Origin: an uncultured Nitrospiraceae bacterium
GTDB lineage: Bacteria; Nitrospirota; Thermodesulfovibrionia; UBA6902
Direction of reading: 5' to 3'
Assembly: GCA_964393845.1 (NCBI GenBank)
Contig: CAYMUX010000004.1
Span: 1 to 62,002 of the forward strand
DNA length: 62,002 nucleotides
Made by a program: the position numbers and the translations under genes. How positions within the stretch are numbered: the stretch's first letter is position 1; the number at the start of each line of letters is the position of its first letter. Below are positions 1 to 62,002 of this stretch, piece after piece. The notes under the pieces are model-generated. The model did not search any database and was not told where the DNA came from. It saw only the letters and a list, made by a program, of their open reading frames with translations.

Positions 1-290
1 GCTTTATCTTGCTGGGCATAAAGATCTATTTTCTGGAGAGATCGTGGGATATGCACAGAGGGGTTTTGCTTCCCCAGGGTTACCTCGGGGCCTAAACTGA
101 ATAACAGGTTCCCTGCCTTAAAACCTATGGTAATGCCGGCCTTTTCTTCATAAACATAGCAGTCTAGTTCATCGACTTTGATATACTCTGTCCTTGATTC
201 ATCAAGGTATATCTTGACCTTCGCATCGGCATGAGCGCATACAAAAAGCAGAAGCACTGAAATAAGCACAACAAATACATTTTTTTTCAT
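1..290 (-). CDS. hypothetical secreted protein, N-terminal part only (3' end lies beyond the left edge)
   Basis: ATG at 290 on the minus strand opens MKKNVFVVLISVLLLFVCAHADAKVKIYLDE... The N-terminus looks like a signal peptide and the frame stays open to position 1. It is absent from the ORF track because no stop lies in the window. Confidence 0.45.
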   Translation of the reverse strand, partial: MKKNVFVVLISVLLLFVCAHADAKVKIYLDESRTEYIKVDELDCYVYEEKAGITIGFKAGNLLFSLGPEVTLGKQNPSVHIPRSLQKIDLYAQQDK

Positions 291-327
291 GTCAGCCTCA
301 CTTTCCTGTGCATAAATATAAATTAAA

Positions 328-843
328 TTACTCCACGCATTTCTCAAAATCGCTTACGATCTTCGCGATACGGCCGACAATATATTTCCCAAGCGCTTCA
401 GCTTCTTCGCTCGTTATTTTTTTAATATCATGGGACAGACTTTCAATTTTCTCATAATCCATCCCGATAGTCCTGTTTATCATAAATGAATCCACTTCGC
501 TGTCATCAAGCAGAAGTCCGCAGGCCCCTACCGCACCCAGAAAATCCCCATTCACGAATATCGGAACAACCAGCTTTAACAATCCTGCGTCGCACTCTCC
601 TATAAAGGTACCCTTACTCTCTTTAGCCATACCTGCAATGTTCATATGGGCAACAGCGCAGATGAAGCTCTGCCCACTGTCATCAGCCTTGATTGCCGGA
701 CAAAGACGATTAACCCACTCCTTATAATCGGTTATTCTCATCCCGTCAACATTGAATACATTTGAGGCCAGACCGGACTTTTTGAAAATATCTTTTTCCA
801 GCTCAAGCCATTTGTCAATGGGTAACATATCGGCAAGTTTCAT
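328..843 (-). CDS. PocR-type sensory domain protein
   Basis: 171-aa ORF. The core ...FICAVAHMN...ECDAGLLKLVVPIFVNGDFLGAVGACG... matches the conserved Cys/ChaGL-like core of PocR ligand-binding domains (recalled). Confidence 0.6.
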   Translation of the reverse strand: MKLADMLPIDKWLELEKDIFKKSGLASNVFNVDGMRITDYKEWVNRLCPAIKADDSGQSFICAVAHMNIAGMAKESKGTFIGECDAGLLKLVVPIFVNGDFLGAVGACGLLLDDSEVDSFMINRTIGMDYEKIESLSHDIKKITSEEAEALGKYIVGRIAKIVSDFEKCVE

Positions 844-1201
844 TTTCCACTCCTTTCAGATCACAAAAGATTTCGGCAAAGATATTAAATTATACTAACT
901 GGAATAAACTCCGTAAACCCCATTAGATAACTGCGTTCTCTAATGTTAATAATTTTCTCTAACGGGTAAACCCGGGTTTCAAGTAAATAGTTATTATTAA
1001 AGATTCAGATCAAATTTCATAAACGATTCATAGTTCTTATAGCGTTAATTCATACCGTAATTCACTAAGTTATCACCTTACGCTAGATTACCAATTCTTT
1101 CTGAGGGGAATCACGCATGCATAGGTGGAAAATCCCATAAAATACTCCACTCACATTAAATTAAATGATTTATTTATTTACACTTTGTAAATTATTTTTA
1201 C

Positions 1202-1218
1202 AGGCATTGTTTTTGCAT
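1202..1218 (+). promoter_or_regulatory. candidate sigma-54 (-24/-12) promoter
   Basis: AGGCAT-TGTTT-TTGCAT has GG-N10-GC spacing. It lies about 30 nt upstream of the ATG at 1248, ahead of the GGAAGGGAGGG Shine-Dalgarno. Confidence 0.4.
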
Positions 1219-1247
1219 TTATTAATGATAGAGGAAGGGAGGGTAAA

Positions 1248-1556
1248 ATGCAAAAAGTAAATTGCTGGGAAGTAAAGAAATGTGGCAGGGAACCAGGGGG
1301 AGCAAAGACAGGAGAGTTGGGGGTGTGTCCTGCTGTTTCGGATGCATCATCCAATGGAATAAACAGCGGGAAAAATGGCGGACGTATTTGCTGGGCGGTT
1401 GCCGGGACATTCTGCGGCGGCAAGGTCCAGGGAGACTTTGCGCAAAAACAGGTTTCCTGCCTGTCATGTGAAGTCTTCAAGAAGGTAAAAATTGAAGAAG
1501 GTTCGGAATTCAGGTTAATGAAATCCGGTCAGGCTTATCATGTAGCAGCCCGATAG
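1248..1556 (+). CDS. small Cys-rich protein with two CW motifs (two-CW-domain-like)
   Basis: 102 aa with a strong SD. It contains NCWEVKKCGRE and RICWAVAGTFCGG followed by CLSC. This matches my recollection of the 'two-CW' domain found alone or at the N-terminus of signalling proteins. Confidence 0.6.
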   Translation: MQKVNCWEVKKCGREPGGAKTGELGVCPAVSDASSNGINSGKNGGRICWAVAGTFCGGKVQGDFAQKQVSCLSCEVFKKVKIEEGSEFRLMKSGQAYHVAAR

Positions 1557-1843
1557 TTCACAGCCAATCTCATATCTTCTATAAAAAGGTTACTGGGTTA
1601 TCCCTTAACCTTTTTTTTCTCACACATTCTTCAATCCTTCCCATTTTTTTAAAGAATAATGCCAAGCATTTTTTATAGCTCCATTAATCCTTGCAGCCCG
1701 GCTATATATTTTTACACCCCATATTGCAAATAGTGCATTTTGGGATTAGACTTATTAATAGAACTATTTTGCTATTTACAAAACAAATTATGCTAAGAAA
1801 ATTAAAATTTCTGGGAAATATTTACACATATAAGCTACAAGGC

Positions 1844-2305
1844 ATGTTGGGACTGAAAAAGTCGGACATCATGTCAACTATAAATGATTATTACAGGGAT
1901 TCATTCAAAAATCTCAGGAAAGAAGACGTTGCTGTAATCCTTCCTCATTGCCTCATAGACGATAAATGCCCTGCCAGATTCTCTAAGTCAGACGGGGTCA
2001 TGTGTACCAAATGCAAACTCTGCGGATGTGGAAAGATTTATGAATCAGCAGAACAAAAAGGATATCAATTTTACATCACCCCGAGTGTAGGTTTTACTAA
2101 AAGACTCATTCAAAGAAAAAAAGTGAAAGGCGTCATCGGGATTGCCTGTGATTATGAAATAGAAAGAGGCATTCATTCTGAAAAAATTACTGTCATGGGC
2201 GTAAGAGTAAACGGAACGAGAGTAAAAACCCAGGGCCTTCGTCTTCATGTATATGATTGTATCCGCAACGACGTTGACTGGGAAAAGATAGAAGAAATGA
2301 TGTAG
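1844..2305 (+). CDS. DUF116-like Cys-rich protein (start uncertain: 1790, 1844 or 1871)
   Basis: The track ORF 1691..2305 begins at TTG. Internal ATGs follow at 1790, 1844 and 1871. The body PHCLIDDKCPARF...CTKCKLCGCGKI...GIACDYE resembles DUF116 proteins. Confidence 0.55.
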   Translation: MLGLKKSDIMSTINDYYRDSFKNLRKEDVAVILPHCLIDDKCPARFSKSDGVMCTKCKLCGCGKIYESAEQKGYQFYITPSVGFTKRLIQRKKVKGVIGIACDYEIERGIHSEKITVMGVRVNGTRVKTQGLRLHVYDCIRNDVDWEKIEEMM

Positions 2306-2525
2306 ACTGCAAAAATAAGGGAAGCTGTCAGCTGCCGGCCCACCACCTTTGCAATATCCATTCTCCCCTACTCAGTATTAGTAATTTATAATCCGGCTTA
2401 AGTGATATCCATAAAGCGGACATTAAAAAAACTGTTTCATATAAAAAGTAAAATATTTATAATAGACGCATAAGACGGCTTTTCTTTGTCATACGGAATT
2501 TCATATAACTTAAAGGGGGGTTAAT

Positions 2526-2687
2526 ATGGCATCAAGCAATACGATATGTGCAATATGTGCATGGAGGGCCACCTGCCAGAAGAAGTTTTCCATAAGTGGC
2601 AAGGATATTAAATGCGCTGATTTTGTAAAGGATGTATCGATTAAGGTAAAAAAAGATGCGGGAGAAGTCGGATCTGAGAAAAAATAG
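2526..2687 (+). CDS. unannotated 53-aa Cys-rich small protein
   Basis: AAAGGGGGG lies 5 nt before the ATG. The product is MASSNTICAICAWRATCQKKFSISGKDIKCADFVKDVSIKVKKDAGEVGSEKK*. It falls below the 60-aa cutoff of the ORF track. Confidence 0.5.
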   Translation: MASSNTICAICAWRATCQKKFSISGKDIKCADFVKDVSIKVKKDAGEVGSEKK

Positions 2688-2762
2688 CATTAAGTAGGTG
2701 ATGTCAGGCGTAACACGTTTGGTTGCGCAAAATACAGCTACTTAGTTGACCCTGCTATTTTT

Positions 2763-3830
2763 TCAGGACACAGCCGTGTCCTCCTGTTCAGTTTCTTCAA
2801 GAGTATAAATTTCCAATAAGGACAAACATAGTGATGCAATAAGTGGCCCGAGAACAAAGCCGAGAAAGCCTAAATAATTAATTCCCCCTAAAATGCTGAA
2901 GAAAATTAAAAGGGCATGCAGCTTGGTCCTGCCGCCAATAACAAGGGGTCTGATGACATTATCAATGCTGCCGATTAAAACAACAGAGTACACAAGAAAG
3001 CCTATACCTTTTGCATAACCTGCTGTTAACAGCAGGTATATACCGGCCGGTACCCATATGGCAGCACACCCAATAACCGGAATAAAGGAAAATATTGCCA
3101 TTGCCGTTCCCCATAATACCGGCGAAGGCAGGCCGAAGGCAAAAAAAGCAATCCCCCCAAGCACTCCCTGCGCTACCGCTACAGCCAGACCTCCATAAAT
3201 TGCCGCGATAACCAGTTCCCTTACGCGCTGTTCAAGCCTGTCCTTTTGAATCTCCGAAAAAGGCAGCAGCTTCTTTATGAAATTAACAAGCGCATTCCCG
3301 TCTACCAGAAAATAATATGTTGTTAAACAAATCATGAAGAAGTTTACTATTAATAACACTGCGTTTGTAAAAAAATCCGTTGTATGTGCCGCAATTAAGC
3401 TTCCAATTGACTTTAAGGAATCAACCGCACCCTGCCGGAAGTCAAAACCTTCAAATATCTTGTACGAACTGATCTCTTCAAATAAGGCTTTCAGCCTTGG
3501 GTGATCTTGGATCTGAGTCACAGTCTCAAATCCCTTTTCCTCAATAGTGCTGTAAACATCGGTAATGTCACTCACAAGGGTCCCTATAATAAAAGAGAAC
3601 GGGCCCAACATTATAATCAGAATAATTGTCAGTGTGATCAGAGAAGCCAGCCAGGGTCTTTTTATAAACCTTTGCAGGAATTTATTAAGCGGATAAAACG
3701 TAATGCTCAGTACCATGGCCCATGCTATTATAATCAGAAATGGACTGAGCACCTTGTATAACAGATAAAACAGGACAACAATTATTGCCAGTGAAATTGT
3801 TTTGTATAGCCATTCGGTTTTCATAGTCAA
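2763..3830 (-). CDS. AI-2E family transporter (PerM/UPF0118-like permease)
   Basis: 355 aa and polytopic. The C-terminal ...IPVIGCAAIWVPAGIYLL...SIDNVIRPLVIG... pattern is typical of the family. Confidence 0.85.
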   Translation of the reverse strand: MTMKTEWLYKTISLAIIVVLFYLLYKVLSPFLIIIAWAMVLSITFYPLNKFLQRFIKRPWLASLITLTIILIIMLGPFSFIIGTLVSDITDVYSTIEEKGFETVTQIQDHPRLKALFEEISSYKIFEGFDFRQGAVDSLKSIGSLIAAHTTDFFTNAVLLIVNFFMICLTTYYFLVDGNALVNFIKKLLPFSEIQKDRLEQRVRELVIAAIYGGLAVAVAQGVLGGIAFFAFGLPSPVLWGTAMAIFSFIPVIGCAAIWVPAGIYLLLTAGYAKGIGFLVYSVVLIGSIDNVIRPLVIGGRTKLHALLIFFSILGGINYLGFLGFVLGPLIASLCLSLLEIYTLEETEQEDTAVS

Positions 3831-3935
3831 TGAAAAAATTCAATAGGTATTTTACAGCATTTATAATAAATTGGGTAATTATTGAAGTTATTAAAGAGTA
3901 CGCCTTTCCTCAAGAGGGCTTTATATGTAATATTT

Positions 3936-3967
3936 GATTCGTAATTTGTAATTCGTTATTCGTAATT
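3936..3967. repeat. tandem heptamer repeat (AATTACG-like, about 4.5 units)
   Basis: gattcgtaatttgtaattcgttattcgtaatt sits immediately 3' of the D-aminoacylase stop. The same heptamer recurs at 38059 and 50213. Confidence 0.6.
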
Positions 3968-3973
3968 ATTTTT

Positions 3974-5551
3974 TTACCTGAGCACCCTTCCCGGCAAAGC
4001 CCCTGTCAGCTTACCTTCCAAAAGGACCGGAGCGCCGTTAATAAAGACATGATAAATACCTTCCGGCCTTCGAAAGGGGTCTTTATAATCAGCGGTATCG
4101 ATTATTTTATCGGGATCAAATATCGTGATATCCGCGAAAAAACCCTTTCTAAGTATCCCGCGCCGTTTGATCCCAAAAATTCCCGCAGACAAGGCAGTCA
4201 TTTTATAAACAGCTTCACTGAGTGTTAAGACACCGAGCTCTCTCACATACCGTCCCAGTATCCTCGGAAAGGAGCCGAAACCCCTTGGATGGGGCATACC
4301 TTTTGCCGTGATGCCGCTGAAACTCCGGACTGCGCTGTCCGTGCCTATCACGCAATATGGACGCTTCAGAATAGATTTGAGATTATCTTCATTCATGGTA
4401 AAAAAAATGGCCCCTACTTTTATTCCTTCATCCAGCAAGATATCAAACACACTCAGCAATTCTGTCTTGCCTTGAGCCACGGATATTTCGGAAATACTCT
4501 TGCCTTCCATCCATCTGTTCTTATCCGAACTTACAGAAGATATTACGACTTTATCCCAATCTGATGACCGGGAGTAGTCTTTGAGAATGTCTTTTGCAAG
4601 TTCCTCACGCTGATTCTTCAATCGAGATATTTCTTTATTATGACCGCCTTCAAATGCCCAGGAAGGCAAAACCGTATCAAGGTCCGTGCTTGAGGCTATG
4701 TAGGGGTATCTATCGCAGGTAATTGAGATACCCCTGTCACGTGACTTTTCAATCATATCGAAAACGTTATCAAGCTTCTTCCAGTTCTTTTCACCGCTTG
4801 TTTTGATATGAGATATATGAGCACGTATCCCTGCCTTGCCTGCTATGTTAATGACTTCCTCCACGGACTCAAGCAGGTTATCTCCTTCACTTCTCATGTG
4901 GGTTGTATAAATACCTTTATACTTTGCTACTTCCTGCGCGAGTCCAATAATTTCAGAAGTGTCGGAATATATGCCGGGAGGATAGATAAGTCCTGTAGAC
5001 AGTCCTTTCGCGCCTTCATCCAAAGAAGTTCTTAGAAGGGCCATCATCTTTTCCATATCAGATTCTGAAAGAGATTTGTTTGCATATCCAATAACGGATG
5101 CCCTGAGATTGCCGTGACCGGCAAGAGTTGCAAAATTTGTAGCAAATTTCCTTTTTTCCAACAGCATGAAATATTCTGAAAAGGTCCGCCACCTGTCTTT
5201 TATATTTATTTCATCAAGCTCGCTCTCCCTCTGTTCAAGTGCAGGCCCGTATAGAGGTGCAGCAGACAAACCGCAATTGCCGTTTATTTCCGTAGTAACT
5301 CCCTGGGAGATCTTCCCTTCCGCCCTGCCGTCTGCAAGCAGAGCAAATTCGGAATGCGCATGAGCATCTATAAAACCCGGACAAACAATGAGTCCTTTGA
5401 CATTGATAGTCCTGTCAGCGCTAACATATGAAAGATCGCCTATATCCTTTATACAGTCACCTTCTATAGCAATATCCATCTGCTTTGGAAGAACATCGGG
5501 AGACGATCCATCAATAACAGTTCCGTCCTTAAGTAAATAATCAATGCTCAA
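3974..5551 (-). CDS. N-acyl-D-amino-acid deacylase (D-aminoacylase), amidohydrolase superfamily
   Basis: 525 aa. It has the PGFIDAHAHSE metal-binding motif, and its length and overall pattern fit D-aminoacylases. Confidence 0.85.
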   Translation of the reverse strand: MSIDYLLKDGTVIDGSSPDVLPKQMDIAIEGDCIKDIGDLSYVSADRTINVKGLIVCPGFIDAHAHSEFALLADGRAEGKISQGVTTEINGNCGLSAAPLYGPALEQRESELDEINIKDRWRTFSEYFMLLEKRKFATNFATLAGHGNLRASVIGYANKSLSESDMEKMMALLRTSLDEGAKGLSTGLIYPPGIYSDTSEIIGLAQEVAKYKGIYTTHMRSEGDNLLESVEEVINIAGKAGIRAHISHIKTSGEKNWKKLDNVFDMIEKSRDRGISITCDRYPYIASSTDLDTVLPSWAFEGGHNKEISRLKNQREELAKDILKDYSRSSDWDKVVISSVSSDKNRWMEGKSISEISVAQGKTELLSVFDILLDEGIKVGAIFFTMNEDNLKSILKRPYCVIGTDSAVRSFSGITAKGMPHPRGFGSFPRILGRYVRELGVLTLSEAVYKMTALSAGIFGIKRRGILRKGFFADITIFDPDKIIDTADYKDPFRRPEGIYHVFINGAPVLLEGKLTGALPGRVLR

Positions 5552-6156
5552 ATTCTTTCTCCTATATCCGATATCTCTTTCGCCTTTTGCAGACTCCGCT
5601 CAAAGAGGGGGGTCAGTAATGAAACAGCAAGTCTCACTTTCCCTGCCAGACTTGTCCCTTCGGAGTTTTTAACATCTTTGTACAATTCCATGGCCTCATT
5701 ATAAACAATTGGCAGCAGCCGCAGAGTAAGTGACATAGTCAACATAAACTCCTTTACAAATCCTGATCTTCCCACAGGTCCAAGGAGTCTGCCCATCCCG
5801 GCCACCAGATCCTCTGCCTTGGTTGTTGCAGTTAATACCTTTGCCCCGAGTATTAATATAACGAGTCTCAAAGTCAGCCGGCCTCCCCTTACAAGACCTT
5901 CTTCAGTTATCGGAAGACCAAAGATTTTATAGATTATCTTCCCTTCCTGGAAAAAGACGTTGCTTATAAAAGTAAATGTAAGAAAAAGGACAATAGGAAC
6001 TGCACCGCGTTTGAGTGTCGACACAGGTACCTTGAATGCAAAGACTGTTACACAACAAAGGAGAAGAAGATTAATCGTATCGGAGTTTGAAAGAAAGACT
6101 GCCAAGATGAGGAGTATATAAAGTATTATCTTAGCCTGCGGGCTAAATCTTTTCAC
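5548..6156 (-). CDS. CbiQ/EcfT-like energy-coupling-factor transmembrane protein
   Basis: 202-aa membrane protein whose 4-nt overlaps with both neighbours suggest translational coupling. The family call is from general pattern only. Confidence 0.5.
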   Translation of the reverse strand: MKRFSPQAKIILYILLILAVFLSNSDTINLLLLCCVTVFAFKVPVSTLKRGAVPIVLFLTFTFISNVFFQEGKIIYKIFGLPITEEGLVRGGRLTLRLVILILGAKVLTATTKAEDLVAGMGRLLGPVGRSGFVKEFMLTMSLTLRLLPIVYNEAMELYKDVKNSEGTSLAGKVRLAVSLLTPLFERSLQKAKEISDIGERI

Positions 6157-7442
6157 TAATTGCTCTTCATCCCGCTCGAAAGAAAGCTGCCATCTTTTGA
6201 GTCAGTATACGCTGTTTGAGAACTATATTCACTGACGGGTTGAACTTTTTCTAACGGGGGAAACATTGCTTCACCCGCGGGAATATTTTCTCTGTCCTCA
6301 TCCACAATAAGGGTTGACTGTGAAATATAGGCATTAATTCCAATGGCAATGGCTTCAGCTATTTTATTTCTATAATCGCTTACAGCAAGTCTTTTTTCTT
6401 CTTCATGATTACTGATAAAAGAAATCTCAACAAGTATAGACGGCATCTCGGCTCCCACAAGCACATAAAATAGCGCATATTTTACACCCAGGTCCTCTAT
6501 TTTAGAATAGTCACTCTTGAGAGTAGTAACCATCGCATTTTGCACGCTGTGGGCGAGTCTCATTGACTCTTCCCGCTTATTGTTTCTTGCAAGGTCCTGA
6601 AGAATCATCTGCAGCCCGTCCTGGATTTCCTGCATTTTACTGATCGAGATTTTATTTTCTCTTGCTGCAACTCTCAAGGCCTCTTTATTATTTGTCCAGT
6701 TAAGAAAGTATGTCTCGATACCCCTTGCTTTCCTCTTTTCGCTTGCATTAACGTGAAGAGAAATAAAAAGATCGGCCTTTTTGGAATTTGCTATTTCTGT
6801 CCTATCATTTAAAGGAACAAATACATCCCTGTCCCTTGTATAAATAACATCCACGCCGCACTTCGCTTTAATTATCTCCCCGAGTTTTTCCCCAACGTAT
6901 AAAGTAATATCTTTCTCACGAAGTCCCCCCTGACCGATTGCTCCCGGGTCCTTACCTCCATGTCCCGGGTCAATAACGATAGTCTTTATTTTATTCAGGC
7001 TGTTATCCGGTAATGCCTTCCGGTTGCTTTCGTTATCACTTCTGTCCTCATTTACAACTACCGGATAAACATCAATAACAAGCCTATTAGGTTCCTCCAA
7101 CAAAAATGCAGAAAATTTTTCCAACTTATCAATATCCAGAACAACCCTTACCGTATTTATATTAAACTGTGCCACGCGAACTGTTTTGAGGATGCCATTC
7201 TCTATATGAATAGAGGTTTTTGCATCCCCGGATAAGACACATTTTTTTAAGTCAAAAAAAAGGCGGTCAGGACTGGAAATGCGGTTTTGAGTAAACTCGA
7301 TGGGACCGTTTAAATCAACTACAATTCTTGTGTAATTTTCATATGATGAGTAGCGAAGTTTCTGAACAGATGTTTGCTTCGTTGCCTCACCGGTGCTTAG
7401 CAATAAAACAAACAGTAAAGGCAGCATAAAAGCCTTTTTCAT
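6156..7442 (-). CDS. N-acetylmuramoyl-L-alanine amidase with N-terminal AMIN domain (AmiC-like)
   Basis: It has a signal peptide, an AMIN-like segment (YTRIVVDL...PNRLVIDVY) and an Amidase_3 core (VIDPGHGGKDPGAIG...SLHVNA...E). Confidence 0.85.
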   Translation of the reverse strand: MKKAFMLPLLFVLLLSTGEATKQTSVQKLRYSSYENYTRIVVDLNGPIEFTQNRISSPDRLFFDLKKCVLSGDAKTSIHIENGILKTVRVAQFNINTVRVVLDIDKLEKFSAFLLEEPNRLVIDVYPVVVNEDRSDNESNRKALPDNSLNKIKTIVIDPGHGGKDPGAIGQGGLREKDITLYVGEKLGEIIKAKCGVDVIYTRDRDVFVPLNDRTEIANSKKADLFISLHVNASEKRKARGIETYFLNWTNNKEALRVAARENKISISKMQEIQDGLQMILQDLARNNKREESMRLAHSVQNAMVTTLKSDYSKIEDLGVKYALFYVLVGAEMPSILVEISFISNHEEEKRLAVSDYRNKIAEAIAIGINAYISQSTLIVDEDRENIPAGEAMFPPLEKVQPVSEYSSQTAYTDSKDGSFLSSGMKSN

Positions 7443-7880
7443 GTATTATTATTAAAATAAAAACAGTTGAAATGTCAATGTTGACGAGACGATATCTACA
7501 CGCAAATATTTTTCATTAGTTTAGTTATCAGAGAAATTTAATAAGGAATTTTATAAAGAGATTTTCAAATTAAAAGCGTGGTTAACTATCACTTCTTAAA
7601 CCATTTCTGAAATCTGCTTCATCCCAGAATATTATTAGAAATAATCCTATCTTCATAATTACTGGTCTTTCGTAAATGGCATCAACTTTTTAATTTCTTT
7701 AATGTCTAATAATAATGGGTTGAGTTTATTCTATTTATTTTTTTAAGTCAATAAATTTTTAGTTATAAAACTGTATATATTTTACTCGCTATCTTACGCT
7801 TGAGAAGTGTCTTTCAAGGAACAGATCATTGCACTAGATAATTCTATCCTGGCAGATGATAAAAGCTAAAACTAGTAGGG

Positions 7881-7904
7881 GCAAACCAATATTAATAGGT
7901 TTGC
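7881..7904 (-). terminator. hairpin overlapping the stop of the small gene
   Basis: gcaaacc/ggtttgc forms a 7-bp stem. On the minus strand it is followed by a moderately U-rich tract. Confidence 0.3.
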
Positions 7905-8083
7905 TTCAGTAACCAGCTTGCTTCATAACCCACCTCAATATCGCCAGATTCATGCTGTTGTAGTTGTGGGTATGTTTCAAGCAATTCATTAATGAGCTTT
8001 TCCCTTTCTTTCATGGTAATTTCCGCAAAGAAAGGAGACTCGTCAAGAATTGTAAAGAGAGAAAACCATTTTCTGAAAAACAT
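7892..8083 (-). CDS. hypothetical 63-aa protein
   Basis: GGAGG lies 5 nt before the ATG at 8083. The track start at 8113 is a TTG inside the predicted -12 promoter element. The product is MFFRKWFSLFTILDESPFFAEITMKEREKLINELLETYPQL... Confidence 0.45.
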   Translation of the reverse strand: MFFRKWFSLFTILDESPFFAEITMKEREKLINELLETYPQLQQHESGDIEVGYEASWLLKQTY

Positions 8084-8107
8084 ATTGACCTCCTTAACAT
8101 ATAGTTT

Positions 8108-8125
8108 TAGCAAATATTATGCCTA
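8108..8125 (-). promoter_or_regulatory. candidate sigma-54 promoter
   Basis: The minus strand reads TAGGCAT-AATAT-TTGCTA with GG-N10-GC spacing. It lies directly upstream of the SD of 7892..8083 and just downstream of the sigma-54 activator gene. Confidence 0.45.
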
Positions 8126-8187
8126 TAGTCAATTGTCTTAACGTACAGGGGGTTATGAATACAGTGTTAATGAAGATAGCAGTCCCA

Positions 8188-8229
8188 GTGTAAATTATAA
8201 TTACACTTAAAGGATTAAGTTTACACTTA
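8188..8229. promoter_or_regulatory. candidate enhancer (UAS) elements
   Basis: GTGTAA-N7-TTACAC inverted repeat at 8188..8206. TTACACTTA is directly repeated at 8201 and 8221, 20 bp apart. The site is 65-100 bp upstream of the sigma-54 promoter. Confidence 0.3.
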
Positions 8230-8263
8230 TTCTGTTCTATTAGGTGGGATAGCCGAGAAATAA

Positions 8264-9730
8264 TTAAATACTATATTTTTTCCTCAGACTGTAAACTGAA
8301 GGTCTGCTAATTCCCAGAACCCTCGCAACTTTTGAAATATTGTTATTGCAATGTCTTAGCGCTTCAATTAATTTCTGTTTCTCTATGGAATATCTGACCT
8401 CTCTCAGTGACGTCATTGTATCCATCTGCATAACCGGGATATTTAAATCCAAATCAACAGGTCCTATAGATGAGTCTTTTGACATTATTACAGCCCGTCT
8501 TACCCTGTTAATAATCTCCCTCACATTACCAGGCCATTCATAACTCTTGATAGCATCTACTGCTTCAGAAGTAAAAGTTTTGCTTAAGTTCATTTCTTTT
8601 GAATATTTGTTCAGGAAATATCTGGCAAGAATCACTTTATCTTCCTCCCTTTCCCTTACAGGGGGCAGATTTATATTAAATACATCCAATCTGTAAAAAA
8701 GGTCTTTTCTGAAAGATCCCTTTGCAATAGCTGATTTGAGGTCTTTATTCGTTGCTGCAATGAGCCTTACATCAACCTTTTTGCTTCCATTAGATCCAAT
8801 CTTCTCAACAATTTTGTCCTCAAGAAATCTCAGGAGTTTTGATTGCAAATTTGGGGAAAGCTCTCCAATTTCATCAAGAAAAATAGTTCCTCCATCCGCA
8901 TATTCAAATTTCCCAACTTTACTCGCATGCGCGCCAGTAAATGCACCTTTCTCATAACCAAAAAGCTCTGCCTCAAGGAGATTATCCGGAATAGCAGCAC
9001 AATTTATAGTTATAAAAGGCTTCCTTCTCCTTTGACTTCTCTCATGAATAGCCATTGCAGTTAATTCTTTACCGGTCCCGCTTTCACCAGTGATGAGGAC
9101 CGGAATATCAGTAGGTGCAACTCGTCTTATCATTGAAAAAACATTCAGTATTCCCTGACTCGAACCTACAAACTCTTCATTAATATCAAGGTTTTTGCCG
9201 ATTTTTAAAATCTGAACATCTACATAGTTCAAAATCTTATACAAATCTTCAATAGAAAATAAACTGCTCTTTAAATCAAGTCGTTTAATAAAAGATTCCT
9301 TCTCATGTTCTACTATATAATCCTGAGAATAGAAATTAAGACTCCAGCCGCACTTGTCGCACTTTCTAAGTTTTTGAATATTTTCTTTGCCACAATACGG
9401 GCAAGAAATATCATCAGCCATATTTTCCTTGATATAATCCCAGAGTTTCAACTTGGCATCTCTGTTTAAGTTATAAAACCTGGCAGCAAAACCGTCACTT
9501 TCAGAACGTGTTACCTCACCCAAAATCTCAAATTCTCCATGCTTTGGCAAGTCATATCTTAAACCAAAAACTTTATTTTCATTATGAGGCTGCTTAAAAT
9601 TAATAAATCCGCCACTGAGGCTAAGGGAGGTAAACTTCGATCTTGTTTCTGTTACACTCTTTCCACCATTATTGTTTGCAATAATATAGACAGGCAAATC
9701 GACTTTACACCTGATATCTAAGCGTGACAT
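8264..9730 (-). CDS. sigma-54-dependent transcriptional activator with N-terminal PilZ-like domain and zinc ribbon
   Basis: It has RLDIR (RxxxR) plus SLSLSG (D/NxSxxG-like), CPYCG...CDKCG, GESGTGKE Walker A, the GAFTGA motif and a C-terminal Fis-type HTH. Confidence 0.9.
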   Translation of the reverse strand: MSRLDIRCKVDLPVYIIANNNGGKSVTETRSKFTSLSLSGGFINFKQPHNENKVFGLRYDLPKHGEFEILGEVTRSESDGFAARFYNLNRDAKLKLWDYIKENMADDISCPYCGKENIQKLRKCDKCGWSLNFYSQDYIVEHEKESFIKRLDLKSSLFSIEDLYKILNYVDVQILKIGKNLDINEEFVGSSQGILNVFSMIRRVAPTDIPVLITGESGTGKELTAMAIHERSQRRRKPFITINCAAIPDNLLEAELFGYEKGAFTGAHASKVGKFEYADGGTIFLDEIGELSPNLQSKLLRFLEDKIVEKIGSNGSKKVDVRLIAATNKDLKSAIAKGSFRKDLFYRLDVFNINLPPVREREEDKVILARYFLNKYSKEMNLSKTFTSEAVDAIKSYEWPGNVREIINRVRRAVIMSKDSSIGPVDLDLNIPVMQMDTMTSLREVRYSIEKQKLIEALRHCNNNISKVARVLGISRPSVYSLRKKYSI

Positions 9731-10152
9731 GATACTTCCTCCCTTTTTTTGACAATCAATGTAAGTTGATAATTAGTAAATGGTTAATTAGAAAAGCTTA
9801 GTTTAAAAATAACATATATAAAAACACTTGTCAAGAAATTTTACACAAACATTATATGCTATTCTATAAATTAATTTTTGAGGAAAAATGTGCTCAATAT
9901 AAATTGAGCAGTGCTGCGCATACGCTTTATATTCTATAAGTTAAAAAACCAGCGATTGCTACTAAGGACAGAAATTTAGGGGGAATTCCGGAATAATTGT
10001 TTATACGTTCTTTAAATCCAAATCACTGTTCATCTCAATGAGAACTATGTATGAGCACAGGAAAGCATTTCACGCATATAAATAATAATTCTCCTTTATA
10101 TTCGCATGAAAGTAATAAAACATTTTCACTTTGAATCCCGCAATTCAAACAC

Positions 10153-10371
10153 TTATGTTCCATTGTTTTTCTCCATAATTTTTTTAATTTCGCTTACCAA
10201 CTTCTCGGGATCCATATTATGCATCGTTGCTCCAAAAGCGATCGACTCTATATTTATCCCCGGACATGTAAAGCAACCATTACCAAAAAATTTTTCTATT
10301 ACTTGATCCGCTCCTGGAATCTCCTTAATAACATCTCCAATAATAGAGTCTTTTGTTATCTCGATTGTCAT
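10153..10371 (-). CDS. DUF1858 / hybrid-cluster-protein-associated redox disulfide-type small protein
   Basis: AGGAGGAG SD before the ATG at 10371. The product is MTIEITKDSIIGDVIKEIPGADQVIEKFFGNGCFTCPG... Confidence 0.7.
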   Translation of the reverse strand: MTIEITKDSIIGDVIKEIPGADQVIEKFFGNGCFTCPGINIESIAFGATMHNMDPEKLVSEIKKIMEKNNGT

Positions 10372-10497
10372 AGTTACTCTCCTCCTTTTTTTATTTAACC
10401 AATCTTTATATATCACTATTACATCTTAATCCGATATGTTCCCAAATCTCAGAAATCACGAACCTATTATTATACTAGAAGAAAAAACATATACATT

Positions 10498-10515
10498 CTA
10501 TGATTTGAATCATAA
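10498..10515. promoter_or_regulatory. CRP/FNR-type palindrome CTATGAT-N4-ATCATAA
   Basis: ctatgatttgaatcataa lies upstream of 10153..10371. A near-identical copy sits at 11293. Confidence 0.4.
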
Positions 10516-10535
10516 GGGAAAAAAGGGGGATGAAA

Positions 10536-10937
10536 TTATACAGACTTGATCGTTTTTAGGATGTTAACTGCAAACAAAACTATAGAAATTAATGATAGTA
10601 GCGCCGAGAGTATAAGTACAGATTCAAACAGAGAAGCGTCTCCTCTAGCAGTAAATGGCCAGCTTATCACCATGCCTATCAGTCCCGCATTTGCCAACCA
10701 GAACTGAACCTTCATAATCCGAGGGCTGTATATAAGTCTACCGCTAAATTTAGGCAATATATGGTATCCAACTCCATAAATCATCATAGACATAAAACCC
10801 ATAAGATTCAAATGAACATGAACAGGAATATAATAGCCTGATTCACCAGGCCATAGAAGCATTCCAAAACCAACTGCTACACCCAAGACAAAATAGATAA
10901 CACTCATCTTTAGATACAAGACAACTATGCGTTCCAT
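10536..10937 (-). CDS. small 4-TM membrane protein resembling a heme-copper oxidase subunit I fragment
   Basis: 133 aa. The HVHLNLMGF...GYHILPKF pattern recalls short proteins often annotated as cbb3-type oxidase subunit I-like. Confidence 0.45.
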   Translation of the reverse strand: MERIVVLYLKMSVIYFVLGVAVGFGMLLWPGESGYYIPVHVHLNLMGFMSMMIYGVGYHILPKFSGRLIYSPRIMKVQFWLANAGLIGMVISWPFTARGDASLFESVLILSALLSLISIVLFAVNILKTIKSV

Positions 10938-11012
10938 TTTTTACCTCTTACTCTTTTTAACCCGATAAATCAATTCAATTTTAAATTATTAATTGATCAC
11001 TAAGCAGATTAA

Positions 11013-11240
11013 CTAGCTGACCTGTTCAACAGATTTTATCTCGGGTATTTCTTTTTTAATTGTTTCTTCAATCGCATTTTTCAGAGTCATCGTGGACATG
11101 GGACATCCCGAACAAGCACCTGTGAGTCTTACTTTTACTACACCATCATCCTGAACATCAACAAGCACAACATCTCCACCATCTCGCTGAAGTAAAGGTC
11201 TTACTCTTCCCAATACTTCCTCAACTTTTTCTTTCAACAT
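11013..11240 (-). CDS. NifU-like (Nfu C-terminal domain) Fe-S scaffold protein
   Basis: 75 aa with the ...DGGDVVLVDV...VKVRLTGACSGCPMSTMTLK... signature. Confidence 0.85.
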   Translation of the reverse strand: MLKEKVEEVLGRVRPLLQRDGGDVVLVDVQDDGVVKVRLTGACSGCPMSTMTLKNAIEETIKKEIPEIKSVEQVS

Positions 11241-11292
11241 ATTGCCTCCTTAATTATTTTTGATAATATTATAACTTATATAAGATATTATT

Positions 11293-11310
11293 CTATGATC
11301 TTCATCATAA
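11293..11310. promoter_or_regulatory. CRP/FNR-type palindrome CTATGAT-N4-ATCATAA
   Basis: ctatgatcttcatcataa lies in the divergent region between the NifU-like gene and glyQ. Confidence 0.4.
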
Positions 11311-11430
11311 AGTAGCTGAGAGCTGAAAGCTGTTTGCTTTTTCCAATTTGACAAACCCATATGCTTCTTTATAAGATTTATTCTCATAAATAAAGAATCT
11401 TTCAACTATCCTCAGGGAAAGAATAAAAAA

Positions 11431-12300
11431 TTGTACTTACAAGATTTAATCTTAAAACTCCATAATTTCTGGATTGAGAAGGGATGCGTTATACATCAGC
11501 CTTACGATATTGAGGTAGGCGCAGGGACCTTCAATCCGGCAACATTTTTCAGGGTACTGGGACCAGAACCATGGAAGACTGCATACGTTGAACCATCAAG
11601 AAGACCCACTGACGGCAGGTACGGAGAAAACCCGAACAGGCTTCAGCATTATTACCAATATCAGGTCATACTGAAACCCTCTCCTTCCAATACACAGGAC
11701 CTTTATCTCCAAAGTCTGACAGCTATAAACATCGACCTGCTCAAGCATGATATAAGGTTTGTAGAAGACGATTGGGAATCCCCCACTCTCGGAGCATGGG
11801 GACTTGGCTGGGAAATATGGCTTGACAGTATGGAAGTAACCCAGTTCACCTATTTCCAGCAGGTAGGCGGCATAGAGTTAAAGCCGGTATCAGTAGAATT
11901 GACGTACGGTCTTGAACGGATTGCCATGTATCTTCAGGAAGTCGACAATGTCTATGATCTTAAGTGGAACAAAGAGATAACATATGGTGACATTCACCAT
12001 GAAACAGAAGTTCAGTTTTCCAAATACAATTTTGATACAGCTAATACGGACCTGTTATTCAGTCTGTTCGAAAAATACGAGGCAGAGGCATTAAGCCTGA
12101 TTAAACAAAATCTTGTTCTGCCCGCATATGATTACTGTCTTAAATGTTCTCACAGCTTTAATTTACTTGATGCACGCGGAGCCATAAGCGTTACAGAGAG
12201 GACAGCTTATATAGCAAAAGTAAGAAACCTTGCCAGAAAATGCGCACAGGGCTATCTCAAGCTGAGAGAGGAAATGGGATTTCCGTTACTAAAAAAATAA
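11431..12300 (+). CDS. glyQ: glycine--tRNA ligase alpha subunit
   Basis: 289 aa with a TTG start. [12 protein letters not shown]...[26 protein letters not shown] is unmistakable GlyQ sequence. Confidence 0.97.
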
Positions 12301-12368
12301 ATAGTTCCAGCCGTTCCAGCCGCTTGAACTGTTCGAGCGATTGGAACGAATTAAATACGGATTAAATA

Positions 12369-14405
12369 ATGAAACCTTTACTAATTGAAATAGGATCTGA
12401 AGAAATACCGGCCAGGTTTATTTCCAGAGGCCTTACGTTACTGAAAGAAGATCTCATTCTGTTACTGGAAAAGTCTTCTATTAAATTCGGCGCCATATCT
12501 GAATACTCGACACCAAGAAGAGTGACATTGCTTGTTGACAGTGTTGCCGAACAACAGGATGACAGAGAAATAGAGTCTCTTGGACCTCCGAAGAAGGCTG
12601 CTTATGACGCTGACGGCAATCCAACCAAAGCCGCTTCAGGCTTTGCAAGGTCGCTGAATATTGATGTAACGGATCTTGTAATAAAAAAAACAGAACGCGG
12701 CGAATATGTCTCAGCTACGGTTGAAGAAAAAGGCAAACCGACAGCGGATGTCCTTTCAGAGTTTTTGCCGAAACTGATCTCATCACTTCAGCTTCCCAGG
12801 TCGATGAGATGGGGTGACGGCTCTTTGAAGTATTTCAGGCCCATTAAGTGGATACTTGCAATGCTGGGCAATCAAGTGATCCCCTTTGCGCTGGATTCAA
12901 TGAGAAGCAGTAACATTTCATACGGCCACAGATTCCTGTCTCCGGCCGCTATCAAAATTAATGACCCTTCTTCATATTTACCTTCCCTTAAACAGAATCA
13001 TGTGTTTGCCGACTATTATGAAAGAAGAAATAGAATCTCGGAAGGTATACGTAAAATAGAAGCAGCGGCAAATTGCAAAGTCCATGAAGATGCGGAACTT
13101 CTGGACATCGTCACAAATCTTGTTGAGTACCCTACCGCTGTTCTGGGGAGCTTCGAAGACAAATATCTGTCCCTCCCTAAAGAGCTCTTGATAACGGTGA
13201 TGAAAACTCATCAGAAATATTTTTCCATGGAAGACAGGGAAGGCAACATGAGGTCTTCCTTTATCGTAATCAGCAACATGAACAGCGCTGTTAATGATAC
13301 GGTAAAAAGAGGCGCAGAGCGTGTACTCAGGGCCAGACTTGAGGATGCAAGGTTTTATTATATTGAAGACCGGAAGAAGGCTTTTTGGGATTATGTAGAA
13401 GAATTAAAAAAAGTAACCTTTCAGGAAAAACTCGGGAACTTATATGGAAAAGCGAAAAGAATATCTTCCCTTTCTTCGTTTATCACTGAGCTGATTAATC
13501 CGGATTTAAAAGAAAAGATTCAGAGGGCTTCCATGCTGTGTAAAGCAGATATAGTAACAGGGGTAGTTGGAGAGTTCCCCGAACTGCAGGGCTATATGGG
13601 AATGACCTATGCGCAAATTTCGGGAGAAGACAAGGACATTGCATCTGCAATATATGAACATTACCTGCCCAGGTTTACAGGGGACTCGCTGCCTTCCGGC
13701 GAAATCGGCACAATAGTCTCTATTGCTGATAAAATGGACAACATTGCATCCTTCTTTTATCTCGACATGATTCCGTCAGGGTCTGAAGATCCTTTTGCAT
13801 TGAGGAGGCAGGCTGCGGGAATAATTAACATTTTACAAAGTAATGCTTACACTGTTTCTATCAATTCACTTATAGCCTCATCCCTTAAAAGCCTGGAGAC
13901 TTCAGAAGAAAACAGGGCGAAGCTGACAGACAGGGTCCTACAGTTTTTTACTCAGAGGCTTGAAGGTATGTTACTGTCTCAGGGGCACAGTTATGATATT
14001 ATCAATGCCGTACTTTCAGTGTCTGAGTTGAATTTCACTGATATTAACCTAAGAATTAAGTCTTTATCGGCAATGAAAAAAGAACCGGCGTTTCCTGCCC
14101 TGCTTACAGCGGCAAAGAGAGTTTATAATATCCTTGGTAAAATTCAACCGCACGATGTAAATGAAAGTTTATTGTCAGAGCCTTCAGAGAAGGATTTGTT
14201 CAGCGCTGTAGAAAAAATCAAAAATAAACTGACTACAGGGGATTTCATGGTTTTATATAAACTTGAAGGGCCTATAAATTTATTCTTTAACAGTGTCCTC
14301 GTTATGGATAAAAATCCGCAAATAAAAGATAACAGGCTTGCTTTACTCCTGTCCGTTAAAAAATCCTTTGATTCACTTGGAGATTTTTCGAAGATAGTCG
14401 AATGA
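12369..14405 (+). CDS. glyS: glycine--tRNA ligase beta subunit
   Basis: 678 aa immediately after glyQ. The MKPLLIEIGSEEIPARF N-terminus and the length are typical of GlyS. Confidence 0.97.
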   Translation: MKPLLIEIGSEEIPARFISRGLTLLKEDLILLLEKSSIKFGAISEYSTPRRVTLLVDSVAEQQDDREIESLGPPKKAAYDADGNPTKAASGFARSLNIDVTDLVIKKTERGEYVSATVEEKGKPTADVLSEFLPKLISSLQLPRSMRWGDGSLKYFRPIKWILAMLGNQVIPFALDSMRSSNISYGHRFLSPAAIKINDPSSYLPSLKQNHVFADYYERRNRISEGIRKIEAAANCKVHEDAELLDIVTNLVEYPTAVLGSFEDKYLSLPKELLITVMKTHQKYFSMEDREGNMRSSFIVISNMNSAVNDTVKRGAERVLRARLEDARFYYIEDRKKAFWDYVEELKKVTFQEKLGNLYGKAKRISSLSSFITELINPDLKEKIQRASMLCKADIVTGVVGEFPELQGYMGMTYAQISGEDKDIASAIYEHYLPRFTGDSLPSGEIGTIVSIADKMDNIASFFYLDMIPSGSEDPFALRRQAAGIINILQSNAYTVSINSLIASSLKSLETSEENRAKLTDRVLQFFTQRLEGMLLSQGHSYDIINAVLSVSELNFTDINLRIKSLSAMKKEPAFPALLTAAKRVYNILGKIQPHDVNESLLSEPSEKDLFSAVEKIKNKLTTGDFMVLYKLEGPINLFFNSVLVMDKNPQIKDNRLALLLSVKKSFDSLGDFSKIVE

Positions 14406-14416
14406 ATCAGTCCCGG

Positions 14417-17320
14417 TTAACTCTTAAACTGGGTGCGGGTTAAGAAAGTAATTATATCTATTCGGCCTTTTCCTAATAAAGCCTCCATATCTTTAATATT
14501 TAGAGGTTTCGAAAATAAATATCCCTGCATATATTCGCATTCCAGAGCTCTAAGATGAGCAAGTTGATGCTCTGTTTCCACCCCTTCCGCAATTACTTCC
14601 ATGTTTAAACTATGCGCCAGGGTTGTTATTGCCCTGATAATCTCCAGGTTATCTTCATTCTCGCCAATCCTTTTCACAAAAGAACGATCAATTTTCAGGA
14701 CATCAACCGGAAATTGGTGTAAATAACTCAGTGATGAATACCCGGTACCGAAATCGTCAATATGAATTTTTACATTCATATCTCTCAATTGCATTAACAT
14801 AGGAGAGACCAGTTTTGCATTTTCCATGATCATGCTTTCGGTAATCTCAAGCACTAAACATTCCGGTTTAAGACCGGTATCCTGAAGAACCTGTTTTATC
14901 TGATTAATCAGTTTGGGTAATAATTGCCTGCTTGATATATTAACACTGACGGACAAAGGCGAAACCGAAGGGAACTGCTTCTGCCACATACTCAGTTGAC
15001 TGCATGCTTCACGAAGCACCCATTCTCCAATCTCAATAATCAACCCCGTCTCTTCAGCGGTCGGAATAAACTCAAGTGGAGGTATAAATCCCTGAGTCGG
15101 ATGCTGCCACCTTATAAGAGCTTCTATACAGGCAATTCTCCCATCCTGCATAGATATTATCGGCTGATAGTGAAGGCAAAACTCATTCTGCTTAACTGCC
15201 TGCCGCAGGTTGTTCTCCATTTTCAAACGGGCAACTGCAGTAGCATACATCCCCGAATCAAACACCTTAAATTTGGCGTTGCCGCTATTTGATTTGGCAT
15301 GGTACATTGCAATGTCGGCATTGCGTAAGAGGTTTTCCGGATGTTCATATCCAGTTGTGCTATAAGCAATACCTATACTTGCTGAAGTAAACACCTCCTG
15401 GCCGTTTAGATTGAACGACAATGCAAATTTTTCCTGTATTCTCTCGGCAATAAATATTGCCTCTCTCCTGCTTGCTACGTCTTCAAGCAAGATTGCGAAC
15501 TCGTCTCCCCCGAACCGTGCGACTGTATCACCCGGGCGAAGACTATCTTCAAGTCTTTTGCTGACGGCAACAAGCAGTTCATCGCCGGTCGTATGTCCCA
15601 TACTATCATTAAGAACCTTGAAACGGTCCATGTCCAGGAAAAGTACGGCAAACATGTATTGACTACTGCTCCTCTTTTCCCTGTCAACTGCATGTCCAAG
15701 TCGGTCCATAAAAAGCGCCCTGTTAGGAAGACCTGTCAGAGAATCATGCAACGCGTCAAAAATAAGCTGCTCTTCAGCCATTTTACGTTCTGTTATGTCT
15801 GTCATCGAGCCTACCATTCGGTGGGCTTTCTCTGTTACATCACAAACAGAAAGCCCGCGACTGAGCATCCAGCGGTATGCTCCATCTTTGTGCAGCATAC
15901 GATGCTCGCTTTTGAAACTTGGGGCATGGCCCTCGATATGTTCTTTTATTTCCATCTCTACCTGTAGACGCTCATCCGGATGAACCCGTTCTAGCCACTC
16001 TTCAGAACTGTTTTTAATTTCACTCTCCTCAAAACCAAGCAGCGACTTCCATCGGGGAGAATAAAATACGACATTAGATTTCAGATCCCAGTCCCACAGG
16101 CCGTCGTTTGCGCCGCGGGCAGCCAATGCATAACGCTCCTCGCTCTTCTTAAGTCCTTCCTCAGCTTTTTTGCGGTCGGTGATGTCCCTCGTATATTCGA
16201 TAATATAAGTTACGTCTCCTTTTTCATTAAAAATAGGATAAGTATAAATCTCCGACCACAAGGGCGAGCCGTCTTTATATATTACACGCTTATCTTTCGC
16301 ACATGGGTCCTTGGATTTGAAAGTCGTTGCTATTATGCAGTCTTCACAAACCGTACTTCTGCCATGTATCACTTCATAACATTTTTTGCCGACAAGCCCA
16401 TCCGCCCCTTTATTCTTTATATCTGCATACGCCTCGTTAATCTTTATTATTCTGTATTCATTGTCAAATATGCAGAAAGGATCACGTATACTGTCAAATA
16501 TTGTACTGAGAAATTTTTCGGACTTGACAAGCGCCTCTTCTGCCACCGTGCGCTCTGCAACTTCTTCACTGATTTTTTCATATCCATCTTTAATAGCAAT
16601 ACTCATAGTATTGAAATGCTGTGCAAGTTCTCCAAACTCTGTTCTGTCTCTGTAAGTAATTGTAGATCCGAGTTTCCCTGATGAAATCATCCTTGTTGCA
16701 TTTAAAAGCTCTTTTACAGGGCGTGTGACAGACCTTGTTAAAATTACCGCAACAATAATACCCAGGAAGGAAGTCAATAAAACAGTCCCGATAAGTATCA
16801 TCTTTACATTATTTATCTCCTGCATGGCGCTTTCTCTATCCGAGTCAAGGAAGAGGCTTGCTTTATGCGACATATCTTCAGTCATTCCCAGAAGTCTGTT
16901 GCCGATATTCACGGCATCGTTTCTCAGCTTTTCAATTCTTTCTGAACCGGCGCTTGACGTTATGTAGTAACTCAAACTGTCTTCATAATCTTTTATAAGT
17001 GACTGGATACCTGTTATTCGTTCGGACAATCGCGGAGAATGATGGCAGGAAGTACACTTTTTTGCCGATTCCTCAAGTTTTGATACATTAGTTACAATGG
17101 AATCAAGCTCACTGGAATAAGGAGTATTGATTGCATAAAGGTTGGATTGGACCGTTTGAATATTTATAACAAGAGAACGCCTGACCTGTTCCACATCCTG
17201 AAGTTCGATAATATTTTTCAACTTCGTCGTGGTATTAGTTATGTAAAGCATAGCGATAGCAGCGCCAATAATAAAAAACACGAAAATCGCCAGTAGAGAT
17301 GAAATGATTTTCCGCTTCAT
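14417..17320 (-). CDS. membrane sensor: HAMP - PAS x2 - GGDEF - EAL
   Basis: 967 aa with two TM segments around a roughly 150-aa outer domain that contains CTSCH. It also has HAMP, PAS with Cys cluster, GGDEF (RFGGDEF) and EAL (EALIRW...DDFGTGYSS). Confidence 0.9.
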   Translation of the reverse strand: MKRKIISSLLAIFVFFIIGAAIAMLYITNTTTKLKNIIELQDVEQVRRSLVINIQTVQSNLYAINTPYSSELDSIVTNVSKLEESAKKCTSCHHSPRLSERITGIQSLIKDYEDSLSYYITSSAGSERIEKLRNDAVNIGNRLLGMTEDMSHKASLFLDSDRESAMQEINNVKMILIGTVLLTSFLGIIVAVILTRSVTRPVKELLNATRMISSGKLGSTITYRDRTEFGELAQHFNTMSIAIKDGYEKISEEVAERTVAEEALVKSEKFLSTIFDSIRDPFCIFDNEYRIIKINEAYADIKNKGADGLVGKKCYEVIHGRSTVCEDCIIATTFKSKDPCAKDKRVIYKDGSPLWSEIYTYPIFNEKGDVTYIIEYTRDITDRKKAEEGLKKSEERYALAARGANDGLWDWDLKSNVVFYSPRWKSLLGFEESEIKNSSEEWLERVHPDERLQVEMEIKEHIEGHAPSFKSEHRMLHKDGAYRWMLSRGLSVCDVTEKAHRMVGSMTDITERKMAEEQLIFDALHDSLTGLPNRALFMDRLGHAVDREKRSSSQYMFAVLFLDMDRFKVLNDSMGHTTGDELLVAVSKRLEDSLRPGDTVARFGGDEFAILLEDVASRREAIFIAERIQEKFALSFNLNGQEVFTSASIGIAYSTTGYEHPENLLRNADIAMYHAKSNSGNAKFKVFDSGMYATAVARLKMENNLRQAVKQNEFCLHYQPIISMQDGRIACIEALIRWQHPTQGFIPPLEFIPTAEETGLIIEIGEWVLREACSQLSMWQKQFPSVSPLSVSVNISSRQLLPKLINQIKQVLQDTGLKPECLVLEITESMIMENAKLVSPMLMQLRDMNVKIHIDDFGTGYSSLSYLHQFPVDVLKIDRSFVKRIGENEDNLEIIRAITTLAHSLNMEVIAEGVETEHQLAHLRALECEYMQGYLFSKPLNIKDMEALLGKGRIDIITFLTRTQFKS

Positions 17321-17333
17321 TTAAACAACATCC

Positions 17334-18203
17334 TTATTCATTCTTGTAGTTATAATTCTTCAGGTCTATCCCGGCTTTTCTTGCAAGATCGAACACAGGA
17401 GCATAATCATTTTCCGTTGTTTCTATAAACTTAATCGCTCCGAATTCTTTAAGGACTTCTTTACCTTCCTGATCACCATCCATTTCAAGAAGGACCTTTT
17501 TTAATTTCTGCTTTATATCGGCAGCAATGTTTTTTCTCATGGCAAGTCCGTTAGAAGGCACGGCCGGTGACGTTGCAAGGATTACCAAATCTTCTTTCAC
17601 GCGGGGATCCTCACGCGCAAGCATGTCAAATATTGTATTTTTGGCACAGCCGATTTCCGCTTCTTTATTCAAGACCGCATATATAGCTGAGTCATGGCTG
17701 CCGGTGAAATAGTATTCTTTGAAAAAAGATTTGATGTCTGTTACTCCGTGCTCCCTCAAATAAGCCACAGGGAAAACATATCCGGCTGTTGTAGCCTTAT
17801 CTACAAAAGCAATAACTGAATGTCTCATACGGTCAACACTGTCTATCACGCTGTATTTATGCACGAATATATAACCTTTGTATGTTGAATTACCGTCCGG
17901 ATTCACAGGTCTGGCAATAGGCACAATACCCAGCTCCTTTATTGCCAATGCCCCTGTAAAACTTCCCCAGAAAGCGCCGTCCATATTCTTCTTTTCAAAA
18001 CTCTCAATGATATTGCCATACCTTGGAAGGACCGTGAACTTCATTTTTATATCTGTTTTTTTCTCTATATAATCACCTAAGGGTTTATATTTTTTCATTT
18101 GCTTAAATACGTTTTGCTCCGGAATAAGTCCGATAGTCAACTCAGTTCCGTATGAAACACCGGAAAGAATTAAAAAAACCAGAAAAGAAATAATAAGCCG
18201 CAT
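17334..18203 (-). CDS. PhnD-like periplasmic substrate-binding protein
   Basis: 289 aa with a signal peptide. The LTIGLIPEQN...TAGYVFP... pattern fits phosphonate-type SBPs. Its stop lies 14 nt upstream of the start of the GGDEF/EAL gene. Confidence 0.8.
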   Translation of the reverse strand: MRLIISFLVFLILSGVSYGTELTIGLIPEQNVFKQMKKYKPLGDYIEKKTDIKMKFTVLPRYGNIIESFEKKNMDGAFWGSFTGALAIKELGIVPIARPVNPDGNSTYKGYIFVHKYSVIDSVDRMRHSVIAFVDKATTAGYVFPVAYLREHGVTDIKSFFKEYYFTGSHDSAIYAVLNKEAEIGCAKNTIFDMLAREDPRVKEDLVILATSPAVPSNGLAMRKNIAADIKQKLKKVLLEMDGDQEGKEVLKEFGAIKFIETTENDYAPVFDLARKAGIDLKNYNYKNE

Positions 18204-18518
18204 CTCATCCCTCCTTACTTAAAAACTCATTTTTTACTATAGTTATCGGCATAACTATTAAAAACATTTAATAAAAACCCATCAGAAGGGCAGATAAATT
18301 TAGTTCCGCAAATTCCGACCGCCCTACCCTGAAATGACGGGCAATTTCAGGAATAGTGATACTTATATTAGTCTTACCTAAATTGAGCGATTCTCTAATG
18401 AAGAAGCGGTCAATTTAGGTCAAAATTATTTTGTGTTTGAATTTAGCTTATAATATTTTGTAAAATAGCACTCTTTCTGAATTATTTATAATTTTAAATC
18501 TAATACTGGAGGATCAAA

Positions 18519-21299
<2,781 letters not shown>

Positions 21300-21303
21300 T
21301 TAA

Positions 21304-21343
21304 TTATAAACCTCTCAGTTATTAATAACTGAGAGGTTTATAA
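21304..21343 (+). terminator. 40-bp perfect palindrome after ppdK (terminator-like hairpin, no clear U tract)
   Basis: ttataaacctctcagttatt/aataactgagaggtttataa pairs perfectly, checked base by base. Confidence 0.5.
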
Positions 21344-21344
21344 A

Positions 21345-21750
21345 CCCCAATGGAGGGTACTGATCACATCCTCCATCCTTGGGAGAGAGTGTAATGCGCC
21401 CTCTCTTCTCCTCTTTTTTGTAAATGAAGACTCCACCTCAGAAACACCCGTTAGCAGTTCCACTCTTTCAGGAGTATATGCCATGACTTTTTCTTTTGGC
21501 TCCTCAAAGCCCTCCGTCCTTTTCGATATGAAATCACGGTACTCCTATCCTTCTTTTAAAATGACATGAATAAGTCCGTTGAGCAATGCAATATTGCTTC
21601 CGGGTCGCAGATTGAGCCAGACATTGGAATATTAACTAGTTCAATCCTTCTGGGATCGGCAACAATCTAGCCTTGCGCCGTTCCTGAGAGCCTTTTTAAG
21701 GTGCTGGGAGACAATCGGCTGGCTACTTCGAATATGCATGCCATGTAATG
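21345..21750 (-). pseudogene. remnant of a molybdopterin oxidoreductase (formate dehydrogenase alpha-like) gene
   Basis: Minus-strand translation gives SQPIVSQHLKKALRNGARL, then IVADPRRIELV readable only in a +1 frame. It then returns to [64 protein letters not shown] with an in-frame TAG. Only about 130 codons of a normally 700+ aa protein remain. Confidence 0.55.
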
Positions 21751-22144
21751 CTAGTCCAAAGGCATTGATAATACGTACTTAATATATGTTAATTAGACCG
21801 ATTTAACTATATTATGAAAAAGCCGATAAAGATAGTTGGATATAGAAAGACCATGTGAAAAACCCTGCGGCAGAGACCACAGGAAGTTCTACGTAACTTA
21901 AAGTAGAATATAACGCATGAAACAGTAACTATCATGATCGATGCTGTTATTTTCAACCCTCACATTTTATTATTTGACAATGCATATATATAATTATATT
22001 CTTGCAATTAAGAATATGATCTAATAAATGCATTTACAACTCGATGCATGATGCTTGATGCGAGAGCCTGACATATATGAATTTTCTTTTATATAAATGT
22101 ATTAGTTAGCAAATATCGATTTATCACAAAAAGAATAAATTGCC

Positions 22145-23155
22145 ATGATAACAGAAACAAGCAAGAAAAACCCTTCTTTGCAAATCAGTTCAATTATCAA
22201 TAAATTTAATTTAATATTGAGACAGATAGCATATATTATAATTATTACAAGTGTGCTTATATCTGTCACACCCTTCTCCGCCCGTGCCGGTAATGTAACT
22301 GGCTCATCTCCTGCTGAAGGAACTACAAATCAAGAGAAAAAAACACTGCAGGGAGACATACTTCCACTTTATCATTTCGGTATTCCACCTTACCAGAAGG
22401 GCCAGACGGTTGACGAGATACGGGGATTATATCAACCAATGCTTAATTGGCTGGGAAAACAAGTCGGCTGTCATTTTGACTTCGTAGGCGGCGGATCTTA
22501 TGAAGAAATGATAAATATGGTGGTTGAGGGTAAAGTTCAGCTGGCAGGGTTAGGCCCTGTCCCGTATGTTATAGCCAAACAGAAAAACCCGAGGATCAAA
22601 CTTCTCCTGACCGAACTGCAATGGAACCCGGATAAAATGCAACTGGTCGATGCATATCATGGATATATTCTTGCCCTGAAAACGCGTAAAGATCTTAACG
22701 GCATAGATGACCTTAAAGGGAAATTATTTGCATTTGTCGACCGCCATTCAACCAGCGGGTATCAGTATCCCAATGCAGTGCTCCGGGAAAAAGGTATTAT
22801 TCCGGAAGTGTACTTCAGCAAGGTTTATTTTCTGGGAAGTCATCCGCGTGTTACTGATGCAATCGCTGCAGGCAGTATTGATGCAGGCGCTACATGGGAC
22901 TACAACTGGAACCAGGCAAAGAAAAAACACGGAGATGTATTTAAGGTCCTTTATGAAACACCGCCGATTCCAAATCTGACGATTGTATCGCATCCTTCGC
23001 TGCCGGCGGAAATAGCGGACAAAATCAGAGAGGTATTGCCGACGATCAATCCGGCCCTGTTGAAGGGGCTGCCCACTGCGGGCTTTGTTGTCCGGCCCGA
23101 CAGCTTTTACGATGAAATGCGTTTATTGATAGAAGAGGAAAGTAAGACAAAATAA
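22145..23155 (+). CDS. PhnD-like periplasmic substrate-binding protein
   Basis: 336 aa with an N-terminal hydrophobic anchor. YHFGIPPYQ...STSGYQYP...THP fits the PhnD-type pattern. It lies directly upstream of a histidine kinase. Confidence 0.8.
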   Translation: MITETSKKNPSLQISSIINKFNLILRQIAYIIIITSVLISVTPFSARAGNVTGSSPAEGTTNQEKKTLQGDILPLYHFGIPPYQKGQTVDEIRGLYQPMLNWLGKQVGCHFDFVGGGSYEEMINMVVEGKVQLAGLGPVPYVIAKQKNPRIKLLLTELQWNPDKMQLVDAYHGYILALKTRKDLNGIDDLKGKLFAFVDRHSTSGYQYPNAVLREKGIIPEVYFSKVYFLGSHPRVTDAIAAGSIDAGATWDYNWNQAKKKHGDVFKVLYETPPIPNLTIVSHPSLPAEIADKIREVLPTINPALLKGLPTAGFVVRPDSFYDEMRLLIEEESKTK

Positions 23156-23205
23156 AACTTCAGCAGGGCAATTATTTATTTAAAGCCTCTATCTGGATAA
23201 ACTCA

Positions 23206-26091
23206 ATGTTAAATACTAAAATCAGATTATTTATACCAACATTATTTATGCTGGCACTTTTCATCGCCGGTATCAGTCATGTTTCTTATCTGCAATATAC
23301 TTCATTCCAGCAACAGGCGGATACCCTTACGAAGAAACATAAAAACGCCTTGATAAACCTCCTTGATACTCAACAGAAAAAAAATCACAGCTTAATAAGA
23401 GCATTGAGTAACAACTGGAATTTCATTGACGGCGTCACCATACGTAATATCGACAAGCTGCTGGATGAAATTATTCCCTATCATGACTTTATGAATTTCG
23501 ACGTTGTTAATATATATGATTTAAACGGGATTACCATGGCAAGGGCGGATACTCCCGGCATATTCGGAAAATCAGATGAGTTGTATCCCTTGGTGATGGA
23601 AACGGCAAGCAGTCCGGTTAATCGTCCGACTGCAGCCATTTACAATGGTAAATTATTACTACTTTCGCTGAAGCGGCTGGAGGGCAACTATGGACCAATC
23701 GGTGTGTTGACTGTCGGGAAATATCTGGATCAGAAAATGGCAGACGACTTTGCAAGGGAGCACCAGTTAACACTTAAGATTTACTTTGGCGATCAGGAGG
23801 TTTTATCTTCAATAAAAAATAGAGAGACCGCCATGATCGAAACAAAGCGGAAGACATTGATAAGGTTTTCCGATCAGATCGTTGGAACAGCTCCCCTGAA
23901 GGGGGAACTGATAGAGGATATTTCCGGAGCCGAAGAGGACTTCTGGACAAATTTTATTGTCCTGATCGTGGGGATTTCGATAGTAAGTCTGGCTATTATT
24001 TATGCATCAAGGCGGATTATTGTGTCAACGGCTGATTCCCTGGATAAAGCCCGGGCGCTGGCGGAAAAGAGGACGTCCGAACTCAAGGTGGCTTATGATG
24101 AGATTGAACACAGAGTTGAGGAGCGCACCTCCGAACTTAAGAATGCGAACATAAAGCTTGAGGGGGAAATCGTCGTGCGCAAGAAGGCTGAGTCGGCACT
24201 AACGGAATCTCATGAAAGACTCCTGACGGTGTTGAACAGTCTGGATGCCATTGTTTACGTTGCAGACATCACAACACATGAAATCCTGTTTATTAACAAG
24301 TATACGAAGGACATTTTTGGTGATATAGAAGGGAAAATTTGCTGGCAGGCCCTTCAATCAGGCCAATCCGGGCCTTGCAGTTTTTGCTCCAATGATAAAC
24401 TGCTTACCTCCGAGGGTAGACCGGCAGGCACATACCGTTGGGAGTTCCAGAATACAATCAGCCATAGATGGTATTACATCCAGGACAGGGCAATTCACTG
24501 GATGGACGGCCGTATTGTGCGAATGGAGATCGCCACAGACATCACCGAGCGCATGCAGGCCGAAAGATTCATTAAAGACATTCTCGAAAGTGTTGGAGAA
24601 GGATTTATTGTTATAGATAAAGACTTCAGGATCCTCTCCGCAAACAAATCTTTTTGTAAACAGGTCAATCTGCCCGTTGAGGATACTATAGGCAAGCAAT
24701 GTTATGAGGTTTCACATCATATAAACAGTCCCTGTTATGAAGCTGGTGAGCATTGCCCGGTAAAACTTACTTTTGAAACAGGTAAGCCTCACGAAGTCAT
24801 TCATACCCACTATGATAAAGACAACAAACCTGTTAATGTCGAAATAAAATCATACGCCATGAAAGATGAATCCGGAGAAATTATTTCCGTCATAGAGACC
24901 ATTAATGATATATCAGAGAAAATGAAGCTTGAATCACAACTCCGCCATGCCCAGAAAATGGAGGCAGTAGGACATCTTGCAGGAGGAGTTGCCCATGACT
25001 TTAACAATATCCTCACAGCGATAGTAGGATACGGGTATCTCCTGAAAATGAAAATGAAGGAGGAAGATCCCTTATCGTATAACGTTGATCAAATACTTGC
25101 TTCGGTTGAAAGGGGGGCCGGTCTGACGCAAAGCCTCCTCGCCTTCAGCAGAAAACAGGTAATGAACCCGAAACCGGCAAACTTAAACAAAGTAATTGAG
25201 AGTGTGTATAAATTATTGAAGAGGCTTGTCAGTGAGGACATAGAGCTTAAAACAGTGCTGGCAAAAGAAGATGTTACCATCATGGCCGACAGCGGGCAGA
25301 TAGAGCAGGTCCTGATGAATCTTGTAACAAATGCGCGGGATGCAATGCCTCACGGAGGAACAGTAAGTATCGAAACGAAACGCATCGAACTGGATGATGA
25401 ATTTATAAAAAGCCACGGGTTTGGAACTCCGGGCATATATGCCCTTATTACGATTTGCGATACTGGAATCGGCATGGACAAAGAGACAAAGGAAAAAATA
25501 TTTGAACCCTTTTTTACAACAAAAGAGATGGGTAAAGGAACAGGTTTAGGACTTGCCATTGTCTTTGGAATAATAAAGCAGCACAATGGATATATAAACG
25601 TCTACAGCGAACCGGGACAAGGCACAACCTTTAGGATATATCTGCCTGTGATTCAGTCTGGGGTTAAAGACATAAAACCAGAAGAACAGTTAACTCCGCC
25701 TGGTGGAAAAGAAACGATACTGTTGGCGGAAGATGACGAACCGGCAAGAAAACTCACAAAGATAGTGCTTGAGGAATTCGGCTACACAGTGATAGAGTCA
25801 GTGGATGGAGAAGATGCGGTAGAGAAATACATGGAAAACAGGAATCTGATCCGACTACTTATTCTTGATATCATAATGCCTAAAAAAGACGGTAAAAAGG
25901 CTTACGAAGAAATCAGAAAGATAAGCCCCGATATAAAAGCCCTGTTTACAAGTGGATATACCGCTGACATTATCAATCAGAAAGGAATCTTCAAAGAGAG
26001 ATTGAACTTTATATCAAAACCTGTCACGCCACAGGATCTTTTGAGAAAAGTAAGGGAAATACTGGATGCTGAACAGGAGATCGACAAGTAA
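23206..26091 (+). CDS. hybrid sensor histidine kinase (periplasmic domain - PAS x2 - HisKA - HATPase - REC)
   Basis: 961 aa with H-box HLAGGVAHDFNNILTAI, N/G boxes (NLVTNARDA, DTGIGM, GTGLGLA) and a C-terminal receiver (LLAEDDE...DIIMP...K). Confidence 0.9.
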   Translation: MLNTKIRLFIPTLFMLALFIAGISHVSYLQYTSFQQQADTLTKKHKNALINLLDTQQKKNHSLIRALSNNWNFIDGVTIRNIDKLLDEIIPYHDFMNFDVVNIYDLNGITMARADTPGIFGKSDELYPLVMETASSPVNRPTAAIYNGKLLLLSLKRLEGNYGPIGVLTVGKYLDQKMADDFAREHQLTLKIYFGDQEVLSSIKNRETAMIETKRKTLIRFSDQIVGTAPLKGELIEDISGAEEDFWTNFIVLIVGISIVSLAIIYASRRIIVSTADSLDKARALAEKRTSELKVAYDEIEHRVEERTSELKNANIKLEGEIVVRKKAESALTESHERLLTVLNSLDAIVYVADITTHEILFINKYTKDIFGDIEGKICWQALQSGQSGPCSFCSNDKLLTSEGRPAGTYRWEFQNTISHRWYYIQDRAIHWMDGRIVRMEIATDITERMQAERFIKDILESVGEGFIVIDKDFRILSANKSFCKQVNLPVEDTIGKQCYEVSHHINSPCYEAGEHCPVKLTFETGKPHEVIHTHYDKDNKPVNVEIKSYAMKDESGEIISVIETINDISEKMKLESQLRHAQKMEAVGHLAGGVAHDFNNILTAIVGYGYLLKMKMKEEDPLSYNVDQILASVERGAGLTQSLLAFSRKQVMNPKPANLNKVIESVYKLLKRLVSEDIELKTVLAKEDVTIMADSGQIEQVLMNLVTNARDAMPHGGTVSIETKRIELDDEFIKSHGFGTPGIYALITICDTGIGMDKETKEKIFEPFFTTKEMGKGTGLGLAIVFGIIKQHNGYINVYSEPGQGTTFRIYLPVIQSGVKDIKPEEQLTPPGGKETILLAEDDEPARKLTKIVLEEFGYTVIESVDGEDAVEKYMENRNLIRLLILDIIMPKKDGKKAYEEIRKISPDIKALFTSGYTADIINQKGIFKERLNFISKPVTPQDLLRKVREILDAEQEIDK

Positions 26092-26214
26092 AATTAATCG
26101 GGTTAATTCATTCCCGTGAAATAGGCTCCTGCAATATCATAATTTATTCTATGTTTTATTTAATCCCGTTTTCTGTTATATTTGATTTGTGCTTGTTAAA
26201 AAGGTCATTCGGCA

Positions 26215-26916
26215 ATGTCTAACATTATCAATCAGAAAACAGCTTCCTGCTGTTTTATATTATTTATAATATTTTCTCCTGTCATCTTATTTGCAGGTCC
26301 TCAGAATAATCATACAGACTACGACAAATATATTGAGCTTCTTAAACAGGAAATAAAAAAGCATCCTGAAAACACTGAAGCTTATTATCGTCTCGGTGTT
26401 GCCTTTGATGAGTTAGGCAGGTATGAAGAGGCCATAGAGGCTTATAAGAATGTGCTGAAAATCAATCCCCGGGATATTTATTCCAGCTATAACCTTGGCG
26501 TCGCATATGGAAAGTTAGGAATGTATAAAGAGGCAATCGAAGCTTATAAAAATGAAATTAATATTAACCCGAAGGAACCGGACGCATATTATAATTTAGG
26601 CCTTGCATATGGAAAATTGGAAATGCATAAAGAAGCAGCAGAGGCGTATGAGAATGCTATTAAAATAAATCCGCTCGATGCAGATGTATTTCTCAATCTC
26701 GGTATAGCTTATGGAGAATTGGGCAGGCATAAAGAAGCGATAGAGACGTTTAAAAAAGTTTTAGAGCGTACTCCTGATGCTGCAAACGCTCATTATAATA
26801 TTGCGGTTTCCTATCTGAGATTAAAAGACAGAGAGTCAGCCTTAAAGGAATATGAGATTTTAAAAGGCTTAGACCCTCAAATCGCAGGAAGACTGCTGAA
26901 TGAAATTAATAATTAA
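26215..26916 (+). CDS. TPR repeat protein, secreted
   Basis: 233 aa with about six 34-aa repeats of the form EAxxxYxxALxINPxxxxAYYNLGxAYxxLGxxxEA. Confidence 0.85.
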   Translation: MSNIINQKTASCCFILFIIFSPVILFAGPQNNHTDYDKYIELLKQEIKKHPENTEAYYRLGVAFDELGRYEEAIEAYKNVLKINPRDIYSSYNLGVAYGKLGMYKEAIEAYKNEININPKEPDAYYNLGLAYGKLEMHKEAAEAYENAIKINPLDADVFLNLGIAYGELGRHKEAIETFKKVLERTPDAANAHYNIAVSYLRLKDRESALKEYEILKGLDPQIAGRLLNEINN

Positions 26917-26976
26917 TCAAAAGAATTCCCCGAAGCTCTGCGGCGGGGTAGTTCAATTTGCACTGGCATAAATTCC

Positions 26977-27642
26977 TCAAGCAGCCTTTTTGATCTTTTC
27001 TTCAAAGCCAAGCGCTTTAACAGGACAAGCAACCACACAGGACGAACATTTGATACAGTCTCCGTCAGTCATCATACCTGATTTATTATCGTAGGGTTTC
27101 AACTGCATCGGGCAGACCTTCGCGCAGAGTTTGCAGTCTTTGCAATGCTCGCTGACATAAAGAGGCTTTTTGCCCTTTGACAGCCAGCTTCCCAGAGTCC
27201 CCATGGGACAGATTTGACACCAGGCCCTGGGTTTAAAAAACGCTCCCAAAACAATACCTACGGTAGTAGTTACAGTTAATACTAAAACAAACGCGCGGCC
27301 TATGCCGTATGAATCGCCCCAGGCATAATAGATCTGAATTCCAAGCACCGTAATAAGCAGGGACAGAATAACCGTTCTGAAGCTATTGCTCTTAAAAAAA
27401 GAAGGTATCGGCATTTTCCGGCTGAGCTTTTCAAGAGACAGATCATAGAAACTGCCTCGCGGGCACATCCAGTCACACCAGGCCCTTCCTTTATAAAAGG
27501 CTATGCCTATTGCCCCGAACATACAGATCAGAAGTGAAAAACCGAGAGGCGGATAAAGCCATCCACCGATGAGCACCAGCGGCAATATACCGGAGGTATA
27601 TTTCTGAAGTCTCATCCTCTTTTTATTAAATTGCTTTAACAT
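26977..27642 (-). CDS. membrane-bound 4Fe-4S ferredoxin-type protein (NapH/MauN-like)
   Basis: 221 aa with TM helices. It has CPRG and CPMG motifs and two CxxCxxCxxxCP clusters (CKDCKLCAKVCP, CIKCSSCVVACP). Confidence 0.7.
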   Translation of the reverse strand: MLKQFNKKRMRLQKYTSGILPLVLIGGWLYPPLGFSLLICMFGAIGIAFYKGRAWCDWMCPRGSFYDLSLEKLSRKMPIPSFFKSNSFRTVILSLLITVLGIQIYYAWGDSYGIGRAFVLVLTVTTTVGIVLGAFFKPRAWCQICPMGTLGSWLSKGKKPLYVSEHCKDCKLCAKVCPMQLKPYDNKSGMMTDGDCIKCSSCVVACPVKALGFEEKIKKAA

Positions 27643-28042
27643 CCCTGATCCTCCCCTGTTTCCATTTCATAAAAGACCGCAGAGTTTTCATGTCGCATCT
27701 TCCGACTTTCTTCTGAAACTCAGAGCATTCTTTCAAAGTCGCAAGGTCGTCTTTATATCTCGCATCGTATTTGAGATATCCGATCAATAAATCAAGAGCG
27801 GCCTTTCTGTCGTTTAAAAGGTCTTTTCTTATACTGTAAAATCTGTGCTTGCCTTCCCTTCTTTCTTCAAGAAAGCCACCCCTGTAAAGAAGAGACAGGT
27901 TCCTTGAGACAAGCGGTTGCGATGCGCCGGTGATGCCCATGAGCTGGCAAACGTTCAGTTCCTTTTTATCAAGGAGCATCAATATCCTTATCCTCCGCTC
28001 GTCCGATAAAAGCTTAAAAATTTCTATCATGGTTTTCATCAT
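27626..28042 (-). CDS. ArsR/SmtB family transcriptional regulator
   Basis: 138 aa. FKLLSDERRIRILMLL...ELNVCQL...GASQPLVSRNLSLL is a winged-HTH signature. It overlaps the downstream ferredoxin-type gene by 17 nt. Confidence 0.85.
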   Translation of the reverse strand: MMKTMIEIFKLLSDERRIRILMLLDKKELNVCQLMGITGASQPLVSRNLSLLYRGGFLEERREGKHRFYSIRKDLLNDRKAALDLLIGYLKYDARYKDDLATLKECSEFQKKVGRCDMKTLRSFMKWKQGRIRDVKAI

Positions 28043-28072
28043 ATTTGAATATTCTTACAATTCGTTCCATAT

Positions 28073-28100
28073 AATCATATAAACATTTGTTTATATGATT
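28073..28100. promoter_or_regulatory. 13-2-13 perfect inverted repeat, candidate ArsR/SmtB operator
   Basis: aatcatataaaca-tt-tgtttatatgatt lies 31 nt upstream of the ArsR start codon. Confidence 0.55.
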
Positions 28101-28270
28101 TGTCAAGAAGAACATTCAAGACACTATTTCATGTTAAGATGTTCTTCACCCTACCCCACGCAAAAGGACTTCCTTCTTCCCACAGGCCCACTCGCTGATT
28201 ATAATTCTCTGTATTGTCTTATAAAAATTATGCGATATAATGTAATTATCAGGTAGAAGGAGGTTGATGC

Positions 28271-28383
28271 ATGAGTAAATCGAGACAGATCAAAAAAGTT
28301 ATCAAAGGCAAACCCACCATCGAAGGCGCGGGGGTGCATCCGAGGAGTACAGGAACGGCACGTTCATCAAGTACGGGAAGTGA
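28271..28383 (+). pseudogene. possible pirin-family gene remnant with large internal deletion
   Basis: GAAGGAGG SD plus ATG. MSKSRQIKKVIKGKPTIEGAGVHP resembles a pirin N-terminus. A second frame then reads ...EEYRNGTFIKYGK* and ends at 28383. Only about 37 codons remain in total. Confidence 0.35.
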
Positions 28384-28495
28384 CATGAACGGATTGATTG
28401 GTCGGTCAATCCGGATTAACCGAGGGAAAACGCCCTGTTATTTTGTATAATACAATCTACTCAAATCTCTTAATGATAATTAAAAGGAGGAAATA

Positions 28496-28918
28496 ATGTA
28501 TTACAGGATCACAACTATTTTAACTGCCATCTTAGTGCTGTTCTTTGTCCGGACCGTATCAGCCGGTATGGATATGAAGGACGGCCTGTGGGAAATAACA
28601 ACAAAGATGGAAATGCCGGGAATGCCTATGGAAATACCTGCTGTTAAACATACCCAGTGTCTTACCAGCAAGAACAACGTACCTCAGGATAGTGAGACGG
28701 ACAAGGAACATGCTCAGGACTGCAAGATCAAAAACACCGATGTAAAAGGCAATACGGTAACCTGGGAAGTGCATTGCATCAGCGAAGGTAAACCAGTGAA
28801 AAGCATCGGCAAAGTTACCTATAAAGGCGACACGTTCGAAGGGGAAACAAAGATGGAGATGGAAAGCATGAATATGACACAACATATGAGCGGCCGGCGT
28901 ATTGGTAACTGCAAGTAG
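28496..28918 (+). CDS. DUF3617-like secreted protein
   Basis: 140 aa with a signal peptide. It has DGLWEITTKMEMPGMP...QCLT...CKI...VTWEVHC...G.VTYKGDTFEGE...RRIGNC. Confidence 0.7.
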   Translation: MYYRITTILTAILVLFFVRTVSAGMDMKDGLWEITTKMEMPGMPMEIPAVKHTQCLTSKNNVPQDSETDKEHAQDCKIKNTDVKGNTVTWEVHCISEGKPVKSIGKVTYKGDTFEGETKMEMESMNMTQHMSGRRIGNCK

Positions 28919-28987
28919 GCTTTTAATACAGAGCAGAGCCTAGTGCGGAAGTCCAGTAAAACTTAACTGAGCTATGGCGCTTTGGAG

Positions 28988-29224
28988 CTATGCGCCGGGT
29001 TTATAGACAAAAACCTGGTTGCATTTATCGCAGAAGTTCGCCTTGTCTTCATTTAATCTGGCGTCTTTGAAATATTCGACATCTATAAGTTTTATTTGCC
29101 TTTGCTCTTTTGTCTTATCACATGAGTGATCAATAATATCTTTCTCACATTTGATGTAGGTGTAATTATTATCAGGATTAGACAGCAATGCAATTATTTC
29201 CATTTCTCTTTCATATTCATCCAT
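28988..29224 (-). CDS. hypothetical 78-aa Cys-containing protein
   Basis: GGAGG lies 8 nt before the ATG at 29224. The track start at 29239 is a TTG inside the SD region. The product is MDEYEREMEIIALLSNPDNNYTYIKCEKD...CDKCNQVFVYKPGA. Confidence 0.45.
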   Translation of the reverse strand: MDEYEREMEIIALLSNPDNNYTYIKCEKDIIDHSCDKTKEQRQIKLIDVEYFKDARLNEDKANFCDKCNQVFVYKPGA

Positions 29225-29340
29225 AGTGACCGCCTCCAAAAAAGTTGTCTTGAAATTTTTCTTAGTATATCATTATTTTCATATAGACGGATACGCTTTA
29301 CATGATTCTTTTCTGAAGTATTCCGGGTTAATATATTACT

Positions 29341-30366
29341 ATGAGAAAAGAAATGACTATTGAAGATTTCATAAAAGGTATTCCCAAGGCTGAACTGCAT
29401 CTCCATATCGAGGGCACTTTTGAGCCTGAATTAATGTTTAAAATTGCCATGAGGAATAATGTCCTGATCAAGTATAAATCAGTAGAAGAGATCAGAGAGG
29501 CTTACAGATTCAGTAATCTTCAGGACTTCCTTGATATTTATTATGAAGGGGCCGGCATCTTGACCGAAGAAGAGGACTTTTATGAACTGACGATGGCATA
29601 TCTTAAAAAAGCCGCTTCACAAAACGTCCTTCACAGTGAAATATTCTTTGACCCGCAAACTCACACCGGGCGGGGAATCAAGTTTTCAACTGTAATAAAT
29701 AGTATTCACAAAGCCCTTGCAGAAGCTGAGGAAAAGTTTGGCATATCAACAGGATTGATAATGTGCTTTCTTAGAGACCTTGATGAGTCCGCTGCAATAA
29801 AGACACTTGAAGAGGCGCTCCCTTATAGAAACCGGATCATAGCCGTGGGATTGGATTCTGCGGAGACCGGCAATCCTCCTTCAAAATTTCAGGATGTCTT
29901 TACCAAGGCACGGGAAGCAGGATTCCTGACAGTGGCACACGGAGGCGAAGAAGGTCCTGCGGAATATGTCCGGGAAGCATTGGAACTGCTGAAGGTATCC
30001 CGGATAGACCATGGTAATCACTGTCTTGATGACGATAAACTAACTGAAGAACTGATACGCCGTAAAATACCTCTGACGGTCTGCCCTCTCTCAAACCTCA
30101 GGCTGAAAGTAATAGACCGTTTGGAAGAGCATCCTTTACGGAGAATGATGGAACGCGGGCTTGTAGTCACTGTAAATTCCGATGATCCGGCTTACTTTGG
30201 CGGCTATGTCAATGAAAATTATTTAGCAATAACTAAAGCACTCAATTTAACTGCGGATGATATATATAAGCTTGCGATGAATTCATTCGAGGCCTCTTTT
30301 CTCGAAAAAAGCATAAAAGATAAAATGCTCGCCCGGGTGCGTGAATATAAGAAAATGTATGAATAA
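29341..30366 (+). CDS. add: adenosine/adenine deaminase family protein
   Basis: 341 aa with KAELHLHIEGT, HGGE and SDDPAYFG motifs of the adenosine deaminase fold. Confidence 0.9.
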   Translation: MRKEMTIEDFIKGIPKAELHLHIEGTFEPELMFKIAMRNNVLIKYKSVEEIREAYRFSNLQDFLDIYYEGAGILTEEEDFYELTMAYLKKAASQNVLHSEIFFDPQTHTGRGIKFSTVINSIHKALAEAEEKFGISTGLIMCFLRDLDESAAIKTLEEALPYRNRIIAVGLDSAETGNPPSKFQDVFTKAREAGFLTVAHGGEEGPAEYVREALELLKVSRIDHGNHCLDDDKLTEELIRRKIPLTVCPLSNLRLKVIDRLEEHPLRRMMERGLVVTVNSDDPAYFGGYVNENYLAITKALNLTADDIYKLAMNSFEASFLEKSIKDKMLARVREYKKMYE

Positions 30367-30744
30367 GAAAAGAAGGACATGACGCAAGAAATATTACCCT
30401 TGTATTTCCCCTGATTTTTCAGCAGTTATCCCATTAAAACAGGCTGTTCGCATGACTCTGAAGGGTGTTATCCTGCATATAAAAAGAGTTATAATAAATT
30501 AAGAGATAAACTTGCGATCCCCTGGTGTAGATTAAGCCTGAGAACCAAGCAAATTGAGTCAGGGAGCGGGAGTTGGATGTGGTGAGCGGTTCCACGAAGT
30601 TAAGGAGGAAACGCCTAAAGCATCTATCGAAGCACCCCGTGTTCAAGAGTCTAATCACCTGGGGGCATCGCACACTACGTATAGAGCCATCTGAAGGCAA
30701 AGTGTCACGCTGTGTTAGTGGTGACAGATTGTTGGACTTGCAGT

Positions 30745-30847
30745 TATAGTAACGGCAATAAATAACTTAAGTTAAAATATGATATTTCCTTTATATTACA
30801 GCTAATTAAATGCTTAAGATGTATTTTAATTTAATGCCGTTACTATA
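30745..30847. repeat. 103-bp AT-rich element bounded by 13-bp perfect inverted repeats (MITE-like or large hairpin)
   Basis: tatagtaacggca at 30745..30757 pairs with tgccgttactata at 30835..30847. GCAG occurs next to both ends. A further 9-bp inverted pair, agccatctg (30686) with cagatggct (30904), nests around it. Confidence 0.3.
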
Positions 30848-30997
30848 GCAGATGTGTCCAAGGAAGCTGGCCTGAAGATGACTCTATTTTTATCTGTTTT
30901 TAGCAGATGGCTGTAAGAGGTGATATACTTTAAACAAATATGACCGGTTAAACCCATTAAGATAATAAACCATCTCATGTATTAAAACGGATAAATA

Positions 30998-31981
30998 ATG
31001 AACCGGAGGGAATTTATATTAGCATTGACAGGGTTGGCCCTGTCGGGCAGCGCATTTGCCGGGGGGAATCCATTGCAACAATCCTCAAAAGGTCAAAAAA
31101 CAAATATCTCTCTTGTGAGAACTTCAGACAGGGCATCGGGTATTAAGAAGGCTATAAATATTCTCGGTATAAACCCTGTGAAGGGGAAGGATGTACTGCT
31201 CAAGCCGAATTTTAACACCGCAGACCCATTCCCCGGTTCCACACATAACGATACGCTGATCAACTTGATATTACACTTGAGAGAGATGGGCGCAAAAAGT
31301 ATAACAATAGGAGAGAGGAGCGGCCCGCCGGATACCTCCGATGTCTTTGAGGAAAAGGGTATCAACGATATCTGCAAAAAATTCAATGTAAGACTTATAA
31401 ACTTCGAAGACCTGCCCGGCAATGACTGGGTAAAGATAAAACCCGAACAGAGCCACTGGAAAAATGGTTTTGATGTAGCCAGACCAATCCTTGATTCAGA
31501 GTGTATCGTTTCAACCTGCTGCCTGAAGACTCACGGTTACGGCGGTGTTTTCACCATGTCTCTCAAACTGTCTGTCGGCATTACTCACAAGCGGAACATG
31601 ACAGAACTTCACTCGTCCTTCAGGAGCATGAGAAAGATGATAGCGGAGATAAATCAGGTCTATAACCCATCTCTGATATTATTGGATGCTGTAGAGGCTT
31701 TTGTTGACGGGGGGCCCATGACAGGAACTAAGAAAAGGGCTGACGTCATAATTTCCGGGACCGACAGGATCGCAATAGATGCAGTCGGACTGGCAATCCT
31801 GAAAAAACTCGGCAGCAACAAGGCTGTTATGGGAAAGAAAATTTTTGAGCAGGAGCAAATAGCAAGGGCTGTCGAACTCGGGCTCGGCGTGACACGACCG
31901 GAGGATATTGAGATAGTAACAGATGACGAAGCAAGCAAACAGTATTCAGAGAAGTTGAAAGGGATATTGTCGGAGGGGTGA
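30998..31981 (+). CDS. DUF362-like protein with Tat-type signal
   Basis: 327 aa. MNRREFILALTGLALSGSAFA looks like a twin-arginine signal. The body (VLLKPNFN..., TCCLKTHGYGG, AIDAVG) resembles DUF362. Confidence 0.65.
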   Translation: MNRREFILALTGLALSGSAFAGGNPLQQSSKGQKTNISLVRTSDRASGIKKAINILGINPVKGKDVLLKPNFNTADPFPGSTHNDTLINLILHLREMGAKSITIGERSGPPDTSDVFEEKGINDICKKFNVRLINFEDLPGNDWVKIKPEQSHWKNGFDVARPILDSECIVSTCCLKTHGYGGVFTMSLKLSVGITHKRNMTELHSSFRSMRKMIAEINQVYNPSLILLDAVEAFVDGGPMTGTKKRADVIISGTDRIAIDAVGLAILKKLGSNKAVMGKKIFEQEQIARAVELGLGVTRPEDIEIVTDDEASKQYSEKLKGILSEG

Positions 31982-32034
31982 AAAATCAATTTGTCATTTT
32001 ATAAATACCGGGAACGTTGTCATACCGGATAACG

Positions 32035-32298
32035 TTACGAAGTTAAGATATAGGCATACAATGTATAAAGCTGACAGCTCCAGCAAAGTGTATTATACGG
32101 AGTGTCATCAATATCCTGCGGCGTATGCACTGTCCACGGAGGCAATAGAGAAGGCTGAGTCCCATATACAAAATGACACGAATCACAGTCTATGTTGTTG
32201 ATCCCGAAATGAGGGTAATCGAGGGCACCCGCCTGGACCGCTATTAAGCTGATTACTATAGCTAAAATAATTGCCTTTATAATTACTGTTTCTTTCAT
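32035..32298 (-). pseudogene. truncated c-type cytochrome N-terminal fragment
   Basis: A signal-anchor is followed by ...YPHFGINNIDCDSCHFVYG...DIDDTPYNTLCWSCQ. One CXXCH is intact. The second motif reads CWSCQ and the frame stops 11 codons later. Confidence 0.45.
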
Positions 32299-32411
32299 TG
32301 TTTTTAAATTAATCATCATGCAATCTAATTTATCATTCATAATTCATAATTAACAATTTGTTGTTGTCAATCATTTCACCCTTGTGGTAAAGTATTTGCA
32401 AGAGGTTAAAT

Positions 32412-32660
32412 ATGGCATCAACTACTTTTGATACCCATTCATTTGTAAAAAAACTTAAAGAGTCAGGTTTTACCGAACAGCAAGCAGAAGCTTTGGCTGA
32501 TGCACAGTCTAAGCTTATTGATGAACGCCTTGCTACGAAACAAGATATCATGGATTTGCAACGTGATCTTAAAGAACTTGAAATGCGCCTTACTATCCGC
32601 TTAGGATCAATAGTCGCAGCCGGTATTATCATTGTAGCTGCTTTAGTCAAACTGTTATAA
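32412..32660 (+). CDS. DUF1640-like coiled-coil protein with C-terminal TM helix
   Basis: 82 aa: FDTHSFVKKLKESGFTEQQAEALADAQ...LKELEMRLTIRLGSIVAAGIIIVAALVKLL. Confidence 0.7.
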   Translation: MASTTFDTHSFVKKLKESGFTEQQAEALADAQSKLIDERLATKQDIMDLQRDLKELEMRLTIRLGSIVAAGIIIVAALVKLL

Positions 32661-32752
32661 CTTATCTTCTCCATTTCTCCTCTTCCAAATTCTGCATCTT
32701 CGCCTTTATAATTCAACATATTCATAATCCTGCTCTAACATCTTTTACTTCC

Positions 32753-33202
32753 TTATTTTTTCGGCATGTTTGGAGTTTGTTTATTATCTGTTAATTGCTT
32801 TTCATCAAGAGATGCTCTTTGAAACTCGATGTCAACGGAAGAGGACATCACTACAAAAATACGGCTGTTGTTGTCTTTCATGTCAGCAGGCGTCATAAAG
32901 AAACCATGCCGGTCCGTAGAGTAGCCCTGAGTATATCCGGTGATGCATTCACCATCAAAAAAAGTTACCTTAATCTTCCGGCCTCCACCGGGCACTGTTT
33001 CGTTATAGCTTTTTATATGATTTTTATCTCCTTCATGATCTTTAACGAAGAATATCGCCTTCAATTGGTCTACATCAACTTCTATAATTTCACCGTTAAT
33101 TTGTTCAAGATGAAAGCGTTTTTTATGCGGTAAAAAATCGTTGGTGCGGCCTTTCATTATGGTTCCGTTTATGAATTTTACTACTACCTTATTTAATTCC
33201 AT
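32753..33202 (-). CDS. hypothetical protein with two beta-rich repeats
   Basis: 149 aa with a GGAGGGA SD. VKFINGTIMKGRTNDF... and VTFFDGECITGYTQGY... look like an internal duplication. No family was recognised. Confidence 0.55.
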   Translation of the reverse strand: MELNKVVVKFINGTIMKGRTNDFLPHKKRFHLEQINGEIIEVDVDQLKAIFFVKDHEGDKNHIKSYNETVPGGGRKIKVTFFDGECITGYTQGYSTDRHGFFMTPADMKDNNSRIFVVMSSSVDIEFQRASLDEKQLTDNKQTPNMPKK

Positions 33203-33552
33203 AATTCCCTCCCTGACAGAAATTCAACATCAACGATTGAAAATTCATTAATAATAAATAGTTATAGGCTGTTTATTATTCATTACATACTCTTCTCATT
33301 TCTCCTCGGTATTTATACTGTACTCCTTTAGTGTTAATTCCTAATTTAACACTAAGGATTTGACTTGCAAGATTTATGCCTTTATGCTCCATAAAGCAAT
33401 TACGACCAATTGATTGATAATTCAGAGAGTTGTATGGATGATAGCTTTGCCTGAAATAAAGGACAGGTTAATTTTACGCAATTAGAAAGTTATATCCCGC
33501 AATAAAAAACACAAGCAGGGAGGCGGTTATCGCTGGCGCCTTTGACCTTAAG

Positions 33553-34392
33553 TCATTGGGTGAAGGCGTATAGGATACATTTGCTTATAACAGGACAGCT
33601 TCCACACTCCTTTGGCGGGGAGGAAAGCCCCTCTCTTATTCCCCGTCTTTTTTCAGATGAAAATATGTCTTTAAAGGACATAAATCGGATGTTGCCCATG
33701 GAAACGGGCAGAATAGGGCATGGGGTTACATTAAAATTACGTGATATGTATATCATGGTCTTTGCTCCGTTGCAGCCCCCTTCGTTTGGATTATCTTTTA
33801 AATAAATCAACTGCCACATAAAAGGATCATGAATCGTCAACTTAAGGCAGTCAAGCGGGATTTTTCTTATTTCTTTACTAACCCGGGACGCAGTCTCCGG
33901 GTCAGGATAAAATATCCCCCCCTCATCAACCCTCTGAATCGGGAACTTAAGCTCATTAATACTATTATCAATACAAAAGGAAATGACGGCAGGAAGGTCC
34001 TTGAAATTCTTTTCATTTAAATAAAAAGATAACCCAAACGGTAAGCCCCGGGCAATCAAACGCGATATCTCCGCCAATGAAGACTGTAAGTCCTCAAGCA
34101 GCCCAAACTCTATATACAGTTTTGTCAATTCAGTATCTTTTATAGTATCCGGATTAAACTGATCCAGCGCTGTGTTTTTCACAGTTAAATTAATTTTAAT
34201 GCGCTCGCTTCTCAATCTTTTCAGAATCCTAATGGTTTCGTTACTTAATGGAGTGGAAATGTCCCTCAAGTTTAGAACGAAGATTTTGGCTTCGATCAGT
34301 TCATCACAAATTCGCATTGCGATATCGGCATCGCATGTAGATGGATTAATGTCCCAATAAATGATGAAGGGGTTTATTAAGTTATTGTTCAT
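33553..34392 (-). CDS. SPASM-domain protein lacking the radical SAM CxxxCxxC motif (pseudo-rSAM partner)
   Basis: 279 aa. The N-terminus IIYWDINPSTCDADIAMRIC has no CxxxCxxC. The C-terminus GGCNGAKTM...TPCP...ECGSCPVISKC is SPASM/twitch-like. Confidence 0.7.
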   Translation of the reverse strand: MNNNLINPFIIYWDINPSTCDADIAMRICDELIEAKIFVLNLRDISTPLSNETIRILKRLRSERIKINLTVKNTALDQFNPDTIKDTELTKLYIEFGLLEDLQSSLAEISRLIARGLPFGLSFYLNEKNFKDLPAVISFCIDNSINELKFPIQRVDEGGIFYPDPETASRVSKEIRKIPLDCLKLTIHDPFMWQLIYLKDNPNEGGCNGAKTMIYISRNFNVTPCPILPVSMGNIRFMSFKDIFSSEKRRGIREGLSSPPKECGSCPVISKCILYAFTQ

Positions 34393-34429
34393 AGTTAGTT
34401 AATATCAAATGGATTTTGGCATTTGACAT

Positions 34430-35440
34430 TTATTCCCTGCGCCAGCAGTGCGGGTCAGGGTTGTTCATGTCTCCAGTAAGGGCAAGCGCCCTTGCAGTAC
34501 AGCCGCCGAGGCAGTCATCGTAATGCCCACAGTCAGCGCATTTACCCGTTGGAGTTTTATTTCTCATTTTTTCCAGGACAGGTGAGCTTCTCCACAAATC
34601 TTTAAGAGCGTCTCTCAAAATATTGCCTATAACTATCGGAATAAATCCACAGGGGGTTATATCCCCGTTCGACTTAATATTCAAGGAAAGCTTCCCGCAG
34701 ATGCTCCCCTTAACGATTGAATCTTTATCGTTTTTCCCCAGCAGAGCTATTATCGGATCATCTAATGATATCTCCAGTCCTCTCGTCCTTTGTTTTGCTT
34801 CCATTGCGTTACGATAGAATGAACTCCACTCTTCACTGCTTAAATCCAGGCTGTCTTTATTTGAATAACCCAGCCCGGAGCATTTGAAATTATGGAAATT
34901 CAATTGCCTGACCTGGTTCCTGACGGCAAACTCGATAAGCTCATGAATATCATTATGGTTGATCCTGCAAATAACGGTCGATATGGAGGTTTCAAGCCCT
35001 GCTTCGTTCAGGAATAACAGGGCTTGAACAGCCCGTTCATGGCTGCTTTTGATCCCCCTGAAGTCATCATGGATTTCGGCAATGTGACTATCTATGCTTA
35101 TTCCTACTTTTGAAAAGCCGCGTCTTTTGAGTTCAATCGCCTTTTCCCTGTCGAGCAGGTACCCGTTGCTGTTCATGGAGACCCGCAGGCCCAGCCTTGA
35201 AGCGTACTCTGAAATATCTGTAAGGTCCTTTCTTAAAATGGGCTCACCGCCGCCGAAATTGATTGAGAGCACACCGGCGTCAGCAACATCTTTAATGCAT
35301 TTGGAAAGCGATTCAAGAGAAAGCTCATCCAAAGGATCGTTCCTGCTGTAGCAATGGCTGCACTTGAAGTTGCACCTGTTTGTGACCGCCCAATTGATTA
35401 TGAGAGGAGCGCCTGGGAGAAAGTCATTCATATTTGACAT
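34430..35440 (-). CDS. radical SAM/SPASM domain peptide-maturase-type enzyme
   Basis: 336 aa with VTNRCNFKCSHCY (CxxxCxxC), GGEP and C-terminal CADCGHYDDCLGGCTARA. Confidence 0.9.
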   Translation of the reverse strand: MSNMNDFLPGAPLIINWAVTNRCNFKCSHCYSRNDPLDELSLESLSKCIKDVADAGVLSINFGGGEPILRKDLTDISEYASRLGLRVSMNSNGYLLDREKAIELKRRGFSKVGISIDSHIAEIHDDFRGIKSSHERAVQALLFLNEAGLETSISTVICRINHNDIHELIEFAVRNQVRQLNFHNFKCSGLGYSNKDSLDLSSEEWSSFYRNAMEAKQRTRGLEISLDDPIIALLGKNDKDSIVKGSICGKLSLNIKSNGDITPCGFIPIVIGNILRDALKDLWRSSPVLEKMRNKTPTGKCADCGHYDDCLGGCTARALALTGDMNNPDPHCWRRE

Positions 35441-35732
35441 ATTCCTTGTCTTTCAGCTCGGCGATAAATGCCTCTGCATCACTCTTCAGAACTTCTGGCT
35501 CAACATCGAATATCCTGATAAGTTCGGAAACTATTTCGTCAATTGTCTTTCCGTCACAGCGCTTCCATATCTCTGTCCCCAGAATATTAAGTGACAGCAT
35601 TTCACCGCCTGAGTAAAGGATCGAGGTCCCTATTTCCTCAACATCTTCTCCCTTTTCAAGACCTTCATAAGCCTGCGCCTTGTACTCGTCTTCTTCACGC
35701 CACATAACATCAGGATTCCTGAATATTTTCAT
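35424..35732 (-). CDS. PqqD-family (RRE-type) peptide chaperone
   Basis: 102 aa. It has NPDVMWREED...LSLNILGTEIWKRCDGKTIDEIVSELIRIFDVEPEVLKSDAEAFIAELKDKEYV. It overlaps the rSAM gene by 17 nt. Confidence 0.8.
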   Translation of the reverse strand: MKIFRNPDVMWREEDEYKAQAYEGLEKGEDVEEIGTSILYSGGEMLSLNILGTEIWKRCDGKTIDEIVSELIRIFDVEPEVLKSDAEAFIAELKDKEYVKYE

Positions 35733-35748
35733 TTATCATTCCGCCTTA

Positions 35749-36075
35749 TCAGTCGCCCTGGGCCGTTAGGGACGCGATAACAAGATTTTCCGTTGATGCA
35801 TTGCGTATGCCGTGGTCTACGAGAGCAGGGACGATCACGATCTTGCCGTTATCTATGACCTGTGTCTCCCCTGCCGCCATGAATTCTCCCCTCCCTTCCA
35901 TGACTATCCAGATATGGTTCCCGTGATGTGTATGGGTTGTTATCTCCTGTCCCGGTCTCATGCAGATAAGATTTATCTTTGAATGTTTGTCCGACCATAT
36001 TGTTTCATGGCTCCGTTTTTCTTCACTAAATTGTTTAAGCTTCGCAATGTCCAGTACCAAACTCTTGTTCTTCAT
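35749..36075 (-). CDS. cupin domain protein
   Basis: 108 aa with PGQEITTHTHHGNHIWIVMEGRGEF...VPALVDHGIRN cupin motifs. Confidence 0.8.
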   Translation of the reverse strand: MKNKSLVLDIAKLKQFSEEKRSHETIWSDKHSKINLICMRPGQEITTHTHHGNHIWIVMEGRGEFMAAGETQVIDNGKIVIVPALVDHGIRNASTENLVIASLTAQGD

Positions 36076-36150
36076 AATTCCCTCCGGTAATTTTATTTAT
36101 TTATTGCAATTCAAAATTAGCGCCATTTCAGCCTGACTCATATCAGGATG

Positions 36151-38058
36151 CTATCTTATCATTCTGTAATACCTTTCGAGAATCTCTGACATCCGGCTAA
36201 AAAAATAAAAAGACGTGGATACACGGATCTCCTCTGCATTTTCGACGGAGCCTGAGAATGTAACACCGAACCTAGAAGACAACCTGTTAGCGGCAGGAAA
36301 ATCTTTTGCCCCGTCCTGGTGTCTCCCTGCTGCAATCAATAGGCCCTTGCCATATTGAGAAAACCCGGTAATTGTTTCCAGCTCAGCATCTGAAAAATAG
36401 CATGCCGGACCTGATTCACCGAAAATGATCCAGAGCTGACTGTACTGCTCAAGCAATGATCGGGATATTTGAGGTGTTTCTTTTCTGTCCGTCAACTTTA
36501 TTTTAAAACCGTCCTTTGTCTCAATACTCTCATATGCGCTTCGACTGAAAGCGTCCCTGTCAGTTCCCGATCCACCGGCCATATTATAAATTAATATGTT
36601 TCTCGTGCTTCCCGATACATTATATTCTTCCAGCCATGCTGCGACATTTCTTATATATCTCCGGTTATCGTACTTATTTGCCGAACCTTCCATGAATCTC
36701 TCACCGCCGGAATCAAAGACAACGCCTCCCTGCCCTTCCACTGAATTGTTGTAGGTAGCGATAATACCTTTTCCGCCCGGATCCATAACAATCCTCACAT
36801 GTTTATCATGAGTCGCTTTCGTAATAACGGCCGAACCTCCTCCGGATATTGACCTGACGACCCTCAAAACAGGATTGCCGGTATCCACATATTTGGTAAA
36901 CACGAGATGCTGAAAAGAATATGCGATCAAGATAGTTCCAACGATGCATACGAAGATGTATAGAAAGAACACCCTCTTCCTGAATATCGTCCAGAACATT
37001 ATCATGGTGGGCATTGCCGTCACCGGGCCCCCTATAAGGAAGGCCAGTCCCGCCCCGCCGTTCATAGTGCCGTCAAGCGTGCTCTTGATATGGTAAAGAA
37101 TGCTCGAAGCGCTGATCTGGTGCAGGAATATGGGGACGGACCCAAAAGTGATCCATATTATGCTTAACTTGTCTTCCTGCCCGAACAGTTTATAAATCCA
37201 TTCATACGGCATATATCTCTGCACAATAATCCCCATCGCAACTCCAATGAGGACATACTTTCCTACAAGCCAGAGCATCTCCGATGACTTTGCCAGAAAG
37301 ACGATGAACATATTACCCGTCCGTGCCGCTATTCTGTTGCCGAATTTCTCCCTGCAATTGCACCTCAGTCGTTCGTCAGGATAATTATCATCATGAAAAT
37401 CACCTCTGGGGACCGCGCCTTCAATAAAAATAGTTTCTGTCTGAAAACCCTTGTTCCTGATGAGATGGGTCAGTACCCCGGCAAAAATACCCATCAAAAA
37501 CGCCGCAATAGTCCTGATCACCGTCCATTCCGGACCGAGGTCGCTGAGCGTAATCAGATATGTTGTCGGGCTCATCAGCGGAGAAGTTACAAGGAGGGAC
37601 ATAACGGGCGCTAACGGTAGTCCTGCAAACAGCAGACTTACCGCAGTCGTCAAAGTGCCGCAGGCGCACAGAGGAGTTAATAACCCTATCAGCGACGCTA
37701 AAAAAATGCTGAAGAAACCATGCCGGTTGAGAGTCCTTCTTAGTTTGACAGCGAGCTTGTATGTGCGGATGAAGCCGGCTAAAAGTATCCCGATTATAAA
37801 ATACGGCAAAATATCTTTTAATTCAGCAAGCAAACCATGTCCGTTGAAGATCATATCCCAAATCTCATTTCCCAGTAACACGGGAAACGCTTTTTGTGAT
37901 AACTCTGGTCGTACCGCCTGACCGGTCGGGCCGTAAACCCACACATGCCAAATTATCAGTAATAAAGATGCAAATACCATAAACAGGAGCGTCTTGTTAG
38001 CCGCCCTATGCGGCGTTCCGTGGACCCGGCACTCATTATTTTGTTTATTATTTTTCAT
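36151..38058 (-). CDS. ArsP/DUF318-type permease fused to a roughly 240-aa C-terminal soluble domain of unknown family
   Basis: 635 aa. The permease part has ILPYFIIGILLAGFIRTY and the vicinal-Cys motif TPLCACG. The C-terminal part (from about aa 395) has no TM segments and no motif I recognise. Confidence 0.7.
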   Translation of the reverse strand: MKNNKQNNECRVHGTPHRAANKTLLFMVFASLLLIIWHVWVYGPTGQAVRPELSQKAFPVLLGNEIWDMIFNGHGLLAELKDILPYFIIGILLAGFIRTYKLAVKLRRTLNRHGFFSIFLASLIGLLTPLCACGTLTTAVSLLFAGLPLAPVMSLLVTSPLMSPTTYLITLSDLGPEWTVIRTIAAFLMGIFAGVLTHLIRNKGFQTETIFIEGAVPRGDFHDDNYPDERLRCNCREKFGNRIAARTGNMFIVFLAKSSEMLWLVGKYVLIGVAMGIIVQRYMPYEWIYKLFGQEDKLSIIWITFGSVPIFLHQISASSILYHIKSTLDGTMNGGAGLAFLIGGPVTAMPTMIMFWTIFRKRVFFLYIFVCIVGTILIAYSFQHLVFTKYVDTGNPVLRVVRSISGGGSAVITKATHDKHVRIVMDPGGKGIIATYNNSVEGQGGVVFDSGGERFMEGSANKYDNRRYIRNVAAWLEEYNVSGSTRNILIYNMAGGSGTDRDAFSRSAYESIETKDGFKIKLTDRKETPQISRSLLEQYSQLWIIFGESGPACYFSDAELETITGFSQYGKGLLIAAGRHQDGAKDFPAANRLSSRFGVTFSGSVENAEEIRVSTSFYFFSRMSEILERYYRMIR

Positions 38059-38074
38059 TTCGTAATTCGTAATT
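38059..38074. repeat. tandem heptamer repeat (AATTACG x2)
   Basis: ttcgtaattcgtaatt fills almost the whole 14-nt gap between the YedE-like stop and the permease ATG. No SD is present there. Confidence 0.6.
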
Positions 38075-39179
38075 AATCCAGTCCCGTCTGGTACTCAGGC
38101 GCAAGCCCTTTATCTCTCTCACGATAGAGTAGTCCTATTATAAACAGAAAAACAAATCCGGCCAACACTGCAATCTTTCCCCAGAACGGGACCTCCGTGG
38201 AGGTCGCTGCGATTCCCCAGTTTTGCACAAGCGCTCCGCCGATGAGCATTCCCATCACCGCTGCTCCGGCATCGGTGTCACCCTGCCCTGAGAGTATTAA
38301 TTGTCTGAACGGGCAGCCTTTAATCAGCACTGAACCGAATCCTACAAGTCCCATTCCAAGCGCATCCCACAAATAATTTTCAGATAGACCCGCCTGTACA
38401 GTCATATCAAATGAGGCTTGCCCTGTCAGAAGATTTGCTGTCAGGGCCGTCAGGAAAAAAGAGCCGATTGCTATCAAAAGTCCGGTTGATTTCGGGCAGC
38501 CGTAAACTTCTTTCGGCCCCCATAAAAACAATCTTGCCAGTCCGCCCGTAATACAGAAGCCTGATATTTGAGCGAAGGAGCCGATAACCAATCCGAATAA
38601 CAACGACATCCAAACCGGCGCGTGAAGCGAGGCAGACCCCTTTGTGCTGGAATTGATAAACGGGGCCTGAATAATTAGCAGGACTAACAGGGTCAACATT
38701 AATACCGGGATGATAAAACCGTTTGCACGCTGAGCATCTGATGGTCTCCCGAGCCTGAAGCCCCCTTCAAGAATCTGCAAACCCGTCCAAACGCCGGCGG
38801 CAAGACCTATTGCGCCGGTAATCGCGGTAAGGTCTCCGGCAGATATTCTAAGGATCATTTTAATTGGACAGCCAACAAATACGGAACATCCGATAATCAA
38901 TAGAATGCCTACAAAAAATCTCAGGAGAGGTGAACTTCCCGATGTCGTTTTGAAATCCTTTGTCATTATTGATGTGATAAAAGAACCAAGCACAAATGCG
39001 ATGATCTCAGGCCTGATGTACTGCATGCGTATATCACTGTGCAGACCGACGGCCCCTGCAATGTTTCTCATAAAACAGGAGACACATATCCCCGTATTCG
39101 AAGGATTGCCGAAATATGAAAGCAGTACCGCCCCTATGCCGAGAATGCTCCCAGTCAATAAGAATTTTGTTTTACCCAC
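38073..39179 (-). CDS. YedE/YeeE family sulfur/selenium-compound transporter-like membrane protein
   Basis: 368 aa and polytopic. The N-terminal ...GNPSNTGICVSCFMRNIAGALGLH motif and a second CPFRQ-type half are typical of YedE/YeeE. Confidence 0.8.
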   Translation of the reverse strand: MGKTKFLLTGSILGIGAVLLSYFGNPSNTGICVSCFMRNIAGAVGLHSDIRMQYIRPEIIAFVLGSFITSIMTKDFKTTSGSSPLLRFFVGILLIIGCSVFVGCPIKMILRISAGDLTAITGAIGLAAGVWTGLQILEGGFRLGRPSDAQRANGFIIPVLMLTLLVLLIIQAPFINSSTKGSASLHAPVWMSLLFGLVIGSFAQISGFCITGGLARLFLWGPKEVYGCPKSTGLLIAIGSFFLTALTANLLTGQASFDMTVQAGLSENYLWDALGMGLVGFGSVLIKGCPFRQLILSGQGDTDAGAAVMGMLIGGALVQNWGIAATSTEVPFWGKIAVLAGFVFLFIIGLLYRERDKGLAPEYQTGLD

Positions 39180-39696
39180 AGGACCCTGCCAGCTTTCTTA
39201 AAAGATAATACACATTTTTCTTCGCCGTCTTCATATCCTGATCGCCCGGTTTTTTTGAGAGAGTCTCATTTATCCTCAACTTTGCTTCATTTATGGCAAT
39301 CTTTATTTTGTAACCCTGGAAGAACGGTGTCTTTTTATCCAGGTAATCCGGATTCAAGTCAACCGCGTCTTTATATTTATAAATGGCGCCAACAGCATCC
39401 TGCTTACGCATCATCACATCGCCCATCAGCATGTGAAGCTCCCCGTCATACGGATATTTTCCAGTCAGCTCATTCAGCAGGGCTTCTGCCTTCTGAAGGT
39501 TGTTTGTCTCTATTAGTTTTTTGAGCATGTTTAACTGATCGCCTGAAATTCCATCCGCTTCCGCTGCGTTTCTTGAGTGAGTTAATGAACTATTAATATT
39601 CTTTCCGGAATCACTGCGATATTCAGAGCTGACAACGGCAATGGCTGCAATGAATATCAGGATAAAAATTATAGAAAATTTGTCCAGCTTGTCCAT
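39172..39696 (-). CDS. TPR-like secreted/anchored protein
   Basis: 174 aa with an N-terminal TM/signal. It has the TPR-like helices ...LQKAEALLNELTGKYPYDGELHMLMGDVMMRKQDAVGAIYKYKDAVDLNPDY. Confidence 0.55.
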   Translation of the reverse strand: MDKLDKFSIIFILIFIAAIAVVSSEYRSDSGKNINSSLTHSRNAAEADGISGDQLNMLKKLIETNNLQKAEALLNELTGKYPYDGELHMLMGDVMMRKQDAVGAIYKYKDAVDLNPDYLDKKTPFFQGYKIKIAINEAKLRINETLSKKPGDQDMKTAKKNVYYLLRKLAGSCG

Positions 39697-39766
39697 ATGG
39701 CCTTATTATAATCAATTTAAACGTGTGCTTAACGGTTAGGCAAGGAAATACGGGATGAAATTATTT

Positions 39767-40081
39767 TCAATTTAGTTCCCACTCCTGAGAGAAAGTTGTT
39801 TTAAAATCTCGCGCACAATGAATGACTGCAAGTATTTCAACATGGTCGTCGTCCTTGATTCTATAAACGATCCTGTAATTTTGATAAATGACTTCCCTGA
39901 ATCCATATATTTCAAACTCAGGAACAATGCGTCCGCAGCGAGGAGACTTCTCAAGTTTTAAAGCTGCTTTGATTAGAGATTTTATGAACCGGATGGCGTA
40001 TGTTCTGGAATCATTCGCAATGAAATCATGAATTGCCTGCAAGTGGCTGCCTGCCTTTTCCGACCACTTTATTTTCCCCAT
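39767..40081 (-). CDS. RelE/ParE family type II toxin
   Basis: 104 aa. The pattern W...A...L..I.DFIA.DS...A..F...I......L...P..GR.VPE.......REVI..NYRIVYR fits the family. It overlaps the upstream antitoxin gene. Confidence 0.8.
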   Translation of the reverse strand: MGKIKWSEKAGSHLQAIHDFIANDSRTYAIRFIKSLIKAALKLEKSPRCGRIVPEFEIYGFREVIYQNYRIVYRIKDDDHVEILAVIHCARDFKTTFSQEWELN

Positions 40082-40254
40082 TGGTCAACTCTTGCAAGGA
40101 GTTCTTCAGTCGATAACAATTTCCCATCTTCAGCGTCTTTAAGACCTTCAAGAACCTGAGCAATAAAATTTATCTCATACATAATATCTTCGACAGAACA
40201 GCCGTCAGGAAGACGCTTTATAGACTGAACGGTTGCTTCCTTGAGTAAATCCAT
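40069..40254 (-). CDS. type II antitoxin (small, acidic)
   Basis: AAGGTGG SD before the ATG at 40254. The product is MDLLKEATVQSIKRLPDGCSVEDIMYEINFIAQVLEGLKDAEDGKLLSTEELLARVDQWGK. It overlaps the toxin by 13 nt. Confidence 0.6.
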   Translation of the reverse strand: MDLLKEATVQSIKRLPDGCSVEDIMYEINFIAQVLEGLKDAEDGKLLSTEELLARVDQWGK

Positions 40255-40308
40255 TTTCGACACCACCTTTCATCAAGTCTTTTCATAATTATAACAAATA
40301 TTACACCG

Positions 40309-41223
40309 TCAATATTTTTGATACGGCGGCATATTTGTCCGTTTTGCGAGGTCCCTTACAATGTCATAATCCTCATCCCTGACCCCTGCAAAACCTTCAA
40401 GACGCGTCCTCCTGAGAACACTCACCGTTTCTCCGTCTATCTCCACAGTGTCCGACTCTTTGAGCTCCAGCAGGGCCTTTTTAAATCTTTCAGCAAATGA
40501 GTCCTCTACCCTCTGCGTGTAACCGAACGTGCAGTACGGAATCGGATCGCCTTTTGCGATTATCCTGAAATCATCAGAGACAATTTTACCGTCTTCGATC
40601 ATCTTTTCAAAATCGAGCATCTGAAAAGCCCCCGCGTCGAATTTGCCGTAAAGAACGCTGTATATGACTTTCTCGTGTTTATATGTGCCGGTCGGTATCG
40701 TATAGAAAGACAGATCATCCTCCGGATTGATTCCCTCGCTAAGCATCAGGTCATACTGCTGTAAATAACCCGTGGGCCCCAGCATCGGGCCGAAGATCAT
40801 GCTCCGGCCCTTCAGGTCTTTTACCGTCTTTATATCACTGTCTCTTGTCGTTACAATAGCGCCGGCTGATTTAAAACCGAGCGATCCCTGGACATCCGCA
40901 GTCAGGACCTTCACTCCGTGGAAGCGGTTCAGTATGATATAAAGCAGTGAATTGGTATGAGTGAAATCCAGGTTCCCGGCTTCCTTTGTAAATTGAATCG
41001 TATTAATAGCTACCGCCTCTGTCCTTACACCCAGCTTTTTCCCGAGATATTCTGTCAACGGCCTGAACCTGTATAGTGTCTCTTCCTCGCTGTTGCATAT
41101 CATGTAGCCGATTTTTATTACCTTCTCATTCTTGACTGAGGAAGGCTCCGGCCGGCAGGATAAAAATATTACTATTATGAAAAGTACGAACATTGAAATG
41201 ACCGTTGTTTTCTTGCCTGTCAA
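40309..41223 (-). CDS. PhnD-like substrate-binding lipoprotein (third paralog)
   Basis: 304 aa with the lipobox-like FLSC. KIGYMICNSEEET...GPTGYLQQ... fits the PhnD-type pattern. Confidence 0.7.
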   Translation of the reverse strand: MTGKKTTVISMFVLFIIVIFLSCRPEPSSVKNEKVIKIGYMICNSEEETLYRFRPLTEYLGKKLGVRTEAVAINTIQFTKEAGNLDFTHTNSLLYIILNRFHGVKVLTADVQGSLGFKSAGAIVTTRDSDIKTVKDLKGRSMIFGPMLGPTGYLQQYDLMLSEGINPEDDLSFYTIPTGTYKHEKVIYSVLYGKFDAGAFQMLDFEKMIEDGKIVSDDFRIIAKGDPIPYCTFGYTQRVEDSFAERFKKALLELKESDTVEIDGETVSVLRRTRLEGFAGVRDEDYDIVRDLAKRTNMPPYQKY

Positions 41224-41343
41224 TTGATCATCCTCATTATTAAAATAATTACAAGCCGGTTAATAAAGCAAATACTCTTTGTCGACAACAAAAACAAAAA
41301 AACCCGGCAATCCCGATTACAACTCTACTTTAATATTTTTACT

Positions 41344-42264
41344 CTACCTGAGTCCATGCATTCTCCTCAGCAGATAATATACCCCGCCCAGGGCAATGAT
41401 AATAAAACCGGTGTAAACATACACAGTACCGGGGTCCCTCGTTATCTGTATGCCCACAAACGGCCGGCCTGCCGTGTCACGGTCCGTTGCCGTATGGTAG
41501 AAATTCATCCCCCCCCACTTCAGGGGACTGTTCACACCAACCTTGCCCTCCGCGACCATTTCAGAATCCCGGAGCAAGCCCATATCCACCCAGGTCTTTT
41601 TTATAACGGGGTCCTGGTATGCAACCAGTTTAAACGCAAAGGGAAAACCCTCCGGGAGGGTGCCGGCCCCCGACGTATCGGCGCTGCCTATAAAATCACC
41701 TTTATAATATACGCTCAATTTAAGCTTCTTCGCGTAGAGTTCGAGTTCATCCGCCCGCACCGTATATTCTTCCATAACAAAGTCTTCCCCGGTCTTAAGA
41801 ATAAATAATCCAAACTTCTCTTCGCCCCTTAACACTCCCACCTTGACCGGGACCGGATAGTATTCCTCATAAAGTTTTTTAATCATGATCTTAACACCCG
41901 GGGAAATATCCTTTGCAAGGTCCCACCGGTAGACCTTATCAGCAACGTCCCCTTCATAGATATTCACCGTGGCCACGAAGCCGAGAGAACTGATGCCGCC
42001 GCCGATAAAGGCGGTTATGACGCCTACGTGTATCAAGAGAATAGGTTTTGAAAGTATCTTTATTCTCTGAATGGTGCATAAGGAGAGATTTATAACCAGC
42101 AGCCACAACAGTCCGCTGATAATATTCCATATGAGAGGGACATTCCCCTCTGTAAAAGTTGTCACCGCAAGCAGCAGGCACAGTACCGGCAAAAGACCTA
42201 TTGTCAGCTCTTTGGATGAAAGTAAATAGTATGGCCATCTGATTCCTTTCCCGGAAGATTTCAT
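41344..42264 (-). CDS. ResB-like cytochrome c biogenesis family protein (short form)
   Basis: 306 aa. It has LSSKELTIGLL..., HVGVITAFIGGGIS, NIYEGD, VNSPLKWGGMNFYH and a C-terminal TM (DPGTVYVYTGFIIIALGGV). Confidence 0.65.
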   Translation of the reverse strand: MKSSGKGIRWPYYLLSSKELTIGLLPVLCLLLAVTTFTEGNVPLIWNIISGLLWLLVINLSLCTIQRIKILSKPILLIHVGVITAFIGGGISSLGFVATVNIYEGDVADKVYRWDLAKDISPGVKIMIKKLYEEYYPVPVKVGVLRGEEKFGLFILKTGEDFVMEEYTVRADELELYAKKLKLSVYYKGDFIGSADTSGAGTLPEGFPFAFKLVAYQDPVIKKTWVDMGLLRDSEMVAEGKVGVNSPLKWGGMNFYHTATDRDTAGRPFVGIQITRDPGTVYVYTGFIIIALGGVYYLLRRMHGLR

Positions 42265-42284
42265 TTACACGCCGGCCGCTTGCT

Positions 42285-42881
42285 TCATATAAGTTTTTTC
42301 TTCTTCAAAAAATCCCTTGCAGCCCTTCTGACTTTTTCCCCTGATTTAACGGCCTTGACCACCTTATTGAAATCCGTATCATTTGAGATGCCGTTCAGCT
42401 TATTAATGACCCTTGGAAGCGCTGGAAAATTAATGAGCACATCCTCAGTTATCACCGCAGCATAAAAATATTTGCCGCTGCCCTTCTCTTCAGGCAAAAA
42501 ACCGAACGGGTTTAGCCAGATAAGGTTCATTCTTTCCCTGAATTCTTTTTTAGATATGTCATAATCTTTTTCTTTGTCTTTGCTATTGGGCATGTTCAGC
42601 ATACTCATCGCGTGATCAGTGTTTTCTATGATTATTCCCAGTTCTGCTTTCTTGACGGAATCATAAAGCTCTTTCGCATTGTCAAACACCTTGATGTTCA
42701 CCGTGGTCCCGGTCCTCTCGTTTATAAGCACGGAAACGAGTTCGGCAAGCAGATTTTCATTCACCGAATTTGTTATGCCTATATTGATAATCCTGCCCAC
42801 ACAGGCCTGCGATCTTACACCGAAAGACAGGAGCACAGAGAGCAATAAAATTAAAGCTGTTGTCCTCATTTTCCGTTTCAT
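42285..42881 (-). CDS. secreted substrate-binding-domain-like protein (glycine-betaine/OpuAC-like, short)
   Basis: 198 aa with a signal peptide. There is only weak pattern resemblance (IGITNSVNENLLAELVS...ELGIIIENTD). Confidence 0.35.
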   Translation of the reverse strand: MKRKMRTTALILLLSVLLSFGVRSQACVGRIINIGITNSVNENLLAELVSVLINERTGTTVNIKVFDNAKELYDSVKKAELGIIIENTDHAMSMLNMPNSKDKEKDYDISKKEFRERMNLIWLNPFGFLPEEKGSGKYFYAAVITEDVLINFPALPRVINKLNGISNDTDFNKVVKAVKSGEKVRRAARDFLKKKKLI

Positions 42882-42893
42882 ATAACCGTGCCT

Positions 42894-43592
42894 TTATTCT
42901 TTTGTGTCAATTGTAATGTCATAACTATTTCTCTCTCCCTCAATAGTTATTTCACCGGTAATACGGTAATGAGACCGGAGAGGAAATTCCCCGGCGTATC
43001 CAGTGAAGTATTTCCCGGGGGAAAGATAGAGTGTGTATTCCCCCTTCTCATCCGTCCATGCCGATACATAAGCAGGTATCTCAGGCATGTCTTTGCTCCT
43101 GGCGGCTATCGCATAAACATATGCGACAGGGGCGCCCTTGTGATCGATGATCCTTCCTGTTAGTTTATAGTAATCTTCCCGTGTTTTCCTGACAAGACGG
43201 GCAGCCTCTCTGATATCAGCTATTTTAAAGTCCTTCTCAATTACCTTGCCTGCCTCAAGTTCAATCTCAAGCGGTTCACCTGAATGCTTGTCTCCGGTTG
43301 CCAGCGGCCCGTATTTCTCACCCTTTCGAAGCCGTGCCACGGCCCACCACTTTCCGGCAGGCACAGTCATGCTGAACCTGCCCAGTGTATCAGTCCTGGC
43401 GGATATGAAATCCGCGGGCCTCCGCGTGTCAGTTGTCCTGTAAATAAACAGCTCGGCGCTTTTTACGGCCTTACCATCCACGTCTGTTACCCGTCCTTTT
43501 AGAACGGAGTTTTCCAGTGCTATGGCTGGATTAAAAGTCAAAGTGATTACGAATATAATAACGGCACTTATTATGATTCTGTTAAATTTCAC
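42894..43592 (-). CDS. secreted protein with two carboxypeptidase-regulatory-like (CarboxypepD_reg) domains
   Basis: 232 aa with a signal peptide. LKGRVTDVDGKAVKSAELFIY... and LTGRIIDHKGAPVAYVYAIA... are starts typical of this Ig-like fold. Confidence 0.7.
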   Translation of the reverse strand: MKFNRIIISAVIIFVITLTFNPAIALENSVLKGRVTDVDGKAVKSAELFIYRTTDTRRPADFISARTDTLGRFSMTVPAGKWWAVARLRKGEKYGPLATGDKHSGEPLEIELEAGKVIEKDFKIADIREAARLVRKTREDYYKLTGRIIDHKGAPVAYVYAIAARSKDMPEIPAYVSAWTDEKGEYTLYLSPGKYFTGYAGEFPLRSHYRITGEITIEGERNSYDITIDTKE

Positions 43593-46138
43593 TCTCCGGT
43601 CTCCACCTTTTCATTTAAAACCGGTTCAAACACAACCGTGCCTATGCCGGGCTCTCTTCTTGCGTCAAAGATGGTCCCGGCAGGACCTGCAGTTCCCCAC
43701 CAGTTTTCCTTTGCGTTAACATCCTCCGTATTAAAATCACCTGCCCTGACATTATAATTTGTATTGGAATAAATATTGTTCCTTCTGATCGTCAGCCCTC
43801 CTCCGCCTTCCCGGACAAATATCCCTGTTTCATTTCCGTATATATCATTCTTTTCTATCAGCGCATTTGCCATGAAGGCCCTCATCCCGATACCGTTCTC
43901 CTTAAACAGAGAGCCGGTAATTTCAATGGGCCCGCTCCTGAACCTCATCCCCCCCAAGTTCCTGATAAACCGGGAGTTATTTACTTTCAGGGCGGTAAAA
44001 TGACTGTGGACCCCCCAGGTCGCATGTTCAAAGTCACAATATAAAATCACACTGCCGTCCGCATGCTCAAGGAGTATCTCGTCCCAAAAGCTGCTGTCAC
44101 TCTTTTCAAGTGAGGTAAAGGTGATCCTCCTGTCTTTTTCTCCTGCTGCAATGAGCCGCGCACTGCTGATCTTCATACCCGCGCCCTTTGAAAGATAGAC
44201 CTTTGTCCCGGGGGCAATTGTGAGCGTAGTACCGGAACGCACCTCAACCTGGTCCCGGATGTGAACACTGTTATTCCATGTAATATTGGACAAGACCGTT
44301 CTCACAGGCCATGTATAATTCACCGGTCCTTTTTTCGCAGGCAGATAATCGACCTTGCCCCTGCCCTGTTCATCACCTTTATCAAATATTGCATCATCTG
44401 TGTTACCGTCACCCCACCAGTTCATCAGCGCAGAGATATCCGACGCGCCTTCATTTTCAATGGCGTATATACCGTTTCCTGTTATTGAGTTTTCAGTAAT
44501 GGTCCCGGTAAAAGACTGTATGCCTATGCCCCTCTCCCCATTGTCTGAAATAACATTGCCTTTAATCACCGCTCCGGAAGAGAGTATATTTATCCCGTTA
44601 AAGCCGCTGCCCTGTATAAAATTCCCGCTGAGATCAACATTGTCGCTGTTTTTCAGGGCAACGCCTGTCTCAAAGTTGTTCGTAATGACATTACCGCTGA
44701 ACCGTCCGTAAAATGAATCATTGACCATAAGGCCAGAGCGGTTGCAGTCAATGATATTTTCCCTGACCACCACGGCGCCTTCCCTGATCTTAAATCCCTC
44801 ATCCATATTGCCGAGGATTTTATTGTTTGACGCAGACAGACTTGAGCGAAAGAAATTGACGCCGTTGATATTGTTATAGACATAGTTATCGGTAAAGATG
44901 ATTTCCGAGTCCCTGCCCTTGATCCCGCTCTTATTGTTAAAGATATAGTTGCCTTTCATCTCCACTGCCGACTCCTGAAACTGTATGGCCCGGTAATTAT
45001 TGCTAAGCACAGCCCCCTGCACCATTACATTGGAGAAATGGAAATGGAGCCCCCGGTAGGCGTCCTCTATCCGGCAGTATTCCACCAGGTTCTGCGCGCC
45101 GTCGCTGTTCATTATATTTATGGCGTCCCAGTCACCCATTGAACGTATTATTCCCGCTGACCGGAATATGATCGGATTATCTCTCGTTCCCTTTGCAATA
45201 AGTACCCCCTGCATCAGGAGCCCGTTCTCCCCTATGCCGTCGCCGTTTGTGTCCTTCTTTGTGAACTCGATAACGGTGCCTGGAACAATAACCAGCCTGA
45301 CCTTTTCAGGGACCCTTATCAGTCCGCTTATTTCAATCCTGCCTCTCCAGACCGTGTCTTCAAGCAGCACCTGGTCTTCATACCGCCTGGTTATCTCTTT
45401 ATGCGGAACAGTGTAATTTTCAATAATATCAGGGCCAGTCCTCCGGCATGACCGGTCGTCTCTTGCATGTACTTTCCCGGCATCCCCGGTTTTCTTTCGG
45501 GACGTTAAGACGTCTTTGTCAATAACGCCATACAGATACAAATCCTTTTTTCTGTTGCCCTCCACAAAGCTGCTGCCGTAATTTACTTTTGCCCCGTTTA
45601 ATTCAAAGACCCCGTAGTCGTTCCCGGTTATCAGGGTATTTTCCATCTGTACAAGCGACTGCACTCCATGCGCCGCAAGGCCATAACGGTTCCCGGTTGA
45701 GACAGAGTCCCGTATATAAAGAACACCTTTAAATATGTGAATACCTGTTTCCGCATTCCGGATGGCGCACCATTTTATGTCGGCGGTCCCTCCGTCAATA
45801 ACAATTCCGGCCCATCCGTCTGATGCCACACTGTCCTTTATATGAAACACAACCTGATGCCCTTCCGAGCCCTCGATGTTCAGTCTGCCCCTGATCATAA
45901 TCTCTGTCAGGGATGAAAGATATTCAGGATCGGTCTTGGTCCTGTCGGAAGGTTCTATGTTTACCTTTGTGTCCGGCAGGATGGTCAGCGTAACGCCTTG
46001 AGGGACGAGGATGTCGTTATTAACAGAAACCTCACCGCTCCAGACGGTATCTTTTATCAGGGTCTCTCCCCTGGACGTAAGCGGGAATAATAAAACTGCG
46101 AGAGCGCAGGACAAAATTGCTATTCTCAGAAAAGTCAT
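43589..46138 (-). CDS. secreted right-handed parallel beta-helix (NosD/PbH1-like) protein, three modules
   Basis: 849 aa with a signal peptide. The entry motif DTVW(S/R)G...(V/I)P.G.TLTI.PGT recurs three times. Many N/G-rich 22-24-aa coils follow, plus NWWG motifs. Confidence 0.8.
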   Translation of the reverse strand: MTFLRIAILSCALAVLLFPLTSRGETLIKDTVWSGEVSVNNDILVPQGVTLTILPDTKVNIEPSDRTKTDPEYLSSLTEIMIRGRLNIEGSEGHQVVFHIKDSVASDGWAGIVIDGGTADIKWCAIRNAETGIHIFKGVLYIRDSVSTGNRYGLAAHGVQSLVQMENTLITGNDYGVFELNGAKVNYGSSFVEGNRKKDLYLYGVIDKDVLTSRKKTGDAGKVHARDDRSCRRTGPDIIENYTVPHKEITRRYEDQVLLEDTVWRGRIEISGLIRVPEKVRLVIVPGTVIEFTKKDTNGDGIGENGLLMQGVLIAKGTRDNPIIFRSAGIIRSMGDWDAINIMNSDGAQNLVEYCRIEDAYRGLHFHFSNVMVQGAVLSNNYRAIQFQESAVEMKGNYIFNNKSGIKGRDSEIIFTDNYVYNNINGVNFFRSSLSASNNKILGNMDEGFKIREGAVVVRENIIDCNRSGLMVNDSFYGRFSGNVITNNFETGVALKNSDNVDLSGNFIQGSGFNGINILSSGAVIKGNVISDNGERGIGIQSFTGTITENSITGNGIYAIENEGASDISALMNWWGDGNTDDAIFDKGDEQGRGKVDYLPAKKGPVNYTWPVRTVLSNITWNNSVHIRDQVEVRSGTTLTIAPGTKVYLSKGAGMKISSARLIAAGEKDRRITFTSLEKSDSSFWDEILLEHADGSVILYCDFEHATWGVHSHFTALKVNNSRFIRNLGGMRFRSGPIEITGSLFKENGIGMRAFMANALIEKNDIYGNETGIFVREGGGGLTIRRNNIYSNTNYNVRAGDFNTEDVNAKENWWGTAGPAGTIFDARREPGIGTVVFEPVLNEKVETGE

Positions 46139-46201
46139 AGTCTATTTTATGCCAATTGGGGCTGGAAAATAAAATTTCATGAACGATAAAAATATTCCGG
46201 A

Positions 46202-46247
46202 TAAAAAATGGCCGGGTCTTTTTACATGTAAATCATAGACCCGGCCC
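46202..46247 (-). terminator. intrinsic terminator after the 20-codon gene (copy B)
   Basis: On the minus strand, GGCCGGGTCT pairs with AGACCCGGCC around an 18-nt loop, followed by AUUUUUUAU. Confidence 0.65.
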
Positions 46248-46276
46248 TGACATGAGGGTTTTTTAATTATGCTTAC

Positions 46277-46339
46277 TTAACACGGATGCACAACGGCCCT
46301 TCCGACTATCCTCGGCGCAACATATTTTATTTTCTTCAC
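46277..46339 (-). CDS. unannotated 20-aa peptide (M)KKIKYVAPRIVGRAVVHPC, copy B
   Basis: GGGAGGTGG SD lies 6 nt before the GTG. An in-frame ATG at 46360 would add MNRGRWN but has no SD. It is a paralog of 49402..49464 and ends at TAA. Confidence 0.6.
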   Translation of the reverse strand: MKKIKYVAPRIVGRAVVHPC

Positions 46340-46376
46340 ATTCCACCTCCCTCTGTTCATTATTGAAAAGCCTGAT

Positions 46377-47240
46377 TCATTTTTTCTTTTCGGTATCTTC
46401 TTTCATCTTGTGTTTCATTTCTTCCTTAATATTTTTTTCAGGCGTCTGCTCAGGCTGCTGGCCCTTCGGCCCTCTCTCAAAATGCCTTACTACTTTTATA
46501 GTTATGCCCTGTGTATTCTCCCCCGTTTTAACAGCAACGGCAGCAGGCCTTTCTTCACCGTAACCACCCATTACCGAGCCTGCAACAGGCGGGCCTCCTC
46601 CGTATATATCCCTGACTCTCAGATAATAATTACCGCCCTTGTCCACTGCGATGAAGTACTTTCCATCCGGCCCTGTCTTGTACGACGTAAACGGCGGAAT
46701 GCCGGTCATCGTCTCTGTAATATAGGCAAATACTATGGCCCCTCCGACAGGGTCGCCGCTCATGTCGACGATTGTGCCGGATATCCCGCTGACCCCTTCG
46801 GCGATTTTCCTCTTGAACGGAACGGCCTCTGAAACAACTCCAACACTCTGGCTTTTATCTTTTTCAATTATATAGGCAACAGCAATTCCGTCCTTGTCAC
46901 GTCTTATAAAAAAGTAATCACCGTCCTGAGGGGGACCGATCTTTTCACCTGACATCCTTTTTATGGCGCCCATGTAATACTTACCCACAGGCAGCATAAT
47001 ACGGAACTTGCCCTCTTCATCGAGGTCTCCTATCTGGTCCGGGGTCCTCACGAACTTGTCAGGGTCCGGCGCCGGCCCTGTCGCAGCATCAAAGAACACC
47101 ACCATCCCGCCTGACATAGGACCTCCGTCCTTGATCATAATTTGCCCTGAGAGCCAGCCGATAGCGACTTCCTGCGCAGCAATATGTGATGCAAAGACAA
47201 ACATGATGAACAAAAATACAACAATGCCCTTTCTCACCAT
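46377..47240 (-). CDS. secreted CarboxypepD_reg-like protein with Lys/Glu-rich tail
   Basis: 287 aa with a signal peptide. LSGQIMIKDGGPMSGGMVVFF... and ISGTIVDMSGDPVGGAIVFAY... mark the domain starts. The tail is EKNIKEEMKHKMKEDTEKKK. It is a paralog of 49550..50134. Confidence 0.7.
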   Translation of the reverse strand: MVRKGIVVFLFIMFVFASHIAAQEVAIGWLSGQIMIKDGGPMSGGMVVFFDAATGPAPDPDKFVRTPDQIGDLDEEGKFRIMLPVGKYYMGAIKRMSGEKIGPPQDGDYFFIRRDKDGIAVAYIIEKDKSQSVGVVSEAVPFKRKIAEGVSGISGTIVDMSGDPVGGAIVFAYITETMTGIPPFTSYKTGPDGKYFIAVDKGGNYYLRVRDIYGGGPPVAGSVMGGYGEERPAAVAVKTGENTQGITIKVVRHFERGPKGQQPEQTPEKNIKEEMKHKMKEDTEKKK

Positions 47241-47241
47241 T

Positions 47242-49326
47242 TCATTCCCCCTTTCTCACCCCTGTAGTTTCAGCAGGAGACGTTAAATAAGGTTTATATA
47301 ATACGTTACCTAATGTTCTGTCGGTCTTTCCGTCATATATCGTCCCAGGGATGTCCGTTTCCCTGATGCTGCCCCACCAGTTGTCCTTGAGTGAAATATC
47401 ATAACCCTGTCTTTCACCAAGCCTGTAATTATATGAAACATTATACGTTATATTATTGTGTGTGACAACAGGCTGATACTGGTTAAGTATATCCTTCCTG
47501 TCAAATGTTTCAGAGAAGTCCACAATGTTCTGGTTTGAAGGCACAAGAAAAATTCCGACATCATTGTCCCTGATATTGTTGTAAGCGATCTCAACAGGTC
47601 CTTCAAGCCTTGTATGTCTGATCCCATAGGCATTATCGTGAATATCGTTATGCTCGATACGGAGCTCCGTCCTTCCAAACCGTATCCCTTCATGATTTCG
47701 GGCAAATACCGAATCCGTTATAAGCGCTTTTGAAAAATGCACCTGGACTCCTGTAAAGGCATATTCGAAGATGCAATATTTAACAACGCTTTCATCTCCC
47801 GACACAAAGAACAATAGATACGCCCAGTCCATTTTATCAGGCCTGTCTTCACCTGAAGTAAATCTGATCATATTACCGGGAGCGCCTTCCGCGAGTAACC
47901 TTCCGCTGACTGTAATCTTGCTGTCACCAACTCCATCACGGTCCCTGTCGATTTTCCTGAACATAACAACCGTGCCGGGGGTGACTGTCAATGTGGCATT
48001 GCGCGCAACATGTACGGTGCCTTTTATAATGATGTAACCGCTCCAAACAGTATCTTTGTTTATAACTTTATCACCATCGTAAAAATGATTGCGAATCAGT
48101 GATAGGGGGTCAGGGGTTGGGGATTGGGAATTAGCGTCTAGTGCCTCTTGCCTCTTGCCTGCTTCCGCCATGACTCTACTGACCAGGATATCCACATTAT
48201 CAATGGAATCTTTTTCCATCATAACTGAATGATTTGCATTCTCCTCATAGAGTCCATAATTTTCGCCTTTTGCCGGGGCCTCTCCAATAAGGTCCCTTGC
48301 GAGTATATAATAGCTGCCCTTCCCTGCCGTATTAATTGTGTAAAAACCTTTATTGTCGGTCCTTGCCAGATATTCCGGCATGGTCCTGACAAAAAGCATT
48401 TGAAACATTTGTTCGGGCTTACCCTTATATGCCATGACATAAAGGTCCTGCATCGGGTTTCCCTTCATGTCGGTCACACGCCCTTTAATACTCAGGACAT
48501 CTGATATCTTTTCAATTTTATTCTCTCTGAACCGCATACTGTCTTCTCCGGCTTTTTTTACCATTATAGCCGGATACACTTTTTCATCAAGAAATGCCTT
48601 CAGGTCGTCCTTGGGATAACATGGTATCTCTATCTGTTTCACTCCTGAAGCCGTAACAGCAACAGGATTCCCGTCATAGTAGCAGAAAAGGTCCCCCTTT
48701 CTCAGTGGCCGCAATCCGCTGAAGTCCATTCGCTTACGGGCCACGATAACATATTCACCCGGTTCAGGCGACATAGTGAAAGCCCCTTCATTATTCGTTG
48801 TACTTGTAAGGAACCCCATTCCCCTGAAATTCATATCTGTCACGGGATAGATTGATATCTGGGCGCCATTAACAGGGGCGCCTTTAAATGTAATTCTGCC
48901 GGACAATCCAGAGGCAGATGATTCGTTAAATATCTCACTCGTCCTGGGGAGGGCCATAAACGGGATCCATAGATCAGTATCCGTTATTTCTACCGGATTC
49001 GCGCCGTGGTAGGAAAAATATTTCGTACCGGCAAAATCCCCGGTTGAAACCAGATAATACCTTCCGGGAGGCAATTCAATTTTGTAGAAGCCAATCTTGT
49101 CTCCCTTTTCAGAAACAAACGAGGGCCGTCCATTCATATAGTCCTGGAACGTGCCATATGCAAACACTTGAGAATCCCCTACAGGGCCTTTTTCAGAAAG
49201 GACAATGCCTTCTATAACAGCGGATGATGATAAATCAGGGAAGGAAAACCCGGCGAAGAGACAGTAGAAAAATAAAATAAACCACTTTGATTTATATCCA
49301 TATCTAATCACATTCAATAATACCAT
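47242..49326 (-). CDS. secreted fusion: three CarboxypepD_reg-like domains + one NosD-like beta-helix module
   Basis: 694 aa. The domain starts are IEGIVLSEKGPVGDSQVFAY, LSGRITFKGAPVNGAQISIY and IKGRVTDMKGNPMQDLYVMAY. Then come DTVWSGYIIIKGTVHVARNATLTVTPGTVVMF, beta-helix coils and DNWWG. Confidence 0.8.
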   Translation of the reverse strand: MVLLNVIRYGYKSKWFILFFYCLFAGFSFPDLSSSAVIEGIVLSEKGPVGDSQVFAYGTFQDYMNGRPSFVSEKGDKIGFYKIELPPGRYYLVSTGDFAGTKYFSYHGANPVEITDTDLWIPFMALPRTSEIFNESSASGLSGRITFKGAPVNGAQISIYPVTDMNFRGMGFLTSTTNNEGAFTMSPEPGEYVIVARKRMDFSGLRPLRKGDLFCYYDGNPVAVTASGVKQIEIPCYPKDDLKAFLDEKVYPAIMVKKAGEDSMRFRENKIEKISDVLSIKGRVTDMKGNPMQDLYVMAYKGKPEQMFQMLFVRTMPEYLARTDNKGFYTINTAGKGSYYILARDLIGEAPAKGENYGLYEENANHSVMMEKDSIDNVDILVSRVMAEAGKRQEALDANSQSPTPDPLSLIRNHFYDGDKVINKDTVWSGYIIIKGTVHVARNATLTVTPGTVVMFRKIDRDRDGVGDSKITVSGRLLAEGAPGNMIRFTSGEDRPDKMDWAYLLFFVSGDESVVKYCIFEYAFTGVQVHFSKALITDSVFARNHEGIRFGRTELRIEHNDIHDNAYGIRHTRLEGPVEIAYNNIRDNDVGIFLVPSNQNIVDFSETFDRKDILNQYQPVVTHNNITYNVSYNYRLGERQGYDISLKDNWWGSIRETDIPGTIYDGKTDRTLGNVLYKPYLTSPAETTGVRKGE

Positions 49327-49334
49327 ATAATATT

Positions 49335-49384
49335 AATAAAGGAGGATATCCATTCAATAAATGAACAAGATATCCTCCTTTATT
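49335..49384 (-). terminator. 16-bp perfect hairpin after the 20-codon gene (copy A); attenuator/terminator-like
   Basis: aataaaggaggatatc pairs with gatatcctcctttatt around an 18-nt loop. The hairpin ends 8 nt before the ATG of 47242..49326. The flank is A/U-rich but has no clean U tract. Confidence 0.5.
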
Positions 49385-49401
49385 CGCACGACCACATGTA
49401 C

Positions 49402-57641: not shown

Positions 57642-60600
57642 TTACCATTGGGTTACGTTGTTCCACTTCTGGTTATTCCACGTCCCTGTCATGGTGTCAT
57701 GACATGCAGGCCACCAACCTTTGTCTCGAGGGAATCTGTAGGTAGTGCTATACTGGTAACCCGCACCTCCAGAAACTACACGCCCTCTATGATTGTCATT
57801 AAGACAGTTTGTAGCCATCAACCTCGGCAAACCCGAATTGTGCGGCTGATGACATTTTGAGCAGGGATAATTATGTTCCACGTTATTGCCCCATCCTTTT
57901 ACTGTCTCGTGAATCCTGTCGAGGCTCTTGAATGCAGTATTCTTGTTTATCCCGTCCGTCAGGTTGGCCTTCGGATGACACCTGAGACAAAGGCCGGCAA
58001 ATTTGGTTTCATCCTCGCTGATCTTTCCTCCCGCACCAAACGTCTGGCGGTCAAAATAAACCTGCTGGTCCACGCCGCTGTCATAGCGATGATAATTACT
58101 TATTGATGTGGGCGCAACGTCTTCCTTATAGGGCGATGTAAGCCATGTTCCCTTAAGAAGAGGAACCGCATATGCCTGGTCGCTCCCAAGGCTTGGGCTT
58201 ATACCGTGAGGGTCATGACATGGCGTGCAAAGCCCGTTGATTGATCCCTGCGCCGGGTTGGTCAATGAGGAAGACGCCTTCAGATGCCCGCCGAGCATGG
58301 TCCTGCTCGATCTGTATGAATATCTTGTGGTAGACCCCTTTGCGCCTGTACCGAAACGTAATGTATCTTTGTAGCCCATTATCGCCTCTGATGCGCCGTA
58401 TGTGGAATTATAGCCCCAGGGCTTTGTGCCGGAACTCGCTGTCTCATGGCAGTCAAAACACTGCGCTGCCCCTGCATTGTACGGATTAACTCCGGTTGTG
58501 TTCGCGGCAGCCTTGTACGTCATGGAATAGCCGCCCTTGCCTGCCTGCGTCTCTTTTAAATTCCCGCCGTTATTCGTCCCGTTAAATGTCTTATAGCCTG
58601 AAGTAACGCCTGTTGCCTTTGAACCGTGAGAGCTGTGACAGTCAAAACACTGAACGTTCTGGCCCCCGTTTCGCGTATTGGGTATCGTGCCGTCCAGTCC
58701 CGTTGCCGCATCCCATCCGCCCTGATTGGCTACTGCATTGCCGTGCGCGGAGAATGACTTGGTTATGTTCTTCTTCGCAGCATTCGTTGTTGTTGTATAT
58801 TTGCCCCAGGTGGTTGTGCCTGTCTGGGAATAACGCGCGGCTATACTCGTTCTGTCCCACGCGTACTGTCTCGGTGTCTTGCAGTCACCGTTGTCGGGGT
58901 CCACTATGTTGAACGACTCCGTATCATTGTTCTGGTCGCTGTGGCAGCTCAAACAGTGCTGGGTAACTTTTGTAACCTCAGTCCTCTCATCAACAGTGCC
59001 GACCTTGTTGGCTGTAAATGTTACCGCTGTAGTCCCGGCAGTATACGTCGTAGGCCGCGTTCCCGCTCCCCAGATGACAAGATCAGATGCTGCCTCTTTG
59101 ACAGAAACATGAGTTTCGAAATTATATCCTGCATGATAATCAACATTGATTAGTCCCATGTCCGTTGCCTCCCAGTGGCAGGCATAGCAGTGCTTATTTG
59201 TTAACGTCACGCCCTGAATGTGATGGGAATTGGAACGTAATTGTCCCATAATGTCCATCCGCTTGTTGATTACCCCTTCATGACACTTTGTGCAGTCTTT
59301 CGGAAGTCCGAATCCATCATGTCTCGGTATGGGTTTGTTTTGATGGCAGGTGTTACAAGCTTTGCCTGAGGCGTGGCTGTCGCTGAACCTGTGCTCATGA
59401 CAGGTCGTGCATATCCTGCCTGATTGATGCCCGTCTCCATAATCAAACCTGTAATGCTGTCCTGTTTGTGAATGGCATACATTGCATATACCGTTATACG
59501 GGGCCGATGTCTTTGCATAATCCAGTCCCGTCTGTTTCCTTGTAAAGGATACATCCCTGCGCGTTACCGGAATTCCGTATGTTCCGTCCGTTTCTGTAGC
59601 AACCTTGTTCTGTATCATGTATATATTGGTGTCGCCGTGAGGGTCGTGACAGTCCCAGCAGAACTTACCGCCCTTCCAAACTCCGTTATTCTGATACGCC
59701 GCATAATGCTTATAGCCGAAATGTGTTGAGGTAGCTTTACTCACTGCGGTAATATGACCGGTGCCGGGATTATAACCAAGCTGATACTGAGCGCCTGTAT
59801 GGCATTGCTGACACCTGTTGTTGCTGTCATCATCATGGCAAATCAGGCAAACGCCCATCATCACATACTGATTTTTGATATCCGTCTTTTCTGCCGCAGT
59901 CCACAGACCTACCCCTGTGATATGTGTTTGGTTATCTGTTGCATGACAGACCGCAACACAGGATGTCAGTCCGTTTATGTAGGATGTATGATCCTGGGAA
60001 AAAGGAGGACTTGTTATAGCCGTCAGTTGAGGCGCAAGCGAGCCGGCTGCATTATGGCAACTTAGACACTCGCTGTCCAGACCCTCCATGTGGCAGTATA
60101 CGCATTCTTTGTCGAAACGCTTATTGAACTGGTCATGCTTCTTCAGCCGGAAAGGGTTTGTCGAGTCATTATGCAATATATCATTGTCATGGCAGTACCA
60201 GCATGGATTCCCGGGAAAATTAGCGGGCGGATTACTTGACGTGTAATTACCCGAAGCAGCAGGCCTGCCATGCCCTGAACTTGCCCATTCATTCATATTG
60301 ATCTTTCCGCGCGTTCCATTAAATGCCCCGAAGTCATCAATATCACTTCCGGTCGTGCCGTGACATGAAAGGCAGATGACTGCGTTATCGACTGAATCCC
60401 CCCATTGAGGGTCGGCTCCGGTATGACAGGCTGTGTTAGAACAGGTTTTGCCGACCTGGCTGAATGTGCCCCCGCCTGAAAAAGTGACGTCTTTTATCTT
60501 GTTGACATGGTAAGCTGGATTTATATGGTTGATTTCGTCCATTGCGCCGCTTCCGGTGTGACACCCGGCTGTATCACAGCTTTGGGCTGTAATTGTGAGG

Positions 60601-62002
60601 GCATGACAGTTGTTACAGGTGAAATTCGTCAGCAGATGACGTTTATGCGTATTGGCCTTTTCCGTTCCCGCGCCGGTATTGGTATACATGGGCATGGCTG
60701 ACTTCCATTCCTCGCTGGCAGACCATCCTATTCTGCCGTCATTATGGCAGGGAGCGCAACTGCCGGTTGGGTGTCCATGACACGTATTACATTTCGCGTG
60801 TCCGTCCGTCCATGCAAAGGGTCTCACTTCAGGATTCACCGTGGTACCGTCACTGTGGCAGTACACATTGTTGCACACCATCGTCGCAGGGTTGTAACTC
60901 GGCGCCGGATTGCCGGCTATGTACCACTTCGACGCCATCACTATGTCCTTTGTCTCATTTACATGCTTTGAGTAGTCCTTTATATTGCCGGACGTATTCA
61001 CCGTAGCGTCATGACAGTAATAACACGGATATTTCCTCACCCACTGGCTGCTTACAAGACGATTATGCCCATTGCTGCTCATCTCAAGCGCCTCAAGACC
61101 CGTCCTCCCGTTATGACATGAATCACACGCCATGGCTGTGGTATCACCCCACTTTACCGCTACATTGGGCGCGCCTCCCCTTGCATTGCTGTGACAGTAT
61201 GTGCTCGTGCATGACTTGGTCCCTGCCGTATAAGTTCCCCCTGCTGAAAATATAACGTCCTTTGTATTGTTGGCGTGATAAGACTGGTTTTTGATTGCGC
61301 TGCTTCCGGTAGCTGTTTGATAATGACACTTCTCGCAGTGAAAGCCGTGCCCGGAAGCATCCGTATTCTTGCCATGCTTATAACTGAGCGCACTTAATGA
61401 ACCTCCTGCATCATGACAGGACGAACAGGTTACAGAGCCGTCCCATGACGGTGAAGTGGCCTGCCCACCTCCCCAGACCGTGCCGTTAGGAAGTTCGCCG
61501 TGGCAATATATACTGCTGCAGGTCTTGCTGCCCGTATTTATTACAGTAGTATTAACTTCGCTGTTGTCATAATTCGCAGTTGTCTGCCCGTCATATATGC
61601 CGCCGGAATACGCGCCCCCAAAGAGCGAAAATCCTATCGTTATGGTTCCATTATTGTGCGTTGACCCAGTGCCTAAGCTGTTGTAATGACAACTCTCACA
61701 GATGTATGCCTTGATGGTTACATGCTTATTATGCGCTCCAGCTGTTGTTGAGCCTGTAGCCGGACTATTCGCCAGACCGTCAGGGCCTCCGGTTGCCGTG
61801 TTTACCACAGGCGGATAACCATGGCAGACGTCACAGCCCACTACCTTGAAACCCTCCGTATGCCGGTGGCACGTCGTACACTTCACCCCGGCATTATGGG
61901 TATGGTTGCCCGTAACATCATTTTTGTGATATTGGGTCTGCGTGTGACAGACCTCACATATTCCATCATATGTCGCATCTCCATCAGCAAACGACTTTGA
62001 AC
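57642..62002 (-). CDS. very large multiheme c-type cytochrome, 5' end outside the window
   Basis: The frame stays open from 62002 (…SKSFADGDATYDGICEVCHTQTQYH…), so the track 'M' at 61886 is an internal GTG. Manual count gives 29 CXXCH, 5 CX4CH and 1 CX3CH. Paired CX4CH...CXXCH units resemble the Geobacter-type repeat. Confidence 0.9.
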   Translation of the reverse strand, partial: SKSFADGDATYDGICEVCHTQTQYHKNDVTGNHTHNAGVKCTTCHRHTEGFKVVGCDVCHGYPPVVNTATGGPDGLANSPATGSTTAGAHNKHVTIKAYICESCHYNSLGTGSTHNNGTITIGFSLFGGAYSGGIYDGQTTANYDNSEVNTTVINTGSKTCSSIYCHGELPNGTVWGGGQATSPSWDGSVTCSSCHDAGGSLSALSYKHGKNTDASGHGFHCEKCHYQTATGSSAIKNQSYHANNTKDVIFSAGGTYTAGTKSCTSTYCHSNARGGAPNVAVKWGDTTAMACDSCHNGRTGLEALEMSSNGHNRLVSSQWVRKYPCYYCHDATVNTSGNIKDYSKHVNETKDIVMASKWYIAGNPAPSYNPATMVCNNVYCHSDGTTVNPEVRPFAWTDGHAKCNTCHGHPTGSCAPCHNDGRIGWSASEEWKSAMPMYTNTGAGTEKANTHKRHLLTNFTCNNCHALTITAQSCDTAGCHTGSGAMDEINHINPAYHVNKIKDVTFSGGGTFSQVGKTCSNTACHTGADPQWGDSVDNAVICLSCHGTTGSDIDDFGAFNGTRGKINMNEWASSGHGRPAASGNYTSSNPPANFPGNPCWYCHDNDILHNDSTNPFRLKKHDQFNKRFDKECVYCHMEGLDSECLSCHNAAGSLAPQLTAITSPPFSQDHTSYINGLTSCVAVCHATDNQTHITGVGLWTAAEKTDIKNQYVMMGVCLICHDDDSNNRCQQCHTGAQYQLGYNPGTGHITAVSKATSTHFGYKHYAAYQNNGVWKGGKFCWDCHDPHGDTNIYMIQNKVATETDGTYGIPVTRRDVSFTRKQTGLDYAKTSAPYNGICNVCHSQTGQHYRFDYGDGHQSGRICTTCHEHRFSDSHASGKACNTCHQNKPIPRHDGFGLPKDCTKCHEGVINKRMDIMGQLRSNSHHIQGVTLTNKHCYACHWEATDMGLINVDYHAGYNFETHVSVKEAASDLVIWGAGTRPTTYTAGTTAVTFTANKVGTVDERTEVTKVTQHCLSCHSDQNNDTESFNIVDPDNGDCKTPRQYAWDRTSIAARYSQTGTTTWGKYTTTTNAAKKNITKSFSAHGNAVANQGGWDAATGLDGTIPNTRNGGQNVQCFDCHSSHGSKATGVTSGYKTFNGTNNGGNLKETQAGKGGYSMTYKAAANTTGVNPYNAGAAQCFDCHETASSGTKPWGYNSTYGASEAIMGYKDTLRFGTGAKGSTTRYSYRSSRTMLGGHLKASSSLTNPAQGSINGLCTPCHDPHGISPSLGSDQAYAVPLLKGTWLTSPYKEDVAPTSISNYHRYDSGVDQQVYFDRQTFGAGGKISEDETKFAGLCLRCHPKANLTDGINKNTAFKSLDRIHETVKGWGNNVEHNYPCSKCHQPHNSGLPRLMATNCLNDNHRGRVVSGGAGYQYSTTYRFPRDKGWWPACHDTMTGTWNNQKWNNVTQW

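Follow-up and report, generated by a model that had tools for sequence, protein, structure and literature searches.

Our analysis of a 62,002-nt stretch of DNA from an uncultured Nitrospiraceae bacterium (the window) revealed a GeoRSP gene trio that closes, on its 3' side, a conserved cluster of envelope and sulfur/selenium-transport genes and, within that cluster, a 20-residue peptide ending in His-Pro-Cys (the HPC peptide) that is encoded twice. In other organisms the same peptide gene lies inside the GeoRSP cassette. We consider it rather probable that GeoRSP is the cytoplasmic maturation module of this cluster, with the HPC peptide as its likely substrate. The window's own SPASM-only gene carries a lesion. 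Coordinates are collected in Table 1.

Table 1. Features of the GeoRSP cluster in the window
Feature	Position	Strand	Details
AT-rich inverted repeat	33326-33357	.	12 pairs incl. one G-T; 8-nt loop
In-frame tail past TGA	33490-33552	minus	LKVKGASDNRLPACVFYCGI, then TAA; terminal 'PAC' Cys at ancestral spacing
Aberrant 54-nt (18-codon) block within SPASM motif	33520-33573	minus	takes the place of GGCRGR...D segment; holds TGA
GeoRSP SPASM-only 'pseudo-radical-SAM' gene, as ORF	33553-34392	minus	279 aa; TGA stop 33553-33555
GeoRSP radical SAM/SPASM enzyme	34430-35440	minus	336 aa; CNFKCSHC and complete SPASM Cys set
GeoRSP PqqD-family protein, discrete RiPP recognition element (RRE)	35424-35732	minus	102 aa
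Cupin ORF	35749-36075	minus	108 aa; Cupin_2 PF07883 6e-14 (Pfam)
ArsP/SO_0444-type permease	36151-38058	minus	635 aa; PF03773 3.7e-35, NF033936 5.6e-32
YedE-family putative selenium transporter	38073-39179	minus	368 aa; TIGR04112 377.6 bits (cutoff 200)
TPR protein	39172-39696	minus	174 aa; 22/33 loci
PhnD-like periplasmic binding protein	40309-41223	minus	304 aa; PF12974 4e-42; 23/33 loci
ResB-like membrane protein	41344-42264	minus	306 aa; short PF05140 match; 21/33 loci
OpuAC-like lipoprotein	42285-42881	minus	198 aa; 21/33 loci
CarboxypepD_reg-fold protein	42894-43592	minus	232 aa; 19/33 loci
NosD-like right-handed beta-helix protein, 3' of peptide copy 1	43589-46138	minus	up to 849 aa; PF13229 3.6e-36, PF05048 7.6e-22; 19-22/33 loci
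GC-rich stem and U-tract, 3' of peptide copy 1	46203-46246	minus	GGCCGGGTC / GACCCGGCC; -22.2 kcal/mol, z = -1.7
Candidate precursor peptide, copy 1	46277-46339	minus	(GTG)M-KKIKYVAPRIVGRAVVHPC, then TAA; SD GGGAGGTGG; alternative ATG 46360
CarboxypepD_reg-fold protein, in duplicated module	46377-47240	minus	287 aa
Second NosD-like beta-helix protein with CarboxypepD_reg domain, 3' of peptide copy 2	47242-49326	minus	694 aa
16-bp perfect hairpin directly 3' of peptide copy 2	49335-49384	minus	-30.9 kcal/mol, z = -6.8, 0/200 shuffles
Candidate precursor peptide, copy 2	49402-49464	minus	MKKIKYVPPRIVGQAVVHPC, then TGA; SD AAAGGAGGTGA; alternative ATG 49467
CarboxypepD_reg-fold protein, 5' of peptide copy 2	49550-50134	minus	194 aa
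Surface-type protein	50236-57666	minus	2,476 aa; fn3, DUF2341, SBBP repeats
Giant multiheme c-type cytochrome, 5' end of array	57642-61886	minus	at least 1,414 aa; 28 CxxCH

The GeoRSP trio

The four minus-strand ORFs of the cassette have the spacing (two gaps, of 16 and 37 nt, and a 17-nt overlap) and the motifs that the first-pass annotation ascribed to them, and its GeoRSP assignment proved right. The radical SAM/SPASM enzyme aligns to positions 3-325 of the 325 of TIGR04303 at 576.3 bits (cutoff 400), and the PqqD-family protein passes TIGR04302 at 147.8 bits (cutoff 100) and matches PF05402 at 2.7e-17, in keeping with its earlier PqqD-like call. The third protein has TIGR04304 as its top family at 181.6 bits, under the equivalog cutoff of 300; intact Nitrospirota homologues score 211-221 bits and Geobacter 395, and the shortfall is partly a clade effect and partly due to the damaged C-terminus described below. 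Pfam detects Radical_SAM and SPASM domains in the 336-aa enzyme, whose CxxxCxxC reads RCNFKCSHCYS and whose C-terminal SPASM Cys set is full, and SPASM alone in the 279-aa protein. The same three proteins in the same order, in taxa that agree with the Geobacteraceae and Nitrospirota range of the family, identify the cassette at the level of sequence families as a true GeoRSP system, named in NCBIfam but uncharacterised. The order PqqD, radical SAM, SPASM-only is common to 33 genome loci, mostly with overlaps of 4-17 nt and with the PqqD gene directly 5' of the radical SAM gene in 30 of them, a tight packing that places the arrangement far beyond chance.

No CxxxCxxC motif was found in the SPASM-only family across a protein alignment of 29 homologues, and its reported absence from the N-terminus of the window protein was confirmed. 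The AlphaFold2 model of an intact homologue has a full radical SAM/SPASM fold, resembling PqqE (TM 0.69) and SuiB (TM 0.70) and matching anSME and SkfB over its full length; the protein is accordingly predicted to be a radical-SAM fold that lacks the SAM-cluster motif.

As the annotation had stated, no GeoRSP substrate is recorded in NCBIfam or the searched literature. Assignment to a cofactor pathway of known substrate was considered and rejected, every curated cutoff for heme d1, AhbD, PQQ and mycofactocin having failed. The nearest characterised relatives of the radical SAM enzyme are tetrapyrrole enzymes (NirJ2, 193 bits; AhbD, 188; cutoffs 500), not peptide maturases.

A lesion in the SPASM-only gene

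What has happened to the C-terminus of the third protein? The first-pass annotation held that the protein had lost its radical SAM motif and kept a SPASM-type C-terminus. The segment CGSCPVISKC is present, yet the ORF halts at a TGA within the SPASM motif, and this domain is broken too. Alignment with 29 homologues and DNA alignment with the closest relative delimit a length-preserving block of 54 nt that costs the gene the fourth Cys of CX2CX5CX3C and brings in the TGA; the equivalent of anSME C330 is missing from the 279-aa protein, and the final Cys lies past the stop. Homologues are intact in all 33 genome loci, the block is unlike any of about 60 directly inspected homologues, and 150 library representatives also align to a full-length C-terminus with Cys. 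Searches of the window and of 1.1 Mb of related loci turned up no donor copy, and we found no support for an inversion as the origin. If the lesion is not an error of assembly, the damaged motif may leave the window's GeoRSP system inactive.

It is conceivable, though we hold it to be somewhat unlikely, that the block, TGA included, arose as an artefact of assembly or consensus calling and that the organism has an intact, functional gene. The uniqueness of the block among these homologues would fit such an error, as would the intact remainder of the 28-kb cluster, including both precursor copies, and the preservation of the flanks, the terminal 'PAC...' and the stop position expected of a normal homologue; in addition, the window's SPASM-only protein is known from one contig only. 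However, a length-exact, in-frame, unrelated stretch is a rare assembler product, and the missing donor also speaks against this explanation.

Selenocysteine insertion or readthrough at the TGA, giving a 300-aa protein that retains the terminal Cys, is highly improbable. In its favour, Sec would stand in, four residues downstream, for the lost fourth Cys ligand, and Sec or Cys there would bring the SPASM Cys back to seven; over exactly the ancestral length no further stop interrupts the frame, and 'PAC' is retained; a hairpin begins 11 nt past the TGA, and its 3' arm coincides with the 3' edge of the non-homologous block; the cluster also encodes a YedE selenium transporter; and TGA-C is a leaky stop context. 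Against it, the region holds neither TGA nor Sec in 33 genomic and 29 database homologues, the 150 representatives all extend to full length and have Cys, the hairpin is weak (5 bp, 11-nt loop, fold z -0.25) and lacks a G in the first two loop positions, an Rfam search gave no match, the readthrough product aligns to positions 2-292 of the 293 of TIGR04304 but gains only 1.5 bits, and neither tRNA-Sec nor Sec machinery was found in the window.

The HPC peptide and the surrounding cluster

Clustering of small intergenic ORFs from the genome loci, without prior assumption, yielded the 20-aa consensus MKKIKYVxPRIVGxAVVHPC. Both window copies are encoded on the strand of the PqqD gene, 10.5 and 13.7 kb upstream of it, each with a strong Shine-Dalgarno sequence 5' and a hairpin 3'. 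In six-frame translations of the 33 genome loci, one further locus (L001) and the window, all ORFs ending in HPC-stop are members of this family. A reverse test, in which metagenomes were scanned with a DNA pattern encoding the peptide only, recovered more than 120 contigs; the 133 peptide instances on them, 17-21 aa long, comprise 111 distinct sequences. That Y, P, [IV] and HPC never vary in this set is partly a product of the search pattern; unconstrained positions are conserved as well, with Gly at -8 in 91% and Ala or Ser at -6 in 94%. Third-codon-position entropy at conserved residues is about 1.9-2.0 bits, Ser at -7 is drawn from both the AGY and TCN codon families, and the downstream hairpin is family-wide (p = 4e-18). 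The HPC peptide exists as a gene and is under selection. It has a single Cys, with Sec in 0 of 133 instances, and was not found in NCBIfam, a 15-billion-protein collection or the searched literature.

The peptide is physically linked to GeoRSP genes. Its gene sits between the radical SAM and SPASM-only genes in 11 metagenome contigs and in a locus from a CPR genome (L034), a minimal cassette devoid of cytochrome and NosD-like genes. Radical SAM genes of such loci score 448 and 461 bits against TIGR04303, above cutoff, and the cassettes on these contigs are flanked by YedE and by a TIGR01977 cysteine desulfurase (444 bits, cutoff 377); the desulfurase is present in all nine compact loci that extend far enough downstream. 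The earlier statement that no precursor-like ORF lies inside or beside the cassette is true of the window, where the two copies are more distant, but the annotation's own proviso, that a precursor might have been missed, applies in substance. Discrete lasso-type RREs recognise the leader motif [Y/W]xxPx[L/V/I/F/A] (PMC13381572), with which the peptide's YxxPx[V/I] agrees. Taken together, these sequence data make the HPC peptide most likely the GeoRSP substrate.

Could the peptide have a role independent of GeoRSP? The window copies adjoin NosD-like genes, not the trio, and in most metagenome peptide loci the neighbours are cytochrome or beta-helix genes, with no GeoRSP gene found within the contig. 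In the Geobacteraceae loci L025 and L030, which include the region, no peptide was found upstream of the NosD-like gene. The peptide might be a micro-protein with a regulatory or envelope-related role, such as a leader or attenuator peptide encoded upstream or a small protein working with the NosD-like proteins and cytochromes, while GeoRSP acts on a tetrapyrrole or a full-size protein of the cluster. We regard this as unlikely. The terminator-like hairpins 3' of the peptide, with NosD-like genes next, would suit a micro-protein, as would its position right behind giant multiheme cytochromes in 41 metagenome loci; but an attenuator does not fit a peptide whose amino acids are conserved over three phyla while synonymous codons turn over, and neither the peptide's place inside the cassette in 12 independent loci nor its RRE-type leader would be expected of a micro-protein. 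Likewise, NirJ2 and AhbD as top non-family matches and a heme-rich cluster with a ResB-like protein would favour a tetrapyrrole, but the scores (NirJ 193 bits) are far under cutoff and a PqqD peptide chaperone would be without a role.

The cassette, described earlier as an orphan, forms the 3' end of a conserved core of about 12 genes, spanning about 28 kb on one strand in the window, whose neighbours are common to Nitrospirota and Geobacteraceae. It encodes a multiheme cytochrome, NosD-like beta-helix proteins, binding proteins, YedE, an ArsP-type permease and the cupin. YedE is found in 23 of 33 genome loci and in all five compact loci that extend upstream of the PqqD gene. The permease, a candidate exporter by its family matches, is fused to a C-terminal domain of unknown function of about 240 aa (model pLDDT 78.6; a weak IMPa-domain match alone). 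The PhnD-like protein weakly matches TIGR04553, a putative selenate-binding model, and in 10 metagenome loci the peptide is preceded by a relative of the surface-type protein. The cupin call stands, but its membership of the cassette does not: among the 33 genome loci, the same 20 carry both it and the permease, and it was not found in compact loci, a distribution that marks it as an accessory tracking the permease, not a GeoRSP core member. The hairpin once taken as the cassette's 3' boundary is a real inverted repeat (-13.0 kcal/mol, z = -2.7; 3 of 200 shuffles matched it). It does not have the canonical form of a terminator for the cassette: it has three G-C pairs, lies about 200 nt beyond the SPASM-only stop and lacks a minus-strand T-tract.

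An orphan four-gene maturase cassette, bounded by this hairpin and without a cis-encoded precursor, is therefore a poor description, for which we see little chance: no precursor lies inside or next to the cassette in the window and neither NCBIfam nor the literature names a substrate, but the conserved surroundings, the candidate precursors on the same strand and within 12 other cassettes, the cupin's association with the permease and the hairpin's lack of terminator features already contradict it.

A model for GeoRSP and its relation to known systems

We propose the following model, in which RRE binding, chemistry, chalcogen involvement, export and envelope role are all inferred. Through Y-x-x-P-x-[V/I] in its N-terminal half, the peptide would dock on the PqqD protein, which would present a core of about nine residues (V-G-S/x-A/S-x-V-H-P-C-COOH) to the radical SAM enzyme. 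This enzyme would cleave SAM, take a hydrogen from the core and alter the core at or via its invariant C-terminal Cys, most likely by forming an intramolecular thioether or by a C-terminal oxidative modification. The SPASM-only paralogue could serve as an iron-sulfur partner, either holding the thiolate or passing on electrons or chalcogen. Because YedE accompanies the system and a TIGR01977 (SclA-type) desulfurase the compact form, sulfur or selenium is probably part of the product pathway, delivered to the product or built into it; the selenium role of YedE is itself predicted only (PMC9312934), and the desulfurase might merely serve Fe-S cluster supply. Export by the ArsP-type permease, or by an MFS transporter in other loci, would bring the product to the envelope, where the NosD-like proteins, binding proteins and giant multiheme cytochromes act.

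Several systems resemble this arrangement. Mycofactocin likewise combines a very short precursor (MftA), a discrete PqqD-type RRE (MftB) and one radical SAM/SPASM enzyme (MftC), with chemistry at invariant C-terminal residues and a small peptide-derived product that is not an antibiotic. However, the window enzyme scores 158 bits against MftC (cutoff 265), MftA ends in Val-Tyr instead of His-Pro-Cys, and GeoRSP has a pseudo-radical-SAM partner and a context of YedE, desulfurase, permease and envelope proteins in place of MftD, MftE and MftF. PQQ biosynthesis shares a precursor (PqqA) of about 20 aa, a size that escapes annotation, a PqqD chaperone and a radical SAM/SPASM enzyme, PqqE, which gives the SPASM-only paralogue its best structural match; unlike this pathway, the GeoRSP cluster lacks pqqB, pqqC and pqqF, the HPC peptide lacks a Glu...Tyr pair, and the PqqE and PqqD models give 142 (cutoff 381) and 33.5 bits (cutoff 46). 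In SynChlorMet, one PqqD-family protein (ScmD) also precedes two paralogous proteins of radical SAM/SPASM fold (ScmE, ScmF), but both retain the radical SAM cluster that the second GeoRSP protein has lost, and the models score 125 and 114 bits against cutoffs of 400.

For that loss, TIGR04347 ('pseudo-SAM/SPASM') is a precedent, having the fold and SPASM clusters without CxxxCxxC; it is another family, which scores 167 bits (cutoff 525) on the window's active enzyme and does not match the SPASM-only protein. The leader motif equals that of lasso-peptide B1 RREs, YxxPx[L/V/I/F/A] (PMC13381572), and the GeoRSP PqqD protein weakly matches lasso PqqD models, but lasso cyclase and leader peptidase are missing and the HPC core of 8-9 residues has no macrolactam acceptor. 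Sactipeptide and ranthipeptide maturases and the thio(seleno)oxazole maturase SbtM are radical SAM/SPASM enzymes whose targets are likewise Cys or Sec in short peptides; SbtM, found in relatives of Geobacter, sets a precedent for radical SAM chemistry with a peptide that contains a chalcogen. The HPC peptide, with one Cys and never Sec, differs from their substrates; sactipeptide- and ranthipeptide-type models are all far under cutoff (StsB, 131 versus 625), and SbtM is outside the best 25 matches of the window enzyme and gives 91 bits (cutoff 350) for the radical SAM enzyme of the CPR cassette.

The GeoRSP family was already known. To its definition these data would add a precursor, a YedE and desulfurase link and an envelope cluster; their value lies in a testable substrate and a possible connection to sulfur or selenium.

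A GeoRSP cassette and its surroundings

The cassette belongs to the GeoRSP family, an identity that the first-pass annotation had proposed and that the curated models now bear out. The radical SAM (rSAM)/SPASM protein reaches 576.3 bits on TIGR04303 against an equivalog cutoff of 400, aligned over its full length, and the PqqD protein 147.8 bits on TIGR04302 against 100. On TIGR04304 the SPASM-only protein scores 181.6 bits (183 with readthrough), short of the equivalog cutoff of 300, despite this being by far its top match. The shortfall is mostly a clade effect of a clade-tuned model, because intact Nitrospirota homologues reach only 211-221 bits, also below the cutoff, whereas the homologue of Geobacter hydrogenophilus, at 394.6, lies above it. 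The four minus-strand reading frames, their spacing (gaps of 16 and 37 nt, one overlap of 17 nt), their Pfam domains (see table) and the motifs read by eye were all found as annotated, namely RCNFKCSHCYS with a complete SPASM cysteine set in the 336-aa protein and CGSCPVISKC without CxxxCxxC in the 279-aa protein. The window thus shows two of the three model scores above cutoff, three genes that follow one another on a single strand as PqqD, rSAM/SPASM and SPASM-only, and a pseudo-rSAM third member, whose complete SPASM motif is lacking in the window copy.

The CxxxCxxC motif is absent from the SPASM-only protein in 30 of 30 aligned members. An AlphaFold (AF2) model of the closest intact homologue (pLDDT 80.7, pTM 0.82) can be overlaid along its entire length on rSAM/SPASM enzymes that modify peptides (TM 0.69 for PqqE, 0.70 for SuiB, 0.60 for anSME, 0.63 for SkfB), and on this model the protein is predicted to be a pseudo-rSAM, a complete radical-SAM fold minus the SAM cluster. 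The family is rare, with about 70 clusters (50% identity) at E <= 1e-30 among 1.84 billion representatives.

Could the trio serve a cofactor pathway with a known substrate, the outcome that the first-pass annotation had named as decisive against it? The profile scores argue otherwise, because NirJ2, AhbD, MftC and PqqE all fall under their curated cutoffs. As identities for the rSAM protein, NirJ2 (193 bits) and AhbD (188) are ruled out against cutoffs of 500, as are the heme d1 and alternative heme (NirJ, AhbC, AhbD) models taken together: TIGR04055, TIGR04545, TIGR04051 and TIGR04546 give 193, 188, 153 and 156 bits, where the cutoffs lie at 500-650. Mycofactocin (MftC, 157.9 bits against 265) and PQQ (PqqE, 142 against 381; PqqD, 33.5 against 46) were rejected likewise. 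The literature searched held no paper on GeoRSP, and NCBIfam has no precursor model for it; until now GeoRSP has been a named cassette without a substrate.

Features of the cassette, its array and its flanks
Feature	Position	Strand	Assignment
ORF, 101 aa	32035-32340	-	signal/TM segment, single CxxCH
ORF, 82 aa	32412-32660	+	CCDC90-like (DUF1640-type) coiled coil
DUF6982 protein	32753-33202	-	PF22478, 7e-27
ORF, 38 aa	33276-33392		
Inverted repeat	33326-33357		12 pairs counting one G-T, 8-nt loop
Block of 54 nt	33520-33573		
Same-strand array, about 28 kb	33553-61886	-	
SPASM-only protein, 279 aa	33553-34392	-	Pfam SPASM alone; TIGR04304 best match
rSAM/SPASM protein, 336 aa	34430-35440	-	Pfam Radical_SAM + SPASM; TIGR04303
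PqqD protein, 102 aa	35424-35732	-	Pfam PqqD; TIGR04302
Cupin_2 protein, 108 aa	35749-36075	-	Pfam Cupin_2
Permease C-terminal domain, ~240 aa	36151-36912	-	alpha/beta, fused to ArsP-type permease
ParE/RelE-family toxin	39767-40081	-	PF05016, 1.6e-19
Putative antitoxin, 65 aa	40069-40266		overlaps toxin gene
HPC peptide copy 1	46277-46339	- (cassette strand)	GTG start, KKIKYVAPRIVGRAVVHPC, SD GGGAGGTGG
HPC peptide copy 2	49402-49464	- (cassette strand)	MKKIKYVPPRIVGQAVVHPC, SD AAAGGAGGTGA
Protein of 2,476 aa	50236-57666	-	fn3, DUF2341, SBBP beta-propeller repeats
Multiheme c-type cytochrome, >=1,414 aa	57642-61886	-	28 CxxCH; upstream end of array

The cassette had been described as an orphan, a view that comparison corrects. 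Thirty-three loci from species-representative genomes were retrieved with the SPASM-only alignment: Nitrospirota MAGs, Geobacteraceae (among them Pelotalea chapellei DSM 13688, Geobacter hydrogenophilus DSM 13691 and Geobacter sp. AOG1) and one CPR (Portnoybacteria) genome. Across these loci, ORF clustering and tblastn revealed a conserved same-strand array upstream of the cupin-PqqD-rSAM-SPASM-only genes, encoding NosD-like beta-helix, CarboxypepD_reg-fold, OpuAC-like and ResB-like membrane proteins, a PhnD-like binding protein, a TPR protein, YedE (in the window, TIGR04112 at 378 bits against a cutoff of 200) and an ArsP/SO_0444-type permease fusion. With many loci truncated by contig ends, so that absences are weak evidence, the rSAM gene was counted in all 33, PqqD in 30, YedE and the PhnD-like gene in 23 each, the TPR gene in 22, the cupin and permease genes in 20 each and NosD-like genes in 19-22. 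Judged by its nearest homologues, the window itself probably comes from a Nitrospirota bacterium. In it the array runs further upstream, through a second NosD-like/CarboxypepD_reg module and then the 2,476-aa protein, relatives of which lie upstream of the HPC peptide (see below) in at least 10 metagenome contigs. The giant cytochrome at its end probably extends past the window edge. G+C is about 0.50 at 50000-62002 against 0.38-0.45 elsewhere in the window, a rise that coincides with these two giant genes.

The cupin, counted in the first-pass annotation as part of the cassette, proved to track the permease: because the two come and go together in each of the 33 loci, it is a permease accessory and not an accessory of the trio. 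Loci without the pair carry an MFS transporter and a short NosD-like lipoprotein instead. The permease's C-terminal domain is conserved with it (AF2 pLDDT 78.6), and its Foldseek match, a domain of the Pseudomonas metallopeptidase IMPa that is not itself catalytic, is too weak (TM ~0.5) for any functional inference. In the window, a minus-strand pair of toxin and putative antitoxin genes interrupts the array where PhnD-like and TPR genes would adjoin, an insertion found in none of the 33 related loci. Five loci (L003 at 1454-2182, also L002, L016, L028 and L032) encode an RcnA/NicO-like membrane protein, assigned by eye, with the His-rich loop HHYGQHTHDHTDHHHHH, which hints at a metal (Ni/Co-type) theme beside the sulfur/selenium one; in the same loci the ResB-like gene is followed by that of a TPR protein. 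The extHIJKLMNOPQS selenite/tellurite cluster of G. sulfurreducens consists of a different gene set and is no match.

At the 3' side, the hairpin proposed as the cassette boundary exists as an inverted repeat (-13.0 kcal/mol, z = -2.7), and yet it is not a canonical terminator for these genes, because it is rich in A and T, lacks a T-tract on the cassette strand and sits some 200 nt past the stop. The DUF6982 gene directly downstream is absent from 33 of 33 related loci and hence lies outside the system. The 38-aa ORF downstream of the cassette was considered as a precursor and rejected as not conserved. Farther out, the coiled-coil ORF on the opposite strand overlaps a longer, probably spurious ORF of 130 aa on the minus strand.

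A candidate precursor ending in His-Pro-Cys

In nearly all loci the intergenic spaces are too small for a precursor inside or beside the cassette, where the first-pass annotation had also seen none. Because PqqA-type precursors fall under ORF-calling thresholds, intergenic ORFs of 12-90 aa from the genome loci were clustered. The top family, from seven genome loci, reads MKKxKYxxPxIVGxAxVHPC-stop and is here called the HPC peptide; in six-frame translations of the genome loci and the window, every HPC-stop ORF is this family. In the CPR locus its gene separates the rSAM gene from the SPASM-only gene; in Geobacteraceae and Nitrospirota it occupies the cluster's 5' end, ahead of the NosD-like gene. 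Each of the two window copies has a NosD-like gene downstream and is followed by a hairpin, with a GC-rich stem and U-tract after copy 1 and a perfectly paired stem of 16 bp (-30.9 kcal/mol, z = -6.8) after copy 2. In two Geobacteraceae loci (L025 and L030) the region upstream of the NosD-like gene is covered and holds no HPC peptide; the peptide may be encoded elsewhere in these genomes, or lost.

A degenerate DNA pattern encoding only Y..P.[IV]V....[IV]HPC-stop, scanned against metagenome contigs, retrieved at least 120 of them, where our own information-content estimate predicts a handful of chance matches; non-family sequences made up 3 of the roughly 125 matches listed. Across all sequences there are at least 133 peptide instances, at least 111 of them distinct, of 17-21 aa (mode 20), with an SD-like motif upstream of all examined. 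The metagenome set carries over the constraints of the search pattern, and among the matches listed the pattern-free positions are conserved as well: Gly at -8 in 91%, Ala/Ser at -6 in 94%, Lys/Arg at -11 in 82%, and an N-terminal MKK. At residues whose first two codon positions are fixed, the third is close to saturation (1.9-2.0 bits), and AGY as well as TCN codons serve for Ser at -7. From this codon usage it follows that the ORF is translated and under purifying selection. Among the instances listed, TGA never precedes the stop and the residue is always Cys. The 80 nt downstream of the peptide fold to -27.9 kcal/mol, against -20.7 in random windows of the same loci (p = 4e-18).

The peptide gene is linked to the RRE and the enzyme: at least 12 loci have it inside the cassette, and the window and seven genome loci carry it within the cluster to which the cassette belongs. 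At least 11 of the pattern-retrieved contigs have it between the GeoRSP rSAM gene (448 bits on TIGR04303, above cutoff) and the SPASM-only gene, in the compact order YedE, PqqD, rSAM, peptide, SPASM-only, TIGR01977 cysteine desulfurase. Among the matches listed, YedE is present in five of five compact contigs reaching far enough upstream and the desulfurase in nine of nine reaching far enough downstream. The latter scores 444 bits on TIGR01977 (cutoff 377), its next-best match being the selenocysteine lyase SclA; PhoH-like, TsaD and RsmA neighbours were set aside as housekeeping genes reflecting lineage synteny only. Elsewhere the commonest neighbours are giant multiheme cytochromes directly upstream (at least 41 loci) together with NosD-like/CarboxypepD_reg genes (at least about 35 loci), the same arrangement as in the window. 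One metagenome contig (L071, Ga0315282_10001853, 652-8702) carries three HPC-peptide genes, each with a giant cytochrome or NosD-like gene; here the peptide and envelope-protein module has been repeatedly duplicated.

The HPC peptide matches no NCBIfam model, even at E <= 10, and ten exact peptides, those of cultured Geobacter isolates included, gave no hit (0 of 10) in a collection of 15 billion proteins. Full-text literature searches for the HPC motif, GeoRSP, the TIGR accessions and the gene combination returned nothing relevant. Within the databases and literature searched, the family is undescribed.

An aberrant segment in the SPASM-only gene

What is the state of the third core gene in the window? 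Its ORF stops at a TGA (33553-33555), and the same frame then runs on through another 20 codons before a TAA at 33490. Homologues (29 of 29 from the database, 33 of 33 genomic) read C-x2-C-x5-C-x-G-G-C-R-G-R...D-P-A-C across a segment where the window reads CGSCPVISKC-ILYAFTQ-TGA-LKVKGASDNRL-PAC-VFYCGI. The complete SPASM cysteine set (CX2CX5CX3C ... C), intact in all other members examined, is reduced to CX2CX5C in the window ORF: the fourth cysteine, equivalent to anSME C330, is replaced, and the last lies beyond the TGA. The CKGGCR of the family aligns with anSME C326-K-G-G-C330-R, and the missing cysteine is therefore presumably an auxiliary-cluster-I ligand; the cysteine after the stop we take, from the anSME structure, to be the last ligand of auxiliary cluster II. 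At the DNA level, identity to the closest relative is about 85% up to AAATGTATC, after which a block of exactly 54 nt shows no similarity, and the alignment picks up again at the PAC codons, including a common stop position.

A genuine inactivating lesion is the likeliest of three readings, and we hold it with slightly better than even confidence. An assembly artefact in the 54-nt block has a smaller, still appreciable chance. A donor copy or template switch was sought and rejected, as neither the window nor 1.1 Mb of loci contains a second copy of the block. The reverse strand of the block reads GGYRWR, similar to GGCRGR; in-place inversion was nevertheless discarded, as an nhmmer profile of 33 homologous blocks has no match there on either strand and the un-inverted block would still hold three stops. 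Compensating frameshifts fail also, the other two forward frames lacking a GGCRGR-like sequence. The third reading, recoding of the TGA as selenocysteine, is improbable: none of the 33 genomic homologues has a TGA, readthrough adds 1.5 bits, and the search for a SECIS-like element after the TGA yielded a hairpin that is not significant (fold z = -0.25) and no Rfam match. We leave recoding a small probability because the hairpin begins 11 nt past the TGA and the 54-nt block ends exactly at its 3' arm.

In the window, then, one of the three core genes is either broken or a mis-assembly, and annotating it as functional should await a check of the reads. The 101-aa ORF near the 3' end looks like a truncated cytochrome; its relatives measure 344 aa in L007, where the gene directly follows SPASM-only, and 1,380 aa in L005. 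This ORF and the damaged SPASM-only gene suggest local gene decay at this end of the cluster.

A proposed model for GeoRSP and its candidate peptide

The N-terminal half of the HPC peptide matches Y-x-x-P-x-[V/I], and discrete lasso-type RREs recognise [Y/W]xxPx[L/V/I/F/A] (PMC13381572). The GeoRSP PqqD protein, a discrete RRE, gives weak matches to lasso PqqD models. Because the putative leader motif matches in sequence one recognised by discrete RREs, and the PqqD protein is itself a discrete RRE, we propose the following model. PqqD would bind the leader, and the rSAM/SPASM enzyme would modify the core of 8-9 residues, acting on the invariant C-terminal Cys or by way of it, with auxiliary Fe-S clusters contributed by the pseudo-rSAM partner. 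Most likely among candidate chemistries would be a thioether crosslink or a C-terminal oxidative modification; chalcogen insertion is possible. Sulfur or selenium could be supplied by YedE, termed by prediction only 'a possible Se-related transporter' (PMC9312934), and the SclA-type desulfurase, and the permease may export the product to the co-encoded envelope proteins. In its full form, that GeoRSP, YedE and the desulfurase build from the C-terminal His-Pro-Cys of the 20-aa precursor a hitherto unrecognised peptide-derived S/Se small molecule, exported as a ligand or cofactor for the NosD-like and multiheme-cytochrome machinery, the model is speculative, and we consider it unlikely as it stands.

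The main rival holds that the peptide serves the cytochromes and beta-helix proteins, its commonest neighbours, independently, and that GeoRSP acts on something else. Against it stand the minimal cassettes that contain the peptide without cytochrome or beta-helix neighbours, the leader motif itself, and a PqqD chaperone without any role in tetrapyrrole chemistry.

Closest to the proposed peptide-maturing model in mode of action are mycofactocin and PQQ, which likewise combine a tiny precursor with a discrete PqqD and a single rSAM/SPASM enzyme acting near the peptide C-terminus. Unlike these, GeoRSP has an added, catalytically degenerate paralogue, for which the TIGR04347 pseudo-SAM proteins are a precedent, and a proposed sulfur/selenium supply arm. 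GeoRSP is a known family; what is new is a specific, testable candidate substrate and its context. The nominated substrate, on comparative grounds, is a synthesizable 20-residue peptide never called by gene callers, the minimal unit of six genes (YedE, PqqD, rSAM, peptide, SPASM-only, desulfurase) would lend itself to heterologous expression, and the system occurs in cultured Geobacter hydrogenophilus DSM 13691 and Geobacter sp. AOG1. An open annotation question thereby becomes a bench-testable one. The tie to sulfur/selenium handling and giant multiheme cytochromes hints at a small-molecule player in the envelope redox or metalloid chemistry of anaerobes. If the full form of the model is true, it would define a new class of ribosomal peptide-derived chalcogen cofactor in anaerobic Geobacteraceae, Nitrospirota and some CPR bacteria.

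Follow-up and report, generated by a model that had tools for sequence, protein, structure and literature searches.

We find that positions 41344 to 62002 of the DNA analysed here are half of a gene cluster, conserved in two bacterial phyla, in which a never-annotated 20-residue peptide appears to be modified by an orphan radical-SAM (rSAM) enzyme set, GeoRSP, and is encoded next to giant multi-haem cytochromes. This points to an unknown peptide accessory of extracellular electron-transfer proteins. The window is a 62,002-nucleotide stretch (positions 1 to 62,002) of contig CAYMUX010000004.1, assembly GCA_964393845.1, from an uncultured Nitrospiraceae bacterium. A preliminary description had singled out positions 41344 to 62002 as a co-directional locus combining a giant cytochrome, a giant surface protein, β-helix and Ig-like modules, small peptides and a ResB-like protein, and that observation is confirmed. 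Its interpretation, a distinct surface redox or assembly system, is supported only in part, and as a description remains reasonable but unproven.

ORF listing shows an unbroken minus-strand array with gaps ranging from -25 to about 140 nt, and Pfam/NCBIfam searches confirmed every domain that had been named. The array begins with a giant multi-haem c-type cytochrome (57642..>62002) whose N-terminus is cut by the contig end and which matches GSu_C4xC__C2xCH and cytochrome c7/c3 families. It contains 29 CxxCH, 5 CxxxxCH and 1 CxxxCH motifs, giving 35 in the visible 1452 aa, and since full-length homologues are about 1507-1522 aa, only about 50-70 N-terminal residues are missing. It is followed by a giant secreted protein (50236..57666) with SBBP β-propeller repeats, many FN3 domains and DUF2341, homologues of which lie next to the cluster or the peptide in loci L002, L006, L011, L019, L025, L029, L113-L118 and L121 (L numbers denote individual loci recovered in our searches). 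Next are Creg194 (49550..50134), a secreted CarboxypepD_reg (Ig-like) protein paralogous to Creg287; the peptide gene pepB (49402..49464); BH694 (47242..49326), with two CarboxypepD_reg domains and one NosD-like right-handed β-helix; Creg287 (46377..47240), a secreted CarboxypepD_reg protein and a conserved neighbour upstream of the peptide and the β-helix gene; and the peptide gene pepA (46277..46339). The remainder consists of BH849 (43589..46138), a secreted protein with three NosD-like β-helix modules and invariant HFHF/HSHF motifs, which anchors the conserved core; Creg232 (42894..43592), a secreted CarboxypepD_reg protein with weak similarity to DUF4198; SBP198 (42285..42881), a small OpuAC-like periplasmic binding-domain protein; and ResB306 (41344..42264), a stand-alone CcsB/ResB-like membrane protein. 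In all, the array encodes two NosD-like β-helix proteins, four CarboxypepD_reg proteins and two 20-aa peptides. Nearly all products had been credited with signal peptides; these were judged by eye only, and the peptides and ResB306, a 4-TM protein, have none.

The boundary at 41344 is artificial. All further genes of the system are likewise on the minus strand, and comprise a PhnD-like periplasmic anion-binding lipoprotein (40309..41223); a small membrane-anchored TPR protein (39172..39696); a YedE-family putative selenium/sulfur transporter (38073..39179; TIGR04112, 377.6 bits against a cut-off of 200); an ArsP_1/SO_0444-type permease (36151..38058) with an LTPLCACG motif and an unassigned ~240-aa C-terminal domain; and a small cupin (35749..36075). 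These are followed by the GeoRSP cassette in its canonical order, which is the most constant part of the system. It consists of a PqqD-family peptide chaperone (RRE; 35424..35732; TIGR04302, 147.8 bits against a cut-off of 100), a radical SAM/SPASM enzyme with CNFKCSHC and a full SPASM Cys motif (34430..35440; TIGR04303, 576.3 bits against a cut-off of 400), and a GeoRSP-type SPASM-only protein (33553..34392). For the third protein, TIGR04304 is by far the best hit, but its 181.6 bits fall below the cut-off of 300, while the Geobacter orthologue in L026 scores 343.5; the score thus leaves its formal assignment unsettled. A ParE/RelE-type toxin-antitoxin pair (39767..40266) within the array is a window-specific insertion, absent from all 104 related loci. 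The co-directional array had been extended to 32753, but conservation supports the cluster only down to 33553, and the ORFs at 32035..33202 are not syntenic elsewhere. The rSAM operon, previously treated as something the array passes through, is the core of one system of at least 28 kb, of which positions 41344 to 62002 form the upstream half.

Conservation of synteny in relatives had been proposed in advance as a test that could refute the idea of a single unit, and we carried it out from three independent anchors: the β-helix protein, the rSAM enzyme and the peptide. It passed in both phyla. In about 100 loci from Nitrospirota and Geobacterales/Desulfuromonadales the order is peptide, β-helix, Ig-like, SBP, ResB-like, permease and cupin, then the GeoRSP cassette, with PhnD-like and YedE genes. 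Anchoring on BH849 gave 29 loci at 44-82% identity in Nitrospirota, Geobacterales, Desulfuromonadales and Desulfobulbales; Creg232 is present in 26, SBP198 in 24, ResB306 in 22 and the GeoRSP rSAM in 22, and most of the rest are cut by contig ends. Anchoring on the rSAM gave 75 loci, of which 56 show BH849, 56 Creg232, 56 ResB306 and 59 SBP198; 13 of the 19 loci without BH849 have less than 6 kb of upstream DNA. Chance juxtaposition of unrelated secreted-protein genes, for which nothing speaks beyond the heterogeneous domain content, is refuted by this analysis. The cytochrome and the FN3 giant are frequent but not obligatory neighbours of the core cluster, being found in at least 14 of 23 loci with 5 kb or more of upstream DNA.

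The two small peptides, which had been listed as one item among many, are in our view the key element. They are real paralogues, MKKIKYVPPRIVGQAVVHPC and V/MKKIKYVAPRIVGRAVVHPC, with the consensus M-K-K-x-K-Y-V-x-P-R/K-I/V-V-G-S-A-x-V-H-P-C, and they are strongly selected and never annotated. pepB encodes MKKIKYVPPRIVGQAVVHPC (stop TGA) and is preceded by AGGAGG, whereas pepA has a GTG start, encodes KKIKYVAPRIVGRAVVHPC (stop TAA) and is preceded by GGAGG. Among 94 distinct nucleotide versions, pairwise differences per site at codon positions 1/2/3 are 0.21/0.18/0.61. Y6, P9, P19 and C20 are invariant and H18 nearly so, length is 19-21 aa, and a Shine-Dalgarno motif is present in 93 of 93 copies. 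Just after pepB lies a 22-bp hairpin (49335..49384, minus strand; dG -30.6 kcal/mol, z -5.8, with 0 of 200 shuffles folding as well), and pepA is followed by an intrinsic-terminator-like hairpin with a 10-bp GC stem plus U6 (46202..46246, minus strand). Overall, 52% of copies are followed by a hairpin plus T-tract, against 4% in shuffles.

Genomic evidence connects the peptide to the rSAM enzyme. In two MAGs (L100, L180) the operon consists of PqqD, GeoRSP rSAM (468 and 471 bits against a cut-off of 400) and then the peptide, with housekeeping flanks and no β-helix genes, which makes the peptide the probable missing substrate. At the level of the cluster, linkage is seen in 35 of 64 loci, and in 27 of the 64 the peptide lies less than 400 nt upstream of the BH849 gene of the GeoRSP cluster; 37-38 of the 45 assemblies with the peptide also gave a GeoRSP or BH849 hit. 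On the other hand, 29 of 64 clusters show no peptide in the DNA fetched; often only about 2.5 kb upstream was visible, but L005, L015 and L017 have 10 kb. In the window itself the peptides are 11-14 kb from the rSAM gene. The nearest solved relatives of the rSAM are the peptide-modifying SPASM enzymes PqqE, SuiB and SkfB, although it scores nearly as well against tetrapyrrole-modifying enzymes (AhbD, NirJ) as against peptide maturases. We also considered whether the small ORFs are cis-regulatory leader or arrest peptides (TnaC-like) that control the downstream hairpin. Their shortness and conservation, the terminal Pro-Cys-stop and the frequent hairpins would fit, but in L100 and L180 the peptide is the last gene of the operon, downstream genes vary widely or lie on the other strand whereas upstream genes are consistent, and the pepA stop codon is about 30 nt from the hairpin. 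Moreover, a PqqD chaperone needs a peptide substrate and no other candidate exists. We regard this alternative as very unlikely.

The peptide is also the element that tracks giant cytochromes across the genome. A scan of 185k species genomes for the peptide gave 72 loci, with several copies per genome. Of 69 copies, 38 lie 190 nt or less downstream of a multi-haem ORF, and 39 of these upstream ORFs match the C-terminal region of the window's cytochrome. This C-terminal ~530-650 aa (about residues 800-1452 of the visible part) is the domain shared by all peptide-linked cytochromes; homologues at 31-55% identity over it lie next to the peptide, and 292 homologues were found. Stand-alone ~600-aa paralogues of the domain lack an adjacent peptide, and an AF2 model of it reached a pLDDT of only 46 and says nothing about a peptide-binding site. 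Some copies of the peptide gene lie just upstream of omcZ–ozpA operons. An ordinary secreted RiPP (signal or antimicrobial) whose genes merely sit among surface-protein genes would share the rSAM/SPASM, RRE and short-precursor architecture, and multiple precursor copies and terminators after precursors are common in RiPP loci. However, the sequence is almost frozen across two phyla, whereas bioactive RiPP cores usually diversify; no leader protease, ABC exporter or immunity gene is present; and the systematic placement behind one cytochrome family would be left unexplained. This possibility seems remote.

The ResB-like assignment in the preliminary description is correct. ResB306 has 3+1 TM helices and a β-rich periplasmic domain, profile searches matched CcsBA (3.5e-8; 25vk_A and 7s9y_A), its invariant His79 aligns with the TM histidine, and an AF2 model (pLDDT 89.5) gave CcsBA 7s9y as its best PDB match (Foldseek E 8.5e-12, TMq 0.51). 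This raises the possibility of a dedicated System-II-like maturation module for the giant cytochromes, made up of the CcsB-like protein, a DsbD-like thiol pathway and a TPR protein, with the peptide and rSAM as an unrelated neighbouring system. In its favour, the Geobacter variant has a DsbD_2-like protein and a TPR protein with weak CcmH/CycH similarity, and the cytochromes carry unusual CxxxxCH motifs and an invariant single-Cys 'CH' motif. Against it, no CcsA/WWD partner lies in any cluster examined, with no such Pfam hit among the cluster ORFs of the window or of L026 (the rest of the genome was not covered). ResB306 co-occurs with the GeoRSP genes (56 of 75 loci) more regularly than with a cytochrome (13 of 75 in the same windows), and it is the peptide, not ResB306, that travels with the cytochromes. 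We consider this explanation unlikely.

A second alternative, also unlikely but less so, is a metal or chalcogen trafficking system that imports, exports or inserts a soft metal or metalloid (Cu, Ni/Co, Se/S), with the His-Pro-Cys peptide as a small chaperone or metallophore and the cytochromes as merely co-located reductases. The YedE transporter and the PhnD-like anion binder recur in both phyla, the permease carries the LTPLCACG motif and is replaced in Geobacter by a NicO/DsbD_2-like protein, NosD-like helices, weak DUF4198 (NikK-like) hits and a cupin are present, paralogous cytochromes sit next to NikR-CbiMQO, and the peptide ends in His-x-Cys. Nonetheless, all metal links are family-level resemblances, several below curated cut-offs, and an Rfam search found no metal-sensing riboswitch or other element. 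Selenocysteine read-through of the peptide's stop codon is excluded. Nor does this model explain why the peptide gene is copied behind many cytochrome genes far from the cluster.

Taken together, our preferred explanation, which we hold to be somewhat more likely than not, is that window positions 33553..62002 encode one conserved system interrupted by a strain-specific toxin-antitoxin insertion. In this view, pepA and pepB are precursors of a conserved 20-aa peptide whose basic N-terminal half (KKxKYVxPR/K-I/V-V) is the likely recognition sequence for the PqqD-type chaperone, and whose invariant C-terminal His-Pro-Cys, with Cys as the last residue, is the likely site of chemistry; the GeoRSP cassette, including the SPASM-only Fe-S protein, would modify it in the cytoplasm. 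These two steps rest on gene-context evidence, whereas those that follow, like the nature of the chemistry itself, are inferred. Membrane proteins would move the product, or a ligand it carries, across the inner membrane, the candidates being the CcsB/ResB-like protein with its conserved TM histidine, the ArsP-type CxC permease (or its NicO/DsbD-like replacement in Geobacter) and YedE. The secreted NosD-like β-helix proteins, the Ig-like CarboxypepD_reg proteins and two binding proteins would handle it in the periplasm or at the surface, although the peptide has no signal sequence and no dedicated peptide exporter or leader protease is evident. The clients would be giant multi-haem cytochromes that share the C-terminal domain. 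The peptide gene is placed directly 3′ of such genes throughout these genomes and is usually followed by a terminator, which fits a stoichiometric partner (small subunit, bound or attached prosthetic peptide, or maturation factor) better than a catalytic cofactor made from one gene. All links are genomic; no modification, export or binding has been shown. A more speculative reading, which we consider doubtful although not excluded, is that the modified peptide is a new kind of stoichiometric small subunit or prosthetic peptide of giant extracellular multi-haem cytochromes, which may carry or ligate a haem or metal through its terminal His/Cys and may reach the periplasm through the CcsB-like protein. 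If so, cytochrome-based extracellular electron transfer in Geobacterales and Nitrospirota depends on a ribosomal peptide component that has been overlooked until now.

The earlier statement that the locus does not correspond to an OmcS/OmcZ or pilin conduit holds. With respect to a porin-cytochrome (Pcc/Mtr/Ext) conduit, in which an outer-membrane β-barrel gene is flanked by periplasmic and surface multi-haem cytochromes, no cluster protein other than the giant cytochrome has more than one haem motif and no Pfam porin domain was hit, but β-barrels were not searched for specifically and the contig ends inside the cytochrome gene, so that these observations do not decide the comparison. In contrast to the OmcZ-OzpA nanowire operon (PMC9473688), which pairs an OmcZ homologue with an OzpA-type subtilase, the window has no OmcZ homologue. 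In L122, L136, L138, L148 and L173 the peptide gene does lie beside an ~8-haem, ~470-520-aa cytochrome, which in L136 is an OmcZ orthologue (8d9m_A, 1.3e-153) followed by a subtilase and a PPIase; in those loci the peptide still follows a 26-haem giant cytochrome, so the omcZ adjacency may be secondary. ResB306 shares the CcsB topology, fold and TM histidine with System II cytochrome c synthases (CcsBA/ResBC), but is about 300 aa rather than about 450-550 aa, has a smaller periplasmic domain and lacks a CcsA/WWD partner in the cluster. BH849 and BH694 hit the NosD β-helix family (PF05048, 5.6e-22 and 5.8e-7) of the NosDFYL apparatus that matures N2O reductase, yet no NosF/NosY ABC partners, NosL or NosZ were found among the window ORFs scanned, and BH849 has three helix modules with no solved structure detectable by sequence.

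Among RRE-dependent rSAM peptide systems, GeoRSP (TIGR04302, TIGR04303, TIGR04304) is defined only as a three-gene cassette, and no paper in the library searched mentions it. To this our analysis adds a candidate substrate peptide, about 10 conserved partner genes and a link to giant cytochromes. Quinohaemoprotein amine dehydrogenase provides a precedent for an rSAM-modified small polypeptide that becomes a stoichiometric subunit of a periplasmic haem-containing complex, in that its small subunit QhpC is cross-linked by the rSAM/SPASM enzyme QhpD. QhpC, however, is about 80 aa and has a dedicated exporter/peptidase; there is no sequence relation, and association of our peptide with the cytochrome is only inferred. 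This comparison was not tested here. The peptide-derived redox cofactor systems of mycofactocin (MftA/B/C) and PQQ (PqqA/D/E) also combine a short, highly conserved ribosomal peptide with a PqqD-type chaperone and an rSAM/SPASM enzyme, PqqE is the closest solved structure, the mycofactocin maturase is among the best family hits, and redox-protein partners are multi-copy (following the logic of PMC3023750). In the system described here the peptide is unrelated in sequence and ends in His-Pro-Cys, there are no glycosyltransferase, peptidase or flavoenzyme tailoring genes, the peptide gene itself is multi-copy and sits behind each inferred client gene, and the partners are secreted multi-haem cytochromes and β-helix proteins.

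From 62002 down to 41344 every credible gene lies on the minus strand, with overlaps or gaps of at most about 140 nt. The series begins with a c-type cytochrome (57642..>62002) whose ORF is still open at the window end, and continues with a giant protein of 2476 aa containing SBBP propeller repeats, many FN3 domains and DUF2341 (50236..57666). These are followed by Creg194 (49550..50134, CarboxypepD_reg), the 20-aa peptide pepB (49402..49464), BH694 (47242..49326, two CarboxypepD_reg domains and a NosD-like β-helix), Creg287 (46377..47240, CarboxypepD_reg) and a second 20-aa peptide, pepA (46277..46339). BH849 (43589..46138, NosD / Beta_helix, three modules), Creg232 (42894..43592, CarboxypepD_reg), SBP198 (42285..42881, OpuAC-like) and ResB306 (41344..42264, ResB-like) complete the array. 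The cytochrome carries 29 CxxCH, 5 CxxxxCH and 1 CxxxCH motifs in its visible 1452 aa, and since full-length homologues are about 1507-1522 aa, little is missing. The preliminary description of these genes as one co-directional locus is accurate. The organism is a Nitrospirota (Thermodesulfovibrionia-like) bacterium, and the closest loci and proteins come from groundwater Nitrospirae MAGs at 80-85% identity.

In the genes just beyond 41344, where the preliminary description had set its boundary, we found a PhnD-like binding lipoprotein (40309..41223), a ParE/RelE-type toxin of 104 aa with its small antitoxin (39767..40266, minus strand), a small TPR protein (39172..39696) and a YedE-family Se/S transporter (38073..39179; 377.6 bits against a cut-off of 200). 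Next come an ArsP_1/SO_0444-type permease with an LTPLCACG motif (36151..38058) and a cupin (35749..36075). The soluble C-terminal extension of this 635-aa permease (about 240 aa, 36151..36900) has no Pfam or NCBIfam match, yet it is conserved with the permease across both phyla. The GeoRSP cassette follows, consisting of a PqqD-type chaperone (35424..35732; 147.8 bits, cut-off 100), an rSAM/SPASM enzyme (34430..35440; 576 bits, cut-off 400) and a SPASM-only protein (33553..34392). The best hit of the last is TIGR04304, but at 181.6 bits against a cut-off of 300, which leaves its assignment undecided. The rSAM has CNFKCSHC and a complete SPASM cysteine pattern, and its nearest solved relatives are PqqE, SuiB and SkfB, all peptide-modifying enzymes. 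The remaining 32 kb of the window encodes housekeeping and regulatory proteins. A role in metal or chalcogen trafficking is one of the main rivals to the interpretation developed below; as a possible clue to a ligand we looked for riboswitches or other known RNAs, and no Rfam hit was obtained in the window or in four related loci.

Conservation of gene order in relatives had been proposed beforehand as the test of whether these genes belong together, and we applied it from three anchors: BH849, the rSAM and, in scans described below, the peptide. With BH849, 29 loci were recovered in Nitrospirota, Geobacter and relatives, Desulfuromonadales and Desulfobulbales. Mapping all window proteins onto them placed Creg232 in 26, SBP198 in 24, ResB306 in 22, and PqqD and rSAM in 22, and most of the rest are truncated by contig ends. 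With the rSAM, 75 loci were recovered, of which 56 carry BH849, 56 Creg232 and 56 ResB306 upstream, and 59 carry SBP198; 52-53 carry the permease-cupin pair and 48-49 the PhnD-like and YedE genes. The locus scans used short back-translated patterns, and therefore under-sample divergent relatives, and many loci are truncated MAG contigs. Of the 19 loci without BH849, 13 have less than 6 kb of upstream DNA. Real exceptions are few: the loci designated L050, L053 and L102, and the minimal loci described below.

Two arrangements exist. In the Nitrospirota type, to which this window belongs, PhnD-TPR-YedE-permease-cupin lie between ResB306 and PqqD. In the Geobacter type, PhnD-YedE follow the SPASM gene, and in one subtype the permease-cupin pair is replaced by a NicO/DsbD_2-like membrane protein, a TPR protein and a short NosD-like protein. 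The toxin-antitoxin pair, which sits between the PhnD-like and TPR genes, is absent from all 104 related loci, and is therefore a strain-specific insertion inside the conserved cluster. The ORFs below 33553 likewise occur in none of the 104 loci, except the ORF o101, which occurs in one. Among them, a small membrane-anchored ORF of 101 aa with one CxxCH motif (32035..32340, minus strand) has a homologue following the SPASM gene only in locus L032, and the overlapping ORFs at 32333..32725 (-) and 32412..32660 (+) cannot both be real; the plus-strand one looks like a coiled-coil membrane protein. The locus is therefore the upstream half of a single conserved cluster, window 33553..62002. The preliminary interpretation, of a possibly distinct surface redox or assembly system ending at 41344 with the toxin-antitoxin pair and the rSAM operon as genes through which the array passes, is supported only in part.

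The peptides are the key element. Both window copies have a strong Shine-Dalgarno site and are followed by a hairpin, with a 10-bp GC stem plus U6 for pepA (-21 kcal/mol) and a 22-bp stem for pepB (-30.6 kcal/mol, z = -5.8). Homologous ORFs occur across the related loci, with the consensus M-K-K-x-K-Y-V-x-P-[RK]-[IV]-V-G-S-A-x-V-H-P-C-stop, in which Tyr6, Pro9, Pro19 and the C-terminal Cys20 are invariant and His18 is nearly so. Across 94 distinct nucleotide versions, pairwise differences per site are 0.21, 0.18 and 0.61 at codon positions 1, 2 and 3, a clear sign of selection on the protein. All 93 copies with an identifiable start have a Shine-Dalgarno-like motif, and length is fixed at 19-21 aa. 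TGA is the stop codon in 65 of 94 copies, and YedE and a hairpin lie nearby, which raised the possibility of selenocysteine read-through. This is excluded, since the in-frame extensions are unconserved and 0-30+ codons long, and 29 copies use TAA or TAG.

None of ten representative peptide sequences exists in a collection of 15 billion predicted proteins, no NCBIfam model matches them, and in the literature searched no paper contains their C-terminal strings. The family appears to be unannotated. This exposes a blind spot in annotation, as the peptide is too short for standard gene callers, yet it is one of the most conserved genes in these loci.

We next examined the link between the peptide and the GeoRSP enzymes. 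In two Deltaproteobacteria MAGs the locus is reduced to PqqD, rSAM and peptide, among housekeeping genes. In the first, L100, the peptide MKKVKYMKPKVVGSSSVHPC lies 113 nt after the rSAM stop, and in the second, L180, MKKYMKPKVVGSSSVHPC lies about 40 nt after it. Both rSAMs exceed the GeoRSP cut-off, at 468 and 471 bits. The PqqD gene of L100 (about 4010..4321) has an in-frame stop at about codon 7 (MKITRN*DIFYR...), which may be a sequencing error or a pseudogene, whereas the equivalent gene in L180 is intact. In the large clusters the peptide lies less than 400 nt upstream of the BH849 gene in 27 of 64 loci, and somewhere in the visible DNA in 35-36 of 64; it was not found in 29 of the 64 visible windows, even with a relaxed short-query tblastn. 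Of the 45 assemblies in which the peptide scan found a copy, 37-38 also appear in the rSAM or BH849 hit lists. A PqqD-type chaperone implies a peptide substrate, and no other candidate is present. We therefore regard the HPC peptide, with fair confidence and by inference from gene context, as the probable GeoRSP substrate; modification of the peptide was not assayed. A conventional secreted RiPP is a further rival to the interpretation given below.

The peptide is also linked to giant cytochromes. A scan of one genome per species (185,579 species) for VG[SN]A[VDN]VHPC returned only 78 stretches and 72 loci. All are in Geobacterales, Desulfuromonadales, 'Deltaproteobacteria' or Nitrospirota, apart from two contigs (L139 and L167) of a MAG labelled Acidithiobacillus, which carry cytochrome + HPC peptide pairs typical of Geobacterales and are probably mis-binned. 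There are several copies per genome, with five in Geobacter sp. AOG1, four in Geobacter H7geo and three in G. hydrogenophilus. Of 69 copies with upstream sequence, 38 lie 13-190 nt downstream of a same-strand ORF with four or more haem motifs, and 39 of these upstream ORFs match the cytochrome of this window, always in its C-terminal region (about residues 770/900 to 1410/1452, 29-50% identity). Their N-terminal parts vary from 10 to 47 haems. Most other copies follow an FN3/propeller giant (6) or a Creg-like ORF. Within 100 nt, 52% of copies are followed by a hairpin plus T-tract, against 4% of shuffles; a regulatory leader peptide is among the rival readings of these small ORFs. Many of the loci are far from the GeoRSP cluster (for example AOG1 at 3.16 Mb against 0.33-0.38 Mb), and the peptide therefore travels with the cytochrome, while the maturation genes are single-copy. 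Around the core cluster itself, a cytochrome with the shared domain or an FN3 giant is visible in at least 14 of 23 loci with 5 kb or more of upstream DNA.

In five loci (L122, L136, L138, L148 and L173) the gene after the peptide, or before it in L148, is an ~8-haem cytochrome of 465-524 aa. In L136 (8098..12224) it is an OmcZ orthologue (8d9m_A, 1.3e-153), followed by an OzpA-like subtilase and a PPIase, all after a 26-haem giant cytochrome; OmcZ and OzpA are as described in PMC9473688. In L130 (8169..15874), and similarly in L149, L150, L137 and L153, cytochrome + peptide are followed by a recurring set consisting of an ankyrin-repeat protein, an 850-aa spermine-synthase-like membrane protein, a TPR protein, a GT9 heptosyltransferase and a second, distant rSAM/SPASM enzyme that is not GeoRSP. 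Ankyrin and NHL proteins also precede the cytochrome in locus L026.

All 38 aligned members of the cytochrome C-terminal domain keep a single-cysteine 'CH' motif about 20 aa from the C-terminus (WPACH here; window 57642..57740, minus strand), without the first Cys of CxxCH, and a terminal W-N-x-x-T-P-W. The motif could be a one-thioether haem site. It is also present in stand-alone ~600-aa paralogues that have no peptide beside them, so it is a family trait and not specific to peptide-linked members. In L177 and L178 (1613..11867) such paralogues sit with NikR, CbiMQO Ni/Co uptake genes, a metallo-beta-lactamase-fold protein and 2-3 sulfatases, and in L178 they lie directly upstream of a Creg + NosD-like + Creg module, with no HPC peptide. 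An AF2 model of the C-terminal domain had a pLDDT of 46 and was unusable, so no fold search was run on it, and sequence and profile searches of the PDB gave nothing significant. BH849 likewise gave no significant PDB hit, by single sequence or by a 15-sequence profile. BH849 has invariant His-x-His-Phe motifs in two β-helix modules (GLHFHFSN, WGVHSHFT), and Creg287 and Creg194 share a Met-rich N-terminal motif (MMMIKDGGLMSDG / IMIKDGGPMSGGM); these may be metal or ligand sites.

ResB306 has 536 homologues, nearly all 300-310 aa; an exact look-up of the protein in a contig index returned no record. Invariant residues include His79, Cys63, Trp114-Asp115 and Trp250. A family profile matches the CcsB part of CcsBA structures (25vk_A at 3.5e-8; 7s9y_A at 6.5e-5), and His79 aligns with the transmembrane histidine of that part. 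The AF2 model (pLDDT 89.5) has three N-terminal TM helices, a β-rich periplasmic domain and a C-terminal TM helix, and its only strong PDB matches are CcsBA 7s9y and 7s9z (E 8.5e-12, TMq 0.51). ResB306 is a miniature stand-alone CcsB, with no CcsA partner in the cluster. A cytochrome maturation module that is independent of the peptide is the remaining rival to the interpretation that follows.

How the system most likely works can be outlined from these observations. Our analysis, which rests entirely on comparative genomics, demonstrates a single conserved cluster, a real and selected peptide family, genetic coupling of that peptide to GeoRSP PqqD and rSAM and to one family of giant cytochromes, and a CcsB-like fold. 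The steps that connect them are inferred. In this view the N-terminal half of the peptide would be bound by PqqD, and the rSAM would act at or near the C-terminal Cys. SPASM chemistries on Cys or on C-terminal residues include thioether formation, MftC-type decarboxylation and cross-linking, and SbtM-type thio-oxazole formation. Of these, only the SbtM family name was confirmed in this analysis. The product would cross the membrane with help from ResB306 and/or the CxC permease and be handled outside the cytoplasm by the NosD-like and Ig-like proteins, signal peptides not having been predicted here. It would end up as a stoichiometric partner of the giant cytochromes.

GeoRSP has been an orphan annotation, with three HMMs and no substrate, and our literature searches for the name and the TIGR accessions returned nothing relevant. 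These data give it a concrete candidate substrate and about ten conserved partners. The position of the peptide gene behind giant multi-haem cytochromes, and in some genomes in front of omcZ–ozpA nanowire operons, ties radical-SAM peptide chemistry to extracellular electron transfer, a well-studied process in which the assembly and cofactor needs of the very large cytochromes are unknown. The system occurs in the cultured strains Geobacter sp. AOG1, G. hydrogenophilus DSM 13691, Geomobilimonas luticola JCM 17780, Pelotalea chapellei DSM 13688 and Geotalea toluenoxydans, and the hypotheses are therefore directly testable.

Compared with known systems, the cluster is not a System II synthase, as it has no CcsA, and it is not NosDFYL, as it has no NosFY, NosL or NosZ. 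It does not match a porin-cytochrome conduit, although β-barrels were not predicted, and it is not an OmcZ operon. The cassette is a member of GeoRSP, with the caveat that the SPASM protein scores below its cut-off. What is new is the peptide family, the ten-gene extension of GeoRSP and the systematic peptide-cytochrome pairing. In the proposed view the system works like the mycofactocin and PQQ type of peptide-plus-PqqD-plus-rSAM systems, and by analogy it may work like QHNDH, in which an rSAM-cross-linked small subunit joins a periplasmic haem protein.

Follow-up and report, generated by a model that had tools for sequence, protein, structure and literature searches.

Locus and gene extent

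The locus occupies one end of a 62,002-nt stretch of DNA from an uncultured Nitrospiraceae bacterium (GCA_964393845.1 CAYMUX010000004.1:1-62002; hereafter the window). On the minus strand, a frame that remains open from the contig edge (62002) to a TAA stop at 57642-57644 comprises 1452 codons with 35 heme-binding motifs, bearing out the multiheme cytochrome of more than 1450 aa proposed in an earlier note on this sequence. The manual count given there, 29 CXXCH, five CX4CH, and one CX3CH, was reproduced exactly by a regular-expression count. Shuffling the protein 20,000 times with its composition preserved gave a mean of 0.63 motifs and a maximum of 6, and 70 of the 73 cysteines lie inside motifs. 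The features of the locus, with motif conservation given for 70 aligned homologues, are listed below.

57642..62002, minus strand: 3′ 87% of a giant multiheme c-type cytochrome gene (open frame, motif count, TIGR01904 and PF09698)
60147..61643, minus strand: four tandem tri-heme repeat units, residues ~120-618 (self-alignment; TIGR01904/PF09698 region)
61500..61520, minus strand: CX4CH motif CSSIYCH, residues 161-167, in the more variable N-terminal part; CX4CH in 48/70 homologues, gaps in the others
61191..61211, minus strand: CX4CH motif CTSTYCH, residues 264-270; CX4CH in 60/70, CX2CH in 5, CX3CH in 4
60855..60875, minus strand: CX4CH motif CNNVYCH, residues 376-382; four-residue spacer kept, CX4CH in 70/70
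60558..60578, minus strand: CX4CH motif CDTAGCH, residues 475-481; ordinary CXXCH (CX2CH) in 53/70, CX4CH in 17/70
60423..60443, minus strand: CX4CH motif CSNTACH, residues 520-526; nearly invariant, CX4CH in 69/70
59943..59960, minus strand: CX3CH motif CVAVCH, residues 681-686; site conserved, spacer length variable
57645..59303, minus strand: family-specific C-terminal core, residues 900-1452, with CxxCHxxHG-type motifs and the end WNNVTQW
57699..57704, minus strand: lone Cys-His near the C-terminus, residues 1433-1434; each residue 100% conserved
50236..57552, minus strand: partner gene for a 2438-aa secreted FN3/beta-propeller/DUF2341 protein (Pfam fn3, SBBP, DUF2341)
42894..50134, minus strand: downstream genes for signal-peptide CarboxypepD_reg proteins (194, 694, 287, and 232 aa) and NosD-like right-handed beta-helices (694 and 849 aa; all by Pfam)

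As had been expected, the gene continues past the window edge: residue 1 of the window aligns with residue ~223 of full-length relatives, which places ~222 N-terminal residues beyond the contig end; the window appears to comprise the complete contig. These full-length relatives carry a Sec signal peptide and 38 motifs, and by alignment to them the complete protein is predicted to have ~1,670 residues and about 38 heme-binding sites, with three CXXCH motifs and a Sec signal peptide in the missing part. A 1414-aa ORF with a GTG start is listed at 57642..61886, but this GTG is not the real start because homology begins already at residue 1.

Family membership

The TIGR01904 family, named in the earlier note as a resemblance, proved to be a true assignment when the suggested motif and HMM scan was made, with TIGR01904.2 scoring 106 bits against a cut-off of 27 (E = 6.2e-31, four stretches) and PF09698 scoring 56 bits against 21.7 (three stretches). 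The repeat of that family, a CX4CH with a CXXCH within tens of residues, is present in several copies that align with one another. Further Pfam matches were to Cytochrome_C7 and Cytochrom_c3_2. End-to-end alignments were obtained for more than 600 relatives of 1400-2400 aa (610 at E ≤ 1e-10 in a word-indexed search), with identities of up to 76-82% in Nitrospirota/Thermodesulfovibrionia MAGs and ~50% in Geobacterales/Desulfuromonadales. One relative (P0001, 1684 aa) is 76% identical over 100% of the query. Within an orthologous group of proteins with 33-39 sites (P0001, P0098/ABB32695.1, and P0037), sequences are colinear at 94-100% query coverage and 50-76% identity, and their C-terminal ends agree (WNxVTxW). 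Among 1.84 billion representatives, a search with the C-terminal core recovered 212 clusters (50% identity) at E ≤ 1e-30, and at E ≤ 1e-3 the number rose to 350.

Judged from these alignments, the window gene is a member of an already annotated giant-cytochrome family, here in a Nitrospirota bacterium. For GlyS encoded in the window, the best matches are likewise Nitrospirae/Nitrospirota/Thermodesulfovibrionia MAGs, which places the host outside the Desulfuromonadia. The earlier remark that cytochromes of this size are rare holds relative to all cytochromes but not for this family, given its 610 relatives, its 212 core clusters, and the several paralogues often present in Geobacter genomes. 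Annotations of this large family go back two decades, and documented giant cytochromes of Desulfuromonadia reach 87 motifs per protein (PMC11492766). The window gene alone would not surprise specialists.

Among the Desulfuromonadia members, Geobacter metallireducens ABB32695.1 (1521 aa) is 51% identical over 94% and shares the order of heme sites and the C-terminal core, whereas proteins of the Nitrospirota clade have 38 sites, and their N-terminus is longer and of a different kind. From its accession number and matching heme count, ABB32695.1 is probably Gmet_2470, which is listed with “34 hemes” and location “unknown” and is transcribed and modestly up-regulated in electron-transferring co-cultures (PMC10989804).

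Heme sites and predicted fold

Each of the 35 motifs corresponds to a conserved position in the alignment of 70 relatives, and from residue 292 onward 27 heme sites are kept, nearly all of them in 70/70. The tri-heme units follow the pattern KDVxF..GG.Y..K.CxxxxCH, ~25 aa, CxSCH, 30-60 aa, CxxCH, and self-alignment of the four units leaves C42, C47, H48, C73, C76, H77, C103, C106, and H107 invariant. The claim that every CX4CH is paired with a following CXXCH stands for four of the five: those at residues 161, 264, 376, and 520 have their CXXCH 23-31 residues further on, at 192, 292, 404, and 543, respectively. It fails for the motif at 475, which has a CXXCH before it (462) and the CX4CH at 520 as its next motif, with no CXXCH following. 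At the CVAVCH site, 30 of the 70 relatives have CX4CH, 28 have CX3CH, two have CX2CH, and ten have CH without a Cys 2-4 residues upstream. Histidines outside the motifs are also conserved, 32 of them at ≥90% and six further at 60-90%, and would be enough to supply a second axial ligand for almost every heme.

Heme density falls from about one per 30 aa to one per 60-100 aa across residues 940-1452, in the C-terminal core. The cysteines outside motifs are C1433 (100% conserved), C1040 (99%), and C1399 (93%), and the invariant Cys-His at 1433-1434 may serve as a heme ligand or as an additional, non-canonical site of heme attachment. AF2 models are moderate overall (pLDDT 65-67) and better for residues ~900-1280 (80-94). 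Searches of the PDB by phmmer, profile, and Foldseek found no neighbour or fold match for the cytochrome, OmcS, OmcE, and OmcZ included. The frequency of S/T-P-S/T “hematite-binding” motifs in the protein is no higher than chance.

A conserved giant partner gene

The partner begins with an ATG at 57552, 89 nt past the cytochrome stop, behind a strong RBS (AAGGAGGAGG), and no terminator-like site was found in the 89-nt gap. The encoded protein contains two SBBP beta-propeller blocks, at least six FN3 domains by Pfam (fn3 6.7e-59, six stretches; ~13 by eye), and a DUF2341/LamG-like domain, and has no heme motif. Our analysis newly finds that, of 70 related loci from two phyla with >1.5 kb of downstream sequence, 69 have a homologue of this gene on the same strand as the cytochrome gene and immediately after it; start-stop overlaps of ~21 nt between the two genes are frequent. 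The pair is present in cultured members of the Geobacter group, namely G. hydrogenophilus (L031), Geobacter sp. OR-1 (L026, L029, and L042), and Geothermobacter hydrogeniphilus (L027).

Also new is that about a quarter of the best family representatives (38/150) carry a heme-free tail of >400 aa fused after the core. The four tails scanned with Pfam (P0157, P0169, P0184, and P0194) contain FN3-like, Ig, LamG, and RCC1 propeller domains. As an argument for a functional link to the partner these fusions are suggestive and fall short of a strict Rosetta stone, because the tails and the window partner have in common only domain classes and weak FN3-level similarity (best match E = 4e-11 at 26% identity, seen only with the low-complexity filter off).

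The genes further downstream (CarboxypepD_reg and NosD-like) also come after the pair in locus L001 and accompany it only in a subset of related loci (14-18/80 by tblastn). Among the neighbours scanned in the window, no gene for a porin, for type II secretion, or for another export route was found. Pfam scans of 32 window ORFs, 12 of which were also scanned with NCBIfam, matched neither a porin nor a further family of cytochromes, and none of the other ORFs examined contains a CXXCH.

Proposed role in extracellular electron transfer

The reading we favour, at a probability of roughly 0.55, is that the cytochrome forms a single-chain heme wire that works with its partner in extracellular electron transfer, a link made plausible by context. 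The c-type cytochrome would be exported by Sec as a protein of ~1,670 aa and roughly 200 kDa including hemes, with about 38 covalently bound and mostly bis-His-ligated hemes. Its predicted layout runs from the signal peptide and three CXXCH motifs through four tri-heme CX4CH/CXXCH/CXXCH modules to a strongly conserved core of ~1,160 aa in which 27 heme sites are nearly invariant. Closely spaced hemes would form one continuous intramolecular chain for electron transfer, a “wire” made of a single polypeptide and tens of nanometres in length. The cytochrome is presumably co-transcribed with the 2,438-aa heme-free FN3/beta-propeller/LamG-type protein, and physical cooperation between the two is probable, with the partner serving as a scaffold, anchor, or adhesin. 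Together they may carry electrons to or from the cell envelope, with Fe/Mn minerals, humics, or partner cells at the outer end.

A more specific version, which we offer tentatively and regard as rather doubtful, is that the two proteins constitute an extracellular electron-transfer apparatus of two components that has not been described before, in which a giant adhesin-like stalk carries or guides the heme wire. Such an apparatus would be common to subsurface Nitrospirota (Thermodesulfovibrionia) and Desulfuromonadia, probably via horizontal transfer, and fused in some lineages. It is also possible that the invariant C-terminal Cys-His, with C1040 and C1399, forms a non-canonical or Cys-ligated heme at which contact or catalysis would take place.

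Groundwater and the deep subsurface harbour Thermodesulfovibrionia and related Nitrospirota in abundance, and these bacteria are mostly viewed as sulfate reducers. A giant cytochrome module that is conserved, intact, maintained by selection, and common to Geobacter and Nitrospirota suggests that the latter may also exchange electrons with minerals or partner cells. The near-universal pairing with an FN3/propeller protein offers a testable handle in cultured carriers and a genomic signature for metagenome searches.

By description, the window protein resembles the long single-chain cytochromes of Desulfuromonadia (a 27-heme cluster, PMC11492766; GSU0702, 35 hemes; OmcN, 34 hemes), which are very large, predicted to be extracellular, encoded outside porin-cytochrome operons, and modelled as one heme chain; none of these is named among the matches listed for the window protein, and in the literature searched, we found no pairing of these with a giant FN3/propeller protein. 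Deletion of omcN in G. sulfurreducens, a parallel drawn by description, gave no phenotype with soluble or insoluble acceptors, and the function of such large extracellular cytochromes has been called unclear by authors in the field. The role proposed here, long-range transfer along stacked c-type hemes outside the cell, is that of the OmcS, OmcE, and OmcZ filaments, although these are polymers of 4-8-heme subunits, whereas the window protein is one polypeptide with ~38 sites.

With the MtrCAB and Geobacter Pcc/Ext conduits it shares a presumed part in extracellular electron transfer and a marginal Pfam match to MtrC/MtrF domain II/IV (30.5 bits against a cut-off of 30). Those conduits have an adjacent porin and a periplasmic deca- or octaheme partner, none of which was found in the window or is listed for L001; where they have a porin, the window locus has a heme-free FN3/propeller giant. 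NHL/beta-propeller repeat proteins (DFE_0451 and DFE_0463) are encoded beside outer-surface cytochrome genes in Desulfovibrio ferrophilus (PMC9769857), but these are small, while the window partner has ~2,400 aa with SBBP propellers, FN3 arrays, and DUF2341.

Alternative explanations

The cytochrome might instead stay inside the outer membrane and either store electrons in the periplasm (as a “capacitor”) or relay them across it, the downstream giant being an unrelated co-transcribed adhesin. Electron storage is one of two roles proposed for very long multiheme cytochromes (PMC11492766), and this reading fits the Sec signal peptide of the relatives, which comes without a lipobox or recognisable sorting signal, and the lack of nearby porin or secretion genes noted above. 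We nevertheless consider it unlikely, as the adjacency across phyla with its frequent start/stop overlaps and the recurrent fusion of heme cores to FN3/LamG/propeller arrays are hard to square with unrelated proteins, and a survey notes that proteins of this type have predicted lengths beyond the width of the periplasm (350 Å for a 27-heme relative, versus 170 Å; PMC11492766).

Quite unlikely, too, is a C-terminal core that acts as a catalytic module, a reductase or oxidase of soluble or colloidal sulfur, selenium, or metal(loid), to which the N-terminal hemes feed electrons. The drop in heme density there resembles that of enzyme-like domains, the core holds the best-folded part of the models and all three conserved non-motif cysteines, and recent work on an unrelated 5-heme polysulfide reductase demonstrated a catalytic heme with Cys ligation (PMC13510729). 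Against this, the protein has no sequence or fold likeness to known multiheme enzymes such as NrfA, HAO, OTR, or MccA (the PDB searches gave generic c3-type matches only) and no CXXCK or CX15CH-type catalytic motif, and conserved histidines are abundant enough for a six-coordinate state of every heme. A YedE-type selenium transporter gene does belong to the same-strand cluster, but it lies ~18 kb from the cytochrome, and any of its flanking genes occur in just 3/80 related loci.

On sequence grounds, the cytochrome gene is not a pseudogene within its visible part, because relatives can be aligned over its full length, every motif is conserved, and a dN/dS of about 0.04-0.07 shows purifying selection. 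A decaying or misassembled gene, whether a pseudogene or a metagenome-assembly chimera of repeated cytochrome modules, is thus very improbable: the contig end cuts the gene, assemblies often break at repeat-rich genes, and its GC content (50.3%) is unlike that of the housekeeping part of the contig (40.8%), but the 1452 codons run without interruption and colinear with relatives over 100% of their length to a stop at the conserved C-terminus of the family, independent assemblies show the same gene order, and the raised GC2 is accounted for by a Gly/Ala/Thr/Cys-rich composition.

Heme-site content and gene boundaries

The minus-strand frame of the cytochrome runs uninterrupted from the last base of the window to a TAA stop at 57642–57644, a length of 1452 codons. 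It contains 29 CXXCH, 5 CX4CH, and 1 CX3CH motifs, which reproduces exactly the count made by hand in the earlier note, and 70 of its 73 cysteines lie inside these motifs. Shuffled sequences of the same residues (n = 20,000) contained a mean of 0.63 motifs and a maximum of 6, so the observed 35 are far above chance. The variant sites, numbered along the visible frame, are:

Residues 161, 264, 376, 475, and 520 (-): CX4CH sites
Residue 681 (-): CX3CH site

The proposal that each CX4CH is paired with a following CXXCH stands for four of the five sites, where the partner motif lies 23–31 residues further on, and fails for residue 475.

As had been supposed, the gene extends past the window edge: visible residue 1 aligns to approximately position 223 of full-length relatives, and therefore about 222 codons are missing. 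A 1414-aa ORF with a GTG start (57642..61886, minus strand) was rejected as the true gene because homology to relatives begins at residue 1 of the open frame, which continues to the window end; its start is an edge artefact. The contig probably ends where the window does, as the database entry for its own GlyS sits on a contig of 62002 bases, and exact-protein searches with two other window proteins revealed no longer copy of the region on record.

Family membership and distribution

The resemblance to TIGR01904 pointed out in the earlier note proved to be true membership, with 106 bits over four stretches against a cut-off of 27. The cytochrome also scores 56 bits against PF09698 (cut-off 21.7) and matches Cytochrome_C7 and Cytochrom_c3_2, with a marginal hit to MtrC/F domain II/IV. 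A word-indexed search recovered 610 relatives at E ≤ 1e-10, and the best 120 of these are nearly all 1400–2400 aa long with 80–100% query coverage. Relatives carry the NCBI name “CxxxxCH/CxxCH domain c-type cytochrome”. The nearest come from Nitrospirae/Thermodesulfovibrionia MAGs sampled from groundwater and deep mines (66–76% identity, and 82% for one partial copy), while a second tier at approximately 50–55% identity belongs to the Geobacterales/Desulfuromonadales and includes cultured isolates:

Geobacter metallireducens GS-15: ABB32695.1, 1521 aa
G. hydrogenophilus and Geothermobacter hydrogeniphilus: further cultured carriers
Geobacter sp. OR-1: three paralogues

Judging from its accession number and heme count, ABB32695.1 is most probably Gmet_2470, a locus catalogued as “c-type cytochrome, 34 hemes, location unknown” whose expression rose 1.7–5.7-fold in some interspecies electron-transfer co-cultures (PMC10989804).

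When only the heme-poor C-terminal core (residues 900–1452) was searched against 1.84 billion cluster representatives, 350 clusters passed E ≤ 1e-3, and 212 of them also passed E ≤ 1e-30. This marks a distinct family of moderate size with many members. Among the Desulfuromonadia, published cytochromes reach 87 heme motifs, and long ones have been modelled as single-chain wires (PMC11492766). The literature also calls the role of such large extracellular cytochromes unclear. Since core clusters are numerous and larger cytochromes have been published, the size described earlier as rare is so only in a relative sense. The gene is an additional member of a known, annotated, uncharacterised family, and the protein alone would not surprise specialists.

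Conserved heme positions and C-terminal cysteines

In an alignment of the cytochrome with 70 full-length relatives, all 35 motif positions are conserved, and beyond residue 292 nearly all sites are present in 70/70 relatives. The CX4CH spacing is kept at residue 376 in 70/70 relatives, at residue 520 in 69/70, and at residue 264 in 60/70, while the site at residue 475 is an ordinary CXXCH in 53/70. At residue 681 the heme position is conserved but its spacer varies in length (CX4CH in 30 relatives, CX3CH in 28, CX2CH in 2), and ten relatives have a bare CH there with no cysteine close upstream. Residues ~120–618 form four tandem tri-heme units in the order CX4CH, CXXCH, CXXCH. Close Nitrospirota relatives are uniformly built, with a Sec signal peptide followed by three extra CXXCH motifs and 38 motifs overall; the complete protein here should therefore reach about 1,670 aa and carry roughly 38 sites. 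Outside the motifs, 32 histidines reach a conservation of ≥90% and a further six lie at 60–90%, or approximately one spare histidine per heme, and mostly bis-His ligation is therefore expected.

Only three cysteines lie outside the motifs (C1040, C1399, and C1433), and they are 93–100% conserved. C1433 is followed by an invariant histidine in a lone Cys-His near the C-terminus (57699..57704, minus strand), which may serve as a heme ligand or constitute an additional, non-canonical heme site. Taken with C1040 and C1399, it could make up a heme site with a long spacer or a single Cys, supply a cysteine heme ligand, or take part in a disulfide. The frequency of S/T-P-S/T “hematite-binding” motifs is at chance level, and they were set aside as evidence.

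A PDB sequence search with the cytochrome returned nothing at E ≤ 1, and a profile search returned only generic c3-type and reaction-centre cytochrome matches, the best being the 16-heme HmcA (1z1n; E = 1.6e-7), confined to a short stretch near the N-terminus. AF2 models were obtained for residues 1–800 (pLDDT 65) and 690–1452 (pLDDT 67, pTM 0.70), the latter reaching pLDDT 80–94 across residues ~900–1280; Foldseek found a PDB neighbour for neither half. On these results, the family lacks a solved relative.

Conserved pairing with a giant beta-rich protein

Directly downstream of the cytochrome lies a second very large gene:

50236..57552 (-): secreted partner protein of 2,438 aa, ATG at 57552

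The partner combines two SBBP beta-propeller blocks with numerous FN3 domains and one DUF2341/LamG-like domain; heme motifs are absent, and histidine makes up only 0.4% of its residues. Its start lies 89 nt past the cytochrome stop, with the ribosome-binding site AAGGAGGAGG ahead. The listed ORF, which begins at GTG 57666, is too long, and the ATG behind this site is the real start. No terminator-like site was detected in a scan between the two genes, and promoter and terminator scans of 45–62 kb performed no better than shuffles.

The most informative result is that this pairing is conserved. In 70 related loci the sequence continues for more than 1.5 kb downstream, and in 69 of them a partner homologue follows directly on the same strand, mostly at near full-length coverage and often with a start/stop overlap of about 21 nt. 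The paired loci cover both Nitrospirota and Desulfuromonadia. The upstream flank is unrelated in most of the ten loci inspected for upstream ORFs, so the module usually begins with the cytochrome. In the contig of one close relative (GCA_040961615.1), the orthologue is directly preceded by two more large cytochrome genes (3..8476, plus strand), one for a product of 1551 aa with 17 motifs and Laminin_G_3, the other for at least 1264 aa with 14 motifs; they are absent from most other loci inspected.

A heme-free tail of 400–1300 aa extends the heme core within one polypeptide in 38 of the 150 best family representatives. The four tails scanned (P0157, P0169, P0184, and P0194) contain FN3-like (Pur_ac_phosph_N), Ig, Laminin_G_3, or RCC1 beta-propeller domains. 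With low-complexity filtering, BLASTP of the partner against all 38 tails gave no match at E ≤ 1e-5; without it, only weak FN3-level matches appeared. Tails and partner have domain classes in common but little sequence similarity. Given this weak outcome of a strict Rosetta-stone test, we downgraded the fusion argument, and the fused tails are supporting evidence, not proof, that the heme core is physically associated with large beta-rich surface-type arrays.

Proposed function

The best-supported reading, to which we assign a confidence of roughly 0.55, is that a single-polypeptide heme wire would be exported by Sec and, together with the giant FN3/propeller protein, would link the envelope electrically to a partner outside the cell. 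The data show which heme sites are present, that the protein belongs to the family, that it is conserved and under selection, and that the two genes are paired. Heme occupancy and ligation, where the protein resides, whether it forms a complex, and in which direction and to which substrate electrons flow are inferred. Against it stand the moderate quality of the structural models and the neighbourhood of the cytochrome, where no porin or secretion genes were found. A periplasmic electron store or relay is an unlikely alternative to a wire reaching outside the cell, and an enzyme whose active site would sit in the conserved, heme-sparse, Cys-bearing C-terminal core is slightly less likely again. 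An assembly artefact or a pseudogene, the latter raised in the earlier note, is very improbable, since the visible frame is open and dN/dS against two relatives is 0.04–0.07 (with dS saturated), which places the visible gene under purifying selection.

Modestly new are the firm placement of the gene in subsurface Nitrospirota, its near-universal pairing with a ~2,400-aa FN3/propeller/DUF2341 protein, and the conserved non-motif Cys/His at the C-terminus; a literature search found no description of the gene pair, nor of the family in Nitrospirota.

Genomic context

The housekeeping part of the contig encodes glyQS, PPDK, sensor kinases, and a GGDEF-EAL protein. The top GlyS match is at 90%, and the best named matches are Nitrospirae/Nitrospirota/Thermodesulfovibrionia MAGs, which places the host in Nitrospirota. 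No tRNA or Rfam matches were found in the window. The window shows a compositional step between 1..33000 and 33000..62002: GC content rises from 40.8% across the housekeeping part to 46.5% in the same-strand cluster at 33–57.6 kb and 50.3–50.7% in the cytochrome and partner. GC3 is 0.53–0.56 for the cytochrome and partner, 0.32–0.46 for most housekeeping genes, and 0.52 for PPDK. The step may stem from horizontal acquisition or from a bias in codons and amino acids.

Downstream of the partner are:

42894..50134 (-): four paralogous signal-peptide CarboxypepD_reg proteins (194, 287, and 232 aa, and the N-terminus of a 694-aa protein)
42894..50134 (-): two NosD-like right-handed beta-helix proteins (694 and 849 aa)

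These genes accompany the pair in only 14–18 of 80 loci. Further along, 33553..39179 (minus strand) encodes two radical SAM/SPASM proteins, an ArsP/SO_0444-type permease of 635 aa, and a putative selenium transporter of the YedE family, which scores 378 bits on TIGR04112 (cut-off 200). In three Geobacter-group loci (L021, L034, and L063), the cytochrome likewise has nearby homologues of the permease, of one radical SAM protein, and of a 306-aa ORF (41347..42264). A role for this ORF as a dedicated CX4CH heme lyase is not supported, its ResB match being weak and partial (31 bits over 30 residues) and NCBIfam giving none. PhnD-like (Phosphonate-bd) periplasmic binding proteins are encoded at 17334..18203 (-), 22145..23155 (+), and 40309..41223 (-). 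Two of these genes adjoin sensors, a HAMP-PAS-GGDEF-EAL protein (14417..17320) and a PAS hybrid histidine kinase (23206..26091), an arrangement that suggests ligand-binding partners for signalling.
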